Origin: an uncultured Actinomycetes bacterium | Lineage (GTDB): Bacteria > Actinomycetota > Actinomycetes > Streptosporangiales > Streptosporangiaceae | Reading direction: 5' to 3' | Assembly (NCBI GenBank): GCA_963774825.1 | Contig: CAVZGW010000006.1 | Location: 66,124 to 130,123, forward strand | DNA length: 64,000 bases | Part shown: one piece after another, positions 1 through 64,000 of the stretch | Layout of the letters: each line of letters begins with the position of its first letter | Position numbering within the stretch: position 1 is the first letter of the stretch | The notes under the pieces: generated by a model | What the model saw: the letters and a program-made list of their open reading frames with translations, nothing else | What the model was told of the DNA's origin: nothing | The model's database searches: none | Program-made: the position numbers and the translations under genes

Positions 1-29
1 TCCTTTTCCACAGAATTGGGCTTTTCCTC

Positions 30-212
30 ATGATCTACGTTCTAATCGGCGTGTTCTATAACACAGCGTCCCCCCATTTGCCGACGTTCGCATTCAGTCT
101 GGCCGTGCTTCATAGCTGGATTCAGTACTTCATCTCGATCCTCTTCTGGCCGCTGAGCTTCTGGCATCCCATCTTCTCAGTCGCTAAATGGCCGGCCGGG
201 TCGACGAAATAA
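30..212 (+). CDS. small hydrophobic ORF (hypothetical) in low-GC window edge
   Basis: 60-aa ORF with hydrophobic stretches (VLIGVFYN, FISILFWPLSFW). Local base composition is visibly AT-richer than the rest of the window. No family recognised. Confidence 0.2.
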   Translation: MIYVLIGVFYNTASPHLPTFAFSLAVLHSWIQYFISILFWPLSFWHPIFSVAKWPAGSTK

Positions 213-711
213 GACTCGCAACGGGAATCAAGTCACGCCAGACGGGGCCTGATTGCTGCCACTCAAGCCCGTGACGTAGTACGCGCTCGGAGAGCTCGAA
301 GCTCGGGGAAAGTCGGCAGGCGATCACATTGCACGAACAGAACCTGGCGGAATCGGTGCGCCGGACACTGCTGCGGCTGAACGGGAGGGCCAGGTTGAGC
401 CTTGTCCCTATCGCCAGGGTAAGTCTGCCTGGTCTGGTGGCAGGCGGCTGACACGGCCCCCTGGAACCAAGAGACCGTGGCCTGACCCTGAGCAACAGTC
501 GCTGGGTTCCTGAGTTTGGCGATGGTTGCCAGCCGACCCGATTCCGCCTGGACCAGGGCCTGTGATTGCCATGGACGAGATCTCCCGGCTGTGGGCCACG
601 TTCAGCACCGGGTACCGCATCTCGGCAGGCTACGACGATGCCCTACGACTGACCCTGGTCATCACTGCAGCTCACAGGCCAGGCAGACTTCTGGCACCCC
701 ACAGGCTGGGC

Positions 712-874
712 GAGGGCCCCACAGGAAGCCCACAGACGAAACGGAACTATACGGGTACTTGGCGGCACGGTCGCTATGATTGCCATAAGGCTGGCTGACC
801 AGCGACAATGCGGGTGAGCTGGGCTTTTGAATGCTCTTCGAACTACGGTTACAGGGGCGATAGAACCCCTGAAC
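712..874 (+). repeat. Phe-module copy 1: truncated copy of the conserved noncoding arm, broken inside the anticodon loop
   Basis: Aligns with 7570-7728 and 36095-36253 (ccacaggaagcccacagacgaaacggaactata...gagctgggcttttgaatgctc...gatagaacccctgaa). Homology stops after cccctgaa, so the tRNA-derived 3' part is missing. Confidence 0.6.
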
Positions 875-1188
875 TGCGTTCATGATGCTGGCAACTGTGC
901 AGGTCCACCACCAAATCGACTATTCGAGCGGCACAGGATGAGGCGTCGGTCGATGGCCGGGAATATGGTGATGAACAACCAGCCGCCGAGCCGGGTGTTC
1001 GCGAACGCCTGTGCGGCCTTGTCGAGTCGCGTCTTGTCCCGTTGTGCTCGGAATCCTTGTTCCACCCGCCCGACGCTACGAGGCGGTTCGGGCGCTTTGC
1101 GCCGCCACCGAGCCGCGCCGATCCGGCGAGATTGCGCTGGGGTGTGCCTGGGGCGTGTGGTCAGGGCCTTCAAACGGCCGCACGATTA

Positions 1189-1962
1189 TTAAGCGAGGAG
1201 CTTGCCCCAGGTTGGCGGGCCGATCACTCCGTCCGCGGTCAGGCCGTTGTTTGCCTGGAACTGGCGGACCCTGGTATCGGTCTGGGGGCCGAAGGCTCCG
1301 TCACATGCTAGCCCGAGGCTGTGTGAGTGGACGTTGAGCAGGGATTGGGCGAGCTGGACGTATGGTCCTGTTGCGGGCTGTGCGAGCGTGGGGACGCTGA
1401 TTGCCACTGGAACCTCTGTAAACGTAGTTGGCGGCTGATGTCCTGAGACGTTATCGAGCCAGTGCTTTGACCAGACATCGCGGTCAAACAGTCCGGCATT
1501 CTCATACTGGACGCCTATGATCGGGAAGGGGCCAGTTGCGGCTTCTACCATGGTGGCAGCAACGGATTCGCTTAGGCCCCAGTGAGCGACACATAGCCCG
1601 ATCCCGCTGGTGATACCGCCGCTAACCAGCGCGTTGACTACGTTGGTCACGTTGCTCTGGCTCGTGTAGATCGCGGGTGATCGCTGGCCTGGCCGCTTGT
1701 CCGACTTGAACGAGGAGAGTGCCTTTGCTGCCCAGGCAGGGCATTCTGCCGGTGTGGCAGCTCCGCTCTCTACGTCGAGGTAATCGGCCGTGGTATCGCT
1801 GGCCGCGGCGTCCTGGTCGATTCGCACGGCTCCGGGATGGCGGGCCCAATCTGCGGTAGTCCAGGCGATGTCGGGAGAGCCAGTAGTGTATCCGGCTGCC
1901 TGGCCGTGCGGTAGGGCGTTGATGTTCTGATGAGTTGCATCGGCACCTGTTACGGTTGCCAT
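1189..1962 (-). CDS. putative cell-wall hydrolase with C-terminal peptidoglycan-binding (PG_binding_1) domain
   Basis: C-terminus DGAFGPQTDTRVRQFQANNGLTADGVIGPPTWGKLL is a classic PG_binding_1 repeat. The N-terminal ~190 aa resemble glycoside-hydrolase-like lysin domains. GGAGAGGA RBS lies upstream of the ATG. Confidence 0.6.
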   Translation of the reverse strand: MATVTGADATHQNINALPHGQAAGYTTGSPDIAWTTADWARHPGAVRIDQDAAASDTTADYLDVESGAATPAECPAWAAKALSSFKSDKRPGQRSPAIYTSQSNVTNVVNALVSGGITSGIGLCVAHWGLSESVAATMVEAATGPFPIIGVQYENAGLFDRDVWSKHWLDNVSGHQPPTTFTEVPVAISVPTLAQPATGPYVQLAQSLLNVHSHSLGLACDGAFGPQTDTRVRQFQANNGLTADGVIGPPTWGKLLA

Positions 1963-2038
1963 GGTCTTAGTCCTCTCCGTGAGCCGCCCGGTTCGCTGGA
2001 TGCTACGATGCTTTTGCTTCCGGGATCATTATAGTGCC

Positions 2039-2067
2039 GGAGGCTTATTCGTGAGCCTCCTTTTCTT
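2039..2067 (+). terminator. intrinsic-terminator-like hairpin (orphan)
   Basis: GGAGGCT-TATTCGTG-AGCCTCC followed by TTTTCTT on the plus strand. No plus-strand gene ends here. On the minus strand a TATAAT box (2028-2033) lies just downstream of it, ahead of the 1189-1962 gene. Confidence 0.3.
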
Positions 2068-2174
2068 ATGTTCACTGCGGGCGCGCCGCGCGCTTTGTTA
2101 TCTACATTTCCACAGATTTATCTGTTGATTTCCGCGTGACGGCGGGTCGCGCTGGAAACAAGAACGGTTCCTGC

Positions 2175-2640
2175 TATGGAATCTCGTGCTGCGAAACACA
2201 GGGATACCGTGCCGAGAAACTGTTCACGTCATGGGACCTGCCGGTATTAGTGGATAAGGCATCTGGTGATCGGGGACGTCGGTGGTGATGTCGTAGTGGC
2301 CGCGGCCCATTGGGTTCGGCACGGAGGCATGACCGGCGGCGAGAATCCGCGCTGAGCGGTGCAAATTCAGTCGGCGCATCGGCCCCGGCCGGGCTTTGAG
2401 CCGCCCGTGGTCTGCTTCGATCGGGTTGTTCGCGTACTGCCCGACGGCGTGCAGCGCTGAGAGCGACCAGCTCGTCAGGCACCCGCGGGTAGGCGGGCGC
2501 GCGGTCGGTCGTAACTTCGACCAGGACCGTGCCCGCGCGCGGCGCCCGGGTGAAGAAGCGCCGGGCGGCCGCCAGGTCACGGCGCACTGACAGCAGGACG
2601 TCGATTGACCTGGCCATGCTGATCGACCGCACGTTACAGC
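2175..2640 (-). pseudogene. IS6-family transposase remnant (N-terminally truncated, frameshifted)
   Basis: NNPIEADHGRLKARPGPMRRL..HRSARILAAGHA...RGHYDI plus upstream VDVLLSVRRDLAAARRFFTRA in another frame. IS6-like terminal sequence lies near 2175-2200. Confidence 0.7.
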
Positions 2641-2713
2641 ACGCCGCGCCTGGGCCTCGCCTGAGGTAAGCCCCCCTCGGGGTCGCGGGGGCGCTCCATC
2701 TCGGAGGCCAGAG

Positions 2714-2900
2714 ATGTTTCTGCGGCATCCCGGCCGGGTGCTCAGCCGGGAACAATTGCTCAGCCGTGCCCGGCGCTATGACTACGACCCGGCGTCCAAT
2801 GTTGTCGAGGTATACGTCCGTTACCTGCGGAACAAGATCGGCCGACACTGGATCAGCACCATCCGCGGGGCAGGCCACCGGCTCGTCAAGGCGCAAGTCC
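2714..2900 (+). pseudogene. OmpR-family response regulator, C-terminal winged-helix fragment only
   Basis: RVLSREQLLSRARRYDYDPASNVVEVYVRYLRNKIG....IRGAGHRL matches the Trans_reg_C consensus. No receiver domain lies upstream. Confidence 0.6.
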
Positions 2901-3189
2901 AGGGCCAGGGCGGAGGAAACTGCGCCCAGCTAGTGCCCGGGTTGCCCACGGATCGCGGTCGCTGACGGCGCCGGCGGTCATGCCGTGGAAGATCGTTCAT
3001 CCGGTTGTCCGGTGCGTCGGGCTGGCTCCCGAACCGCCTGCCGACCGCGTCAGTGGTCTGGCTTTATATCGATGTGCCAGCCCGCCGGGTCCCGCCGCGG
3101 TGTGGCTCGAAAGAGGAACGAGCGCGAGCACCGTAATTAGGCATGCCCGCCGCGGTCCGTCTTGCCCGGAACGAGGACTGGAGGTGCTG

Positions 3190-3641
3190 GTGACAGCGGT
3201 GATGATCGGCGTGGACCCGCATAAGGGATCACACACGGCGGTGGCGATCGGCGCGGCGGAGGAGCCGCTCGGCAGGTTGCGGGTACCGCACCGATCGAGG
3301 TCTCTTCCGGCAACCGCAAGATCTACCGGCTGTCGCTGAGCGGGAACCGGCGCGTCAATCACGCTATCCACATGGCCGCGATCACCCAGATCCGCCATTC
3401 CCACAGTCAGGGCCGCGCCCATTACGACAAGAAGCTAGCCGAGGGCAAGACGCATAAAGAGGCTCTCCGGTCCCTCAAGCGGCGGATCAGCGACGCCATC
3501 TACGCCCGCCTTCGCACCGACGACCGCCAGTCCGCCAGCAGCGCGAACGAGGGCCCGGGAGGGCAACCGGGGAAAGACACTGACTCCAGCGCGGCCGGCT
3601 CACACCGCAACCGCGCCACCTGGCGGACCCCGGATCGGTGA
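3190..3641 (+). pseudogene. IS110-family transposase remnant with large internal deletion
   Basis: N-terminal IGVDPHKGSHTAVAI is joined almost directly to C-terminal NRRVNHAIHMAAITQIRHSHSQGRAHYDKKLAEGKTHKEALRSLKRRISDAIYARL. Confidence 0.7.
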
Positions 3642-5678
3642 GGGCGCGTGAGTGCTCAGGGTTAGATGCCGCAGTTGCCGTAGTAGTTGTTGGCGTCGAA
3701 TTGATCGATGCGGAAGGCCGGCGGGATTCGTGTGACCCCCGCCGCCGGTCCACTGCCAGGCCATTTCACAGTCCGGCGGGCCGTTGCCGAAGAAGCTGGA
3801 GCTGATGCCGTCCACCGACCAGCCGGTCGGGAACGCGGAGATCGACGAGACGCCGCCTTCGAATGTCCACTCCGGGAGGGAGGTGTCCTCGCCGGTGAAG
3901 ATGCCACTCCACTCGTAGGCACCGTCACCGCCAGCGCTGTACACTCCCGCGTACGCGGTGATGCTGGTGTCGTTATTGACGTAGTCCGCGAAGCCGTTGA
4001 CTGTAGCGAGGTCTACGCTCGGCGCGATGTGAGGCGTGCCGGTCCCGCCGCAGACCTTGGTCCAGACGGTATTCCAGCCGTTATCCAGTTCATTGTCATG
4101 GGTGTACTGCTCGACATCCATGAAGATGAAGTCCAGCTCGTCACTCCCGGATTTCGTCACGGCCTCTTCCGCCTGGTCCCGTCCCCAGGTCGTCGCCTCC
4201 GACGTCGTCCCGCTGTAACGGGGATCACGGCCGGGACCGGCCATCATCCAGTAACCCGACGCGCCGACGCCGTCAACGTAGTTGTCATAGTCGGTGTTAG
4301 CGTCGTTGTAGTCGGTCTGGTTCCAGGCCAGGCCATTGGAGTCGCAGCCCCGCCAGACGTCCCATTTACCGATCTCGCCCATATAGCCGCCGTACTGGCC
4401 GTCGGTGCTGGCGCAGGGATTCGCGGACGACGAGGACGCCTCCAGGTAGGGCGCGGAGCCGCAGGCCATCGTGGCCGGGCCGTCGGTGCCGTACCAGAAG
4501 CCGGACGGCGAGTCGCCGGCGGGCGTGATGCCGGTGGCTGCGCTGGCGTCTGCCGGCTTCAGCGCGCGGCCGGCCAGTGACCGGGTCCGGCTCGCCGAGC
4601 CCGCCGGCAGGTACGGCAGGGTCCGCAGAGCCCCGCAGGCCGCTACCGGATGTGCGAGGGTTATCGTCCGCCCGGCCCCCAGGGCTATCTCTGACGGGTA
4701 GACAGTCACCGAGGCCGCCGCGCGGCACGCGCGGCTGGCGGTGGCCGGTGCCAGCAGCACTATCGGGGTCCACTTGCCGGGCCGCAGGGTCAGCACGGTC
4801 GGCTCGGCACCCGCGTGCCGGTAGGTGGTCAGCGCGGCAGTCATCGACCGCAGCGCCGGGGCGTACTCGAACCTCTTGGCTACCGGGCTGGCGCCGCCGG
4901 ACAGGTGCAGCCGCACCGTCGGCCAGCCGCCGGAGGCCAGCGCGCAGGCCCGCCCGGTGGTGCCCAGCCCGAGCGTGATGATCGAGCCGCCGGCGGTCCG
5001 GGATACGGCGGCGGATTCCCGCACCGCAAGGGCCGCTGCCATGCAGGCCGCGGGTTCCGGCGCGGTCGTGGTCCGGAACGGCGACGGGTCAGCCGACACG
5101 CCCAGGGCCCGCACCGCGGCCTGCAGTGAGGTCATCGGGTAGAACGGCGCGACCGAAAGCTGCCCGCCTAAGCACACGCCGCTCAGCCCGGCCGGCTGGC
5201 CGGCGACTACCCGATGTCCGGCCAGGTTCAGCGCGACCGACCAGGCGGTGGCGCACCCGCGCGCCCCGCCGGGGCCGGTCACCGTGAGCACGGCGTTTCC
5301 GCCCGGACGCAGCGTCACCCGGCGGTCCGGCACCGGCCCGAGGTTGTTGAACGCCACGTCGGTGACCTTGGCGATGACGGCCCGGCCGCCGGACCGCAGG
5401 ACCGTGAGGGCTGGCCAGCCGCGCAGCGAGCACACCGCGGTGCCCGCATTGCTCAGCACCACGTTCAGGACGATCTGTCCCTGCTCACCTGCCGGGTCAC
5501 CCGGGATGCCGGACCGGACGCTGGCCCGCAGCGCTCTTGCCGCGCACGGCCCGGTGGCCTGGCCCGAGCCCGAGGCCAGCGGCTGGGCCGACGCCGTTCC
5601 CGCCGTAGGGCCGACGGCGATCACGGCGGCCGCCGCCGTCAGCAGCGCGCCGGGCGGTCCCGATTTCCTGTTGAACAT
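3600..5678 (-). CDS. secreted protein: signal peptide, 2-3 DUF4232-like repeats, C-terminal DUF1906-like glycoside-hydrolase-like domain; probable frameshift near 3' end
   Basis: Signal peptide: LLTAAAAVIAVGPTAGTASAQP. DUF4232-type units: C..ALRASV...VLNVVLSNAGTAVCSLRGWPAL and C.AAALAV...ITLGLGTTGRACALASGGWPTV. C-terminal domain: GYMGEIGKW...GYWMMAGPGRDP...FIFMDVEQ. An overlapping frame ends ...IDQFDANNYYGNCGI at 3662, so the true stop may be 3662. Confidence 0.65.
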   Translation of the reverse strand: MFNRKSGPPGALLTAAAAVIAVGPTAGTASAQPLASGSGQATGPCAARALRASVRSGIPGDPAGEQGQIVLNVVLSNAGTAVCSLRGWPALTVLRSGGRAVIAKVTDVAFNNLGPVPDRRVTLRPGGNAVLTVTGPGGARGCATAWSVALNLAGHRVVAGQPAGLSGVCLGGQLSVAPFYPMTSLQAAVRALGVSADPSPFRTTTAPEPAACMAAALAVRESAAVSRTAGGSIITLGLGTTGRACALASGGWPTVRLHLSGGASPVAKRFEYAPALRSMTAALTTYRHAGAEPTVLTLRPGKWTPIVLLAPATASRACRAAASVTVYPSEIALGAGRTITLAHPVAACGALRTLPYLPAGSASRTRSLAGRALKPADASAATGITPAGDSPSGFWYGTDGPATMACGSAPYLEASSSSANPCASTDGQYGGYMGEIGKWDVWRGCDSNGLAWNQTDYNDANTDYDNYVDGVGASGYWMMAGPGRDPRYSGTTSEATTWGRDQAEEAVTKSGSDELDFIFMDVEQYTHDNELDNGWNTVWTKVCGGTGTPHIAPSVDLATVNGFADYVNNDTSITAYAGVYSAGGDGAYEWSGIFTGEDTSLPEWTFEGGVSSISAFPTGWSVDGISSSFFGNGPPDCEMAWQWTGGGGHTNPAGLPHRSIRRQQLLRQLRHLTLSTHAPSPIRGPPGGAVAV

Positions 5679-5954
5679 GCGCCATGTCTCCTTTGCCTGA
5701 CTGGCCCTGGCCTTTCACCGGGGTAGGTGCATACCGCCGAGCCCCCGCAATAGAAAGCGCCCCTGAACTGGGACGATAAGAGTGCTTGTAACTGGTCAGG
5801 TGCCCCCGGCGCGGCGGCGCTGCATGACGTTCTTCGGTGGTGTTGACACTCGGCCAATCGTGAATGACGGCGGTAATGGATCTACGTCCCGTAGTTCCCG
5901 AGCCTGCCTGGTGATCATGATAGCCCTGGCGATGAGGTACTCGCTGCGCTTGTC

Positions 5955-6130
5955 ATGTCGCTGCGCGGAGCTCTGGCGCCGGCGCTGGAGGCGCAGGCAC
6001 GGGAGCGGATCGCGGAGCTTGCGGCGCGGCTGGGGAGGACGTCGCGGAACTCCGGTAAGCCGCCGTCGCCGGACGGACGGGGCAAGCCGCCGCCCAGGAC
6101 CAGGCCGGGCAGACCCGAGTCAACCATCCG
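5955..6130 (+). pseudogene. IS66-family transposase N-terminal fragment
   Basis: LEAQARERIAELAARLGRTSRNSGKPPSPDGRGKPPP resembles the IS66 TnpC N-terminal coiled-coil / NSSKPPSSD segment. Nothing follows it. Confidence 0.5.
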
Positions 6131-6754
6131 CCGGCACCTGAGCAGTTGCCGAGGGACGCTGTACGACAGGTCGACTGGATTCTGCGGAGGACTATCCCTC
6201 ATATTAAACGTTACTGCCGCTAGCTCGACACCATCTACCAGAAGTGAGGCACGCATAACTCTTCGGCCGCTGGCCATTCCGAACTCAAACGGCTGAGCAA
6301 ACGGGAACCGTGACTCGACCACTCCGCAGCTGGCCCTCGCGGCATCAGCGAATAAATGGCTTCCGCTATGAAACCGGCTCCGGCAGCGTCGTGCCGAATT
6401 CGCCACCATGAACGCTTCTGCTTTCATGAAGCGCCAGCCTAGTCCCTAGGCGGGCCGGGTCGAAGGCGGATAGTGGATAGCTCTATTTCTGGTCGAACAG
6501 TGGGGTTTCAGGATCAGGTTTTCCAGTCATGGCAGGGCCGCTGGCACGGCGTCGTAACCCGGTGGAGGCCAACGCGAGGCCGGTGGCATCCGGTGCCTGC
6601 CCGTTTCCTGGCTCACAACATCCCGCATGCAGTCGTTGAGGCGTCAGGGTTGCGTCCGTAACAGTCCGGGTGAGCCGGCAGTCTGCTGCGATGGCGGGTG
6701 GGTCGCTATGCGGCGACTTGCAGATGCAATCCCACTGGCGGTACGATTACGGTC

Positions 6755-6997
6755 ATGGTTGCCGAGTACGCGAAGGTGTCCGTCACGCTTCCGGCCGGGC
6801 TGCTGGAGAGGATCCGTGGCCGGGTCGGCGCCCGGGGCCTGTCCGGTTATGTCGCTGAGGCGCTTGAGGCCGAGGAGCGGCGAAGCGCCCTGCGGGCCTG
6901 GCTGGCGGCGCAGGACAACGAATACGGGCCTGTCCCGGCGAGCGTGCTGGAGGAGGTCAGTAACGAATGGCTCGGCGCCGGGAGCGGAGACAGCTGA
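6755..6997 (+). CDS. type II antitoxin (ribbon-helix-helix type), partner of the PIN toxin
   Basis: MVAEYAKVSVTLPAGLLERIRGRVGARGLSGYVAEALE is an RHH-like N-terminus. It overlaps the downstream PIN gene. Start chosen at the in-frame ATG at 6755. Confidence 0.65.
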   Translation: MVAEYAKVSVTLPAGLLERIRGRVGARGLSGYVAEALEAEERRSALRAWLAAQDNEYGPVPASVLEEVSNEWLGAGSGDS

Positions 6998-7389
6998 TCC
7001 TGCCGGACGCTGTACTTCTCGACTCTGAGGGGCTCAGTGCCGCTGCGGCCGGTTCCGCGCGGGTTCGCGCCGAACTGATCCTTGCCGAGCGTCTGGGCGC
7101 GAGCGTACATGTCAGCGCGGTCACGCTTGCCGAGACACTGCGAGGCGGCCCGCGAGACGCCCGCGTGCACAGCCTGCTGAAGAGCGCTGTTCAGCGCCAT
7201 GTCACGCCCGAGTTGGGCAAAGCCGCAGGGGAGTTGCTCGGACGGACGGGCCGGGCCGACACCGTCGACGCCATCGTCGCGGCGACGGCCAGCGGACTCG
7301 GCCAGCGGGTGCGCATCCTCACTAGCGACCCTCGCGATCTCCGGGCGCTGACGGCAGAGATGGACGCAGTAACAGTGGTCGCGGTGTGA
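6967..7389 (+). CDS. vapC: PIN-domain toxin (VapC-like)
   Basis: LLDSEGLSA...VSAVTLAETLRG...DAIVAATASGLGQRVRILTSDPRDL follows the typical PIN acidic-residue pattern. It overlaps the antitoxin by about 30 nt. Confidence 0.75.
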   Translation: MARRRERRQLILPDAVLLDSEGLSAAAAGSARVRAELILAERLGASVHVSAVTLAETLRGGPRDARVHSLLKSAVQRHVTPELGKAAGELLGRTGRADTVDAIVAATASGLGQRVRILTSDPRDLRALTAEMDAVTVVAV

Positions 7390-7450
7390 CCGCACGGGCT
7401 AACACAAAGGCAACACAAGTCCGGCCGCGCGGGCGGTGAGAACAAACCTT

Positions 7451-7722
7451 ACGTGAACGCAGCGCCAGGGCCCTCAGCCGTCCGGCAGCTGGATCCGAGA
7501 CCTGCCAGCTCCCGGCCGGGTGCTACCGCGAGGCCCACAATTTCCCCACAAGTCCGCGGCCGGGCGAAGGCCCCCACAGGAAGCCCACAGACGAAACGGA
7601 ACTATGCGGTACTTGGCGGCACGGTCGCTATGATGGCTATAAGGCTGGCTGACCAGCGGCAATGCGGGTGAGCTGGGCTTTTGAATGCTCTCCGGACTAT
7701 GGTTTCAGGGGTGATAGAACCT
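7451..7722 (+). repeat. Phe-module copy 2: conserved noncoding arm with four direct CCCACA motifs
   Basis: Collinear with 35975-36247 and in part with 712-874. CCCACA occurs at 7534, 7545, 7573 and 7584. No conserved reading frame (indels between copies). Confidence 0.65.
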
Positions 7723-7764
7723 CTGAAAAGCGGAAGGCCGGCGGTTCGACCCCGTCCCTGACCA
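7723..7764 (+). other. tRNA-Phe(GAA) 3' half (anticodon loop to discriminator), att-core-like
   Basis: CTGAAAA / GCGGA / AGGCC / GGCGG-TTCGACC-CCGTC / CCTGACC / A corresponds to anticodon loop with GAA, 3' anticodon stem, variable loop, T arm, 3' acceptor strand and discriminator. No matching 5' half lies upstream. Confidence 0.75.
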
Positions 7765-8233
7765 CGCGTTTTGTGACTTCAGGCCAGCAATCGCTTGTGG
7801 GCCTTTGTGGGGATCTTGTGCTTCGTCGGCATCGGCCCGGGATCCCTGTCTTCCTGATTTTCTCGCAGGTGATAGGGCTATCTTTCCTTATACGACTCGC
7901 GGCGGCCGCTGCATGCCGGAGGCATGACCGTGCGACATTGAAGCGGAAGGTCAAAACAAAGGCTGACAAACGGCTGCGAGGCGCGGTTTGAGGGCTTCCG
8001 AGCCCGACTGGCCCGCGGAGTGCCGCGGCTGCGCCGGCCTGGCTGGAATACTCGAAGGCGGTTTGCATCCGACCGCGGTGAACAACGGCTGGGCACCGCC
8101 ACGAACGTGGTGATCACGACACGCTCGGCTCCGCGAACTGGAGCGGAAGACAGGGCTCCCCGCAGATCAGGGGGTCGGCAAAGTCTTCGGGTGGCGTTGG
8201 TTCGGGCGACACGCCGGTGATGAGCAGGTAGGA

Positions 8234-8915
8234 GTGCGGGCCACGGCCCTTGTGGTGATCATGGCGGTTGCTGAGACCTGCCGATCATTCCCGAAGGACC
8301 ATGCCCGCCTCGTCATCATCACCGATTCATCTTGTCCTCGGCCACCTTGCTGACCTCGCAGGTGCTGCCGCCGAAGATTCGCGCGGCCTGCTGGCGGTGC
8401 TGGCCAGGGCCGCTGATCCCCGGTCCCGGCGGGGGTGCGCCACCGGCTGGCGGTGCGAAGGCCATGGAAGCGGTGAAGATCCTGGAACGCAGCCGCGAGG
8501 GACTCTCCGGCGTAAGAGGGCGCGGAACGTTCAGATGGTGGCGGCGGGAACTGGGGAGGCCCTCCCCGGCCGGAGCGTGCTGCGGGCTGGCGCGGAAGAC
8601 GCCGTCTTATAACCGGTCTGGAGCCGGGAAGTGGGCGGTGGCCGGGAGGGAGTCGGAGGCGGCCGTAGTACCGGTCGGACCCGCAGGACAGCACAACCTG
8701 CGGGGAGGGAAGGGCCGCTGCTTCGTTCGCGCGCGAGCTGGGAGCTACTTACTGGTGAGTGCCGGTGTCACGGCTAGGTCAGCCCTGGCGGCTGTCGGAG
8801 GCGACAGAGTCAGAGCGTTGCAGCATGCGCTTTACCGGGCGGCCAAGGCTGATCCGGACCGACAGTTCCATGCGCTGTTCGACAAGGACATCCGCAGGGA
8901 CGTGCTTGGACACTG
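8234..8915 (+). mobile_element. group II intron 5' fragment (GUGCG start, domains I-III, first ~45 codons of the RT)
   Basis: GTGCGGGCC at 8234. RT N-terminus: GGKGRCF...RVRALQHALYRAAKADPDRQFHALFDKDIRRDVL. It is truncated where the minus-strand recombinase fragment begins. Confidence 0.55.
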
Positions 8916-9290
8916 CGGCCTTGCAGCCGGGCGACGCGATCCAGCGTGGCGTCCCGCTGGTGGCCATGGTCTTGCCGAACACCGCGCGGCCGGCGTAGGC
9001 GGGGTTGCGCAGCATCGCCCGTACCACGCTGCGGTCCCAGCGGTTCTTGCCGGTGCGGGTAGGTGCGCCCTGGCCGGTGAGCCAGCGGGCCAGATCCGCG
9101 ATGGAGGCGCCGTCGTCGGCGTAGCGGCGGAACATCTCCGCCACCAGCGCCGCCTAGTCCTCCGCGATCTCGTAGCCAGCCCCGGCCAGGTCGGTCTTGC
9201 GCACGTACCGGTAGCCGAACGGCGCGCCGGACAGCACACTGACCGACCCGGTGCGGGCGCGGTGCGCCTTGCCGCGTCGCGAGCGAGCGA
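8916..9290 (-). pseudogene. large serine recombinase internal fragment with in-frame TAG
   Basis: VLSGAPFGYRYVRKTDLAGAGYEIAED*AALVAEMFRRYADDGASIADLARWLTGQGAPTRTGKNRWDRSVVRAMLRNPAYAGRAVFGKT. The stop is at 9154-9156. Confidence 0.7.
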
Positions 9291-9299
9291 CTGGTGCGC

Positions 9300-9371
9300 G
9301 CGACCTGGGTGCTGGTCAGGCGCGACGGCGGCTGGCGCATCGCCTCCTACCACAACAGCCCCGCCAGCTAA
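9300..9371 (+). pseudogene. NTF2/SnoaL-like protein, last ~23 codons only
   Basis: WVLVRRDGGWRIASYHNSPAS-stop is typical of the C-terminal strand of DUF4440/SnoaL-like proteins. Confidence 0.4.
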
Positions 9372-9521
9372 GGCGCAGTCTTCCGGGTACGGGGCGCCTC
9401 CCTTCCGGGGGAACCGCCCCGTACCCGGATCCAACCGGGTTCCAGGGCCGTGGCAGCGGTTGTCGCAGTCGTGATCGCCCAGGTAAAACGGTACGGCATG
9501 GTGGGCTGAACGGAAGGAGCC

Positions 9522-9887
9522 TTGACGATGACGCTGTATGTGGCCTTGTGCTACTACGACCGGGACCACCACTGGGACTCGGTGCCGGATATGGAGTTCA
9601 CCCCCGAGTACACGGAGTTCGCCCGGCGGGCTACCGAGGCCGGGGTCATGCGCGGCGGTGAAGCCCTGCACCCGGTGACCATGTCGACCACCATCACCGT
9701 CTCGGGCGGCAAGGGCGGCGACGTCCTGGTGGTCGACGGTCCTTACGCTGAGGCGAAGGAGGTCTTGGCCGGGTACTTCCTGCTGGAGGCGGCCGACCTG
9801 GACGAGGCCATCGCGTGGGCGGCGCAGATCCCGGCTGCCTGGCGGGGGAAGATCGAGCTTCGCCCGGTAGCGCCGGCCCACGCCTAG
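9522..9887 (+). CDS. YciI-family (DGPF) protein
   Basis: VVDGPYAEAKEVLAGYFLLEAADLDEAIAWAAQIPAAWRGKIELRPV. It has the usual position upstream of an ECF-type sigma factor. Confidence 0.85.
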   Translation: MTMTLYVALCYYDRDHHWDSVPDMEFTPEYTEFARRATEAGVMRGGEALHPVTMSTTITVSGGKGGDVLVVDGPYAEAKEVLAGYFLLEAADLDEAIAWAAQIPAAWRGKIELRPVAPAHA

Positions 9888-9897
9888 GCACCCTGGT

Positions 9898-11160
9898 ATG
9901 GACGCCACCGGCACTCTGGTGGAGGTGCTGAAGGGCGAAGGTCCCAGGGTGCTGGCGACGCTGGCCAGGACCATCGGCGACCTGGCCGTAGCCGAGGACG
10001 CGCTCTCCGAGGCCACGATCACCGCCCTGGATGCCTGGCCCAGAACGGGGATCCCCGACAACCCGCGGGCCTGGCTGGCGGTGGTCGCCCGCCGCAAGGC
10101 GCTTGACCTGCTGCGACGCGAGTCAGCCCGGGCGGCCAAGGAGGCCGCCGCGTTCCGGTGGGGAACCGGGGCCGCACCGGACCAGATCGAGGAGGCGATC
10201 GAGGCAATGGAGCCAGAAACGTCTCTGCGCGACGACATGCTGCGCCTGATCTTCACCTGCTGCCACCCGGCGCTTGGCCGTGAGGCCCAGGTGGCCCTCT
10301 CGCTGCGCACGCTGGCCCGCCTCGAGGTGCCGGCCATCGCCCGCGCCTTCCTGGTGCCTGAGGCCACCATGGCCAAGCGCCTGGTACGGGCCCGCTCCAA
10401 GATCGCCACGGCCCGCATCCCCTACGCGATCCCCGCCGACACCGAGCTTCCCGGCCGGCTGGCAGCAGTGCTGGCCGTGGTGTACCTGATCGCCACCGAG
10501 GCCCACGCCCCGACCGGCGGGCACGCGGTGGCCCGGGCCGATCTCGAGGCCGAGGCGATCCGGCTAGCTCGCTTGCTGGCCAGCCTGATGCCCGACGAGC
10601 CCGAGGCGCTCTCCCTGCTTGCCCTGTTGCTGCTGACCTCGGCCCGCACCGCCGCCCGCACCGATGCCGACGGTAACCCGGTGACCCTGGCCGACCAGGA
10701 CCGCACCCGCTGGAACCGAGCCGCGATCGACGAAGGTTCGGCGTGGCTGTCCGATGCGGTGACCCGGTCCGGCGGGGTCGCCGGGCCCTATCAGATCCAG
10801 GCTCACCTCGCCGCGGCCCACTCGACCGCTCTCAGCTGGCAGGAGACGGACTGGGACCGGATCGTCGGCCTCTACGACTTGTTCGGGTCGATCACGGCCA
10901 GCCCGGTGGTGGCGCTCAACCGGGCGGTCGCGGTTACCGAGCGCGACGGCCCCGAAGCGGGGCTGGCTGCCCTGAAGACCATCGCCGGCCTGGAGTACTC
11001 CCATCTGTGGCACGCTGCCCTGGCGGACAACCTGTGCCGGCTCGGCCGCACGAGCGACGCGGCCGGAGAACTTCACGCCGCGGTGACCCTGGCGCCCAGC
11101 GAGGTCGAACAGCGCCTCCTGCAGGGCCGTCTGCGCAAGGTGCGGTCCGAGCTCGGCTGA
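9898..11160 (+). CDS. ECF-type RNA polymerase sigma factor with long C-terminal helical-repeat extension
   Basis: Sigma region 2: AWLAVVARRKALDLLRRE. Region 4: LRTLARLEVPAIARAFLVPEATMAKRLVRARSKI. It also has a ~230-aa C-terminal domain. The YciI-sigma gene pair is well known. Confidence 0.85.
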   Translation: MDATGTLVEVLKGEGPRVLATLARTIGDLAVAEDALSEATITALDAWPRTGIPDNPRAWLAVVARRKALDLLRRESARAAKEAAAFRWGTGAAPDQIEEAIEAMEPETSLRDDMLRLIFTCCHPALGREAQVALSLRTLARLEVPAIARAFLVPEATMAKRLVRARSKIATARIPYAIPADTELPGRLAAVLAVVYLIATEAHAPTGGHAVARADLEAEAIRLARLLASLMPDEPEALSLLALLLLTSARTAARTDADGNPVTLADQDRTRWNRAAIDEGSAWLSDAVTRSGGVAGPYQIQAHLAAAHSTALSWQETDWDRIVGLYDLFGSITASPVVALNRAVAVTERDGPEAGLAALKTIAGLEYSHLWHAALADNLCRLGRTSDAAGELHAAVTLAPSEVEQRLLQGRLRKVRSELG

Positions 11161-11290
11161 CCGCGTTCTGGTTTTCTCGCTTTCCTTGCCTGGCTTCTCC
11201 CCGCATATGTCCTGCGCCCGCTTCACCGTTCGTCCTTTCCACGCAAGAGCGGTCCCCGATCTCGCGGATCGCCCAGGGAAGGAGAAGCAG

Positions 11291-12642
<1,352 letters not shown>

Positions 12643-12818
12643 TCATCATGCCTCGCGACCATGCCTCGCCGGTCACCAGATGTAGGCCGGCTTTGGGAAC
12701 CCGACAGGTGTCGCGGTAGGCGTAGTCGACACCGTTCGCCGCGCTGAGGAGTTCATTCGGAAGACTCGAATATGCGGTGGCCACAGCTGCTCGCCGGTCC
12801 CTTCGCTGGGTGACGTGC

Positions 12819-13235
12819 TCACCACTCCCGGCCGGGCAGCCGCGCGGTGATCTGCTGCAGCAGCCAGCCGTTGCCATCGGGATCGCTGAACGATGCATAG
12901 GTCTGGTAGGACCGGCCTTCCGGGTCGGGGCCAGGAACGCGGCCACCGTCCAGGTGAAAGACCTCGCTGACCTCAACGCTCCGGCTGGCAAGTTCCGCAC
13001 GCGCCGCATCGATGTCGGAGACGACCAGGATCAGGCGCTGGACCGAGCCGGGCTTGCCAGAGGTGACGCCCTTGCCGAACGCGATCGACCAGGACGAATG
13101 GGGCGGCGTCAGCTGAACCACGCGGAAGGCGTCGCCACGGACGATGTCGGCGTCAAGCCGTCATCCCAGGCTCTGGTAGAAGCTCTTGGCCCGGTCGACG
13201 TCGGAAACGGGCAGCGTCACGACCTCGAGATTCAT
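12819..13235 (-). pseudogene. VOC/glyoxalase-family protein with in-frame TGA
   Basis: MNLEVVTLPVSDVDRAKSFYQSLG-TGA-RLDADIV...ASFSDPDGNGWLLQQI. The stop sits where family members have Trp (LGW/LGF). Confidence 0.7.
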
Positions 13236-13405
13236 GTCTGTGGTCCCGGCTTCGGGAGACTCCGCCGGGCTGCTTACGCCGTTGCTGGCCATGGTGACCT
13301 CCCTGGTCGATCGGTGATGGCACCAGCGTGGCGCTCCGGCTCACTGGTCGCACCCGTGGGAGTCACTGGTCGTACCTGGGAAGCGCGGCGAGCACGGATG
13401 TTGCC

Positions 13406-13943
13406 CTAAATCTGCAGGGCGCGCCGCACAGCGACCGGCAGTGGCCCGCGAAGCTGCCTGCGCGAGCTGATGTCGAGCTTGGTGAATATCTTGCGCAGGT
13501 GCCATTCGACGGTTCGCGGGCTGATGAACCCACCAGCGGACGGTCCTCGGCTGCCTCGGACAACAGGCTCAGCACCGCCAGGCCAACGAGGAAAAGATCC
13601 GGCGCTGGCCCGGATTGCAGGCCCAGCGCGATCGCCAGCGCACCCCGTTGCGGCCGAGGCAAGAGCGGAAGGCTATCCAGGATCGGGGAGCAGAACTGGT
13701 GCAGAGCAGAGAAGGCCAGCTCCATCTCCGACTCCACGCCTGCGACCCTTACCAGCCGCAGGCCGGCCGCCGCCCGGGCCGTGTAGTCCAGCAGCGCGCT
13801 CTTGCCGATCCCGGGCTCGCCCCGGACCACCATGACGCCGCCGCGCCCATCACGGACCGCGTGCAGGAGCCCGTCGAGCAGCTCACATTCCCGCCGCCGG
13901 TCGAGAAACGTCAGGGACGCACCGGGAAACGGGTCGGGGCCAC
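13406..13943 (-). pseudogene. large ATP-binding LuxR-family regulator with most of the middle deleted
   Basis: N-terminus FLDRRRECELLDGLLHAVRDGRGGVMVVRGEPGIGKSALLDY is fused out of frame to the C-terminal HTH ISPRTVEWHLRKIFTKLDISSRRQL. Confidence 0.65.
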
Positions 13944-14075
13944 TAAAGGCCAGCCCAGCCGCTGCTCGTGATGCTCAACACGCCCCACGAATGGATCATG
14001 CCCAACACACCCCACGAATGGAAGTGTGTATTACTCGATACCGTGTGGCCAGCCTGGAGGTTGTCGATGCCGAGG

Positions 14076-15321
14076 CTAATTGCGCAGTGGCCCGAGGCCC
14101 GCGCGGACCTCTGCCGCGAAGACCTGCGGTTGTTCCCACGCCGCGAAGTGCCCGCCTTTGTCGGGCTTGTTGTAATAGATGAGGTTGTGGTCGGCCTGCT
14201 GCGTCCAGCTCTGCGGGGCCTGGTAGTTCTCGCCGGGGAAGGCGCTCACGGCCGCCGGGACGGAAACTTCGGCGGCGTTGTAGAGGCCGAGCTTGTTCTC
14301 CCAGTACAGGCGAGCCGAGGAGACCGCAGTGTTGGTCAGCCAGTAGAGCGTGATGTTGTCCAGGACGTCGTCTCGGGTGAGGTCGCCCGCGGGTGTCCGT
14401 GGCTGGTGTGGCCGAGCACGGCCGAGGTGACCGGCGCCGCTGGCTGGCCACAGCCGTCGCCGTGGTCAAGCAGCCAGGCGGCGAGGCCGACGGGCGAGTC
14501 CGCTAGTCCGTACAGCGTCTGCGGGCGCGTGCCCATCATGCTGGCGTAGGCGCGCTGCTTCGCATACAAGATGGTCAGCTGCTCGTAGGCGTGCCTCTCG
14601 TCCTCTGACAGACCGGATGGCGGCGGGTCGCCGGACTGCAGTGCCTTGGTCACGTCGGGCGGAACCGTGCCGGGGAAGTTGACATGTATGCCGAGCAACT
14701 CCGGAGGCGCCTGGCGTCCCATGACGTTCGCGACGGCCCCGCCCCAATCGCCGCCTTGCGCCGCGAATCGCCGGTAGCCGAGGCGCTTCATCAGCACGAC
14801 CCAGCCCCCGGGCGATGCGTTCGGGATCCCATCCGGTGTCTTTCGGCTTGGCTGAATACCCGTAGCCCGGCAGCGACGGGATCAGCAGTGGAACGCGTCC
14901 GATGCGCTCGCGCCGTGGGTGGTGGGGTTGGTGAGTGGGCCGATGATCTTGAGCTGCTCGATGATCGAGCCGGGCCACCCGTGCGTGACGACGTGACGAT
15001 GAGTGGCAGCGCCACCCGCGTGCTGCGAGCGAACGTGGATGAAGTGGATGTCGAGCCCGTCAATCTCGGTCACGAACTGCGGCAGGGCGCTCAGCTTCGC
15101 CTCGCATGCGCGCCAGTCGTGATCCCTGGCCCAGTGGGCCGCGAGATCCTGGAGCATCGCCAGGGGGACGCCTTGCGAATCATCGGCGACAGTTCCCTCT
15201 CCGGCCAGCATGTGGCGGCGATACGCGCACGCAGCTCGTCGAGTTCCGCGTCGGCCACCGTGGGGATCGTAAACGGGCGGATCGCTGTCCCGCCCGCCGG
15301 GTCTTCGGCCGTGCCAGACAT
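14076..15321 (-). pseudogene. microsomal-type epoxide hydrolase, at least 3 frameshifts
   Basis: Pieces lie in three frames: IRPFTIPTVADAELDELRARIAATCWPEREL / LPQFVTEIDGLDIHFIHVRSQH..THGWPGS / [16 protein letters not shown]...[21 protein letters not shown] / GGHFAAWEQPQVFAAEVRAGLGPLRN-stop. Confidence 0.8.
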
Positions 15322-15393
15322 GAGTCTCCTTGTTCGGCGGTGAGCGTGGCCTGGCTGGTGCCGCCCCAGGGGACGGCGCCAGCACTGGCTCGA

Positions 15394-16073
15394 TCAGGAA
15401 ACGGGCCCGAAGTGGTCGCCCCACAGCTGGTTCGCGGGCTCGCTGCCGGGCTGCCGGTCAGGTGCTGCAGGATGATCGGCGTGAACAGCTGGTGCGCCGG
15501 GTTGCCCAGGATGGACATCGCGAACGGCTGGACGAAGTCGGTGTCCGATCCGTTGATGATCGGGAAGGCGCTGGCCGAGGACGAATCGACGGTGTCGATG
15601 ATCCATACCGTGGTGCCCGGGGCGCTGCACGGCCGCAGGCTCAGGCCCTCGTCCTGGTAGGCGGTGACGGCCACCGCCGTGCACAGCCCGGTGGCGTGGC
15701 CGTACGGCGCGTACTCGATCTGCACCGCGGGCTCCTTACCGTAGTGCTCGTTGACAGCGGCTGAGACCATGCCGTCCGCGTAGTACTGAGAGACCGGCAC
15801 CGTGGCGCCGAGGGGAACGATCAGGTCCTCGGCCGGATTCGAGCTGCTGGCCGGGCGCACTTCGGTCGGCACGCCGCGCACCGGGATCCCCAGCAGCACG
15901 GTCTCCACGAACCCGAGGCTCGTTGGAGTGGCGTACTTGGCGCTGTAGACCTCAATGCAGTTCGCGCCGCACTGCGGAGTGGCCGCGCTCGCCGGCGCTG
16001 CTGCCAGCGTGCTCAGCCCGCCAGCCAGGGTTAGCACCGCCGCGGCGGCGACCAACTTGGGCTTGATTAACAT
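15394..16073 (-). CDS. secreted hypothetical protein (possible 1-nt frameshift near 3' end)
   Basis: Signal peptide: MLIKPKLVAAAAVLTLAGGLSTLAAAPASAATP. The ATG overlaps the stop of the upstream hydrolase. Around 15440 (ggcagcccggcagc) the frame giving ...GSEPANQLWGDHFGPVS-stop at 15394 looks more plausible than the long frame running to 15180. Confidence 0.5.
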
Positions 16074-17029
16074 GACGTGGCTCCTTTCGTGAACCATTCG
16101 CGGTACGGGGCCAGGAACGCGGTCAGCGCCGCCAGGGTCTCCTCGGGAGCCTCCTCGGGGGGATGGTGCCCACAGCCCGGGACGACCAGGGTTTGCACTT
16201 CGTCGGCGGCGAGCTTCATCGTGTCCGCGACCTGGCCGCCCAGGCTCTTCTCGCCGCCAATCCCCAGCACCGGCAGGGTCAGCCGCCGGGTCTTGCGCTG
16301 CTGGTTCTGCGCGATCGTGGCATCGAGCGCGCGGTAGATCGCGAAGCTGGCGTGCAGCGCAAGGGGGTCGGCGGCCAGCATGCCGATGTAAAGCTGGACC
16401 GCGTAGTCCGGCAGTGGCCGAGCGGCCTTGGTGGCGAACTGCCAGCCGAAATAGACCTCTTCCCGGCCGGTGACGAGCTGGTCGTTGACCGCGGCGAGCC
16501 GGTTGAACGCGAAGTGCCACAGCGCGTTGTTCAGGTGCGCGTTGGCGAACAGGGGCGGGGACGGGGACACGCCGGGCAGTGGGGTCTCGGCGACCGCCAG
16601 CCGGTCGACCCGGCCGGGGTGATCGGCGGCCAGCGCGTAGCCGATCCGCATGCCGGTGTCATGGCCGGCCACGGCGAACCGGTCGTGGCTCAGCGCGTCC
16701 ATCAGCGCGACCACGTCGCCGGCCAGCGTGCCGGTGTCATAACCGTCCTCGGGCTTGCCGGACAGCCCGGTGCCGCGCTGGTCGGGCACGATGACCTGGA
16801 AGTTACGCGCCAGCGCCGGCATCACCAGCCGCCAGGCGTACCAGGCCTGGGGCCAGCCGTGCACCAGCAGCGGCGGGCCGTCGCCGCCGGTGACCACGTG
16901 CTGGCGCAGGTCCCCGGTGTCGACGTAGCGGCTGGTGAACGTACTGGCAAACCCGTCCGGCAGGTTTGGTGCCCCCGCAACCGAGCCAGGACCCTCTGGG
17001 ATGTCAGATGAGGTCATGAGGCCCCCCAC
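16067..17029 (-). CDS. alpha/beta hydrolase (haloalkane dehalogenase / epoxide hydrolase-like)
   Basis: PPLLVHGWPQAWYAWRLVMPALARNFQVIVPDQRGTGLSGKP...FAVAGHDTGMRIGYALAADHP...VPGCGHHPPEE. The nucleophile Asp context and the catalytic His are present. Confidence 0.85.
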   Translation of the reverse strand: MGGLMTSSDIPEGPGSVAGAPNLPDGFASTFTSRYVDTGDLRQHVVTGGDGPPLLVHGWPQAWYAWRLVMPALARNFQVIVPDQRGTGLSGKPEDGYDTGTLAGDVVALMDALSHDRFAVAGHDTGMRIGYALAADHPGRVDRLAVAETPLPGVSPSPPLFANAHLNNALWHFAFNRLAAVNDQLVTGREEVYFGWQFATKAARPLPDYAVQLYIGMLAADPLALHASFAIYRALDATIAQNQQRKTRRLTLPVLGIGGEKSLGGQVADTMKLAADEVQTLVVPGCGHHPPEEAPEETLAALTAFLAPYREWFTKGATSC

Positions 17030-17031
17030 CT

Positions 17032-17433
17032 TCAGGACTCGCCCGCGACGAAGTGCCCGGCTATCGGGGTGCCGGCGAACTTCTCGCCCAGCAGCCGGGA
17101 CAAGACCAGCAGAGTGCTCCGGGGGCGGTAGTTGCCCACGATGCGCTGCGCGTGCCCGGCCGTGTTGCTCGTGACCAGGGTGATGTTGCGGATCGGCTCG
17201 CCACGGACCCCTGCGGTGTAGTCCTCGATCCAGCCGTTCTCGCCGTACGGGCCGACGGAGTTGAACTCTTGGTAGTCATACAGCTCGCGGATCGCCACCA
17301 CCACGGTCCGCACCGTGTCCGAGCCCTGCACGAAGCCGTCCATCATTGAGCCCTCCAGCCTCACGTCGTCGGCCAGGTTGCTCAGCCACGCTGGAAAGTA
17401 ATGGGCAAGGTCAACCGCCCCTGAGTTCGTCAT
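17032..17433 (-). CDS. NTF2-like (SnoaL-type) small protein
   Basis: 133 aa with a GGGAGG RBS 7 nt upstream of the ATG. The stop lies 2 nt from the start of the next gene. The fold assignment is from general resemblance only. Confidence 0.55.
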   Translation of the reverse strand: MTNSGAVDLAHYFPAWLSNLADDVRLEGSMMDGFVQGSDTVRTVVVAIRELYDYQEFNSVGPYGENGWIEDYTAGVRGEPIRNITLVTSNTAGHAQRIVGNYRPRSTLLVLSRLLGEKFAGTPIAGHFVAGES

Positions 17434-17904
17434 GCCGTGCCTCCCTCGGAATCCGGCAGCGGGCCGGATGCCATGTGCGGACCCGCCCACAGTCGCCGAC
17501 GCGGCGAGCCCGCCGAACCGGTCATACTCACTGGTCGTTTCTGGGCCGTGCGCTGGGCCGCGAAAAGGATCTTGAACTGTTTGGCTGCCACGCCCCATAC
17601 GGGAGGGGCGGCAGAAAAACTACGAGCCGTCCCGCACAAAGGGGAGCGAGACATACGGCAGGCTCAGAAGCGGCGCAGGCGAAGATCAGGTGAGACAGAT
17701 CTTCCAGACGGAAGGTTGGGACTCATCAACTGCCGACTCGGCTGCGCTCCTTAACCACGGCGCTGACTGCTCCGCCGTCCTGGCCGATCCTGAGTCGGCG
17801 ACCTACCACCGTGTCAGATGGAGTGACTGTTAACGGTCCGTGACTGGCCGCGGGGTGACAGGCGGACCGCCCACGGCGGCCGCGCTGAGGACGCGTTCCA
17901 CCTC

Positions 17905-18165
17905 GTGCTGCCGTCGATCCCCGGCTACGGGTTCTCCGACGAGCCGACCGAACTCGGCTGGGGCCCCATCCGTATCGGACAGGCGTGGGCGGAGCTAATG
18001 CGGCGCCTGGGTTATACCCGGTACGTCGCGCAGGGGGGCGACGTGGGCTCCCAGGTCACCGACGCGATGGGCCGCCTGGCACTCGACAGGCTGATCGGCA
18101 TTCACACCAACCTTCTCACGCCGGCGCTGGGCGATGCCGGGGCCCTGAGCCAGGGTCCGGGGTGA
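17905..18165 (+). pseudogene. epoxide hydrolase internal fragment (third paralog)
   Basis: LPSIPGYGFSDEPTELGWGPIRIGQAWAELMRRLGYTRYVAQGGDVGSQVTDAM...IGIHTNL aligns with the middle of the 57321-58548 copy. Confidence 0.7.
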
Positions 18166-18169
18166 CGCC

Positions 18170-18425
18170 GATCTGGGCCGGAAGCCGTTGTTCGGGTTCA
18201 ACATGGCCATCATCGGAATGGCTGGTGGCGCAGGATCAAGATTTCGGCGGTTTTCCACGTCTCCTCGCGTCGGGACAGCGGCAGCCACGCGGCTAGCCGC
18301 GTGATCAGGAGGAACACGAACCGCATGCACATGACCGGTGATCATCACGGGTCGGGCGCCGGGCGAGCAAACGTGCTGGTCAGAGCCGTGGACGGGATTC
18401 TCGGCACGCACAGGTGGCGACGCAG
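18170..18425 (-). mobile_element. left-end fragment (terminal repeat plus first ~60 codons) of the rve-type IS
   Basis: Reverse complement of 32862-33060: ...gtgcgtgccgagaatcccgtccacggctctgacc... followed by VFLLITR..WL.LSRREETWKTAEILILRHQ. Confidence 0.55.
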
Positions 18426-18432
18426 GCAGCGT

Positions 18433-19110
18433 TCACCAATGATCAAATCCGCCGTCGCCGTGGTGGTGATAGCTGTCGGAGCCACCGTGGTCGACGCCGC
18501 CGTCGGAGGCGTCCGGGTTGCTGAGGGCGTTGATCTGCTCCTCCGCCAAGTGGCCGATCCAAGACAAGGCGTCCCTCTGATCGACGCCGTAACTGACGCT
18601 GTCGGCCAGTTCCACCAAGGGGTTCCAGAACTCGGACTCGGTACCGCCGCGGTCAAGCGCTTTGAACGCGGCGCCGAGGACACTCGGGGGCAGCCAGAAC
18701 ACTATCGCCCCGGCCCTTGCGATGATCTGCTCAGAGCCCGGGCGAAACTGGTTTCCTTGAATCGCAGCATTGAGCTCGCGGTAACGCCTTATCGCCTCGG
18801 CACCCCACAGCTTGCCTTTCGGCGATACCACCAGACGAGTGTCGGCCGACCAGCGCCGCTTCCTAGGCTCAAGGAGGTTCAGGCGGCATAGTTCCTCCTG
18901 CACCGCTGCCTGTACTTCATTCCGAACAGGGTTCTTGCGAGCAGGGTCATCATTGAGGGAATAGATGTTGAACGAGACGATATCCGTCAGCTTCACGCCG
19001 TCGGGGAAGCGCTCCCGCAGGTTCGCATCGACAGTCGGTAGCGGCGGCTGAAGAGGCCGTGATGGTTCCTGGCCTGGCCAGAGGTGAGCGCTGCCCCGGG
19101 TGCCGGACAC
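18433..19110 (-). CDS. hypothetical protein, no recognisable family
   Basis: 225-aa ORF with a His/Asp/Gly-rich tail (GGVDHGGSDSYHHHGDGGFDHW). It ends directly against the IS fragment, so the C-terminus may not be native. Confidence 0.4.
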   Translation of the reverse strand: MSGTRGSAHLWPGQEPSRPLQPPLPTVDANLRERFPDGVKLTDIVSFNIYSLNDDPARKNPVRNEVQAAVQEELCRLNLLEPRKRRWSADTRLVVSPKGKLWGAEAIRRYRELNAAIQGNQFRPGSEQIIARAGAIVFWLPPSVLGAAFKALDRGGTESEFWNPLVELADSVSYGVDQRDALSWIGHLAEEQINALSNPDASDGGVDHGGSDSYHHHGDGGFDHW

Positions 19111-19501
19111 CCGCTAGCAGCCGATCGCGACAAGCTCCTTGATGCACAGGTCTATCGAATCTCTGCCCCCGGAGGTGCGCGGGCGGCACGCCTTGTGAAG
19201 GGCAAACGTCAACCATGCCGAGAGTGGCCAAACGCCCGGCGGCTGCTCTAGTGACGCGGGGAGTTCCACAGCAGTGGCGCCTACACGGCTACGTAGCAAT
19301 ATTCCGGTTAAGGTACCAGCTGTCGCCTGGCCCAGCCAGGCTGTGTGTCAGAGTCCTGCCGATGTCATGTTTCGTCTTCAGGCGGCGTCGGTGTCCCTGA
19401 TTCGACTCCCCGCCTCAGAGGTGAAAGGTAGGTCGTGCAATCCGTTCTGGCCAACGGCAGTCTCAGGCCGAGCGCCTTATGTGCCGCTTACGGCGCGGGC
19501 G

Positions 19502-19885
19502 TCAGCAGGGGATAATGGCGGGCCGGTTGGCAGCGGCCGCAGCCAGGCGCGTCAGGTCATCAGGATCACTGGTCACGATCCGGTCGCCGGGTGCTGCCAA
19601 GAGCACCACGGTGGCATCGATGGCGTCAGCGGTACCTGCTGCGGCCAGCAGGACGCCCGCGGCCCGGCCATCCTCGTGCCGTACCGCACGGACATCAACC
19701 GCGTGGAGCAGCCGCGCCAGATTGACCTGCCGGCCGAGCCGGTCGCGCCAGACCTGGGCGAGCACCATGGCATTGCTGCGCAGTTCCAGCCCGGCTTTCT
19801 CGGCCACCCGCAGCCGGGCGATCATCGCCCGGTCGTCGCGGTCGACTGCTACCAGGGCCCCCGCATCCAGAACCAGCGCGCTCAC
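19502..19885 (-). CDS. vapC: PIN-domain toxin (VapC-like)
   Basis: LVLDAGALVAVDRDD...NAMVLAQVWRD...DAIDATVVLLAAPGDRIVTSDPDDL. It overlaps the antitoxin by 4 nt. Confidence 0.8.
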   Translation of the reverse strand: MSALVLDAGALVAVDRDDRAMIARLRVAEKAGLELRSNAMVLAQVWRDRLGRQVNLARLLHAVDVRAVRHEDGRAAGVLLAAAGTADAIDATVVLLAAPGDRIVTSDPDDLTRLAAAAANRPAIIPC

Positions 19886-20127
19886 GCGGCTGCATCGCTG
19901 GCAGGAAGCCCAAGCGCCCGTTCAGCGCGGGCAATCTCCTCAGGGGTGAACACGCCGTGCTCCGCCTCCCAGCCGGCTAGGAACTCAGCCAGGGCCTCGG
20001 CCCGTAGCTTGCTCGCAGCCGCCTCGGCCAGCCACGATGACAGGGGCTTGCCCGCCTGGGCAGCGGCAGACCTGACAGCGTCACCGAGTTCCGGATCGAA
20101 AGAGACGCTCAGCTTGTCGACTTTCAC
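19882..20127 (-). CDS. type II antitoxin (RHH-like) of the VapC pair
   Basis: MKVDKLSVSFDPELGDAVRSAAAQAGKPLSSWLAEAAASKLR. ATGA overlap with the toxin. Confidence 0.7.
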   Translation of the reverse strand: MKVDKLSVSFDPELGDAVRSAAAQAGKPLSSWLAEAAASKLRAEALAEFLAGWEAEHGVFTPEEIARAERALGLPASDAAA

Positions 20128-20274
20128 GCGATCATCCTACCCTAGTAGTTCATACCATGGTCGCAACGTAGCAAGTAGCCGCGGTCAGGTACGTCCGGGC
20201 CGGCGTGGCGGCCGTATATCGCATGGGTGCCGGATCGAGCCTGGGTGCAGCACCAGAGTGCAGCAGCCGGGTTC

Positions 20275-20400
20275 GCTAACGCGTTCGAGGATTCGAACAA
20301 ACAAAGATCTCGTGGTTCCGTGGGAGGCAAAATGGGAGCCATGAACCACACCACTGGGGACAATTCCAGACCACTCAGGACCACGTGTCCGCAGGTCAGC
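20275..20400 (+). repeat. Phe-module leader copy (hairpin plus ~100 nt ending in the tRNA 5' acceptor strand GGTCAGC), truncated by IS701 remnant
   Basis: Aligns with 47751-47875 (gcgttcgaggat[tc]cgaa...atgggagccat.gaccacacc.ctgggga...ttccagaccactcaggacc...gcaggtcagc). Homology ends at 20400. Confidence 0.6.
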
Positions 20401-20459
20401 GAGATACCACCGGCGCTGGACACCCGGGCCGGTCCCGCTGTCCCGGCTGATCGCCATCG

Positions 20460-20822
20460 CGGTCGCCCGCTGGCGCATTGAAGAAGATCACCAGCTCACC
20501 AAGCAGAGACCGGCCTGGACGCAGGGCAGGTATCCGCTGGAAGTCCTGGCACCGCTGGACCGTGATCTGCCTGCTGGCCTATATCTACCTCGCCATTGCC
20601 GTGGCAGTGCAACGCCAGCAAGAGGCCGGCTCCGACCTGGACGCCGGGCTGATCCCGATCACCGTGCCGGAGCTGCTGCGGCTTCTGCGTGACACCGTCA
20701 TCCCGCCGCCCCGGCGAGACCGGCCCCACCGGCTGCACTGGTCCGCCTGGCGACGCCGCCACCAGCACCGCGCCCGCCAAGCCCACCAGCGCTGGAATGC
20801 CTACGCCGGGACAACACCATGA
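20460..20822 (+). pseudogene. IS701-family (IS4-like DDE) transposase C-terminal remnant
   Basis: IAVARWRIEEDHQLTKQ...WKSWHRWTVICLLAYIYLAIAV...IPITVPELLRLLRD...HRLHWSAWRRRHQHRARQAHQRWN. The frame is broken near 20505. Confidence 0.6.
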
Positions 20823-20939
20823 TCACAACGAACTGCAGCTGCCTACCAGGCAGGACATCGAGAGGCGCCGGCTCGCGGTTTGACCAGCTGTGTGCCCGGG
20901 GCACGTCAGAACCTGAACCGGTCGCAGAAGGGAATCGTT

Positions 20940-21866
20940 GTGCAAGCTATAACCGTGCGAGACCGAGCCGCTGGCGCCGCCGGGCTCACGCTATCCGACA
21001 TCCCGCACCCCCACGCGGCCGAAAACGACGTGATCGTGCGCGTCTACGCGGCCGGGTTCACCCCGGGAGAGCTGGACTGGCCGGGCACGTGGACCGATCG
21101 CGCCGGCCGCGACCGAACCCCGAGCGTGCCCGGACACGAGCTGTCGGGTGTTGTCAGCGAGCTGGGCTACGGCACCACCGGCTTGACCGTGGGCCAGCGG
21201 GTGTTCGGGCTGGCCGACTGGACCCGCGACGGGGCGCTGGCTGAGTACACGGCGGTGGAGGCCCGCAACCTCGCCCCGCTCCCGGCGGACATCGACTACG
21301 CCGTGGCCGCCGCCGTGCCCATCTCCGGGCTGACCGCCTGGCAGGGCCTCTTCGACCACGCAGGGCTAAAGACCGGCCAGACCGTCCTGATCCACGGCGC
21401 CGCGGGCGGCGTCGGGTCCATGGCGGTGCAACTCGCGCACGAGCTGGGGTCCCGCGTAATCGGCACCGGTCGCGCCGCGGACCGGGAGGCTGCACTCGGG
21501 CTGGGCGCGGACGTATTCGTAGACCTGCAGGCCGACCGGCTGGAGGAGGCCGGCGAGGTCGACGTGGTGTTCGATGTCATCGGGGGCGAGGTCCTCGAAC
21601 GCTCGGCCCCGCTGGTGCGCGCCGGCGGAACGCTGGTCACGATCATCGGCCTGCCGCAGGTGCGGCCCGCCGACGGCCGGGCGATCTTCTTTGTCGTCGA
21701 GCCGGACCGGCTCCGGCTGGCGAGACCTCGCCGAGCGGGTGCGGTCCGGGCGGCTGCAGCCGATCATCGGGGCCGTACGGCCGCTGGCCGAGGCACCGAT
21801 CCGCGTTCACGCCCGACCGCCGGATGCCCGGCAAGACGATCATCCGCGTCACGGAAGGCGAATAAC
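20940..21866 (+). pseudogene. zinc-type alcohol dehydrogenase / quinone oxidoreductase (MDR family), two frameshifts near 3' end
   Basis: VIVRVYAAGFTPGELDW...PGHELSGVV...VLIHGAAGGVGSMAVQLA, then LAERVRSGRLQPIIGAVRPLAEAP and AFTPDRRMPGKTIIRVTEGE-stop in two other frames. Confidence 0.75.
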
Positions 21867-21940
21867 GGAAGGCGGGTATCTGATCGGCGGGCGGACCGGT
21901 CCCTGGCGACATGCTCTGACAGGTAAAGCCCGAGGAGGCC

Positions 21941-22066
21941 GGCCCCATCGGCTGCACTGGCCCACCTGGCGACGCCGCCACCAGCACCGCGCCCGCCAAG
22001 CCCACCAGCGCTGGAATGCCTACGCGGAGACAACACCATGATCACAACGAACTACAGCTGCCGTAA
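21941..22066 (+). repeat. second copy of the IS701 right end (~125 bp direct repeat of 20722-20848)
   Basis: ggccccatcggctgcactgg...caccagcaccgcgcccgccaagcccaccagcgctggaatgcctacgc...caccatgatcacaacgaact.cagctgcc is nearly identical to 20722-20848. Confidence 0.6.
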
Positions 22067-22116
22067 TTGAGCCTCCGTCCAGAAGTTAGAGCAGGATCGC
22101 TCGGATGCTCCGCTGG

Positions 22117-22265
22117 TCAGATGGTGATGGCCAGATCGTCGAAGGCGATGCGGAGCCTGTGGCCAGCTTGGACGTGGGTGGCGATGTCACAGTGGCCGCG
22201 GCGCGGATTCTGCGCAAATGCGTAACCGGCGGCGAGGACCCGCGCTGACCGGTGTCCACGCGATC
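22117..22265 (-). pseudogene. IS6-family transposase C-terminal fragment
   Basis: RSARVLAAGYAFAQNPRRGHCDIA..V....RLRIAFDDLA. Same family as the 2175-2640 remnant. Confidence 0.6.
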
Positions 22266-22318
22266 GGCCAATGTAACAGTGCCGGGCAGAGCGTCGCCGG
22301 TGCCGGTACGGTGATGCT

Positions 22319-22579
22319 ATGACCGCGCAGCCAGCCAGCAGCCCAGACCCGGCCGTGCCGTATGAGGTGATCCACCTCGGCGGCGAGGCCGCCGCCATCG
22401 TCCCGCTCGCGGAGTTGCGGCGGCTGCGGGCGGTGGAGCGGCACGCCTCGCCGCAGGCCCTGGAGGACGCCGAGATCGAGGCGACGCTCGCGGCGCATGA
22501 CGAATGGGTCGCCGTGGGGTGCCCGGGCGCGCTGTCGCACGAGGAGGTCATGGCCGGGCTGCTCGGCAATGACTGGTGA
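22319..22579 (+). CDS. type II antitoxin (Phd/YefM-like), partner of the RelE/ParE toxin
   Basis: 86 aa. EVIHLGGEAAAIVPLAELRRLRAVE. 4-nt overlap with the downstream toxin. Confidence 0.6.
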   Translation: MTAQPASSPDPAVPYEVIHLGGEAAAIVPLAELRRLRAVERHASPQALEDAEIEATLAAHDEWVAVGCPGALSHEEVMAGLLGNDW

Positions 22580-22812
22580 AGATCAGGTGGACACCCGCGG
22601 CGGCGGCGTCAGCGCGCCGCTACCTGCGAGACCAGGACGGTATGCGCGCTGTCGGCGCGGCGGTCGCCGGCCTGATGGATAATCCGTTTGTCGCTGAGGG
22701 ATTCCACCGGGGCAGGTACCACCGGCTGCGCGTCGGCCCGTACCGGGTCCTGTACGTCGTTGACGGTGACATGATCACAGTCGAGCGAGTCGACCGCGTC
22801 GCCGGTGATTAG
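22576..22812 (+). CDS. RelE/ParE-family toxin
   Basis: KIRWTPAAAASARRYL...HRLRVGPYRVLYVVDGDMITVERVDRV. Confidence 0.8.
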   Translation: MKIRWTPAAAASARRYLRDQDGMRAVGAAVAGLMDNPFVAEGFHRGRYHRLRVGPYRVLYVVDGDMITVERVDRVAGD

Positions 22813-22829
22813 CCGCGAGGCGCTATCCC

Positions 22830-23467
22830 GCATGTCCGGCGGCAAGGTCGAGGTAGGTGTCCATGTCGAGCTCGAAGCGGCCTTAGAGGTTGACGTGGGT
22901 CTAGAACAGGGCGGACAGGCCGCGCCGGTCGGCGTCAATGAGGCGGTCCCGCCGGGACGGGTCGCGCGGCACGATCTGGATCATGATCGTGTTGACGTGG
23001 GCGAGGCGGCCTGGATCAGGTGGAGTGGACAGGGCGGAGATCTGGGCGTGCTCCCGGTCGGGGCGGGCGATCGCCGCTCTTGCAGTTGAAGTGGTCGCCG
23101 TTGGCGGAGTTCCAGTCTTCCGGCCTGCGAGCCATCGTGGATCTCCCGCCGCAGCGCGGGATCGGCGCGGTAGTCGCAGATGAAGAGGGTGCCGCGAGCT
23201 GCAGCAGTGCAGCCAGCCCGGCCGCAGTCCTTCACGCAGCACATGTCGAGCCCGTCTTCGGCATAGGCAGGCGAGCGCAGCGCGGGGAAGTCTGGCGCGG
23301 CGCCGACGGCGGCGGCGTGCACGAGCTGGGGCACCGCGGTGAACGGCGACATCGGGTTGCCGAGCGGCCCCCAGGCGGACAGCGAGTAGTTGACGATCTC
23401 GATCCTCGGCTGCGCTGGCCAGGTAATCGGCCACCAGTTCGCCGATCTTCTTGAACGCCGGGATCAA
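22830..23467 (-). pseudogene. degraded CDS of unknown function (Cys-rich, several frames)
   Basis: Pieces lie in at least 3 frames: MIPAFKKIGELVADYLASAAEDRD / NYSLSAWGPLGNPMSPFTAVPQLVHAAAVGAAPDFPALRSPAYAEDGLDMCCVKDCGRAGC..LFICDYRADPALRREIHDG / IQIVPRDPSRRDRLIDADRRGLSALF. Family not recognised. Confidence 0.3.
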
Positions 23468-23828
23468 ATGGCCTGCGGGCGGGCCCGTGCCGGTCCAGGC
23501 GCGTGTCGCCGGGCCAGGCGCTCCTCGCGGTAGCGGGCGTCTTCTTGCCGCTGCTCAGGGAGACGCGCGAGACGACTTACCAGTTCCGGGCACCCTTCGT
23601 TATCGACTCGGGCAAGTTCGAAGCCGCCTTCGGCCGACTTCAGCCCGCGCCGCGCCCTGGCTGCATCACTGCTGCTGCGCGATCTGGTCGCTCGCCGACT
23701 GCTCCCACCCCGGAGCCATATGTGAGTGTGGGGTCCTAATGGCTCACAGGCTGAGTTCGTCGTGAGTCCTGCCACTCTGGGCGCACTGCACGGTTTCCGC
23801 GCCCGATGATCCGCTATAAATTGTCGTC

Positions 23829-25151
23829 ATGGACCAGCCCAAGCTGTCGCGGTCGCGTCGCAGGTTTCTTGATCGGCTGGTGAGACAACGGGGTGGCGGG
23901 GCGGAGGAGCGGCGTAGGCGCGATCGACTCCGGAAGATCCTCACGTACGCTGCGAAGGAATTCGATCAGACGGGTCACTGGCCGACCCTCGACATGTTGG
24001 CATGCTCGGTGGCCGAGACTAACGGCGAGCTGAGAAATTTCGACCTCGCATTGCTCCGCCTGCCGCCTGCTCTCGGCCGGGTCTGCGATTCCGAGAGGAT
24101 CTCGCTCACGGCGCTCGGGTTCCTACTCGTCACCGGACCTGAGTCGGAGAAGGCCAAGAGCCTGACACGGCTAGCCGAGATTTGCGGTGAGCTCAAGCTG
24201 AGCCTCAAGGACAAGGCGACAATCGGAGAGCAGATTCTCCGCTCGAAGTACCACTATTCAGACCAAGGAGCCTGGCAAGCGCTGGACCTTGTCTCAATGC
24301 TTCCCGGCGTCTCAGACGACCGGGGTACTGGCGGCTACTCGTCACTATCGATCCACAGAACTGCGCTCCAATATCGTGACGTCAAAGAGCCGGACGTGCT
24401 TTTGGCGATCTTGCAGCAGCAGGCCGCTGACCGACTGGGGCTGAACCAGAAACGGCCGTGGGTATGGCGGCTCTGGAGATGGGTTCGCCTGCTGGGAATG
24501 GCCTTGACCGGCAGCAGCCGACGGCGCGAGGAGACGGTTGATCCAGGCCCCCGGTGGCTGCCGGGCAACACGGCCCTGACTAAGGAGAGTCACCCAGAGC
24601 TGATCAGCAAGAATAAAGCACGAAAGCCGGGAGCGCCTGCCCAGCTAGATGATGGGCCCGTCCAGCAAGATGACCGGGCATACCTGACATCCCTACTCAG
24701 CGTATACGCCACCCAGTTCGGTTCGTACACCACGCTACTATGGCAGGTCCCAGCCCTCAGCCTCGCCGCCCAGTCATTCCTCATGACCATCGCTTTAAGC
24801 CATGGCAATAGCAACTCGGCCAGGCTAATCGCGTCGGCTCTGTCAATCGTAATCGCAGGAACGTCAATCTCCCTCATGCACAACCAGCGCGGTCACGCAA
24901 TCAACCACGGAGAGCTCGCCTTAAGAGTTTCCAAGGAACTCGGACTGGCACGGGACCTGGGCAGCCTTGCAATCGACGATGCTAAGCCAGAATTTACTGA
25001 CGCGGAAAGCGTTTGGGTGGGGTGGGACCACGGCATCTATCACGTTTGGAAGATATGCTTGGGCTTGTTTATTATGGCAGATATCATCGTCTTCTTCCTC
25101 ACCTTCTTGTTCGCCGTTACCGGCAGTTCCCCGAACTCATGGTGGTCTTGA
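23829..25151 (+). CDS. orphan membrane protein: soluble N-terminal ~290 aa plus C-terminal 3-TM module (SLATT-like by eye)
   Basis: Intact 440-aa ORF with visibly lower GC than its flanks. TM1: LLWQVPALSLAAQSFLMTIAL. TM2: LIASALSIVIAGTSISLM. Then a helical linker, then TM3: ICLGLFIMADIIVFFLTFLFAV. The N-terminus is Arg-rich. Confidence 0.55.
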   Translation: MDQPKLSRSRRRFLDRLVRQRGGGAEERRRRDRLRKILTYAAKEFDQTGHWPTLDMLACSVAETNGELRNFDLALLRLPPALGRVCDSERISLTALGFLLVTGPESEKAKSLTRLAEICGELKLSLKDKATIGEQILRSKYHYSDQGAWQALDLVSMLPGVSDDRGTGGYSSLSIHRTALQYRDVKEPDVLLAILQQQAADRLGLNQKRPWVWRLWRWVRLLGMALTGSSRRREETVDPGPRWLPGNTALTKESHPELISKNKARKPGAPAQLDDGPVQQDDRAYLTSLLSVYATQFGSYTTLLWQVPALSLAAQSFLMTIALSHGNSNSARLIASALSIVIAGTSISLMHNQRGHAINHGELALRVSKELGLARDLGSLAIDDAKPEFTDAESVWVGWDHGIYHVWKICLGLFIMADIIVFFLTFLFAVTGSSPNSWWS

Positions 25152-25289
25152 CATGGTGGTGGCCGACTGACGGTGCGGTCGACCGCCTGGAGGGTCGACG
25201 GTGGCCAGAAGTAGTGATGTTGCCGTCGTGATGGGCCTGCCGGTTTGCTGATTGGCTGGCGCGGCCGGATTGGCCGTTGCAGGCTGTTC

Positions 25290-25560
25290 TGGGTTTGGTC
25301 CTGGTTTGGGCAAGGTGTCAGGGAGCGTGGCGGGTGGCTGACCGGCTGCTGGTTGATCTCGGGGCGGACGGGCTGGTCACGGTCTGCACCTGGCCGGAGG
25401 GCGGGCTGCCAGAGACGGTGTCCCGGGCGGGGCTGGTGTGGCCGCTGGATGAGGGGGCGCTGGAGGGTCTGCACTGGTATCTGGAGGATTATCTGCGGGC
25501 GCCGTTAGGGGCGTGGGAGGAGCGGGGCCCCCAGATCCAGGCGCGGCTGGCCGGGTGGGG
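25290..25560 (+). pseudogene. fragment of an N-terminal module like those seen on CHAT/STAND-type proteins
   Basis: LEGLHWYLEDYLRAPLGAWEERGPQIQARLAGWG. I remember the motif WYLEDYL...P....RG..v...L..WG from N-termini of CHAT/NTPase proteins. There is no continuation. Confidence 0.3.
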
Positions 25561-25952
25561 GCCCACGAACATTCCCGCACAGGCTTGGCCGCAACCACCC
25601 CTCGGCGTCCGCGAAAATAGGCATCGGCTATACATGCCATTCTCGCGCCCGCCACCGCCTTGACCTTGGAATCGATCGCCCCCACGACCGGCAAATGCGT
25701 GGAGCCCGCGAGACGGTCGGCGAACCTCTCTACCTCGCCGAAAGCCATCGTCGCTTAACCGTCGCGGACCTGTCACGGTCGAAGGTATCCCCTAAAGCAA
25801 TGAGGGCGGACTTGTCTCGCTCAGGACTACTCCGACGCGGCTCCCTTGTGGCATGCGGCCCGGTCGCGAACGCCCTTTGCCGCTGAGCGCTGGGATTGGT
25901 GTCGCCATGGCTCCGGATCACTGATCTTGGCCAGCAGCGCTACGTTGATCCC

Positions 25953-26246
25953 ATGGGAGCGCCCACCTACCGTGTCCGACCTCTCAACGAATCGACGTGG
26001 CCGGCGTACGCCGCGCTGGTGGAGCACAACAACGGCATCTTTGGCGGCTGCTAGTGCATGGGATTCCATCCCGAGGGCGTCGGCAAGGACACCACAGCGG
26101 AGCTGAACCGTGACCGCAAGCTGGCTCGCGTGCGTGCGGGAACGGCACACGCGGCGCTCGTCTTCCACGGCGACGACTGCCTGGGCTGGTGCCAGTACGG
26201 CCCGCCGGGGGAGCTACCGCGGATCAAGAGCCGCGCCGCTTCATAG
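25953..26246 (+). pseudogene. GNAT-family acetyltransferase fragment with in-frame TAG
   Basis: MGAPTYRVRPLNESTWPAYAALVEHNNGIFGGC-TAG-CMGFHPEG. The stop (26052-26054) replaces the Trp of the GGCWCM motif. The ORF is also C-terminally truncated. Confidence 0.6.
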
Positions 26247-26505
26247 TGACTAGTGCATGCTTAGGCGTCATGGCGGGCAAGCAGTGGCGGCCGCATAGAG
26301 TGATCTGGGCGTGTCCTACGGGACCGCGTGTGCCTGTTGAGGATCACCGGCCTGGTCTCTGGCGTCCGGCAGACCGGCTCTCGTACCAGGTGCGCCATGC
26401 TGAGAGGGGGACGTGGCCCGGCCAGGCGGCGCGCTGGGTAAGGACCCTGGGCCTCGGCTGGCCGAACCTGTTGCCGACAGCTGCGAATGCCTAGGCTGTG
26501 GAGCG

Positions 26506-28640
26506 ATGGCCGAGACGGATCTGATCCGCACGCCTGACCAGCGGTTGCGGGTCTTTGTGAGTTCCACGCTGCAGGAACTGGCCGCTGAGCGGCAGGCAGT
26601 GCGGGACGCTGTGACCCGTCTGCGGCTGGTGCCGGTGATGTTCGAGCTGGGCGCCCGGCCACATCCGCCGCGGCAGGTATACCGCTCCTACTTGGCGCAG
26701 AGCCAGGTGTTCGTGGGCGTGTACTGGCAGAGCTACGGCTGGGTCGCGCCGGGGGAGCAGGTATCCGGGCTGGAGGATGAGTACCTGCTGGCGGCGGGGC
26801 TGCCCAGGCTGATCTATGTGAAGTCGCCGGCGCCGGAGCGTGAGTCGCGGCTGGCGGAGATGCTGACCCGGATCAGGGATGACGGTGACGTGTCCTATCA
26901 GCACTTTTCTGCTGCCGCCGGGCTGCAGCGCCTGGTCGAGAACGACCTGGCGGTGCTGCTGAGCGAGCGGTTCGAGAGGGCGCCGGGGCGGGACGGCGCC
27001 GCGGACGGGGCGTCGCTGGCAGGGGCGGTGCCGGTGCCGGCGACGCCGCTTGTGGGCCGCGACGATGACGTTGCGGCGGTGGGCGACCTGGTGCGTGCCG
27101 AGGGGGTGCGCCTGGTCACGCTTACCGGCCCGGGCGGGGTCGGGAAGAGCAGGCTCGCGGTGGACGTCGCGCAGCGGGTGGGTGCGGGCTTTGAGGACGG
27201 GGTGCGGTTTGTTGAGCTCGGCTCGGTCCGGGCGGCCGAGCTGGTGACGGCGGCGATCGCCGGCGCGCTGGGGCTGAGCACCTCGGGCGGCGCGCTGATC
27301 ACCGACCTGAAGTCGTACCTGCGCGCCCGGCGGCTGGTGCTGGTGCTGGACAACTTCGAGCAGGTGATGGGGGCGGCTCCGCTGGTGGCTGAGCTGCTGG
27401 GCGCCGCTCCGGGCGTGGTGGCGCTGGTGACCAGCCGGATGGTGTTGCGGCTCGGCGGTGAGCACGAGTTCCCGGTGCCGCCGCTGCCGGTGCCGCCGAT
27501 CGGGCCGGCGGGGATGCCGCGGAGGTGCAGCTATGCGCCTCGGTGCGCCTGTTCGTCGAGCGCGCCCGCGCCGCGTCCGCGGGTTTCGAGCTGACCAGCG
27601 GGAACGCCGGGGCGGTCGCCGAGATCTGCCGGCGGCTGGACGGGCTGCCGCTGGCCATCGAGCTGGCCGCGGCCAGGGTCAGGCTGCTGCCACCGCAGGC
27701 GCTGCTGGCCCGGCTCGACGACAAGATGGGGCTGCTGACGGGCGGAGCACGCGACCTGCCCGAGCGGCAGCGGACACTGCGGAACACCCTGAACTGGAGC
27801 TTCGACCTGCTGTCCGCCCGCGAGCAGGCGCTATTCGCCCGCCTAGGGGTGTTTGCAGGAACCTTCGACCTGCCCGCCGCAGAGGCCGTCGGCGCCGCCG
27901 GGCCGGCGGGCCCGGGCCGGGCCGGGCACGTCATGGACACGCTTGGCTCGCTGGTGGACAGCAGCTTGGTGCAGCCGCAGATGCGCGACGGCGAGCCGCG
28001 CTTCGGACTGCTGCAGACCATCCGGGAGTACGCGCTGGAGCGCCTGCGCGACGGCGCTGACTGGCGGGAGGCGCACGACCGGCACGCGGCCTACTTCCGG
28101 GCGCTCGCCGAGCCGGCGCCAGCCGAGCTGCAAGGTCCCGGACAGCTGGCGTGGCTGGACCGGCTCGAGACCGAGCACGGCAACCTCGGCGCCGCGATGT
28201 CCTGGCTGGTGGAACAGGACCAGCTCGAGCCGGCGATACAGCTGTCCTGGGCGACATGGAGGTTCTGGTGGCTGCACGGCCACGCCGAGGAACTCGCCTC
28301 CTACGTGGACATCCTGGCCAAGAGCGAGCACCTGCCGCCGCGGCAGCGTGCCCTGGCGCTGAGCGGCACCGGCTTCGGCCTCTTCGCGTCCGGGGACCAG
28401 GCCACCGCGCAGCCGCTCCTGGAGCAGAGCCTGCCGCTGTACCGCCAGGCCGGGGACATGCTGGCGCAGCCACGACGGCAGCCATGCTGGGTCACCTCCT
28501 GGCATTGCAGCACCAGGACGCGCGGGCCAGCGAGCTGCTCGAACAGACGCTCGCCCCGCTGCAGGAGGCCGGCAACGACCGGCTCGCCGGACCGGTGCGT
28601 CTGCAGCACCTGCTGGACGTGGCGCTCGGTGCTCGAGAAT
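26506..28640 (+). pseudogene. DUF4062 - NB-ARC - TPR STAND NTPase, at least 2 frameshifts and 3' truncation by an IS
   Basis: DUF4062: RVFVSSTLQELAAERQAVRDAV..LRLVPVMFELGA...VFVGVYWQSYGW..SGLEDEYLLAAGLPRLIYVK. P-loop: LTGPGGVGKSRLA. Also LVLDNFEQV and GLPLAIELAAARV. TPR-like helices run to about 28635. Frame changes occur near 27505 and near 28460. Confidence 0.8.
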
Positions 28641-28649
28641 CCCTGGAAA

Positions 28650-29342
28650 AGCGCAACCGGCCGCCCAAAGGAACTCACGCTCCGGGAAGCGATCATCATC
28701 GCGAGCGGATATACCCGGCAGAACATCATCCAGGACGTCTGGGCAGAGATCTTCGACATCTCACAGCCGGGAGTTTCCCGGATCATCACCGAGATCACTC
28801 CCCTCATCGAAAAGGCAACCGCAGAATTCCGGCCGGATGCCGAGGAGGCCCAGGCCGCCGCCCGCGGCCAGACCGTCCTGGTAGACGGCTTCCTGGCGCC
28901 ATGCTGGTCCTGGCGCGGGCTACCGGGCCTGTGGTCAGGAAAGCATAAGACGACTGGCTTCAACAGCCAGGTCATATCTGACATGGCGGGCAACGTGATC
29001 TTCGTTTCCGAACCGCTCACCGGACACAACCACGACATGACCGTCCTCAGCGAAACAAAGACCGCCGAGATCATCGCGGAGGCATTCAGCGGCATCGGCG
29101 ACAAGGGATACCAGGGATCGGGCTACATCACGCCGATCAAGAAACCGCAATACAGGGACCTGCTTAAATGGGAGAAGGAGTTCAACGCGGACGTAAGCCG
29201 CCTGCGCGCCCCGGTCGAGCGAGCGATCGCCCACATCAAGTCCTGGCGCATTCTCCACACTGACTACCGGAGACCGCTGGCCACCTACCTCACGTCGTTC
29301 CGGGCCGCCATCGGCCTGTACTTCTTTAAACTGTATTTTTAA
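28650..29342 (+). mobile_element. DDE_Tnp_4 (IS5/Harbinger-like) transposase remnant lacking its N-terminus
   Basis: ISQPGVSRIITEITPLIE...TVLVDGFLAPCW...WSGKHKTTGFNSQVISDMAGNVIFVSEPLTGHNHDM...IGDKGYQGSG...FNADVSRLRAPVERAIAHIKSWRIL. The tail is AT-richer. It is fused in frame to the STAND remnant in the ORF track. Confidence 0.65.
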
Positions 29343-29689
29343 TAAGCTTCCTTGCAGGAGCTGTTGGCTGCCAGGCTGACGGATGCACCCGAGACCGACG
29401 CGTCGCAGGCGCGGGACGCCGTCCGCACTGCGGTGACCGCCGCCGACCCTGATGCGGCCGCGTTCGCCGGGGCGCTGGCCGACTATTACGACGACCAGAT
29501 CTGTGGTCTCGTTGCCCGGCTTGAAGCTGAGGAGCTGCCGTTGCTGGCGCAGATCAGCAGCGAGGCCTTCTCCTCTCGCATTATCACCATTGTGCGCGCG
29601 ATCGAGCGGCACACTGCTGCGCTGGCCGATGACGAACGACAACCCAACGAGGGGCACTCAGGCTCCGATCTGACGGGAAGGCCAATCAG

Positions 29690-30033
29690 GCGGCGCCGGT
29701 ACCTGCCCATTCCCGACCAGGGACGATGGCTGGCCGCCGTGGTGCGCGGGCACCAGGCCTACTATGCGGTGCCCGGCAACAACGACGCGGTGAACGCCTT
29801 CCGCCACCAGGCGACACGGCACTGGCACCAGGCGCTGCGGCGCCGCAGCCAGAAGACCCGGCTCACCTGGGCCAGGATGGACCGCATCGCCACCCGGTGG
29901 CTTTCCCAGACCCGCATCCTGCACCTATTCCCGGAGGCGCGCTTCGCCGCCACACACCCGAGGTAGGAGCCCAGTGCGGTAATCCCGCACGCTGGGATCT
30001 GTGCGGGGGGCCGCCCGCAAGGGCGGTCCCTAC
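29690..30033 (+). mobile_element. group II intron 3' fragment (RT/maturase C-terminus, domain V, domain VI)
   Basis: RWLAAVVRGHQAYYAVPGNNDAVNAFRHQATRHWHQALRRRSQKTRLTWARMDRIATRWL..TRILHLFPEARF. Domain V: GAGCCCAGTGCGG-TAAT-CCGCACGCTGGGATC at 29967-29999 with the AGC triad. Domain VI hairpin: 30001-30033, ending CTAC. Confidence 0.75.
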
Positions 30034-30047
30034 CGTGACTGAGTTGT

Positions 30048-31298
30048 TCAGGTCGCGGTTGCCTCGTAACGGTCGACGAGTTCCCTGGCGAGCGCCAGTG
30101 ACGACGTTGCTGCGGGGGATGGGGCATTCCTTACGTGGGTGGCGCCCGGGGTGTGCGAGATCGCGAAGTCGTCGAGCAGCTGCCCGTCGCGCCCCACCGC
30201 CTGCGCCCGGACGCCGCTGGCCGCGGACGAGTCGATCTCCATGGACTCGATGACCGGGACATACTGCGCGCAAGCCCGGACGAATGCCTTGCGGCTGGCA
30301 GCCATACGCAGCTCACCGATCCCGGTGCGCCAGAACTTCTTCGCAACCCTCCATGTTCCCGGCCAGCTCAGCGTGCTGATAAGGTCCTGCGGGCGCACCG
30401 TCCGCACGTTATAGGCATCGCGGGCTCCCACCAGCATCGCGGTCGGCCCCAGCATGACGTGCCCATCGATGTGCCTGGTGATATGAACACCCAGAAATGG
30501 CAGCTCCGGGTCGGGCACCGGGTAAACCATGCCGCGGACGACGGGCGGCTGGCCCCCTGCCAGCCGCAGGTAGGCACCGCGGAAAGGCACGATGCGCGGA
30601 TCTGGGGAAGCCCCGGCCGACACGGCCAGGCGGTCTGACCACAGCCCGGCGCACAAGATCGACGAAGCCGCGTGGTACGCCCCCCCGTCATGAGCCAGAG
30701 CGGTCTGCCCGTGCTCGCGGCGCACCACCCTGATCGCGCAGCCGAGCGCGAACGCCACTCCCAGACCGCGCAGCTCACCCTCCAGCGCCCGGGCCACCGC
30801 GCCGTAATCGACGATTCCGGTGCCCGGTGAGTGCAGCGCGGCGTAGCCCCGGCACTCAGGCTCGATATCAGCGATCTCGCCAGCCTCCACCCGGCGCAAC
30901 CCGGGGACCCCATTGGCGTGACCGCGCGCTTCAAGCTCTGCCAGCCGCGGCAGCTCATCATCACGCACCGCGACGATCAGCTTCCCGCAGCGCTGGTAGG
31001 GAATTGCGTTCGCATCGCAGAACTCATACATCAGCCGGGCACCTTCAACGCACAACCGGGCCTTGAGCGAGTCCGGCTTGTAGTACACACCGCTATGAAT
31101 CACGCCAGAGTTATGGCCGGTCTGGTGGTAGCCGACACTGGCCTGCTTGTCGATGACGACCAGCCGCGACCCGGGGCGGCGGCGCAGAAACTCGCGCGCC
31201 ACGGCCAGCCCGACAATCCCCGCGCCTACTACGGCAAGGTCGTAGCACCCGAAGTCCGCGCCCCCGTCCCCGGAAGCGCGCGACGAATCCTCGCTCAT
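30048..31298 (-). CDS. lhgO: L-2-hydroxyglutarate oxidase (FAD-dependent)
   Basis: YDLAVVGAGIVGLAVAREF...VIDKQASVGYHQTGHNSGVIHSGVYYKPDSLKARLCVEG...CGKLIVAV. Start chosen at MSEDSS. Confidence 0.85.
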   Translation of the reverse strand: MSEDSSRASGDGGADFGCYDLAVVGAGIVGLAVAREFLRRRPGSRLVVIDKQASVGYHQTGHNSGVIHSGVYYKPDSLKARLCVEGARLMYEFCDANAIPYQRCGKLIVAVRDDELPRLAELEARGHANGVPGLRRVEAGEIADIEPECRGYAALHSPGTGIVDYGAVARALEGELRGLGVAFALGCAIRVVRREHGQTALAHDGGAYHAASSILCAGLWSDRLAVSAGASPDPRIVPFRGAYLRLAGGQPPVVRGMVYPVPDPELPFLGVHITRHIDGHVMLGPTAMLVGARDAYNVRTVRPQDLISTLSWPGTWRVAKKFWRTGIGELRMAASRKAFVRACAQYVPVIESMEIDSSAASGVRAQAVGRDGQLLDDFAISHTPGATHVRNAPSPAATSSLALARELVDRYEATAT

Positions 31299-31584
31299 AG
31301 GCGAGCACGATAGCCGACCCGGCCGAACCGCACTGCCGACGCCCAAGTCGTCGCCAACGCACTGTCATGCCGCAGTTGGGTTGATGCAGAGTGGCGGGCA
31401 GGTGGGACCTCCGCCGTGGAACGTGTATCGCATTGAGCCACGCTCGGCGATCGTTACCCCGGCGGCGGAGCCGGGCGGCCTGACTCGCTTCCGGCTCTGA
31501 CGCTGCTGATCGGTTGGGTCGCCCTCATCTGCCGCCGCGGGTGTGGACGGAGTCCCACGGCGCCGACGGCCGTAGGGTTGGCCT

Positions 31585-31863
31585 GTGGGCAACCGTGGTG
31601 CTGAGGGTGTCGTGATCACGGGGGTGTATGGGTCGGGCAAGAGCGCGGTCGCCGCGGAAATCGCCCACGTTCTTGAGCAGCTGTCTGAGATCGAACGGCG
31701 CCTGGCCAGCGACGTCACCAGCGGCCGCCGCGATGACCTGCGTGAGGCAGCGGCACAGATCGCGGCGTCCGACGGTGTAGGCGTGGCGGACGTGGTCATC
31801 ATCGACGACCGTCCTATAGCGGTCGTGGCCCGGGAACTTATGACATTCCTCGGATGGCTTTAA
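31585..31863 (+). CDS. short P-loop protein (possibly a truncated kinase-like ATPase)
   Basis: VVITGVYGSGKSAVAAEIA Walker A motif. Only 92 aa with a GTG start. Likely a remnant. Confidence 0.3.
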   Translation: MGNRGAEGVVITGVYGSGKSAVAAEIAHVLEQLSEIERRLASDVTSGRRDDLREAAAQIAASDGVGVADVVIIDDRPIAVVARELMTFLGWL

Positions 31864-32006
31864 ACGACTTGGGCCGACCGAACAGCATCTCCAGGGGCAT
31901 TCGCTCATGCCGCGGGGGGTGCGACCGCCGGTCCGTTGTCGGCGCTTCAGATCGGCAAGAAGGACAAAGATCGGCTGGATCGCCGCCGCGGCCTAGCGAC
32001 GGGAGA

Positions 32007-32858
32007 TCAAGTGCGAACTGAACCCGGAGCACTCGGCCGGACAATCGCGTAGAAACCCGGGATCGGCTCGAAGTTGTCCGTTGTGGTGAGGGGCACGCCG
32101 TGCATAGTCATCGGCCCGCTCTTGAGCGTTTCCCAGTACGCGGGCTGGAACAGCGCTGCTAGCTGCACTTCATCGAAATGCCGGGGTGGCTTAATGCCCG
32201 CCGCGATGCACTTCCGGAGCGGCTCAGGCATGGCCGTCGCGGTCGCGCCCTGGGCTACCAGCTGATCGAGCGGATCGCCCGCATAGTTAGTCTCCGCGAA
32301 GTAGACCGTGCCCCGCCGGCCGACGATGTCGCGGAGATTCGCCACCGCTCGCTCGCGCTGCTCGACGTCGAAGACGTGGAACACGCCACGCACGAAAACA
32401 TTTGCTTCGCCCAGCTCCTCGAAGAGCTTCTGGCCTGCGCCAGCCGCGCTTGCGTCGAGAACACGGTAGGTGACGTTGTCCACCTCGCTGGACTCCTCCT
32501 CGGCCCGCCTGACGGCGTGCGCGGAAATGTCGATGCCCAGCACCTTGGGGAAGCTGCCCGATAGCAGCCGCGAGAACCGGCCATTGCCGCAGCCGATGTC
32601 GACTATGGGAAGATCCCGGGCCATGTGCTCCAAAGCGAGAGTGCGTACACGGTTGAGTTCCTCGGTGCTGGCCGCATCCCAAATCACTTCCCCGTCCGCG
32701 CCGGTACGCTGGATACCCGCCCAGAATCGATCCCATGCCAAACCCTGATCGCGGGGCGATCGAACTCCGTACCAAATGAGCTGCGGAATGAGCAAATACT
32801 TATAGAAACCCACGATGCAGATATTATCATTAGAATGTTGGCGACGCCGAGCCTCCAC
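32007..32858 (-). CDS. class I SAM-dependent methyltransferase
   Basis: Motif I: LPIVDIGCGNGRFSRLL, then KVLGIDIS.HAV. Post-I and motif II are consistent. The N-terminal start is uncertain. Confidence 0.75.
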   Translation of the reverse strand: MEARRRQHSNDNICIVGFYKYLLIPQLIWYGVRSPRDQGLAWDRFWAGIQRTGADGEVIWDAASTEELNRVRTLALEHMARDLPIVDIGCGNGRFSRLLSGSFPKVLGIDISAHAVRRAEEESSEVDNVTYRVLDASAAGAGQKLFEELGEANVFVRGVFHVFDVEQRERAVANLRDIVGRRGTVYFAETNYAGDPLDQLVAQGATATAMPEPLRKCIAAGIKPPRHFDEVQLAALFQPAYWETLKSGPMTMHGVPLTTTDNFEPIPGFYAIVRPSAPGSVRT

Positions 32859-32861
32859 AGC

Positions 32862-33725
32862 CTGTGCGTTCCGAGAATTCCGTCCATGGCTCTGACCTGC
32901 AGGTTTGCGCGACCAGCCGTCGGGCCGTGATGATCGCCGATCATGTGCCTGCGGTTTACCTTCCTCCTGATCACGCGGGAGGCTTCATGGCTGCGACTAT
33001 CCCAGCGTGAGGAGACGTGGAAGACCGCCGAGATCTTGATCCTGCGCCACCAGCTCGCGGTCCTGCAGCGGCGGCAGCCGCGCCGCCGGAACCTGAACTG
33101 GGCGGACCGGGCCTTGATCTCGGCCCTGCTCGGCGTAATACCCAAAGCGCGCCGCCACGGGATGTGCCTGCTGGTAGCCACCGACACGATTCTGCGCTGG
33201 GGGAGTGAAGGTAGCGGCATCGACGCCGTGGGAAATTCTGAAGAATGCCGGAATCGACCCGGCGCCGCGGCGGACCGGTCCGACCTGGTCGCAGTTACTG
33301 CGTTCTCAGGCCGACGCGATCCTGGCGTGCGACTTCTTCACGACCGAGCTGCTCGACGGCACCCAGGCCTATGTCCTGGCCGTAATAGAGCACGCGACCC
33401 GCCGCATCCGCATCCTCGGAATCACCCGCATCCAACCGGAGAATGGACCGCCCAGCAGGGCACGCAACCTGATCATGGACCTCGGCGAGCAGGCGCACCT
33501 GGCCGCCGCGAGGTGCTGGACCGCACCCTTGTCTGGAATCAGAGCCATCTGCGGCGGATCCTGCGTGACTACGAGATGCACCACAATCAGCAACGGCCGC
33601 ACCGCTCCCTGCACGGCGCCGCGCCGCTGAAACCGCTACCCGAACCGATCAATCTCGATCAGTACCGCGTCCGAAAACAGGCTCGTGTTGGTGGCCTGAT
33701 CAACGAATATCGCGTGGTTGCATGA
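32862..33725 (+). pseudogene. rve-integrase-type IS copy with terminal repeat, frameshifts and internal deletion
   Basis: FLLITREASWLRLSQREETWKTAEILILRHQLAVLQRRQPRR / GPTWSQLLRSQADAILACDFFTTELLDGTQAYVLAVIEHATRRIRILGIT / HLRRILRDYEMHHNQQRPHRSLHGAAPLKPLPEP...RVGGLINEYRVVA-stop. Confidence 0.75.
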
Positions 33726-33790
33726 CGTAGACGAGGTTTTCGGCACGCACAGCCCATGCCGATGTGAGACCGTTTCTGTTTATGGGCGAC

Positions 33791-34967
33791 TAGTGTCGTG
33801 TAATTGAATCTGCTTTACTTTGGCCGATTAGCATGTAATAATAGAAGTATGGATATTACGCTGGAAGAGCGCGCGGAACTTGATTCTATCATTTCTGTTG
33901 GCTACGACGGATCTCTGTCGTCCCGCGCCCAGATGGTGCTGTGGCACGCTGACGGATGTACTTTCGCGGAGATTGCGCGCAGGGCAGGCACGACGAAGCC
34001 TACGGCTTCCCTCTGGATCGGCCGTTACGAGCAGGGCGGGATCGGCGCGCTGGAAGACCGGAGGCCGACGGGAAGGCCACCATCTGTATCCGGGCGGGTG
34101 AGATCGAGAATTATCGCTCTTACAAGGTCGAGCCCTCCGGAGGAGACTGGTCTCACGCACTGGTCCAGTCGTGAGATGGCAAGGTACCTGAAGCGGCATG
34201 AGGGCATCAGCGTGTCCCACAACTTCATCTCCGAGTTGTGGCTGGAGAATGATCTCAGGCCGCACCGGCAAGGCACCTTCAAGATTTCCACGGATCCGGA
34301 CTTCGCTGCGAAGGTTGTCGACGTTGTCGGGTTGTATCTCGACCCGCCCGCCGGTGCGGTGGTGCTCAGCGTGGACGAGAAGACGCAGGTCCAGGCGCTC
34401 TCCAGGACCCAGCCGATGCTCCCGCTCGACTTCGGGAAGGCAGAGAAGAGAACGCACGACTATAAGCGCCATGGTACGACGAACCTGTTCGCCGCGTTGA
34501 ATGTCCTTACCGGCGTGGTAAAAGGCAGGTGCTTCGATCGGCGGCGTACCGGGGAGTTCTTGAGCTTCATGAACGCCGCGATCAGGGGGTATCCGAAGTC
34601 CCGGGAGATCCATGTCATTCTCGATAACCTGTCGACTCACAGCAATCCCGCGGTGGACGAATGGCTGGCGAAGCACCCGAACGTGAAGTTCCACTTTACC
34701 CCGAAGGGCGGCTCGTGGATCAACCAGATCGAGACGTTCTTCGGAATTATCACGCGTCAGGCGATCAGGCGCGGCGACTTCAAGTCAGTCGCTCATCTGA
34801 TCAAGAAGATCAATGACTACATCGAGCACTGGAATGAGGATTCTAGGCCATTTGAGTGGACGGCAACCGCGAGTGAGATCTTGGCGAAGATCGCCCTGCT
34901 TGATCGCGATTACAGGAAGCTTGTCGCCAACAACATCAAATAAAGCACCTTCTATTACGAGACACTA
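33791..34967 (+). mobile_element. intact IS630-family insertion sequence
   Basis: Inverted repeats TAGTGTCGTGTAAT (33791) and ATTACGAGACACTA (34954-34967), each with a terminal TA. A single intact transposase ORF. Low GC relative to the flanks. Confidence 0.85.
33849..34943 (+). CDS. IS630-family transposase
   Basis: HTH: AEIARRAGTTKPTASLWIGRYEQGGIGALEDRRPTGRPP. DDE region: VLSVDEKTQVQAL...HDYKRHGTTNLFAAL...HVILDNLSTH...HFTPKGGSWINQIETFF. Confidence 0.85.
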   Translation: MDITLEERAELDSIISVGYDGSLSSRAQMVLWHADGCTFAEIARRAGTTKPTASLWIGRYEQGGIGALEDRRPTGRPPSVSGRVRSRIIALTRSSPPEETGLTHWSSREMARYLKRHEGISVSHNFISELWLENDLRPHRQGTFKISTDPDFAAKVVDVVGLYLDPPAGAVVLSVDEKTQVQALSRTQPMLPLDFGKAEKRTHDYKRHGTTNLFAALNVLTGVVKGRCFDRRRTGEFLSFMNAAIRGYPKSREIHVILDNLSTHSNPAVDEWLAKHPNVKFHFTPKGGSWINQIETFFGIITRQAIRRGDFKSVAHLIKKINDYIEHWNEDSRPFEWTATASEILAKIALLDRDYRKLVANNIK

Positions 34968-35434
34968 GCGTTAGAGGGGCTTGCCACCGAGATATCCGAA
35001 ATCAATTGATCAACATTCTTGACAATTTCCTGATAAGCTTTTTCCCTGTAAAGCTCCCTTTCGGATTCGACATCGGAAATCCTACCTGGTTCGCCAATAT
35101 CGGCGACTGACCATATACGCGGGCTAGCAGGAAATGTCACGCACCGCAGGCACTCGTCGTAGACTCGCTGATTCATGCAGACTGTATTATCAGCCTTCTC
35201 CAGACGCGACTGGGTCAGCTGATCTCCATAGCCGACCTTGGCAAATCCCCGTATGCCGTGCACCCCAAGGAGCTCGAGCGTTCTTCTGTAGTAGGCCAGA
35301 TTACTTGCTTTATCCAGGGCCGCGGTCGTACCGCTTGACAGGACGCTCGAATCCTTGATCCCGAGCGAGTTCAGGTAGGCTTCCGCGATAATGCTCCTGA
35401 ACGAGTTTCCGCGGCATATGAAGTGGATAATCAT
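34955..35434 (-). CDS. low-molecular-weight phosphotyrosine phosphatase / ArsC-type fold
   Basis: N-terminal C-X5-R-S loop: IHFICRGNSFRSIIAEAY. Low GC. The last 3 sense codons (SVS) and the stop lie inside the IS630 right inverted repeat. Confidence 0.75.
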   Translation of the reverse strand: MIIHFICRGNSFRSIIAEAYLNSLGIKDSSVLSSGTTAALDKASNLAYYRRTLELLGVHGIRGFAKVGYGDQLTQSRLEKADNTVCMNQRVYDECLRCVTFPASPRIWSVADIGEPGRISDVESERELYREKAYQEIVKNVDQLISDISVASPSNASVS

Positions 35435-35920
35435 CCCGCTATGCTAGCAAACGTGGCGTTTTCGGCACAACGTCGCGCTGGCTAAAATGCCGGGCCAAGC
35501 GGTCGATGTCGGCCAGGTCGGTGTCCTCGCGCCACTCGTCAACGTGCTATTCGCAGTCTGGAGATAGTCTCGATCCCTCACGCCAGGTCCCCGGCGTGTG
35601 CTACCGCAAACTAGGCACGCCGGTGACGGGCTAAGCGATGGCATGCATCTGGCCGGGCAGTCCGAAGGCATGGCGGCGCTGGGGCGGCTGAGTCTGGACG
35701 GTGTCGAGCTTGACACGGGACCATCCGTACCCGCAGCGCGACCGCGGCCGCATCAGCGCCTGGATCGCCGTGGAAGACTGGCACGGCTGGGGCGCCCTAA
35801 AAGACAACAGCAGCCAGCCGGGCTAGCGAACGGTTGAGCACCTCAGCAATTTGGCGCGAGCCCGAACTGGATGTTCTGCGCGCAGCCCCAAGGCTCATCA
35901 CATGCGCTCACGGACGGCAC

Positions 35921-36289
35921 TAAATGGGCGATCTGCGCTAGGGGCCGATTCCACATGCAAGGTCAGCTGGTCACGATACGTGAACGCAGCCACTGGGCCG
36001 TCGGCCGTCCGGCAGGTGGATCGTAGATTGCCAGCGCCCGGCCGCGTGCTACCTCGAGGCCCACAATTTACCCACAAGTCCGCGGTCGGGCGCAGCCCCC
36101 GCAGGAAGCCGACAGACGAAACGGAACTATACGGTACTCGGCGGCACGGTCGCCATAATGGCTACAAGACCGGCTGGCCAGCGACAATGCGGATGAGCTG
36201 GGCTTTTAAATGCTCGTCGAACTATGGTTTCAATGGTGATAGGACCCCTGAAAAGCGGAAGGTCGGCGGTTCGACCCGCCCCTTGGTCA
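35921..36289 (+). repeat. Phe-module copy 3 (most complete): leader remnant, GGTCAGC acceptor strand, ~280-nt arm, tRNA-Phe 3' half
   Basis: GGTCAGC at 35961. The arm is collinear with 7451-7722. 36248-36289 reads CTGAAAA-GCGGA-AGGTC-GGCGG-TTCGAC-CCGCC-CCTTGGTCA (3' acceptor strand mutated). The 3' end overlaps the stop codon of the S9 peptidase gene. Confidence 0.65.
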
Positions 36290-38233
36290 AGCCGGTGATC
36301 CTCGGCCATCGGACGCTTCATCGCGAAGCCACCGGTCGAACCATGCACGCGTGCGCCGGAGCAGGTCGAGCTGGTGATTGCGCTCCGCGAATCCGTGTCC
36401 CTCACGCGGGTAGATGACGAGTTCGTGCTCGGCCCCGTACCAGCTGAGCGCGCGGTGGAAGTAGATCGCCTGGCTGACCGGCACGTTGGTGTCGTCCTCG
36501 CCGTGCACGATCAGCACCGGGGTGCGGATCTTCGACGCAAACGAGATCGGGCTCACTTGGTCGTGCGGGTGCGGGCCGCTGCCCTCCCAGCCGCAACTGC
36601 CGCTGAGCTCAGCTTCTAGAGTTCCCCCTTCGCCGGTCGCGACGAGCATCCCCCAGTCACTGATCCCGGCGACCATCATGGCGGCCTTGAACCGGTCGGT
36701 CTGCCCGATCGCCCAGGCTGCCATGAACCCGCCATGGCTGGCACCGCCGATTCCAAGCCGGTCCGGGTCCGCGACCCCCTCGGCAATCAGCAGGTCGATC
36801 CCGCTGATGATGTCGCTCCATTCGCTGCCGCCGACCGAGCGCGCGACCGTCGCCGCGAAATCACGGCCATGACCCACCCCGCCCCGCGGGTTAGGCAGGA
36901 ACACGGCGTATCCCGCAGTCGCGAGCCACTGTCCCGTAGGATGCGGGGCGAGCATGAACTCGTCGGCATACCGGGCATCAGGGCCGCCGTGCACCAATGT
37001 GATGAGCGGGAACGGGCCGTCCGCGCGGTTGCGGCCGGGCGGCAATACGAGCAGGCCGTCGAGGCCGAGGCCGTCCGATGCCCGATAGGACAGGCGTTCT
37101 TGGCTTCCCCATCTGATCGCGCGCAGGGCAGGCCGGGTGTCACTGAGCCGGATGAGCTGGCCTCCGGGCGGTCCGGCATGGACGTTCACCGGCTCATAGG
37201 AGGTACTGGCCAGCGCCGCGATCACCTCGCCGGAACGACACGCGGTGAGCGAGTCCGCCAGGCCATCCCGAGCGGACACGCACCCGAACCGCAGCAGGTC
37301 AGGGTCGAGCCGGTAGATCGCGGTGTCGAGCCCGTCCGCGAACAAGGCCAGCGGCGGGCCGTTCGCGACCTGCGCCAGCTCCGTCGGGCAGACAGCCATG
37401 CCCGCGGTCAGGTCACGATGCACAGCGGCAGCCGCGGAGACGGCGACATCGCAGACGGCGTCGCCGCCGAACGGCTCGGGCATTGCCAGGTAGGCCAGGT
37501 GCCAGCAGCCGTCGGCCTGCCACCAGACCGGTGACCGCGCCTCGGTCCCGATCCGGCCCAGATCACGGGCCGTCTTGGTCTCCAGATCGACCACATGCAA
37601 CTCGCCGGTGTTCACGCCCCGATCCTTCTCCGGACCCGCCCAGCTGATCGCCGCCAGCGCGCCCCCGTCCGGCCGCGCCGCCAGCTCCACGACGTGACGG
37701 TCGCCGAGGCCGTCTACCGTACGCAGCTCGCCTGTGGCCAGGTCAAGCACCCGCAGCCTGCCGCAGCGCAGCTGCTGTCCCCAGACGAACGCGTCGTCGC
37801 GCTCGGCGCGCCGGCGCTTGTCCTCCTCGGTTGGCTCGTCCGTGGCCACCACGGCGACCAGCCGGGCACCCGCAAGCGGCCAGGCATCAGAGATCTCGCC
37901 GCGCCAGTCCGTCAGGACCTCGGCCTCCCCGCCACCGATTCGGACCCGGTACAGCTGACGGGAGCCGGTGCGATCCGACAAGAAAAACACCGACGCCGAA
38001 TCCGGCGCCCAGCGCGGATCAGAATCTGCCGCCATACCCGCGGTCAGCTTCCACGGCGGTGAGCTACCGTCAGCAGCGGCCAGCCAGAGCGCGCACATAC
38101 AACGCTCTTCCCCGCGGCCGACCGGAGCGACGACATACGCAACCCAGCACCCATCTGGCGAGATCACCGGCTGCGACGGCACGGCGCCGTCCACCACCAG
38201 CTCCGCGGCTAGCTCCGGTGCGTCTTCGCTCAT
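36287..38233 (-). CDS. S9-family serine peptidase (prolyl oligopeptidase / acylaminoacyl peptidase type)
   Basis: Beta-propeller N-terminal half. Catalytic Ser motif: IGGASHGGFMAAWAI. Later VHGEDDTNVP and the His region YPREGHGF. Start chosen at MSEDAPE. Confidence 0.9.
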   Translation of the reverse strand: MSEDAPELAAELVVDGAVPSQPVISPDGCWVAYVVAPVGRGEERCMCALWLAAADGSSPPWKLTAGMAADSDPRWAPDSASVFFLSDRTGSRQLYRVRIGGGEAEVLTDWRGEISDAWPLAGARLVAVVATDEPTEEDKRRRAERDDAFVWGQQLRCGRLRVLDLATGELRTVDGLGDRHVVELAARPDGGALAAISWAGPEKDRGVNTGELHVVDLETKTARDLGRIGTEARSPVWWQADGCWHLAYLAMPEPFGGDAVCDVAVSAAAAVHRDLTAGMAVCPTELAQVANGPPLALFADGLDTAIYRLDPDLLRFGCVSARDGLADSLTACRSGEVIAALASTSYEPVNVHAGPPGGQLIRLSDTRPALRAIRWGSQERLSYRASDGLGLDGLLVLPPGRNRADGPFPLITLVHGGPDARYADEFMLAPHPTGQWLATAGYAVFLPNPRGGVGHGRDFAATVARSVGGSEWSDIISGIDLLIAEGVADPDRLGIGGASHGGFMAAWAIGQTDRFKAAMMVAGISDWGMLVATGEGGTLEAELSGSCGWEGSGPHPHDQVSPISFASKIRTPVLIVHGEDDTNVPVSQAIYFHRALSWYGAEHELVIYPREGHGFAERNHQLDLLRRTRAWFDRWLRDEASDGRGSPA

Positions 38234-38759
38234 GCAACGCGCCTTTCCGGCGAACATCCGCACATTTCGTAGCAGAGAGCCTGTCACAGCGGCCTTCTAG
38301 CCGGCGGAGGCGTCCTCCCCGCAGGTTAGGCTGCGCCAGGCGCGCCCGCCCGGCACGGGCGCGCCGCGATGGCTGCGCTGCTGCAGGTCAATCCGGCTCA
38401 CTGGGTAAGTGATCTTAATGCGCGGTCGCAGCGAGGCGCAGGGCCACGAGGGCGATCATGGCGCACAAGATCATGGCGCCGTGGGGTGACTGCCGGGGCG
38501 CGTTGTTGATTGGCGGGCTGGAACGGTGATCATTGCCAGTTGTGTCCGCCGTTCCTGGCCTGCCCTCGGCTGAGGAGCTGTCCGCGCTGCCGGGCCAGCC
38601 CGCCCTGGAACCGGCCGTCCTGGAAGACCTGCTCACCCGCTACCGGGCACTCACCGGCGCCGGGCTCACGGCGAACCTCTACCGGCGCACTGCCACAACG
38701 AAAGACGCCCGCCGCCTGCAGCGCCTGTATGTCTTCTTCGTGCTGGAGGTCCGCAGCCG

Positions 38760-38919
38760 CAGCCCAGTCCGGCTTGGGGCGGGCGACTTGACGGCGCAGG
38801 ACCGCGACCTCGTGCCACAGCACCAAGATTTCCACGTCTTTCGAGGCGTCGCTGCGCGCGAGCAGCGCCAGCCAGCCGGACAATCGGACCATGAGCAGAT
38901 AGGCGAGGCGGAAGAGCAC
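38760..38919 (-). pseudogene. rve-type IS transposase N-terminal fragment
   Basis: MLFRLAYLLMVRLSGWLALLARSDASKDVEILVLWHEVAVLRRQVARPKPDWA. Confidence 0.55.
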
Positions 38920-39208
38920 GAGTGCCGAGGGTAGAAGCCCAGGTCAGATGCTCTGCAGGAATTCTGGCACACCACACGGTCTTCAGCCAACGCGGCATGA
39001 GGCAGCTGGAAGCCCCATCCGCAGGGCGACTCCGAAGGGCCACGAAACCTTCATCTCCCGCACAGCACCGCATCAAGGACTCGCTCCTACATCAGGTCCT
39101 CCTTGCGTTCAGGACACACTTCGGCACCCACAACTCGGCTGGACAGACAAAAGCCAGCGGCTGAGGGCAGTTCTATTGAAAGTCTTTACCGACTTTCGGG
39201 GCGTGTGC

Positions 39209-39763
39209 TCAGGAGCGGCGGCGCGCTTGAAGCAGGACCGCGCGTACCGCTGGATGAACCAGAGTCTCCGGGCGGCCGGCGACTGCCCAGTAGCCGGCTG
39301 GCCATTCCATCTGACCGAAGTCCGCCGAAATCGGCTGTCCTGGTGGCGCGGTGCCGCCGCGCCATGTCACCTGGCCAAGTTTTGCGGTGTGGTAAGACAG
39401 GACCGACATCGGATCGTCCTGACCGGGCACGGCCGGTTCCCTATCCTCGATCCGGACCTCTGCGACCCAGCTTCCGTCCTCCATCTGGGCAAAGGGGGGT
39501 GGACCGGCATCGGCGCCGACGCTGGTGACTCCCATGGCCAGGAGCACAGCCTCTGCGATCGGCCGGGCCTGCGCCTCGCCGACCGCATCAACGGCGACCT
39601 TGATCGTGATCTCCCATCCGGCACCCGGCCCTCTAGAGCTGTCTGCTCGATCCACCTTCCCCTCCCTCCTGTCCGCGACGCGGGCTACGGTCACTAGCGA
39701 GCCTGGCACTGGTGGCACGGTGACGGCCAGGACACGCGAGTCTCCGGCGTAGCGGCTGGCCAT
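39209..39763 (-). CDS. hypothetical protein (no signal peptide), downstream partner of the secreted protein
   Basis: 184 aa counted from MASRYAGDS. It starts 5 nt after the stop of the upstream gene. No family recognised. Confidence 0.4.
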   Translation of the reverse strand: MASRYAGDSRVLAVTVPPVPGSLVTVARVADRREGKVDRADSSRGPGAGWEITIKVAVDAVGEAQARPIAEAVLLAMGVTSVGADAGPPPFAQMEDGSWVAEVRIEDREPAVPGQDDPMSVLSYHTAKLGQVTWRGGTAPPGQPISADFGQMEWPAGYWAVAGRPETLVHPAVRAVLLQARRRS

Positions 39764-39768
39764 CTGGG

Positions 39769-40281
39769 TCAGACATCCTTCCAGGCACCCCAATGGATCT
39801 TGCCCTTTGGCATACCGTCGGTGGTACCGACCCGGGCGCCGATATGCCCGTAAGTCCCCTCAATGCTGTGAGTTTCCCAGTCGACATCCACAGTATGCCG
39901 CGCACCGGCGTGGCCGATGGTCTGCTCCGGTACTGTGGTAATGCCTGTGTCGTAACGCACCTGCAGATAAGTGGTGCTGTTGCAGCTACTTGAGAGCTTG
40001 CCTTCGACCTGCAGATAGGCGCGGTTCAGAATCCCGCCGGTCCCCCCGTGGTTGATTTTCCCGACGAACTTCCCGCAGCGCACCGTCAAGGTGACATTAG
40101 CGGTGTAATTGGGTGCGTCGGTCCTAGCCACGCCAGACGACGCATGAGTCCCCCACGCTGCCGCCGGCGCCGACGCGTGCACTAGTGTAGCGGCTTGCGC
40201 TGAGCCGCTCAAGGGAACTGCTAATGCGATCACTCCCGCGCCGATCAGGCCACTGGCGAGGGCGGTCAGTTTGATTCGCAT
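39769..40281 (-). CDS. secreted hypothetical protein
   Basis: Signal peptide: MRIKLTALASGLIGAGVIALAVPLSGSAQA. Two Cys pairs in a beta-rich mature part. No family recognised. Confidence 0.55.
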   Translation of the reverse strand: MRIKLTALASGLIGAGVIALAVPLSGSAQAATLVHASAPAAAWGTHASSGVARTDAPNYTANVTLTVRCGKFVGKINHGGTGGILNRAYLQVEGKLSSSCNSTTYLQVRYDTGITTVPEQTIGHAGARHTVDVDWETHSIEGTYGHIGARVGTTDGMPKGKIHWGAWKDV

Positions 40282-40489
40282 CACATGTGCCTCCTGTGCC
40301 CGGAGCTGAGTGTGCAAATCACCGTAACATACCGCCCTTTATACCGTAACCACTCACACCGGACTGGGTGTGGGAAATGAATGTAGGTGACCGGCTGGTA
40401 ACTTCGGCTGGCCTGGTTGTCTGAGTGTGGCCGTGCCGTCAGATGGTGGGTCAGGCTGCGCCGGTGCGGGGCTGGCTGGGCGGGGTCCA

Positions 40490-40790
40490 GGTTTCTTCCC
40501 ACCGGTCGCTGGCGTCGAGGCAGCGAGGGTGAGGATGCCGTAGGCGCCGGGGAGGGTCCATCGCATGCCGGATAGTTTGCAGCGCTGGGCGACGATCGCT
40601 TTGCATCCTGCTTCCACGGCCCCGGATCCGACGAACATGCCGAGTACTTGAAGTCTCCTTCAATTTGCTCTTTGGGGTTAAGGTCTTGGCCGTAGAGGTG
40701 ATCTGGATCGTCGGGCTATCCAGAAGTAGCGGCGCGAACGTCGCCGCGATCATTTCTCTTGATTTGAGAGTATCCAGAGAGTTGATCGAA
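40490..40790 (-). pseudogene. ISKra4-family transposase C-terminal remnant
   Basis: MFVGSGAVEAGCKAIVAQRCKLSGMRWTLPGAYGILTLA, with upstream pieces in another frame. Confidence 0.55.
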
Positions 40791-40820
40791 GGCTTTTGTG
40801 ATCGGTTGAAGGCCGCGAAA

Positions 40821-40886
40821 CTGTACCCACCTTATCACTGTACTGTACCCACCTTATCACTGTACTGTACCCACCTTATCGCTCGG
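40821..40886 (+). repeat. 22-nt tandem repeat, about 2.8 units
   Basis: CTGTACCCACCTTATCACTGTA occurs twice, followed by CTGTACCCACCTTATCGCTCGG. Read directly from the sequence. AT-richer surroundings, beside the ISKra4 remnant. Confidence 0.8.
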
Positions 40887-41139
40887 AGGGTCAAGTTCTT
40901 CCCACATGAAGATGTTACGCGCGGTGCCTGAGCCCTCTATCTTTATATTTTTCTTGCCAAATATGCCCGCACTAGTGCTCACCCATTGCCGACGACCCGC
41001 GTCAGCCACCTGCGCCTGGCGCAGAGGCGGCGATACGCGCCCAGTTGACAGCCATCCCGTGTCGCCGACGGTGACCGTGAGCGCACCGGGATCGGGGTAA
41101 TGTGCGCTGCGCGGCTCTCTGCGATAAGTGCAGGGCCAT

Positions 41140-41480
41140 CCTGCAGCTCGCGCGACAGGAAGTGGACCTATCCGGGACAGCCGGGCGTGCCACCTGTAGA
41201 TCAGGCGATGGTGGCGCTGATCGGGCGCCTTGCGACGGAGAATCCGCGGTGGGGGTACCGGCGGGTGCAGGGCGAGCTGGCGCGGCTGGGGTACCGGATC
41301 GGGGCCTCGACGGTGCAGCGGATCTTGCGCCGGGGACGGATCGGCCCCGCGTCGCGTGCCGCGAGCACCTCGTGGCGAGTGTTCCTGCGCGCAGCGCGCA
41401 GGCCCGCGGGCTGCTGGCCTGCGGCTTTTTCCAGCCGCAATGGCCATCGAGCAGTCGCTCGGAACCTTCACGCCGATCGA
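41140..41480 (+). pseudogene. rve-type IS transposase fragment (HTH / N-terminal part)
   Basis: PPVDQAMVALIGRLATENPRWGYRRVQGELARLGYRIGASTVQRILRR. Confidence 0.55.
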
Positions 41481-41626
41481 CCCGGTCACCGGCATGGGAC
41501 ACTGACACTTCTGGAAGAAGTGAATCGCAGGCGTGTCGCCACGAGGAAGAGTGCTCAGAACGCGCGGCCGTGACCTGTCCCCGCTCGAAAATAGGAATTG
41601 GCTGTAGACCTGTGGTTCTTCGAGTG

Positions 41627-41822
41627 TCAGGCGGCGTGCATGTATTCGTTGATCAGGCCGTTGAGGACGGGTTTTTGGCGGATCCGTTCGACGCCGGAGT
41701 CGGTTGCGGTGACGAGGGGAGCACGGCATCCGCTTGCGGTCCTGCTGCACGGTCCACTCGCCGGTGGGGTTCGCGGTGACGCCGCCAAGATGCATCCGGC
41801 GGGTGCCATGTTCGATGAACAC
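41627..41822 (-). pseudogene. rve-type IS transposase fragments (core start fused to C-terminal end)
   Basis: FIEHGTRRMHLGGVTANPTGEWTVQQ and ...RIRQKPVLNGLINEYMHAA-stop in different frames. Confidence 0.55.
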
Positions 41823-41963
41823 CAGGACATACAGTCTCCGCAGCCTCTACACCGGGCAGCTCCATGTGGAGATCATTTCGCAAATCGTCCGCTCATCAGC
41901 GTGATGGCGTGGTCCCGAACAACAGGCCCAACGACCATGGTACCACTCTGGTACCATGTGGCT

Positions 41964-42170
41964 ATGGCGATGAATCTCCGGCTCGACGAAGAAGACAGTT
42001 CCCTGCTCAGGGCGCTGGCTGAGGCCGAGCACGTATCGATGCACGAGGCCGTCCTGCGGGCTATCCGCCGCAGTGCCCGTGAGGTAGCGCACACTGAGCG
42101 AGTGCGCGAAGCCACTGCCGAGATGGTGAACCGCTGGGGAGAGGTGCTCGACCGGCTGGGCCGCGCGTGA
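41964..42170 (+). CDS. type II antitoxin (RHH-like), partner of Doc
   Basis: MAMNLRLDEEDSSLLRALAEAEHVSMHEAVLRAIRR. 4-nt overlap with the toxin. Confidence 0.65.
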   Translation: MAMNLRLDEEDSSLLRALAEAEHVSMHEAVLRAIRRSAREVAHTERVREATAEMVNRWGEVLDRLGRA

Positions 42171-42547
42171 ACGACCTCCCCGCCGTCGAGTTCCTGACCC
42201 TGGAGGACATTCTGGGCCTAGTGAACGCGCTGGGCGCCGGGCCGGTGCGCGATCTTGGCCTGCTCGACTCTGCGTGCCACCGTCCGCAGGCCGGATTCTT
42301 CGGGCAGGAGGCATACCCGACCCTGTCCGGCAAGGCAGCTGCCCTGATGCATTCGCTCGCCTGCAACCATGCGCTGGTCGACGGCAACAAGCGGCTCGCG
42401 CTGCTCGCCACAGTTGTGTTCCTGCGTATCAACGGCCACCGTTTGGACCTGACCGACGATGAAGCGTTTGACCTCACCATGTCCGTCGCCGCAAGCCAAC
42501 TGGATGCTGACGGAATCGAGAAGTGCCTCCGTCTGGCGCAAACGTAA
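42167..42547 (+). CDS. doc: Fic/Doc-family toxin (death-on-curing)
   Basis: Doc-type Fic motif HALVDGNKRLALLATVVFL. Size of 126 aa is typical. Confidence 0.85.
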   Translation: MNDLPAVEFLTLEDILGLVNALGAGPVRDLGLLDSACHRPQAGFFGQEAYPTLSGKAAALMHSLACNHALVDGNKRLALLATVVFLRINGHRLDLTDDEAFDLTMSVAASQLDADGIEKCLRLAQT

Positions 42548-42884
42548 CGCGATACCAGTTGTACGCCGCCAGATGAACGCAGTACTTTGCCGCCGACCGA
42601 ACGGTCCCCAGCGGAGTTCACGCTCGCCCGCCACCTCGCCCGCCCCGTGGAAGATCTGCTGACGGTCGCACCCATTGAGCTGGCCCTGACGGAGACGATG
42701 GGGTATTGCTGTGCCGACCCCGCGCCTCGCCTGCCGCACCCCGGGCCGTCCCCAAGGTCCGGCCTTCGGGAGCGATCGGCAGCGGGCTTGGCCCGAGGGC
42801 CGAAAGAAGTCGACGGCGAGCATCGTCGTGGCTTGCGCGTGCAGGAACTGCCGCCAGCTGGTGTCGGTGCGCCGTTTGGGCGCC

Positions 42885-43095
42885 GGCGGTGACGCTCCGG
42901 CGCCTGTACTGCCGGTTCGTCATGGAGGTTGGCAGCCGCTACGTGCACATCGTCGGGGTGACCGCGAACCCGGACTGCCCGTGGACCACGCAGCAGATCC
43001 GCAAGCTCCTGGTGGACATCGGTGACCGGGCCGCGCGATTCCGGTTCCTTATCCGCGATCGCGCCGGGCAGTTCACCGGATCCTTGGATGCATGA
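42885..43095 (+). pseudogene. rve-type IS transposase core fragment
   Basis: [61 protein letters not shown]. Confidence 0.6.
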
Positions 43096-43125
43096 TCACA
43101 CTGCTCCTTTGCTGCATTTTGTCGG

Positions 43126-45352
43126 TTAGAACAGCCCTTGTTGCGGGGCTGGAGGTGCGATACGCAGGCCTTTCTTGCGTCCGGTGCGGAGGTAGACAGC
43201 GCGGATTTCGCCGCGCTTGACGCGTTGCAAGAGGGTCTGGCGTGAGAGGCCGTAAGCATGGGTGGCTTCCAGGGTGGCGAGCCAGCCGTCGGGGGTGTCG
43301 TCGACAAGCAGGGCGCGAATTTCGTCGGTGAGGCGGATCCGCCACGGCGCGCCGGGGGTGAGTTGCTCGCCGTGAATGAATCCGTCGTTCAGCCAGCGGT
43401 GCACGGTGGAGGGGACCAGGCCCAGTTCCCTGGCTGTCTCGGCCACGGTGAGCAGTTCTCCTTCCTGCGGGTCGCGGCTGGGCCGGCGGCCGGGAATGTC
43501 GTTGCGGAACCGCAGTGTCTGGACTCTAGCCGGGGTGTAGGACAGTCCTTTGGCGGTGCGCCGGTGCTGCCGGTTGAGGATGCCGGCGATCTGCGGGTCG
43601 GGGTAGTGGACGGCCAGACGGCGGATCAGCTCGACGGTGTCCTCGTCGGTGCGGAACTTGGGGGGCTGGCGCCTGATCGGCACGGCCAGCTCGCTGATCG
43701 CGCCGCCTTTCCACCGCAGCAGCAGGTCAGCCCGGCCCTGGGTGTCGTCGCGGTGGACGTTGACGGTGACTTCCTCCAGCAGGGTGCGCAGCAGTTGCTT
43801 GCGGTCCTTGTCGGTGGTGGTCGGTGCTGTCCATACCTGTTCCAGGTTGTCGCCCAGGGACAAGATGGCGGCGCGTTCGGCGGCGGTCAGGGTCTTGGGC
43901 CGGGCCTGTTCACGGCGGGCAGAGTTCGGCGCCGGCGTCGGCTAGTTGTCCCAGCGCGGTCTCCCATTCGGCTTCCAGGCCCCGGGCGACCAGCCGGTTT
44001 TCGGGATCCACCGACCGGTAGCGGCGTTCAGCCCTGGTCGCGGCGTAGCGGGCCTGCTCGAGCTGGCGGCGCCACTGGTCCAGCGCGGTATCGTAGCCGT
44101 CTTCGAGCTGCTGGGCAGCGGCCAGGCATGCCTGGAGCGCTGCTGGCGCCAGCGCGGCCAGGAACACGCCGGTCACGGCCGCGTCGATCGCCGAACCGCC
44201 GATGCGCAGGTGTCGTGTGCCGCGTGCGCCGATCGAGCCGGTACCGGTCCCGGTGCAAAAGTAGCCGGGGGTGGATTTGGCCGGCCCGTCGTAGAACACG
44301 GCGAGCCTGCGGCCGCAGATCCCGCAGCTGGCCAGGCCCTGCAGCTGAGCGCTGCCTTCCCGCACCGCGCCGGTGCCCGGCCGGCGGGCTTGCGGCCGGG
44401 TGTTGCCGGCGATGCGCTGCTGGTTGGCCAGGAAGGTCTCCCAGGTGACCCATCCTTGGTGGTGGCCGGTGATGAGTACCTCCCACTGGTCGCGGGGCAT
44501 CTCACGGCGCCGGCTGCGCAGCACCCCGCCGGAGTCAAGGTAGCGTTCGGAGCGGGTGCGGCCGTAGGTGTAGGCACCGGCATAGGCCGGGTTCGTCAAA
44601 GTGGTATGCACCGCGTGATAGGTCGGCGCCACCCAGGTGATCTCGGCGTCCTGCCCGCGCCGGTAGGCGCCTTGCAGCGGCCAGCGCAGGCCCTGATCAC
44701 GCAGCCACAGCCACACCCCGCGGACCGACCCGCACACCGCGAACTGCTCGAACACCGCACCGATCACGCCGGTGACAGCCTCATCGGGGTGCAACCCGAT
44801 CTGTCCGTCGGCCTCGCCCCACACCAGCCCGACCGGCAGCCCGCGGCGCAGCTGGCCGCGGGCGGCCTTGCTGCGGATCCCGCCGTCCAGGCGGGCCCGC
44901 AGCACATGGAGCTCAGCCTCGCTCATGATCCCTTTGAGCCCGAGGACGAGGCGGTCATTAAACAGCCCCGGGTGGTAAACCCCGTCGGCGTCGGCGACCA
45001 GCGTGTCGCACGCCCCGGCCAGATCCAGCAGCCGGTACCACGCCGCATTGTCGCGGACCAGCCGTGAGACCTCCAGCGCCAGGATGATCCCGACCTGTCC
45101 GAGCGCGACCTCAGCGACCAGGCCGTCGAACGCGTCGCGGTGCCCGAGCACCGATCCGGACACGCCCAGGTCACCGTCGACTACCCGGATCGCGCTCTCC
45201 GGCCAGCCCAGCTGACGGGCACGCTCGACCAGGTCATACTGGCGGGCGGTCGACTCCTTGTTGCGCTCGACCTGGGCGAGGGTCGACTGGCGCACGTAGA
45301 TAGCGGCCGACCTGCGGCGATGCGAGACGGTTACCTTGCCGGCCTCATTCAT
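43126..45352 (-). pseudogene. large serine recombinase (~740 aa) split by one frameshift near 43920-43950
   Basis: Resolvase domain: AAIYVRQSTLAQVERNKESTARQ. Recombinase domain. Zn-ribbon: CGICGRRL..FYDG......YFC. Coiled coil. After the shift: RPKTLTAAERAAILSLGDNLEQVWTAPTTTDKDRKQLLRTLLEEV and a C-terminal HTH (LLTVAETARELGLVPSTVHRWL). Confidence 0.85.
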
Positions 45353-45436
45353 CGCCGTCCCCCGCTCCAGCCGGCGCGGCCAGGGCCGGGCCGGCGCTCC
45401 TGGCGATCAGCCGGGCCAGCAACCTGATCGCCGTGG

Positions 45437-45838
45437 TCACCTCCTGGCCGGGTAGCCGGGCAAAAACCATCGGGGCTGGTGCCGGAACCTGTTCCGGCAG
45501 CAGACTGAGCTGCGCAGGCTGCACGGTTGTCCTCCTTGCACGGTGACTTTCGTGCAGCCTGCTCCCGGATGCCCGCGGCGCGAACACCGAAGTGCGGCAA
45601 CCAGCAGGCATGCGGCCAGCAGATCGCTGACCGACCCGAGCGTCGCGCCCGCCGCGCCCGTCCCGCCGCAGTCGCCGTCATCGGTCCACGACTGCGGGAT
45701 CAGCCGGCTGGTGCCATCGGGGAGCACCACCAGCAGCTCCAGGCGGCCGTGCCGCCGCAGCCGGCCCGTCACCGGCAGTATCTGGCCCTCCAGCACATCC
45801 CGGCTCCGGGTCACCCGCACCTCGGTAACGCCGCTCAC
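45437..45838 (-). CDS. small hypothetical protein upstream of the serine recombinase
   Basis: VRVTRSRDVLEGQILPVTGRLRRHGRLELLVVLPDGTSRLIPQSWTD. A further short frame (45345-45611, ...LLARLIARS...) overlaps the recombinase start with ATGA. The boundaries of these small genes are uncertain. Confidence 0.35.
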   Translation of the reverse strand: MSGVTEVRVTRSRDVLEGQILPVTGRLRRHGRLELLVVLPDGTSRLIPQSWTDDGDCGGTGAAGATLGSVSDLLAACLLVAALRCSRRGHPGAGCTKVTVQGGQPCSLRSSVCCRNRFRHQPRWFLPGYPARR

Positions 45839-46494
45839 CGCTCACCCCGCACGGCCCCGCGAAGGCCCCCGTGACCAGCAGCGCGCAGCACCGCCGCCGC
45901 GGCCAGCACGGCGTTGTCCTCATCAAGGCCAGTCACAGCCTCCCGCATATCGACGGGCACCCCCTCGGCGATGCTCGCCGCGATCCGCAGCACCCGGCCC
46001 TCGCCGCCCGAGCATGGCAGCACGCCTGCCTCCAGCGCGCCGGCCACCGCCACGAAGTCGACCGCCGCCATCGGCCGGCCGCTGAATACCTCCCAGCCGA
46101 ACTCCACGGCGACTTCGAGGAAATCCTCGCGAAAGAGCCACGACCGGTTCCCGATCAGCAGCTCAACGGCCGCCTCCAGGCAAAGCAGGCCCTTCGCCCA
46201 CACCCGCAGCGCGGCGACAAGGTCTTCGAAACACGTAGTGTGCCGGGGCTTCCTTCGACGCGGTCCTGGCCAGCGCCGGTATCGAAGCGGTGAGATCCGC
46301 AGCGCCTTGAGGACCCGGCGGATCCTGGATGCGCGGGGCCGGTGGCCGAGTTTGAGATAGTGCAGGTGCAGCACGCGGTCGCCCTGGACCACCCGGTCGG
46401 GATCGTCGAGGAGGACGGTTCCGGTGTGGCTGCCGAAGAAGCGCACCCTTTCCCCCAGAACCAGCGAGCCTGTCGGGTTCCAGAACTCGGCCAC
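45835..46494 (-). CDS. hypothetical protein; N-terminal third appears IS-derived
   Basis: The C-terminal ~140 aa (FEDLVAALRVWAKGLLCLEAAVELLIGNRSWLFREDFLEVAVEF...) match no family I recognise. The N-terminal [13 protein letters not shown] resembles the rve-type IS HTH segment. Confidence 0.35.
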   Translation of the reverse strand: MAEFWNPTGSLVLGERVRFFGSHTGTVLLDDPDRVVQGDRVLHLHYLKLGHRPRASRIRRVLKALRISPLRYRRWPGPRRRKPRHTTCFEDLVAALRVWAKGLLCLEAAVELLIGNRSWLFREDFLEVAVEFGWEVFSGRPMAAVDFVAVAGALEAGVLPCSGGEGRVLRIAASIAEGVPVDMREAVTGLDEDNAVLAAAAVLRAAGHGGLRGAVRGER

Positions 46495-46503
46495 CGGTAT
46501 TGA

Positions 46504-46872
<369 letters not shown>

Positions 46873-47123
46873 TGAAAGGCACCTGATCGAGGTCGGGCAG
46901 GCGACTGCCCGGCCGGGCCCGCGGTAGCGCGACTGGTTCGGTCGCTGCCGGTAGGCCGCCAATGATGATCTGCGCCGGGAATCCGAGCACCGCGTTTGCC
47001 GCTGGGTTCGCGACATGATCCGGCGTTTCCCGCGCACAGCGCAGGGGCCTCCTGGGCGCTCGGTCAGGCGGACATGAGCGTGCGAGTTCCTGAGGCCGCT
47101 GTGGTCGGGAAGACGATCTCAGT

Positions 47124-47378
47124 ATGAGCGGTGCTATGAAAACAGCGATCTCCCTGCCGGAAGACACCTTCCAGCAGGCTACGAAGCAAGCCGCAGAGCT
47201 GGGCGTCAGCCGGTCTGAGTTCTTCGCCCGCGCCGCCCGCAGGTACCTGGACTACCTTGCCGCGCGGTCGGTCACCCAGCAAATCGACGAAGCGCTACAG
47301 GCAGCAGGACCCGACGACACCTCGGCGGCTGCGGCCGCAGCGGGGCGCAGCCGCCTGGCCCGCCAGGACGACTGGTGA
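47124..47378 (+). CDS. type II antitoxin (RHH / MazE-like)
   Basis: MKTAISLPEDTFQQATKQAAELGVSRSEFFARAARRYL. 4-nt overlap with mazF. Confidence 0.7.
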   Translation: MSGAMKTAISLPEDTFQQATKQAAELGVSRSEFFARAARRYLDYLAARSVTQQIDEALQAAGPDDTSAAAAAAGRSRLARQDDW

Positions 47379-47716
47379 TCCAGCGCGGCAGCATCTGGTG
47401 GGCAGATCTCGGCGAGACCCGCGGCAGCAAGCCCGCCAAGCGCCGACCCGTCGTGGTCATCCAGTCCGGCCCGTTCAACGCCAGCCGCCTGAATACCACC
47501 ATCGCCGCCATCATCACCTCTAACACTGGCCTGGCGGCCATGCCCGGCAGCGTCTTCCTGCCCGCCGCGTCCTCGGGCCTGCCCAAAGACTCCGTCGTCA
47601 AGGTCACCGCCCTGATCACCCTCGACAAGACCGCCCTTGACACCGAGACCGGCCAGCTTCCGGCTTCCCTCATGAACGATGTCGACCGAGGTCTGCGCCG
47701 CGTTCTTGGACTCTGA
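47375..47716 (+). CDS. mazF: MazF/PemK-family endoribonuclease toxin
   Basis: RGSIWWADLGETRGSKPAKRRPVVVIQS...TTIAAIITSN......PGSVFLPA..SGLPKDSVVKVTALITLDK. Confidence 0.9.
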   Translation: MIQRGSIWWADLGETRGSKPAKRRPVVVIQSGPFNASRLNTTIAAIITSNTGLAAMPGSVFLPAASSGLPKDSVVKVTALITLDKTALDTETGQLPASLMNDVDRGLRRVLGL

Positions 47717-47750
47717 CCGAAACGTGCCCGCAGCTGCCGGACCTACTCGC

Positions 47751-47868
47751 TAGCGCGTTCGAGGATCCGAATAACAAAAGATCTTGAGGTCGGGGTGGGA
47801 GACTAGATGGGAGCCATCGACCACACCGCTGGGGACTATTCCAGACCACTCAGGACCGTGTTTATGCA
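47751..47868 (+). repeat. Phe-module leader copy (shared with 20275-20393)
   Basis: Begins with the hairpin-forming gcgttcgaggatccgaat, then atgggagccatcgaccacaccgctggggactattccagaccactcaggacc. It starts 35 nt after the mazF stop. Confidence 0.6.
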
Positions 47869-47942
47869 GGTCAGCAACATATCGTCAGGTACTATTTCCC
47901 GCCTGAAAAGCGAAGGTCGGCGGTTCGACCCGCCCCTGACCA
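47869..47942 (+). pseudogene. degenerate tRNA-Phe(GAA)-derived pseudo-tRNA (74 nt)
   Basis: GGTCAGC..CATATCGTCAGGTACTAT..TCCCGC-CTGAAAA-GCGA-AGGTC-GGCGG-TTCGAC-CCGCC-CCTGACC-A. The acceptor (6/7 bp), T stem, variable loop and GAA loop are recognisable. The D stem is lost, the anticodon stem has indels and the T loop is 6 nt. Confidence 0.7.
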
Positions 47943-48215
47943 CGCAGACCTCATTTGACCTGGGGAAACGATGCTCCTATGTTAACGGCCGTTGGCTCCG
48001 CTCATCTGCTGGACCACAGGGAAATATGAGTGTGGCGGTGCGGCGTCCCGACAGCGCGAGCAGTCAGCCGCGGTGGCGTTGGCGTTGGTACGAGCGGCGC
48101 CCTAAGCGCACATTCGGTTGTCGCGACCGATGTTCTGTCCACCGTCACTCTCCGCGCCCGAGCCTGGCGTGCAGGGATCAGCGGCCCGTGGCGTGATTAC
48201 GACAGGCGGTATTAT

Positions 48216-48416
48216 TCACGACGGGCCCATTCTTGCCCCTAGGGCCTGAGTCTCCTCGGCCGTCTGCGAGGGCACGGGGATCGCCTGCATCTCGATGGCA
48301 CGCCGCCGCTGGGCTGTGTGCCTCTCGTCGGTGATGGCTGCCCATATGCCCAGGGCAGCGAACGCCGCGCAGCCTAAGACGGCCAGCGGAATCCAGAGAA
48401 TCATCTGTATGATCAT
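48216..48416 (-). CDS. small single-TM protein (hypothetical)
   Basis: MIIQMILWIPLAVLGCAAFAALGIWAAI then a charged tail. ATGA overlap with an upstream short frame. Lower-GC patch. Confidence 0.3.
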   Translation of the reverse strand: MIIQMILWIPLAVLGCAAFAALGIWAAITDERHTAQRRRAIEMQAIPVPSQTAEETQALGARMGPS

Positions 48417-48939
48417 GTCTCATCCTTTCCCCCTCTGCGGAGGCTAGCCCGGCGTCCCATGGCTGTAAAGACTTGCGCGTCCTCCTCTGCCGCTGTTTTT
48501 TGACGAAATCGATTGTTGTCGCGTTGCTGCCTCGTTCGTAACACGTCGTTCACCTGCCCGGCTGGCAGCACCGGAAGCTGGCCCGCTTGCCGAACTCTCC
48601 GTATTAACCGATCCATCATTGTTTGAGGCTTTTGGTAGGGCTCGCCATATAAAGCCCTGGTTCTTGCCGCTTCGGAGCTAACGAGCCAATATGGCCAGTC
48701 TGTCTGGCCTGCTTTTCGGGGCGGCGGTCGTGGCCACCGGCCGGGACGGCGCCACCCGGCGTAGTCCCATTTGCGGGTGACCATGCGCCGGTGCCAGGCA
48801 AGCAGCGTCGCCGGGGTCACCGCGAAGACCTCGCCCCACCGGCGCCGGGGGATCAGGCGGGACAGTGCTGCGAGCCACAGCCGGTCGGCCGGCTGGCAGC
48901 GGACCCGGCTGATCTGGCGGCGCAGGATCGCGTTCACGT

Positions 48940-49172
48940 GCACGGCCGGGCTGGCGGCTTGAGTCACCGTACCCGGGCCGCGATGTCGTCACCAGGCGAA
49001 GCCCGCGCGCGTGCGCTGCTCGTTCGAGCGCCCGCACCGGCGTGGCAGCACCGGGTGTCCCGTGGTGAAACACCAGCGGAAGCCCACCCGGGGGCCCGCT
49101 GACCCGCATGTCGAGACGCCGGCCATCCGCCAGCCGGACATGATCAAAAACGTCCAGCCACCATCCTGGCAT
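48940..49172 (-). pseudogene. alpha/beta hydrolase N-terminal fragment
   Basis: [30 protein letters not shown]......[16 protein letters not shown], then fused to an IS-derived frame. Confidence 0.5.
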
Positions 49173-49400
49173 CCCGGGGCGTGATCACAGCGCAACCCCG
49201 CCGACCGTAGTCCAGGGAAGCGGACAAAGAGAACCGGAGCCGCCGACGCAGCAAGACCGCATCGATAAATCCAGGTGGTCGCGAGGACGCTGGGACGATC
49301 GCCGTTCCCGGCGTCCGGCGCGAACTGCAGCCTCACGGCCTTGCCGACACATCCGCCGTATCCGCGAGGAGGGTGCTTGCATGTTCGGGTCTGGCGTATT

Positions 49401-50252
49401 TCACGTCCCGGCGGGGGGTGCCGGAGTGAGACCGGTCAGTTCCTCGCTGAGCTGCCACAGCCGGCGGGCTGTCGCGTCGTCGCGGGCGGCCGCTGAGGGC
49501 TCGCGCCGCTGGCGGTTGACGTAGTAGCCGCCCGTCGCGCCTGCCACTTCCGGGGAGGCGGCCAGGTACACGATGGTGCTGGCGCCGCGCTGCGGGGAGC
49601 GCATGAACGGCCGCGCGAACGTCACGGCGGCGCGCATCGGCAGGCGGGCCTCGCGGCCGAACCGGGTCCGCACCATCCCGGGGTGCGCGCAGTTGGCGGT
49701 CACCCCGGTGCCCGCGAGTCTGCAGGCGAGCTCGCGGGTGAACAAGATGTTCGCCAGTTTGCTGTTGGCGTACGCGCGCCAGCTGTTCCAGCCGCGCTCC
49801 AGCTGCGGGTCATCCAGATCGAGGCGGGCAGCGGCGTGCGCATCGGAGGTCACCGTGATCACCCGGGCGGGAGCGGCGGTCAGCTTGTCCAGCAGCAGGC
49901 CGGTCAGCAGGAACGGCGCTAGGTGGTTGACGGCGAGGACCTCATCGAAGCCGTCGGCGGTGACCCGGCGCTGGCCGGACATCATGCCCGCGTTGTTGAC
50001 GAGCACGTCGATGCGCTCCAGCGCGCCCAGACGGCCCGCGAGCGCGCGGACCTGCGCCATGGAGGCCAGGTCGGCGATCTCCAGCCGCGGCGGCGATGCT
50101 CCTGCCGCGGCCAGGTCCGCGGCCGTCGCCTCACCGCGGCCACGGTCGCGCCCGACCAGCACCACCTGAGCGCCCAGCCGGGCCAGCGCAGTGGCCGTCG
50201 CCTTGCCGATCCCAGAGGTGGCGCCGGTTACGACGCAGACCTCACCCTCCAT
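49401..50252 (-). CDS. short-chain dehydrogenase/reductase (SDR)
   Basis: CVVTGATSGIGKATA, NNAG, and YANSKLANILF (YxxxK). Confidence 0.9.
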   Translation of the reverse strand: MEGEVCVVTGATSGIGKATATALARLGAQVVLVGRDRGRGEATAADLAAAGASPPRLEIADLASMAQVRALAGRLGALERIDVLVNNAGMMSGQRRVTADGFDEVLAVNHLAPFLLTGLLLDKLTAAPARVITVTSDAHAAARLDLDDPQLERGWNSWRAYANSKLANILFTRELACRLAGTGVTANCAHPGMVRTRFGREARLPMRAAVTFARPFMRSPQRGASTIVYLAASPEVAGATGGYYVNRQRREPSAAARDDATARRLWQLSEELTGLTPAPPAGT

Positions 50253-51021
50253 GGCCGCATGCTAGCCCCCGTGGCCAAGCGGAACGAAACAGTCATCCAC
50301 CGCTAGAATGCTCACTCTCATGACCGCGATCAGGTACGGCCAGTTAGACCGGCCGGGCCTGGAATCGACGAGCACTCGGCCAGCGACTCATCGAGCGCTC
50401 CGAGGGATCACTCATAGTGAACCTTCCGAACTCGGCCCGCAGGCTACGTCGACCGGCAGTATCACCCTGAGTGATAGGTGTAAGTCAGGGAGAACGCAGC
50501 ATCAGCCCGCCGACCAGCAGCGCTCACCCGCTCAGGCGGGGACCACCCCGACATCGCGCCTCGCAAGAGGAGGCTCCTAGCGGCGGCCCTGCATCGGATA
50601 GCGTCCGGGTAACTCAGCGAGTCAGAGGCCTCACGCGAAGCCAGATGACGGGCATTCGCCATGCCCTGACCACTCGCAACATAACAATTCGTCAAAAGGT
50701 TGAGAATGCCGAAGACGGCTCCATTACGGGAGTCGAATTCGGGGGGACCAGGCCCCAGGAATCGATTCAGGGTCCAACCATTAACTCTCCGACATCACGG
50801 GCTTGTGCTTGGGCAGCGCCTACGGCCTGCGAGCCGAGCTGATCCAGCAGATGCGAGAGCGGTTCGCCGGGTGGCGGTTCGGACTGCTCCGTCAGCCCGA
50901 ACCGACTGTCGCGTAGTGTGCAACTCGGCTTGCGCCGCAGCGGAACCAGCATCGTCCTGCCCGACACAACCCGATCATCGACCGCATGCGAAGCGGTTCG
51001 TGCGCATGTACTCTCGCAGCG

Positions 51022-52062
51022 ATGACAAGAGGGGCGGAGATCCGGTTCTTGCACTTCGCTGGTCGTCGTGTCGCTTACGCGGTGACCGGCGCCGGACCGC
51101 CGCTCGTCGCCCCGGCGTGGTGGGTCAGTCACCTGGAGCTCGACTGGGAGGATCAGGCCTTCCGGGGGCTCTGGGAGTCGATTGGCGCGGGCTACACCGC
51201 GGTGCGCTATGACCGGCTCGGTGTCGGTATGTCTGATCGCGATCTGCGCGACGAGGACCTGACGCTCGACAGTGAGGTTGCGCTGCTGGGTGCTGTCCTC
51301 GACGAGCTGGCACTGCAAAAGGTTGTGTTGGTCACCGGTTCGTCGGGAGGCTGCGCGGCGGTCGCGTTTGCGGCTCGTTTCCCTGAGCGGGTGGATCGTC
51401 TGCTGCTTTATGGCGCGTACGCCGACGGCTCCTCGATCGCCTCACCGGAGCTGCGCGACGCGATCATCGCAACCGTGCGCTCGCACTGGGGGCTGGGTTC
51501 GCGTCTGCTTGCTGACTTGTTCCTCGGCGACGCCGGCAGTGCTGAGCAGGAGCGGCTGGCGCGCCATCAGCGCGCAGCGGCGAGCCCGCAGACCGCGGCG
51601 GCGTTGCTGGAACTCTTCTACCGCAACGATGTCCGGGCAGAGCTGGCGCGGGTGCGCGCCCCGACTCTGGTCGTGCACCGTCGTGGCGACCGCGCGATCC
51701 CTTACCACCTCGGCCGCGAGCTCGCGGCGGGGATCCCCAAGGCGACGCTGATCCCGCTCACGGGGACCGCTCATTTCCCGTGGGCCGGAGATACGCAGTC
51801 GGTGGCGCACGCGATGCGCTCGGTGCTGGCACCCGAAGCTCCGGTCCATGGTGCCGGAGAGCCCGCGGCGGTGCTGCTTTCCAGCCGAGAGCGCGAGGTG
51901 CTGGCGCTGGTGGCGAAGGGGCTGAGCGACCCGGAAATTGCCGAGCAGCTGGTTCTGAGCCAGCACACCGTGCACCGCCACGTCGCGAACATCCGCACTA
52001 AGCTCGGGCGCGGTTCGCGTACGGCGGCGGTCGCTGAGGCAGCGCGCCTGGGCCTGCTCTGA
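51022..52062 (+). CDS. alpha/beta hydrolase domain fused to a C-terminal LuxR-type HTH
   Basis: Hydrolase part: VAYAVTGAGPPLV...VLVTGSSGGCAAVAFAARFPERV. C-terminal part: LSSREREVLALVAKGLSDPEIAEQLVLSQHTVHRHVANIRTKLG. Confidence 0.8.
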   Translation: MTRGAEIRFLHFAGRRVAYAVTGAGPPLVAPAWWVSHLELDWEDQAFRGLWESIGAGYTAVRYDRLGVGMSDRDLRDEDLTLDSEVALLGAVLDELALQKVVLVTGSSGGCAAVAFAARFPERVDRLLLYGAYADGSSIASPELRDAIIATVRSHWGLGSRLLADLFLGDAGSAEQERLARHQRAAASPQTAAALLELFYRNDVRAELARVRAPTLVVHRRGDRAIPYHLGRELAAGIPKATLIPLTGTAHFPWAGDTQSVAHAMRSVLAPEAPVHGAGEPAAVLLSSREREVLALVAKGLSDPEIAEQLVLSQHTVHRHVANIRTKLGRGSRTAAVAEAARLGLL

Positions 52063-52147
52063 CGCCGATCACCCGAACGGGCCATCTTGGTGAGATGGCC
52101 CCGGTGAGCGATGCGCCCGAAACCTCCTCGTCCGTACCGTCGCCTGC

Positions 52148-53113
52148 ATGGAAGCCAATGTCACACAAGGCCCACCATCGGGCGACTCGGCCTGGGCACG
52201 CGCTTTCGCGCTTCTGTATGACCCCTTCATCTGGGTGGGCGAGCGCACCGGACTGCGCGCCCACAGAAGAGCTCTGCTCAGCTGCGCGCGCGGGTGCACG
52301 CTCGAGATCGGCAGCGGCACCGGCCTGAACCTGCCGCACTACCCCGACGACCTCGACGATCTGGTCCTGGCCGAACCAGACGCCGCAATGCGCTCCCGCC
52401 TTGAGAAGAGGCTGAGCCGCAGCGGCCGGGGGACCCGGCTGGTTGACGCGCCGGCGGAACGGCTGCCGTTCCCCAACGGATCGGTCGACACGGTCGTCTC
52501 GACCCTCGTGTTGTGCACGGTCGACGTCCCCGACGTTGCCCTGCGGGAGATCGCGAGGGTGTTGCGGCCCGGCGGTCAGCTGCTCTTCCTCGAGCACGTC
52601 CGCTCTGAGTCACCGACGCTCGCCCGCTGGCAGGACCGGCTAGCCGGGCCCTGGCGTCGCTTTGCACGAGGCTGTCGCTGCAACCGCGCCACCGCGGAGC
52701 TGATCGTGACCTGCGGGCTGGAACTCGAACAGACATGCGAAACGCCGTGGCACGGAATGCCGCCGATCGTGCGGCCGCTCATCGTCGGCCGGGCGACCGT
52801 TCATCGTCGCCCAAGGCACGAAACGGGAGGAGCGGTGGCCGGGACTGGCTCACACGTCGTTAACCAGGCGGAGCTGCGTCGGCTATTACGTAAGCTTCTT
52901 CGTGGGGCGGGCTCGGACGGGCTGATCACTGCGACCCCGATGCTCGCCGCCCAGGCTGAGCTGCGGGGTGTAAGTCGGGCTTTACCTGCTGCCGTTGCGC
53001 CATCGGGTTCCGGTCGCCCGGCAGCTCGCTACGCTCGCGCAGCTTGCTCCTGGCCGCGGCTCTCGCTCGGGGTGGGGATCGGCGGCGAGAACCCGACCTC
53101 GGCCCCCGGATGA
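52148..53113 (+). CDS. class I SAM-dependent methyltransferase (Methyltransf_11 type) with unusual ~100-aa C-terminal extension
   Basis: LEIGSGTGLNLPHYP...LPFPNGSVDTVVSTLVLC...REIARVLRPGGQLLFLEH. Family members normally end near ...VRPLIVGRA (about 52800). Confidence 0.75.
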   Translation: MEANVTQGPPSGDSAWARAFALLYDPFIWVGERTGLRAHRRALLSCARGCTLEIGSGTGLNLPHYPDDLDDLVLAEPDAAMRSRLEKRLSRSGRGTRLVDAPAERLPFPNGSVDTVVSTLVLCTVDVPDVALREIARVLRPGGQLLFLEHVRSESPTLARWQDRLAGPWRRFARGCRCNRATAELIVTCGLELEQTCETPWHGMPPIVRPLIVGRATVHRRPRHETGGAVAGTGSHVVNQAELRRLLRKLLRGAGSDGLITATPMLAAQAELRGVSRALPAAVAPSGSGRPAARYARAACSWPRLSLGVGIGGENPTSAPG

Positions 53114-53320
53114 AGGCAGTGCTGGCGGCGCGCGGCGCCCATCAACGCCTCGCCTCCACTGCGGCCGCCGACCATGGTGAACTTCCTGCTGACAGGTCAG
53201 CCATCGCCAAGGCGGTCGTGCGTCGCTAAGGCCGTCCTGTGTAACTGGCTGCTCCCCTGATGATGGCGGGGAAGCCATCATCAGGGGGCTCAGTGCGGCT
53301 TTGGCAGGGCAGATGACAGG

Positions 53321-53683
53321 TCACCGTTTGGCGTATTCGGCGAACCCTTGCCAGTCGATGACGACGCACGGCTCGTCCCCGACCGTCCACGCGTCGTGCC
53401 CGGGCGCCATGATCGCGAAGTCGCCTGGGCCGTACTCCATCTCTTCGCCGTCGTCCATCACGACCTTCATCCGCCCGGACACGAAGTAGCCCATGTGGGC
53501 GGCCTGGCAGCTGTCGGTCTTGGCGATCGGCTTCACGTGCTTTGACCACCTCCAGCCAGGCAGGAACGTCGCCCGGCCTACAGCGCCTCCTTCCAGGTTC
53601 ACCAGCTCAAGCTGGCCGGTCCCGCCCTCGAACGGGCGGGTCTCTTCGGGTTTGTCGAGGCTCTTGCGAACAAGACCTGGCAT
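53321..53683 (-). CDS. cupin-domain protein
   Basis: 120 aa. HMGYFVSGRMKVVMDDGEEMEYGPGDFAIMAPGHDAWTVGDEPCV. Confidence 0.85.
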   Translation of the reverse strand: MPGLVRKSLDKPEETRPFEGGTGQLELVNLEGGAVGRATFLPGWRWSKHVKPIAKTDSCQAAHMGYFVSGRMKVVMDDGEEMEYGPGDFAIMAPGHDAWTVGDEPCVVIDWQGFAEYAKR

Positions 53684-54057
53684 CTTGACCTCCTGTTGGT
53701 TGCTGTATCAAGGGGCTCGGATGGCCGAGACGCCAGACAGAGCCCTTGGCCGGAGCCAATTCACGCCGACACGCGTGGCGTCGGCCCCATGCCGGCTGGC
53801 GAGGGATGCGAGCTGCCCGGCGGCCACCGGCCATGGCAAGCGACAGTCCCAGAAGTTCTCCGGCCGGCACGGAAGCCATCGCCTCCCAATCACCGTTGAC
53901 CTGGCGGATAGAACCCATCTGCTTGCTCTCATCCACGGCCGTCATCGCTGCCACCCCCCGCGCCGTCGCTGTGCGCGTGTGCTTGACAAAACCGCCTGAC
54001 CGGGGCAAGTGTCTATACGCATATTGCGCACCGGGCGCGTCTGCCGGGGGTGCGGCC

Positions 54058-54858
54058 ATGTACGTCTCGCTGGAGACCCTGCGGCGGGCTGTCTCGCTCG
54101 TAGACAGCCTCGCCCAGCTCGACGACCCCGCTTGTTTCGCCGGGATCGTCCTTCCCGGCCTATCCACGCTGGTGGGCTGTGATGTCCTGACCTACAACGA
54201 GATCGGATCAGCCCCGGGAGAAACGCGTTACGCAGACTACCCGGCCGGTGCGCTCGACCCGGCGACCCAGCCGGCATTCGCCGCACACGTGCACGAGCAC
54301 CCGCTGGTCAACCACTACCGTGCCACGGGCAGCGGTGAACCGGTCATGATCAGCGACTTTCTCAGCCGGCAGCGATTCCACCAGCTGGGCCTGTACGCCG
54401 AGTTCTTCCGCGGCATACCAGTCGAGCACCAGCTGGCCATCAGCCTGCCGGGCCCCGATGAGCAAGTGATCGGCATCGCAATGAGCCGTGCCCGCCGCGA
54501 CTTCTGCGACTCCGATCGCGCCCTGCTCAGCGCGCTCCGGGCCCCGCTGATCGCCGCGCTGCAGCGCGCCCGCAGGCGCCAGCAGGCCGGCCAGGTCCTC
54601 AGCGCCTTGGCTTGCAGCGGGTTTGCCAGCCTCACCGACCGCGAGACCCAGATCATGCGGCTCGTCGCCGCGGGCCGCACCAACATCGCCATCGCCCACA
54701 AGCTCGAGGTGAGCCCCCGGACCATCGCTAAGCACCTCGAGCACATTTACCGCAAACTCGGAGTGAGCAGCCGCGCGGCAGCCGTCTCCCGCATCGCGCT
54801 GGCTGGCGCTCAGGACCCCTCCCCTAGAAGGGGGCCTGACCGAGGCAACGGTTCCTGA
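54058..54858 (+). CDS. LuxR-family transcriptional regulator with N-terminal GAF-like sensor region
   Basis: C-terminal HTH: LTDRETQIMRLVAAGRTNIAIAHKLEVSPRTIAKHLEHIYRKLGV. Start chosen at MYVSLETL. Confidence 0.8.
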   Translation: MYVSLETLRRAVSLVDSLAQLDDPACFAGIVLPGLSTLVGCDVLTYNEIGSAPGETRYADYPAGALDPATQPAFAAHVHEHPLVNHYRATGSGEPVMISDFLSRQRFHQLGLYAEFFRGIPVEHQLAISLPGPDEQVIGIAMSRARRDFCDSDRALLSALRAPLIAALQRARRRQQAGQVLSALACSGFASLTDRETQIMRLVAAGRTNIAIAHKLEVSPRTIAKHLEHIYRKLGVSSRAAAVSRIALAGAQDPSPRRGPDRGNGS

Positions 54859-55156
54859 GCTGCAGATGGGTGCCGGTGGTGGTCACCGCCGCGAGCCTGC
54901 ACGGTCGGTTCTCCGGTTTCGAAATCTCGGTCAAACGTCGCGGTCAGCTTGGATCGCGCGAGTCGGCTGAGGTCAGGCAAGCGCCGCGCGCGGCCGCCTG
55001 ACTATCTCTTTCACGTGGCAGGGGGATGGGCGGCCTTGGTCGTCCTCAAGCGCAGGGTGCGGACCGCGACCGAGATCACCTCCCGCGGGAACCGGAACCA
55101 GCAATACAGAGGACGGGCTCGACGACGTCACTACATCAGTGTCCCGCCCGCCACGA

Positions 55157-55759
55157 TCAGCCAGCGCAATACTGCCCCCTATGCCCGCTCAAGTGACGGG
55201 CACGGGCACCTGGCGGGCTCGAGAGAATCAGGTGGTCGCCGCGCCTGCCGTCCGGTTCTCCTTCGACCGCCTGGCCGCGCTGCGCTGGCCGGGGCGGTAG
55301 CTGCCCGCGGGAGCGCTTCTGGTGCCATGAGTCGAGGATCTGGGCGCCGCCTATCAGCCATGCCATGAAATAGACCATCACGATCACGGCGCAGAATTTC
55401 GCGAAGGCTTCATTATTGGCGAGGACAGCGGCCGCCAGGGCGGCCGGCCCAATTGCCACACATGCGCCCGCCAGGACTATCTTGCTCATCGGCGGCCGGG
55501 CCCGCGCCCGGGCGGGCCTGTGCAGCGGCCGTGCTCCGGTCACCCAGGCGGGGATGTCGGCGGTCACCACGGCCAGTTCCGCATAGGTCCGTGCGGCGAA
55601 CGTCTGGCCTATCCGCAGGTCAAACTCGTCCTTGGTCAGCCGGCCTTGCACGAATGCGGTCTTAACCGTGCCGATCACGTGCTCGCGGTCGGCGTGCGAC
55701 GCCCGCAGGTGGCCTCGGCCCGCCATTGCTGCGTTCACGTCTTCCGGTCCTGTCGTCAC
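55157..55759 (-). CDS. DUF1707-domain membrane protein
   Basis: LRASHADREHVIGTVKTAFVQGRLTKDEFDLRIGQTFAARTYAELAVVTADIP, then two TM segments. GGAGG RBS precedes the GTG at 55759. Confidence 0.7.
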   Translation of the reverse strand: MTTGPEDVNAAMAGRGHLRASHADREHVIGTVKTAFVQGRLTKDEFDLRIGQTFAARTYAELAVVTADIPAWVTGARPLHRPARARARPPMSKIVLAGACVAIGPAALAAAVLANNEAFAKFCAVIVMVYFMAWLIGGAQILDSWHQKRSRGQLPPRPAQRGQAVEGEPDGRRGDHLILSSPPGARARHLSGHRGQYCAG

Positions 55760-56865
55760 CGGCGCCTCCTCGCGAAGACAATGCAACGAAGCGTAACCCG
55801 GTTGCCCGGTGGCCGACCATCCCTGCCGGTGGCACGAGGTAAGTGAATCGGCGGCCCTGCGCGTCCGGTCAGGCGCTGAAGCGGCGTGCGGGCCGCCGCC
55901 ACCACGGCCCCTGGTGCCGGGCGGCTTGCTGGCGAGTCCTCCGCCGGGGGCGCTGAGCGCGGCGCCGGGGAACGGTGCGAGGGGGACAGCGATATGGGCA
56001 CCCATGCCCGCTTTGCCGACGCTGATTTCCACCCAGTACTCGTGCCGCAGGCCCGGCGGGAGCACGGTATTGTCCGGGTCGCAGGTTTCGCACCCACCAC
56101 CCGGGCGGGGGGTCTGGAGCGGCCCGTGGTGCGGGAACAGCGGCAACAAGGCTCGGGTCACGGTCGTATGCCGGCGGTGCCACCTGGGAGTCGATGATCC
56201 GCGCGTGCTGGTCTCGGTAGCGCCGCAGGTAGGCCAGGAACCGGTGGGCTGCGACCGCCTGCTCGCGCGCTGACAGGCCAGGGCAAGGACATATTGCGGC
56301 GGCGGATGGACGGGCACGACGGCGAGCCCGTCGGGACAAAGCGCGCGGGCGGTGGCCTAGGCCATCACCGCGATGGCGGAGCCGTCCCGGGAGCCGTCCC
56401 GGATGGGCCGCCAGCCGGTGTCAAGGGCCACGGCCGAGGCGGCGGATTCCAGGACCTTGGCGTCGAACCCGCCGAACGCGCGGCACATGAGCTTCAATAT
56501 GTTTGCGCGTCACTCGTCATGAGTGCCGGACGTCGCTCCTGATGAATAGGGACAGGTCGTATGAGGCTGACCGAAACCCTTCGGCGATGGTCAGGGTGAC
56601 GCTGTCATGCTCGCCGTGACGCTTCTGCTTAACCGAGACCTAGGCCTGGGGGCGCCCGGTTTGCCTGCCCGGAGCCGACGTTTCGTCACAGACGGTAGCG
56701 GTCCGCCAGCGACGAACGGCGCGATATCCGCCCTTATGTTCGGCAGTCTAACTATCGGAAGATTGCCCCAACTGCTTTCTGAACTGGGCGATCTGTGCGG
56801 GCCGGCGTTGGGAGCGGATTGGTTCCCGCCTGGGACGGCAGCGGCGGTGCTCGAGTCAGCACGCG

Positions 56866-57295
56866 TTAGCGATCAGCTTGCTGTTTGAGCTTGCGCCAGC
56901 CGCCCCGGGTCGTTGGCGATGATCTGCCGGAACATCGCGGCCAGCGCCGGGCCGTTGATGGTCTCGCCTTGGCGGATGGCCACGATGCGGGCGGTCTTGT
57001 TGCCATGCCCGCCGGTGATGATCCCGTCCGGGTCGGGCACGATGCTGCCGTGGTAGAGGAACACGTTCACATGATCCTTAGCGGCCTGCGGCGCGCAGAT
57101 GTTGCCGCCCAGCACGAAATAGGGGCGGTTGGTGCGCTTGATCGTCTCGCTGACCTCAGGGTCGGCGGCGTGCACCAGGTCGCGGACCTGGCTGCACCAG
57201 CCTGCTCTCGACGGGCAGCCGGGCCGAGGTAGTGTGCAGCCCGGCGGGCCGAGTGGCCCGGAGTTAGCCACTCGGGCCCCGCCGAGCGGGGACAT
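56866..57295 (-). pseudogene. DUF1801 (YdhG-like) protein, probable frameshift near 3' end
   Basis: VRDLVHAADPEVSETIKRTNRPYFVLGGNICA.QAAKDHVNVFLYHG..VPDPDGIITGGHGNKTARIVAI. A family-typical tail RGGWRKLKQQADR-stop lies in another frame, ending at 56866. Confidence 0.55.
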
Positions 57296-57320
57296 GTGCA
57301 GACGCCCGGATGGCGGCCGT

Positions 57321-58548
57321 CTAGCGCAGTGATCGGAACGCGGCGCGGACCTCGGCGGAGAACAGCGCCGGCTCCTGCCAGGCGGCGAAGTGGCAGCCCC
57401 GGTCTACCTCGTTGAAGTAGATGAGCTTGGGGTAGGCCCGCTCGGCCCAGCTGCGCGGGGCCTTGTAGATCTCCTTGGGGAAGACGCTCACGGCGGCCGG
57501 GATGTTGACATTGCGGACGCCGAAGAAGTCGAACGTGTTCTCCCAGTACAGCCGGGCCGAGGAAATCGCGGTGCCGGTCAGCCAGTAGAACGTGACGTTG
57601 TCCAGGACCTCGTCCCGGGTCAGGTTGCCGACGGGGTGCCCGCGCGACGGCGTCCGCGATATCGGAGTAGCTGGACACGTCGTGGTTGATCATCCAGGCG
57701 GCCAGCCCGACCGGCGAATCGGCGATCCCGTAGAGCGCCTGCGGCTGGGTGATCATCTCTATCCCGTAGCCGAGGCCCGTCGTGTAGAAGAAGTTCAGCT
57801 GCTCGTACGTGCTCTGCTCCTCAGCGGACAGACCCGACGGCGGCGGGCCGCCGGCCCCCAGGACGTTACGCGCGAGTACCGTGGAGACATCGGCTGGGAC
57901 GACGCCGGCCATGTTGGTGTGCATGCCGATCAGTTCCGGCGGGGCCTGGACGGCCATCACGTCGGTAATGATCGCGCCCCAGTCGCCGCCTTGCGCCACG
58001 AACCGGGTGTAGCCCAGGCGCCTCATCAGCTCGATCCAGGCCCGGGCGATGCGGTCCGGGCCCCAGCCGGTCTCCCGCGGCTTGCCGGAGTACCCGTAGC
58101 CCGGCATCGACGGGATCACCACGTCGAAGGCGTCCGACGCGCTCGCGCCGTGGGCGGTGGGATTGGTGAGCGGGTCGATTACCGCCAGCAGCTCGATGAC
58201 CGAGCCGGGCCACCCGTGGGTGATGATGACCGGCAGCGCGTTCTCATGCTGCGAGCGGACGTGGATGAAGTGGATGTCCAGCCCGTCGATCTCGGTCATG
58301 AAGTGCGGCAGTGCGTTCAGCTTCGCCTCGCACCGGCGCCAGTCGTAATCCGTCGCCCAGTAGCGGGCGAGTTCCTGCATGACCGCCAGCTTCGGGCCCT
58401 GCGAATGATCCGTGACGAGTTCCTGGTCGGGCCAGCGGGTGGCCGCGACGCGCGCGCGCAGCGCCTCCAGTTCCGCCTCGCGGGTGACCGGGATCGTGAA
58501 CGGCCGGACCGCCGTGGCGCCTGCTGAGTTTTCGGTCGGGGCGGACAT
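57321..58548 (-). pseudogene. microsomal-type epoxide hydrolase, single frameshift near 57650
   Basis: VRPFTIPVTREAELEALRARVAATRWPDQE...LPHFMTEIDGLDIHFIHVRSQHENALPVIITHGWPGS...FVAQGGDWGA. After the shift: GHPVGNLTRDEVLDNVTFYWLTGTAISSARLYWEN...GCHFAAWQEPALFSAEVRAAFRSLR-stop. Confidence 0.85.
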
Positions 58549-58843
58549 GTGGGGCTCCTTTCCCCAGAGGTGTGACTACGACACGAAGCCTGCTCGTCTC
58601 GTCTTCGGCCCGCGCCGGTGGAAGACCCTGGGTCTGTTGCCTGGGTTGCCCACTGGGTTGCTCCCCGGGGTGGCGACTCCGCGGATTCTGGTCGCGTCGG
58701 CACGCGCGGGTCAGCGGAAGGCGAATCCGACCAGCTGGCGGAACCCGCGCCGACTATCGGCGCCTCGTTTAGGCCCGAACGTGTTGGTGCTCGAAGGTCC
58801 GTGCAGGCGGTGCGTTGTCGCGGCCGCTTCCCGGCGCTTGAGA

Positions 58844-61626
58844 TCAGGCCAGGGCCAGCTTGGCGTCGGGGCCGGCCAGTGCGTTCGCCAGCCCTCGCCT
58901 GGATTGGATGCCGAGCTTGGTGAACACGTTGCGCAGATGCCACTCAACGGTCCGCGGGCTGAGGAAGAGCCGGGCGCCGATCTCCGGATTGGACAGCCCA
59001 TCGCGGGCGAGCCGCGCGATCTGCCGCTCCTGGGCGGTCAGATCGTCGCGTGTGTCGACCGTCCGCTTGCGCACCTTCTCGCCCGTCGCCTGGAGCTCCT
59101 GACGTGCGCGCTCGGCGAACGCCTCCATCCCAATCGCGGCCAGCATCTCGTGGGCCGTGCGCAGCTGCTCGCGCGCGTCGACCCGGCGATTCTCGCGGCG
59201 CAACCACTCGCCATAGAGAAGGTGCGCGCGGGCGAGCTCTGGACGGAGCCGGGTGCGCCTCAGCCGCTCGATCGCCTCGCGATACAGATCGTCGGCGGCC
59301 GCCCCGTCGCTTAGCAGCGCCCGGCAGCGCGCTTCGATGCCGAGCGCGAACTCGGTGCGGCAGGGCTGTGTCGTCTCGGCCAATCGCTCGAGCGCGTCAC
59401 GGGCGAGCTCGGCCTCTCCTCCGTACGCACGGCCGCCTCGACCAGCTCGGGCAGCACCCACATGGACCACCAGTCGAGGGGGTCTGAGGTGGCTTGCCGG
59501 GCCGCGGATGCCGCCTCCTCGTAGCGGGCGAGGCCGTTGTAGAGGACAGCGGCCGCCCAGTGCGCCCAGGCCGACGCCATCCCTTGCCCTCCGGGCGCCG
59601 CCAGCTCGATCGCGCTCGCTATCAGTGCGGCGGCCTCGGCTTCCCTCCCTTGCAGTGCCTGGAGCCTCAGCAAGGCGTAGGGCGCCCGGCGGCTCCCGGT
59701 CGCCGCCGCCACGCTGTCGGTCTCCGCGATGAGCGAGGCGGCACCCGCGAAGTCGCCCATCCACGCGGTTGCTATCGCCAAATTGGAGAGGGAGCTCGGC
59801 AGCGCCGCAAGTGCGCCAGCGTCGCGGAGGAGCCGGACCTCACTTGCGGAGTTCGCGCGCATACCCTCGATGTCCCACAGGAGAGCGCTGGCGGACGCCG
59901 CGATCCAGCCCCATAGCAGGACGTCCTTCACGGGGATGCCGGCGAGCGCTCTCGCTGCTCGCTGCAACGTCGGAGTGGCGGCGGCGTGCCCCTCGGTGGT
60001 CAGCAGAGCGAGACCGTCAAGGAGGAGGTCGAGGGGACGCGGAGCACCCGGCGGCGGAGGGAGCGCCCGCACGGCGCGGCAGATCTCCAGGAGGACGCCC
60101 TTCCCCACGACATGCGCGGCGACGAGCGCCGCGCCCCAGGCGGTCAGGTAGGTGTCACGCGCGAGCTCCAAGTTCGAACGGCTCGAGCCGCCTCGCCGCC
60201 TTCAGCAGCAGCGCGGGAGCATCGCTGTCAAGAAACGAGATGAAGGCGACGTGGGCCCGTAGCAGGTCGGCGCGGGCGCGCTGAAACTCGTCGAGCGCTC
60301 CGGCCTCCGCCGTGGCAGCTAGCGCGAGAGCCGCGTCGAATTCGCCGGCCTGCAAGCTCGCCTGCGCCGCGGCCAGAGCGCGATCCGGCCCGGCGCACCG
60401 GGTCGTTCGTCAACGCCACGGCGCGCCGCAGGAACGCCGCCGCGGCGGCGAGCCCGCCGCGCGCCTGCGCCCGGCCAGCCGAGCGCTCGAGCTCCAAGGC
60501 AACCTGCTCGTCGGGCCCCGCGGCGGCCGCAGCCAGATGCCACGCGCGACGGTCCGGGTCGGCCTCTCGGTCGGTCGCTTCGGCCAGCGCCAGGTGGGCC
60601 GCGCGGCGATCCTCCGCCGCCGCCGATCGATAGATCGCCGAGCGCACCAGCGGATGGCGGAACGTCACCCGCCCGCCGATCGTCGAGCAATCCTTCCGCC
60701 TCTGCGGCCTCCGCGTCCGCGGGCCCGAGACCGAGCCGCTCGGCCGCACGCCACAACAGCAGCGGATCGCCGGCCGGCTCCGCCGCCGCGACCAGCAACA
60801 GACGCCGCCCGTCATCAGAGAGCAGCTTGAGACGCCGGACGAAGCTCTCCTCGATCCGCCCCGTCAGCGCCTGCGCGCCGAGCAGGCCGAAGCCGCCCGC
60901 CAGCTGCGTCGCGGTCAACCCATGCGGCAGCTCGAGCAGCGCCAGCGGATTCCCCCGCGTCTCGGCGATGATGCGGTCCCGAACTGCCTCATCCAATTTG
61001 AACCGCACGGCGGAGTTCAGCAGCGCGCGCGCGTCGCCGTTGCGCACACCCTGCACCTCCAGCTCGGGCACGTGCCGAAGCTCCCCGCCCGGCTCGCGGG
61101 CGCCGAACACGATCCCGACCGGTTCGGCCAGCAGGCGACGGGCGACGAACGCCAGCGTCAGTCCCGAGGTCTGATCCAGCCACTGCGCGTCATCGACGAC
61201 ACACAGCAGCGGACGCTCCTCGGCCACCGCCGCGAACAGGCTCAACACCGCCAACCCGACGAGAAACCGATCCGGCGCTCCACCGGCGCTCAGGCCGAAC
61301 ACGATCTCCATGGCCTGCCGTTGCGGCGCTGGCAGCCTGTCGAGCCGGTCGAGCAGCGGCACGCACAGCTGATGGAGACTGGCGTAGGCCAGCTCCATCT
61401 CCGACTCCACCCCCACCGCCCGGACGACCGCCAGATCCGACGCCGACGCGATCAGGTATTCCAACAGCGCCGTCTTCCCGATCCCAGCCTCGCCGCGCAG
61501 CACCAGCGACCGGCTCTCGCCGCGGCGGACCGCCGAAACCAAGTCGTCCAGCAGCGCGCACTCGCTCGACCGGCCACGCAGCGCCGGGCGCCTACCCGCT
61601 TCCCGAAAACGGCTCTCCATCAGCAA
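58844..61626 (-). pseudogene. large ATP-binding LuxR-family (LAL-type) regulator, at least 4 frameshifts
   Basis: LVLRGEAGIGKTALLEY...VVDDAQWLDQTS...RGNPLALLEL in the first frame. Middle helical repeats lie in three further frames. C-terminal HTH: LTAQERQIARLARDGLSNPEIGARLFLSPRTVEWHLRNVFTKLGI. Confidence 0.85.
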
Positions 61627-61901
61627 CCACCGCGCGTCGAGCTACCTAAGGGCCGTAAGGCCCACCGCTGCAGACGGGAAGTCCGAGCCCTCGATCCCCT
61701 CAGCGTCTCGAGCTGCTCGCCCGCCAAGAACTCGGCGAACGGCCGGCCGCCGTTGAGCGGGGACAACCCGTCTTCGATCGTCCGCGCGACCCCGAAATCC
61801 TCGCGCACGACCTCAGCAAGCTTCTCGACGACCTGCGCGTAGACGTCGTCGAACAACGCGTCGTGCTGGTACATGGTACGAGCGGCGGTGTTAGTCGCCA
61901 T
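61620..61901 (-). CDS. small hypothetical protein immediately upstream of the LAL pseudogene
   Basis: MATNTAARTMYQHDALFDDVYAQVVEKLAEVVREDFGVARTIEDGLSPLNG. Its stop overlaps the LAL start. The C-terminal third looks compositionally odd, so a frameshift is possible. Confidence 0.35.
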   Translation of the reverse strand: MATNTAARTMYQHDALFDDVYAQVVEKLAEVVREDFGVARTIEDGLSPLNGGRPFAEFLAGEQLETLRGSRARTSRLQRWALRPLGSSTRGGC

Positions 61902-62713
61902 GGCCCAACCAAGGGTGTCGCTTCGGGTCTGCCCAGGTACAGCTCCCTCCACAAAGCAGACACTACGCCTCCTGGAGCAACGTGTCGACGTCGAGCGGGA
62001 TCCGGCCCCGGCCAGGTCAGGCCCCCTATCGCGCTTGCTCAAAGCGGGTCGCCGCGCTGCTGATACCGCTCGTGCGCGGCGACCCGCGACCGTAGGCGCT
62101 GACTCCGCGAGGCGGCGTGCGACCTCGGTGTGACCCGCATCTACCCGAGCGAGCGAATCCGCCGACACACGCGCTGCGAACTCCAGCAACCAGGTCGCCT
62201 CTCAAGATCCGGTCCTCTCAACCTAACTGTCAGGTTCCGGTATCCGGGCGACGTTGTGATTCCGGCACGCCGTGGGATCTTGGCCTCTGACCGCGACCTT
62301 GACCACCGGGGCAGCCACGCGCTTGTGGCCGTCAGGGCCGCGCTCCGCCTAGTGATCAGGGTCGGGACCGGGTCAGCTGGCAAGCGGCAGCTGATCTCAT
62401 CTCGCTGGCGCTGGGAGGCCGTCAACCCGAACGCGATCTTGAACCGCGCCATTCAGATTAGATGTTCTGTGCGCAATACGCGCTGCATCAAGAGTGATTA
62501 CCACCCGCACCGAGCATCGCTCGGGAGCGGTGTTTGGCTCACGGATGGACATCCGTGACGGGCCGGGCGGTGACCTGGTGTGATGGCCTGGGCCGTCTTA
62601 CCGTGGGGTTTCTCGTCATTTGCTGCGCCTCAGCTGGCCCAGCTTCGGGGTCTCAGCCCGTATCCCCGGAGGTGCCCGATGGCCACCACGTGCTCAGCGT
62701 CGGGCCACGTCAC

Positions 62714-63787
62714 TTACACAGCGGGCAGGACACGCCGTCGCCCGCTCGCCGACTTCCATAAACGGGTTGCTTTGACAGCCAGGAGAGGCTCTGCCGGTAC
62801 GACCGGCTGGGTTTCTACGGTGCGGAAACCGGCGCTCGAAAGGTCCGTTTCGATTTCACCTGGGCGGGGCAAAGCTGCTGCGCCTGCCTGGCAGGTAAGC
62901 ATGAAATTCAGGTGGGCTGCGGCAACGGAACCCGGCGCGGTAAGCGACGCGACGACGAGCTGACCGCGGTCGCCGAGCATTCCGCCGAGTCTGCATGTAG
63001 AGAGGAACTCGTTCCTCGCGCGGGAAGTAGTAGATGTTGTTGAGCAGCAGGATGAGGTCGTAGCGGATGCCCGGCCCGGGGGCCCAGTAGCGGATGTCCG
63101 CGGCGTGGAGCTGGATTCTCTCGCCCAGGCCGGCCAGCCGAAGTTCCCGGCGGGCGGCGTCGATGACGGCTTCGGCGAGATCGATGCCGTCGACCAGGAC
63201 CTGCGAGGCGACGCGCGCGGCGATCCTGGAGTAGATCGCGGTGCCGCAGCCGACGTCGAGGATCCTGCCGGGACGGGTCTCGCCGATCAGTGCGGTCAAG
63301 TAGGACGTGATGAACGGCGTCGCGGCCTGCGACACCTGGGCGATGTCGTCGGCGTACTGGTCCAGGTCGGTGCGGCCGTCACCGGCCTTCGAGCTCAGCA
63401 ATGCCTCAAGGTCGGCGTAAGGGCCGGTCTGGTAATCCAGCATCGATCGGTAGTGAGCGCGCAGGACAGTGTCCCCGGCCGCGATGGCCCGCGCGCGGCG
63501 CCCGCGTACGCGGTACTGGCCGCCGCGCTAAGTGATCTCGCCGAGCTCGGTTCCGATATCGAGCCAGGCCTGAAGACGCTCGCGCCGGACGCAGTCTGTC
63601 TTCGCGGCGATTCGGCGAAGGTTCCGCCATCGCTCAGGTCGTCGAGAAGGCCAGCCCGGATCGCGGAGCTAAGAAAGAGCGACCGTACGACCGCCCGGCT
63701 GTCGGTGATCGCCAACGCTCGGGCCGTCGCATCGCCGGCCCGGATGGTCTGGAAGATGCCGCCAACCTGAGCGCGGGACAGGCTCAT
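62714..63787 (-). pseudogene. SAM-dependent (O-)methyltransferase, at least 2 frameshifts
   Basis: N-terminal piece: MSLSRAQVGGIFQTIRAGDATARALAITDSRA. Motif I: GRILDVGCGTAIYSRIAA. Then DLILLLNNIYYFPREER. The tail LGDRGQLVVASLTAPGS...LSSAGFRTVE lies in a third frame. Confidence 0.65.
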
Positions 63788-64000
63788 CGGCGGGTCCGCG
63801 CCGGGGCTCGAAGTCCGAACGCCCGCTGGCTTAGCCAGCGCACCCCGCGAGTCGCGGCACCGGGCCTGATCGTCGGGGGAAATGCTGCTAGGTCCATGGC
63901 CGGTACGAACAGTTCCCCACGGTTGCTGAGGTACATGTAAATCGGGTAAGACACCGTGCCGAGCCCGCGGAGCAGCGCTGAGGCGTGAGCACCACGCAGT

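Follow-up and report, generated by a model that had tools for sequence, protein, structure and literature searches.

The window (the whole 64,000-nt stretch analysed here) holds three co-oriented 3' halves of a tRNA-Phe gene, at 7723, 36248 and 47902, each directly behind a longer repeated sequence that we call an arm. There are two different kinds of arm, arm1 and arm2, and two kinds of sequence to the right of the halves, flank A and flank B. Where related contigs or loci have to be told apart, they carry L numbers.

704..873, forward strand: arm1 copy 3, a core fragment only, which diverges after CCCCTGAA and lacks a tRNA half (repeat comparison)
7450..7722, forward strand: arm1 copy 1, a P-type arm, truncated on the left relative to full-length copies and ending at the anticodon-loop junction (homology)
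7531..7592, forward strand: four direct CCCACA(A/G) 9-mers in two pairs, 7534 with 7545 and 7573 with 7584 (motif count)
7593..7722, forward strand: near-invariant arm core with a GCTATGAT -10-like box and a CAGGGG..CCCCTG hairpin abutting the tRNA core (alignments A2-A4)
7723..7764, forward strand: core, the 3' part of tRNA-Phe(GAA) (BLAST, alignment to intact genes)
7765..8043, forward strand: flank A, a P'-type arm also present in L006, L018/L026 and L028; inverted 9/10-mers lie at 7795-7811, and AAGCGGAAGG occurs a second time at 7941-7950 (repeat comparison)
20273..20406, forward strand: arm2 copy 2, without a tRNA half, followed by a putative transposase fragment (repeat comparison)
35860..36247, forward strand: arm1 copy 2, full length, with GATCTGCGC repeats and a hairpin at its left end (repeat comparison)
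36248..36290, forward strand: degenerate tRNA-Phe half with a 6-nt T loop and a mutated acceptor strand (alignment)
47747..47901, forward strand: arm2, immediately before the third half; its two TGGGAGNC motifs are spaced by 12 nt (repeat families D9 and D15)
47902..47943, forward strand: third tRNA-Phe 3' half, with two 1-nt deletions (alignment)
47944..48089, forward strand: flank B, shared with at least five loci in which it follows arm1 and a half (comparison)

A tRNA-Phe 3' half without a 5' half

Positions 7723-7764 read CTGAAAAGCGGAAGGCCGGCGGTTCGACCCCGTCCCTGACCA on the forward strand and correspond to the part of tRNA-Phe(GAA) that runs from its anticodon loop through discriminator A. 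Aligned with the intact tRNA-Phe of the same lineage (L034-L037), the segment is identical at 41 of 43 nt (95.3%), and the identity starts at the anticodon loop (alignment A5), the 33 nt before 7723 being unrelated to the tRNA 5' half. By BLAST, the 43-nt half also matches the attP of Micromonospora rosaria pMR2 and a Nonomuraea tRNA-Phe gene, each at 90.7%, and the annotated tRNA-Phe of mycobacteriophage Peterson at 88.6%. The first-pass annotation, made from the letters alone, had described an actinobacterial tRNA-Phe 3' half with no 5' half before it, to be checked against an intact gene; these matches bear out the identity, and the alignment shows the expected relationship. ARAGORN calls no tRNA at 7723-7764, its only tRNA in the window being tRNA-Gly(CCC) at 59664-59740. 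Neither the window nor the 7.1 kb on its left side yielded an intact tRNA-Phe, no 5' half was found left of any arm copy, and no intron model matched; a group I intron or otherwise interrupted tRNA was rejected because there is no 5' exon at the left boundary.

The degenerate half at 36248-36290 abuts the stop codon of an S9 peptidase gene on the reverse strand (36287-38287). Within flank A, 213 nt downstream, the second AAGCGGAAGG lies inside TGAAGCGGAAGGTC; it matches the start of the tRNA half and may be a degenerate second core.

A long, conserved and non-coding arm upstream of the half

Homology of arm1 begins at 7450 in all comparisons. Positions 7450-7767 are 84-90% identical to 35977-36292, and the fragment at 704-873 has an arm core of ~170 nt in common with the other window copies. 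An earlier description of this DNA as ~270 nt of non-coding sequence recurring at a second and, in part, a third site thus stands for the recurrence (~35860-36247 and 704-873) and falls short on the length, since copy 2 begins near 35860. At full length the arm measures ~330-440 nt, from a left end with the GATCTGCGC repeats and hairpin to a sharp right end in CCCCTGAA, which is the anticodon-loop junction.

Pattern scans of species-representative genomes and metagenomes brought more than 20 homologues of arm1 to light, 83-93% identical to the window copies. The genome scan found them in actinobacterial metagenome-assembled genomes (MAGs), including Streptosporangiaceae MAG L006, L011 (two copies) and L012, and the metagenome scan in 15 contigs. 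One 1.1-Mb MAG contig carries two copies 24.3 kb apart (L008 and L014). On the left, more than 10 contexts have differing DNA next to the arm, and homology ends in them at about the same point. In a BLAST search of phage and plasmid collections the tRNA part alone was matched, and a search of IMG/VR for the arm motif pair returned no match.

Several sequence classes could be set aside for the arm itself. Short open reading frames cross it, but indels between the copies break their frames, so that the arm is non-coding, as had been supposed, and a protein-coding origin was rejected. Rfam scans at gathering and permissive thresholds gave nothing relevant for the arm; the same scan missed the tRNA-Gly at 59664-59740 even at the permissive threshold, so that the lack of tRNA matches in it is uninformative. 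No terminal inverted repeats were found at the arm ends and no target-site duplication in the flanks, both of which would be expected of a MITE or insertion sequence; a MITE was rejected for want of such inverted repeats.

The block at 7587-7680 is near-invariant across all arm copies. In a rival reading, the conserved 160-250 nt would be a small RNA or leader with a tRNA-like 3' end, the attachment-site layout being secondary. In one variant, a promoter could read through the tRNA half into an integrase gene after excision. The invariance of that block with its GCTATGAT -10-like box, and the common orientation of arm, half and integrase gene wherever an integrase is present, would fit such a reading. 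Yet neither an Rfam match nor a sigma-70 consensus match was found, a promoter and terminator scan of 7300-8100 being empty, and the folding energy of the arm is no better than that of shuffled sequences on either strand (z = +0.6 and +1.4). RNAalifold gave a covariation term of -0.24, with 1 of 69 pairs compensatory, on sequences too similar for a fair test. In addition, TTCGAA in the arm core is replaced by TCCGGA, again a palindrome with no loop, and a replacement of this kind suggests DNA sites for proteins, not a helix in RNA. A structured non-coding RNA was rejected as the primary identity on the joint outcome of Rfam, folding and covariation, and the small RNA or leader reading as a whole is very improbable.

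Phased motifs on both sides of the core

A motif count recovered the four forward-strand CCCACA motifs of the first-pass annotation and the two inverted copies that it had placed to the right of the tRNA piece, which read CCCACAR on the reverse strand at 7795-7801 and 7805-7811. The forward motifs are spaced 11 nt within each pair and 39 nt between pairs. Across the window CCCACAR is not enriched (24 observed against 17.4 expected); six copies cluster within 280 nt around the core. The two 9/10-mers on the left recur as perfect inverted copies on the right (AGGCCCACAA with TTGTGGGCCT, and TCCCCACAA with TTGTGGGGA). Motif spacing, which had been put forward as a comparison to make among copies, is conserved: number and spacing do not vary among the copies that cover this stretch of the arm, the diverged L033, L030 and L041 among them, and all four motifs persist in arms that are ~75% identical overall and unrelated further left. 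The conserved number and spacing, together with the inverted copies in flank A, point to a DNA-binding protein, and the phased 9-mers that flank the core are putative sites for an accessory or arm-binding protein.

One breakpoint and many right-hand partners

The arm is joined at one fixed breakpoint to at least five unrelated right-hand partners. Flank A follows it in window copy 1, L006, L018/L026 and L028, and flank B in L008, L015, L021, L020/L023 and L025. Further partners are regions encoding two types of integrase, one XerD-like and the other of 403 aa; the 3' end of the S9 peptidase gene, at window copy 2; and, at four junctions (window copy 3, L011a, L012 and L016/L027), unrelated DNA without a half. 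All of the breaks, those without a half included, fall within CTGAAAAG.

No locus among those compared has flank A adjoining an integrase. Flank B also follows the third window half, there behind the different arm, arm2. Its first ~30 nt resemble the DNA downstream of the Nonomuraea tRNA-Phe, and flank B may for that reason be a chromosomal flank of the tRNA-Phe site. A tblastn search found no integrase similarity in flank B, and its open reading frame is short and variable; the idea that it is the 5' end of an integrase gene was discarded on these grounds. For arm2, a counterpart exists in L017, where TGGGAGNC occurs with the same spacing in the stretch that separates the tRNA half from the start of the gene for the 403-aa integrase. 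This common spacing suggests that arm2 may be the cognate arm of the element family with the 403-aa integrase.

Putative IS110-family transposase genes lie, in opposite orientations, at the anticodon-loop junction in L011 (2560-3737) and L012 (1-915), and insertion sequences of this family may target the att core or its hairpin. Since in both loci they abut the right end of the arm, the arm might itself be the non-coding end of an IS110-family element, where its bridge RNA or seekRNA region would lie, or the preferred target of one. We regard this as the remotest of the readings: only 2 of ~22 distinct copies are concerned, the two genes are opposite relative to the arm, a tRNA half follows the arm in other copies, no transposase adjoins any window copy, and the arm ends without terminal inverted repeats. 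An IS110 left end or bridge RNA was rejected for its inconsistent orientation and rare association.

A VapBC-like pair (6639-7444, with the PIN toxin at 6967-7389) lies to the left of arm1 copy 1 in the window, and in L026/L018 such a pair (L026 890-1694) lies ~470 nt to the right of the unit formed by arm, half and flank A. The two arrangements resemble a circular permutation. They bear on a further possibility, namely that arm, core and flank A make up a self-contained element without an integrase, cis-mobilisable or miniature, that is moved and kept intact in trans by the integrases of resident islands and is more than a scar. Such an element would account for the discrete arm boundaries with unrelated DNA on the left in so many contexts, for the recurrence of arm, half and flank A as a unit in four or five contexts whose outer flanks differ, for a ~1.1-kb segment between two halves in L021 that holds little beyond an arm, and for the changed position of VapBC. 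Movement through the core would, however, split the arms; pairs of empty and filled sites were not found; and the window copies are decayed, with a truncated arm, a degenerate half and a fragment. Moreover, between the window and L026 the arms are 84.5% identical and the VapBC pairs 95.7%, an inequality that argues against a simple shared unit. We consider the self-contained element unlikely.

Integrase genes behind the arm in related contigs

An integrase that would act on such a site was found in related contigs. Phage_integrase-family genes, as identified by Pfam, start 60-100 nt after arm and half in L014, L017/L024, L030 and L033, which answers the question, raised with the first description of the arm, of what flanks its other copies. 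The gene in L014 starts ~80 nt after arm and half and encodes an N-terminal SAM-like domain; that in L017/L024 is the different, 403-aa type. Homologues of the L014 protein are abundant "XerD-like" recombinases of 310-316 aa, several of them from Streptosporangiaceae MAGs. Arm, half and downstream integrase gene are co-oriented in every such case, and the arm and the integrase diverge in step across L014, L033 and L030. Contigs with the order arm, half, integrase could be excised circles or tandem junctions.

One integrase of this type, P0010 (XerD-like, 316 aa), occurs in two settings. In L033 it sits after a diverged arm and tRNA half, and an identical P0010 directly follows an intact tRNA-Phe in four contigs, L034-L037, the gene order in L036 being tRNA-Asp, tRNA-Phe, P0010. 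Positions 386-520 of L033 are 100% identical to L034-L037, and the sequences part at CTGAAAAGCGG. The occurrence of P0010 in an arm-half form and in an intact-tRNA form is what recombination between attP and attB with a crossover at the anticodon loop predicts. This signature of a tyrosine integrase attachment site, with intact-tRNA and arm forms that switch at the core, was seen in the related loci, not in the window. The first-pass annotation had read the layout as an attachment site of a tyrosine integrase; the Phage_integrase genes behind arm and half, and the two settings of a single integrase allele with their breakpoint at the anticodon loop, both lend support to that reading. In L039/L040 an integrase follows tRNA-Glu, tRNA-Asp and tRNA-Phe; the genes to the left of this tRNA cluster look like ordinary chromosomal genes, and the layout is the native one.

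A related arm with four CCCACA motifs is also present in L041 (9560-10939), followed by a putative tRNA-Thr(UGU) 3' half and then by a 66%-identical integrase. This arrangement suggests that the module of attachment site and integrase has switched its tRNA target.

The elements linked to an integrase encode further proteins: one with DUF2637, from a PHROG family that carries the annotation excisionase, one that is primase/helicase-like and one that is weakly Rep-like. Genes for transfer were not seen in these elements of the related loci. In the integrase that diverges in step with the arm, the SAM-like domain begins ~36 residues into a translated fragment whose start we chose ourselves, and the protein appears, from its translation, to lack an arm-binding domain. 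As there would be no room for an arm-binding domain of the lambda type, an excisionase-like accessory factor is as plausible a candidate as the integrase itself for the binder of CCCACA.

An ambitious combination of these elements would have the arm, core and flank A form a live mini-element lacking an integrase, in several copies per genome, with the near-invariant 160-nt block as an excision-dependent promoter or leader reading through the tRNA half, and with an accessory protein that reads the phased CCCACA 9-mers of both arms and so confers directionality on XerD-like integrases without an arm-binding domain. We hold this to be unlikely.

Recombinases and other cargo in the window

No tyrosine integrase was detected in the window by tblastn with four query integrases (pMR2 Int and three related integrases), which returned nothing below E = 0.1, a negative that covers relatives of those four. 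The earlier statement that the window holds no integrase gene is therefore upheld for tyrosine integrases of this kind, but it does not extend to serine recombinases, of which genes are present at 8779-9153 and 43910-45406. The former, on the reverse strand, is a fragment with a Pfam Recombinase domain. The latter, also on the reverse strand, encodes a Resolvase and a Recombinase domain and appears to be a large serine recombinase gene in complete form; 43126-43941 on the same strand is read as its putative C-terminal continuation. An actinomycete integrative and conjugative element (AICE) of the pSAM2/pMR2 type carries modules for integrase, excisionase, replication and FtsK-like transfer; no homologues of pMR2 Int, Xis or Rep were found in the window, which does not fit that type. 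With no tyrosine integrase, excisionase or AICE-type replication gene detected there, activity cannot be claimed for the window itself.

The arm fragment and the three halves are spaced 6.9, 28.5 and 11.6 kb apart, and the intervals contain toxin-antitoxin modules, IS fragments and pseudogenes, as read from translations of open reading frames; the Pfam check of this cargo covered the PIN, PemK and serine recombinase genes. Other translations in the window include several diverged copies and frameshifted fragments of a putative epoxide-hydrolase-like gene that are 70-85% identical to one another (14082-15190, 57324-58416 and 17866-18414), a putative C-terminal part of a group II intron maturase (29346-29966) and a putative IS5-like transposase segment embedded in a large ATPase/LuxR-type open reading frame (27462-29342).

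Another contig of the same genome, L045, is 99.95% identical to the window over positions 1-11963 and extends 7.1 kb further left, where no tRNA was found. At L045 15953-18860, 4-7 kb to the left of the window start, an IS21 IstB gene accompanies two Phage_integrase genes, one for 226 aa and the other for 393 aa.

A probable attachment-site junction in a proposed array of decayed islands

The reading that best accommodates these observations, and to which we assign a probability of roughly 85%, is that mobile islands integrated site-specifically into a tRNA-Phe gene and left an attachment-site junction at 7450-8043. On this reading it is a junction or remnant in a decayed array, and not demonstrably a live attP. 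In the proposed mechanism, a tyrosine integrase would recombine the attP of an element with the tRNA-Phe gene. In the attP, a core identical to the tRNA 3' part would lie between a long left arm and a right arm, and the crossover would take place in or beside the anticodon loop CTGAAAA, which in the gene is flanked by the inverted repeat of the anticodon stem. The element's copy of the 3' half would restore an intact tRNA at the left end, and at the right end the arm of the element would be followed by the chromosomal 3' half that it displaced. Further rounds of integration into the restored tRNA would stack elements in tandem, so that each internal junction would have the order arm, half, left end of the next element.

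On this mechanism, 7450-8043 would be such an internal junction, composed of the right arm of one element, the displaced half and the left end of the next, and the window would be a decayed tandem array of islands at a single tRNA-Phe gene that have lost their integrases. We infer this tandem history from four co-oriented landmarks: the arm fragment at 704-873; arm, half and flank A at 7450-8043; arm and degenerate half at 35860-36290; and arm2, half and flank B at 47747-48089. An intact tRNA-Phe, which would form the head of this array, was not found in the window or in the adjoining 7.1 kb on the left. Against the junction reading stands the loss of homology to the left of the arm, which is sharper than expected inside a large island; so sharp a boundary leaves room for the self-contained element considered above.

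Comparison with known integration systems

The AICEs pMEA100, pSE211 and pMR2 use tRNA-Phe as their site, integrate by means of a tyrosine integrase and regenerate the tRNA on integration (PMC2440964). The core described here begins, like theirs, in the anticodon loop and comprises the 3' part of tRNA-Phe. The likeness to pMR2 is closest: its attP, matching 7723-7765 at 90.7%, also shares GTGGGGATCTT just right of the core, and pMR2 has the same tRNA-Phe half beside its integrase gene. The gene order differs, however: in pMR2 the integrase gene is on the left side of the core and points toward it, whereas the integrase gene linked to arm1 is on the right side and points away. The arm1-linked protein, a XerD-like integrase of ~315 aa, also has only ~25% identity to pMR2 Int; the left arm, at 330-440 nt, is long; and the window has no pMR2-like Int, Xis or Rep.

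Tandem arrays of islands at one tRNA gene, together with cis-mobilisable elements, have been described as site-specific accretion for integrative and conjugative elements of Streptococcus thermophilus. As in accretion arrays, co-oriented 3' parts of a tRNA separate unrelated cargo in the window, internal junctions resemble attP, and the integrases of older members are lost. It differs from such arrays in that the head, an intact tRNA-Phe, was found neither in the window nor in the 7.1 kb to its left, and in that mobilisation is putative.

The attP of phage lambda and that of mycobacteriophage L5 contain arm-type and excisionase sites, and an N-terminal arm-binding domain of the integrase reads sites of this sort. 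The window resembles these attP sites in having short repeats about one helical turn apart on the P arm and inverted copies on the P' arm, here flank A. It departs from them in that the co-diverging integrase seems to have no N-terminal arm-binding domain and in that the CCCACA sites are putative.

Implications

The tRNA-gene integration scar of a tyrosine integrase is a well-known type of site in actinobacteria, of which the window provides an example without the integrase, and the general understanding of site-specific recombination is unchanged by it. What the analysis raises is a narrow question, how a long, motif-rich arm is used by an integrase that seems to have no arm-binding domain. 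Any remaining novelty turns on whether a unit of arm, core and arm without an integrase can still be mobilised, and on how it would be read.

For the organism, the landmarks indicate that decayed integrative islands have piled up at a tRNA-Phe site over at least 704-47943; such a pile-up would account for the dense occurrence of toxin-antitoxin modules, IS fragments and pseudogenes in this region. For the wider group, they define an uncharacterised family of attachment sites and integrases in Streptosporangiaceae-like actinobacteria of soil and peat, comprising a ~315-aa XerD-like integrase and a 330-440-nt arm, that seems to have been retargeted at least once to another tRNA. The set of arm, core and integrase is a candidate integration tool for high-GC actinobacteria.

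Follow-up and report, generated by a model that had tools for sequence, protein, structure and literature searches.

The window, by which we mean the whole 64-kb (64,000-nt) stretch of DNA analyzed here, carries three copies of a conserved module, two of which run directly into the 3′ half of a tRNA-Phe gene, together with two copies of an unrelated arm type, one of them joined to a further tRNA-Phe 3′ fragment. Module copy 3 and its tRNA fragment are the subject of this analysis. They abut a gene on the opposite strand, for an S9 prolyl-oligopeptidase, which marks the DNA flanking the copy 3 junction. The features of the locus, and those elsewhere in the window with which it was compared, are as follows.

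705 to 873 (+): module copy 1, truncated on its 5′ side and broken in the anticodon loop (after CCCCTGAA, before CTGCG), with no tRNA 3′ half
7400 to 7419 (+): fragment of a subtype-B/C arm, TAACACAAAGGCAACACAAG, with two AACACA sites 11 bp apart and then TCCGG, fused upstream of copy 2
7447 to 7764 (+): module copy 2, with its P arm at 7447-7722 and an intact tRNA-Phe 3′ fragment at 7723-7764
7534, 7545, 7573, and 7584 (+): candidate arm sites of copy 2, which has its central motif at 7653-7678
7765 to 7960 (+): P′-type arm (“P′A”) 3′ of copy 2, with an inverted CCCACAA pair at 7795-7801 and 7805-7811
20273 to 20406 (+): second copy of the type-D arm, truncated and without a tRNA
35932 to 36247 (+): module copy 3 (type A), candidate int-distal (P) arm of an attP-type site, now in a putative attR junction
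35961 to 35967 (+): GGTCAGC, proposed earlier as a 5′ acceptor strand, an internal and poorly conserved part of the module
36060 to 36077 (+): candidate arm-type sites for the integrase, distal pair, with CCCACAA at both 36060-36066 and 36071-36077, 11 bp apart
36098 to 36115 (+): proximal pair, degenerate in copy 3, with CCCGCAG at 36098-36104 and CCGACAG at 36109-36115
36178 to 36203 (+): central motif CCAGCGACAATGCGGATGAGCTGGGC, 26 bp, in which 5-bp inverted repeats flank a conserved 14-nt spacer
36231 to 36250 (+): core-proximal inverted repeat CAATGG-TGATAGGA-CCCCTG, which extends into the start of the anticodon-loop core
36248 to 36289 (+): displaced tRNA-Phe 3′ fragment, comprising anticodon loop, variable loop, T arm, and a mutated acceptor strand, CCTTGGTCA
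36287 to 38287 (−): S9 prolyl-oligopeptidase gene (Pfam Peptidase_S9, E = 2.5e-47), with a stop codon that overlaps the degenerate end of the tRNA fragment
47747 to 47942 (+): arm of type D, unrelated to the module in repeat families and sequence, joined to another tRNA-Phe 3′ fragment at 47899-47942

The first-pass annotation of this DNA had described the module as conserved in further copies, and all three could be confirmed: they align at 716-913, 7570-7767, and 36095-36292, with 68-86% identity over 198 nt, and extra repeat blocks carry copies 2 and 3 back to ~7450 and ~35977, respectively. Copy 3 is collinear with copy 2 (84-90% identity), with ~30 type-A copies from soil Actinomycetota, and with the right end of a complete element in a relative, locus L191. 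Every module, type-D arm, and tRNA-Phe fragment in the window has the same orientation, on the plus strand.

Directly behind the copy 3 module, positions 36248-36289 read CTGAAAAGCGGAAGGTCGGCGGTTCGACCCGCC and then CCTTGGTCA. Within this fragment, CTGAAAAGCGGAAGGTCGGCGGTTCGA at 36248-36274 matches the tRNA-Phe core without a mismatch (27/27 nt, with 0 such matches expected by chance), and copy 3 does end, as had been proposed, in the anticodon loop, variable loop, and T arm of a tRNA-Phe. The acceptor strand had also been correctly described as mutated where it overlaps the peptidase stop codon (CCTTGGTCA at 36281-36289, ORF at 36287-38287 on the minus strand). The corresponding match in copy 2, at 7723-7749, covers 26 of 27 nt, and this copy retains both an intact T arm and an intact 3′ end, CCTGACCA. 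The 3′ half found here is that of 119 intact tRNA-Phe genes from Streptosporangiaceae and Kribbella; as expected for the arm of an attR or attP site, host-type identity extends from the putative crossover to the 3′ end. ARAGORN called no intact tRNA-Phe gene anywhere in the 64-kb window. A tRNA-Gly(CCC) was called at 59664-59740 (+), where long ORFs overlap on both strands and the Rfam tRNA model has no match at the gathering threshold or at E ≤ 10; the call is probably a false positive.

The sequences that follow the tRNA fragments also recur elsewhere. The P′A arm behind copy 2 is conserved behind differing left arms in L001, L006, L059, L060, and L061, and in L122 it lies directly 3′ of an intact tRNA-Phe; among the loci examined, no integrase follows it. 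A second core-like sequence, TTGAAGCGGAAGGTCA, lies within this arm at 7938-7953 (+), ~190 bp past the first core, and is kept in every copy of the arm (the five loci just named with differing left arms); it could be left over from an earlier junction or serve the integrase as a secondary site. The flank past 47942, behind the type-D arm and its tRNA fragment, recurs behind an intact tRNA-Phe in L091 and behind type-A modules in L003, L004, L005, and others.

Scans with the central motif yielded 47 loci from metagenomes and a further 11 from genomes, among which three sequence subtypes of the module, A, B, and C, were distinguished. The short direct repeats are concentrated in the modules: of 24 CCCACAR matches in the whole 64 kb, 12 fall inside the three copies. 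Copy 2 carries two pairs spaced 11 bp apart (7534/7545 and 7573/7584), and an inverted pair (7795/7805) follows 30-45 bp past the end of its tRNA fragment. In the alignment, the degenerate proximal pair of copy 3 corresponds to CCCACAG/CCCACAG in copy 2 (7573-7579 and 7584-7590); subtypes B and C have AACACG/AACACG there. Across a 40-copy alignment, the four repeat sites all read CCCACAR in subtype A and all read AACACR in subtypes B and C, and such a concerted change at four dispersed repeats is as predicted for co-evolution with a sequence-specific binding protein. Repeated arm-type sites thus appear to be present on both arms and to be distinct from the core, as would be anticipated for an att site.

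The central motif, with 3 matches in the window against 0 expected, is common to subtypes A, B, and C, which otherwise differ, and may bind an accessory protein or a directionality factor. It stands 44 nt from the anticodon loop in every subtype, and the spacer that precedes it is 30, 31, or 40 nt long; by this difference in length, subtype C is one helical turn off subtype A, and the spacing appears to be held at the DNA level. Between the motif and the core, the core-proximal inverted repeat is paired in 86% of cells over 40 copies, and its few two-sided changes are confined to subtypes. On its left the module has a sharp edge, located ~275 nt ahead of the central motif in subtype A and ~315 nt ahead of it in subtype B; on its right it ends at the tRNA core. 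What stands to the right of the core varies among copies. In some there is a full tRNA 3′ half and then one of several unrelated flanks, and at other junctions unrelated DNA begins after CTGA, CTGAAAAG, GCGGAAG, GGTCG, or GGTCGGCAGT. The same core is also found behind other left-arm types that have direct repeats of their own, for example GACGGCAAC, present three times in L060 and L191. In L024, two type-A modules at ~25-420 (−) and ~2030-2480 (+) diverge from one another across ~1.6 kb, and both have a tRNA-Phe 3′ half at the outer end; since simple tandem integration cannot give divergent modules, the DNA between att sites there has likely been inverted.

The headline of the first-pass annotation was that the element is a tRNA-Phe gene with its 5′ third swapped for a long insert, beginning at GGTCAGC and closed by pairing of this heptamer with the CCTGACC of the 3′ acceptor strand. 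Several observations count against that proposal. GGTCAGC had been called the exact complement of CCTGACC; the true complement is GGTCAGG, so that the match is only 6/7. Nor does the element start there, as the heptamer lies ~30 nt inside the conserved module. It is missing from copy 2 and present in roughly half of the ~30 type-A relatives; the remaining relatives read AGTCGGC, GGCTTAC, GGCCGGT, TTTCAGC, or AATCAGC while their 3′ end is still CCTGACCA, and the equivalent position in subtype B reads TCTGTTC. With these 5′ variants opposite a constant CCTGACCA, and with the acceptor strand of copy 3 mutated, the proposed helix is neither conserved nor compensated. The observation behind the headline is largely real, but the interpretation of a tRNA with a swapped 5′ third is not supported.

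A broader form of the same idea is that the module and tRNA fragment together make a transcribed tRNA-like non-coding RNA, comparable to a tmRNA or a tRNA with a large insert and closed by the GGTCAGC/CCTGACC helix. The intact T arm and 3′ acceptor strand of copy 2 are in keeping with this, as is the presence of GGTCAG in about half of type-A copies; against it, the 5′/3′ helix is broken without compensation in at least five independent lineages and is absent from subtype B, and the copy 3 acceptor strand is mutated. The Rfam comparison that had been suggested as a check (tRNA, tmRNA, group I intron, and other families) returned no match across the window at the gathering threshold, and none at E ≤ 10 around copies 2 and 3; no group I intron model matched, and ARAGORN made no tRNA call at the copy 3 fragment. 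A tRNA, tmRNA, or intron was rejected as a candidate on these ARAGORN and Rfam results. Neither a detectable cloverleaf nor an acceptor helix formed from both ends, as a tRNA with an intron or insert should have, was found.

Folding analyses gave a similar picture. Minimum free energies compared with dinucleotide shuffles yielded z-scores of −0.13 for the plus strand of copy 3, +0.51 for its minus strand, and +1.06 for copy 2. RNAalifold, applied to 40 distinct copies from the three subtypes, predicted 10 pairs in 258 columns (−12 kcal/mol, covariation term −0.29). In separate alifold runs, the plus and minus strands had the same energy. Pairs were also counted in three named hairpins across the 40 copies. 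The central CCAGC/GCTGG stem was invariant, since the search pattern had fixed that stem, and the hypervariable hairpin was 54% paired, with a few variants of this stretch forming perfect 5-bp hairpins (ATGAT..ATCAT, ACGAT..ATCGT) that would suit an RNA. The core-proximal repeat is the remaining point in favor of an RNA, in that it is largely paired with few two-sided changes and tolerates G-U on the plus strand. Here the earlier description of the hairpin proved accurate: in copies 1 and 2, CAGGGG-N8-CCYCTG stays paired despite a change from G-C to G-U, and copy 3, which reads CAATGG, has a weakened form. Neither a covariation-backed structure nor stability above background, the hallmarks of a structured non-coding RNA, was seen, and no sigma-70 promoter or intrinsic-terminator consensus was found at the module. 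Given folding indistinguishable from that of shuffled sequence and only 10 pairs from RNAalifold, we consider the transcribed tRNA-like RNA, which had been offered as one of two alternatives, very unlikely. A small protein was rejected too: no frame is open across the copies, and their indels are not multiples of three.

We then turn to integrases. In the window, a Pfam scan of all plausible ORFs found no tyrosine integrase or integrase remnant, and tblastn with six tyrosine recombinases (E ≤ 1e-3 for the L079 integrase and E ≤ 1 for the other five) gave no significant match; the only recombinases or transposases present are a large serine recombinase (43910-45352) and DDE transposases. Among relatives, tyrosine integrase genes stand directly 3′ of the tRNA fragment in L036/L024 and L009 and nearby in L038. 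Intact tRNA-Phe genes with this acceptor stem turned up, in a further scan, in Streptosporangiaceae, Kribbella, and related metagenome-assembled genomes, and a family of tyrosine integrases was found directly 3′ of the intact tRNA-Phe in L079, L115, L148, L153, L180, L182, L184, L185, and L189. The order in L079, L115, L148, L153, L180, and L099 is tRNA, ~25 nt, a conserved hairpin, and then the integrase gene (int), which in L079 encodes 452 aa with the HxxR…Y signature. Within its first 60 nt, int carries AAGATCAACACAAATCCAACACAAC in L079, L115, L153, L182, L184, L185, and L189, and AAGAAGCCCACAAAAAGCCCACAAC in L148, L180, and L099. The two sequences match the two repeat types seen in the modules, flanking AAG included. 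The family of the L079 integrase is abundant in soil metagenomes; of 8000 scored candidates, 1826 proteins reached E ≤ 1e-30.

The hairpin, CCCTCTCACCTGC…GCAGGAAGAGAGGG, is located 25-60 nt 3′ of the tRNA-Phe and before the int start in L148, L180, L115, L153, L079, L182-L185, and L189. Its 3′ strand supplies the ribosome-binding region, and for that reason it could regulate int expression.

Junctions between module and integrase were sought in eight integrase contigs, examined with 10-kb flanks. Five of the eight have a tRNA-Phe followed by int, with no module within 10 kb downstream, and the other three (L183, L187/L188, and L191) show junctions. In L187 and L188, a subtype-C module end runs straight into the core and the tRNA 3′ half, and the hairpin and int come directly after. 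L191 holds a complete 6.2-kb unit consisting of an att site (9838-9880), int, six small genes, a module (15863-16042), and a second att site (16043-16100). Since both of its att sites carry the variant ATTAGCGG, they can be taken as the direct repeats belonging to a single element. The module of L191 is divergent and collinear with the copies in the window, and the P′ sites of L191 (CCACACA/CAACACA) are an inexact match to its P sites (CCCACAG/A). L191 is the only relative in which a module and its cognate integrase were seen within one element; core repeats flanking an int-encoding element beside a regenerated tRNA are present there and not in the window. The genes adjacent to int (encoding a 155-aa protein and DUF2637) have no homologue in the window or at the module loci.

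The feature is, very probably, the attR-type junction of an integrative element that used a tyrosine integrase and had the tRNA-Phe gene as its target, with protein binding, the position of crossover, and past mobility read from the anatomy of the sequence and from its relatives. Of the two alternatives put forward in the first-pass annotation, this corresponds to the recombination junction, with an island arm joined to a tRNA core, and it draws support from the att anatomy, the repeats at the integrase genes, and L191. The free element would carry an attP made up of an int-distal arm (the module, ~320-400 bp), a core that matches tRNA-Phe exactly, starting at the anticodon loop, and, on the int-proximal side, an arm containing the start of int. 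Strand exchange in the anticodon loop would insert the element, the tRNA being rebuilt from the 3′ half that the element brings along beside int, and the original 3′ half being displaced to the far end, directly behind the module. In such a scheme, the 7-bp direct repeats, arranged as two pairs with 11-bp spacing, would serve as arm-type sites for the N-terminal domain of the integrase, and the 26-bp central motif and core-proximal inverted repeat as further protein-binding sites. Repeated integration and decay would then have produced at least three junctions of the module arm type and two of another arm type.

The window itself appears to be a decayed, integrase-less array of such junctions. 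With no tyrosine integrase and no intact tRNA-Phe present, the origin of the array would lie outside the window or have been rearranged. Signs of decay in copy 3 are the two degenerate arm sites, the weakened core-proximal repeat, and the mutated acceptor strand, and copy 1 has lost its core. Copy 2 looks recombination-competent, as it combines a P arm, a core, and a P′ arm with matching repeats; the B/C arm fragment fused directly upstream of this type-A copy indicates that its junction is chimeric or rearranged.

Another account of the same array is that the module and core are the cis-acting end of integrase-less elements that are mobilized in trans and stacked at tRNA-Phe by a resident integrase, giving an integron-like array of small cargo islets. 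The known parallel is found in the CIMEs of the streptococcal ICESt1/ICESt3 system, cis-mobilizable, integrase-less stretches of DNA between att sites that take part in site-specific accretion. The window resembles them in its integrase-less DNA, with functional-looking att sites on either side and apparent accretion at a single type of tRNA site, and differs in that hosts and integrases are unrelated. Consistent with mobilization in trans, the window contains three type-A and two type-D junctions and no tyrosine integrase, the junctions lie close together (6.9 kb apart in the window and 3.3-12 kb apart in contig CAVZKE010000001.1), and well-conserved arms accompany completely different cargo; toxin-antitoxin genes sit just inside the ends (PIN at 6967-7389, RHH plus MazF at 47124-47716), and the copy 2 junction, with its matching arms, seems competent. 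However, the decay of once-autonomous elements gives the same pattern, the core of copy 1 is broken, copy 3 has degenerate sites and a mutated end, and no sign of recent movement is apparent. We regard mobilization in trans as unlikely. Less probable still is the bolder version, in which the module would be a portable cis-acting att cassette by which integrase-less cargo is captured and stacked in trans at tRNA-Phe, forming integron-like arrays in soil Streptosporangiaceae, and in which the 26-bp motif or an arm-to-core RNA could control excision.

Toxin-antitoxin genes were noted beside several of these junctions. The PIN-domain toxin gene (6967-7389, +) lies immediately inside the island end before copy 2, the RHH antitoxin and MazF/PemK toxin genes (47124-47716, +) precede the type-D arm, and a VapBC pair is located 3′ of the P′ arm in L006 and L052.

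Transposases near some relatives raise the question of whether the module is instead the end, outside the coding part, of an insertion sequence from the IS110 family and might encode a guide or bridge RNA, with the tRNA-like part reflecting its target. DEDD_Tnp_IS110/Transposase_20 genes do lie beside modules or att cores in L007, L008, L047, and L183, but they are near these four loci only and in no fixed position: the transposase is upstream, downstream, or opposite in different loci, interrupts the core in L007 and L008, and is missing near most copies, including all three in the window. From their varying position and orientation and from the interrupted cores, the IS110 copies are best taken as secondary insertions. 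The 45-nt identity to tRNA-Phe also suits an att duplication better than a short guide segment. The bridge-RNA reading was rejected on the inconsistent position of the transposase among loci, and we consider an IS110 end hardly probable at all. The transposase genes are at 2560-3441 (−) in L007, 1-867 (+) in L008, 5481-6542 (+) in L047, and 8768-9820 (−) in L183. Unrelated DNA begins inside the anticodon-loop core after CTGAAAAG in L007 and after CTGA in L008 and L029, which share the same junction sequence. The att core may be a preferred IS110 target.

The proposed attR-type junction can be set against known attachment sites. The attP sites of heterobivalent integrases, such as those of lambda, mycobacteriophage L5, and pSAM2, are long and multipartite, with paired direct arm repeats at helical-turn spacing flanking a core that is located in a tRNA anticodon stem-loop. 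The module family appears to follow this general multipartite scheme, although its repeat sequences differ, one P′ pair falls inside the int coding region, and a strictly conserved 26-bp palindromic motif is placed between the arm sites and the core. Host phylum and target gene are shared with the actinomycete elements pMEA100, pSE211, and pMR2, which integrate in tRNA-Phe (PMC2440964, Table 1) and, like the integrative element proposed here, have a tyrosine integrase beside the tRNA and an att identity block over the 3′ part of the tRNA (PMC2440964). Unlike those elements, the window shows neither a replication nor a transfer gene. The integrases beside tRNA-Phe in cultured Streptosporangiaceae and Kribbella are only ~30% identical to the L079-type family linked here. 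A known plasmid or phage att site was rejected, as searches with blastn of PLSDB (plasmids) and INPHARED (phages) returned no match and IMG/VR contained no match to the motif.

A displaced 3′ tDNA fragment is an established marker of island ends, and an anticodon-centered attP is the commonest class (PMC4383910). Islands in Islander likewise have a regenerated tRNA and a displaced 3′ fragment at their ends, with same-orientation fragments denoting tandem arrays (PMC4383910); those arrays require an integrase in each member, whereas the members in the window have none and the intact tRNA lies outside it. Most likely, then, the displaced tRNA fragment behind copy 3 is an ordinary genomic-island feature and not a new RNA, so that a mapped recombination site takes the place of the candidate novel tRNA-like RNA. 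What is new is the previously undescribed family of putative tRNA-Phe attachment arms, in three subtypes, from uncultured soil and peat Actinomycetota. The arms appear linked to an abundant integrase family, and the pairing of arm-repeat sequence (CCCACAR versus AACACR) with integrase type is testable. The family offers practical markers for island boundaries in these genomes and flags the window as a decayed island array, not core chromosome.

Other traces of mobile DNA were observed in the window. Between the copy 3 and type-D junctions, a large serine recombinase with Resolvase and Recombinase domains lies within 43126-45352 (−), adjoined by an HTH_17 protein and accompanied by a Fic/DOC gene; 42167-42547 (+) also belongs to this region, and the whole (42167-45352) looks like a separate mobile element. 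DDE transposase genes are present at 27525-29342 and 33804-34943, and several ORFs in the 12-30 kb interval look fragmentary. An epoxide-hydrolase/alpha-beta-hydrolase region is present as diverged duplicates of 70-85% identity at 13469-15190 and 57324-58966. Finally, a 194-nt inverted repeat joins 18221-18414 with 32861-33054, 14 kb apart.
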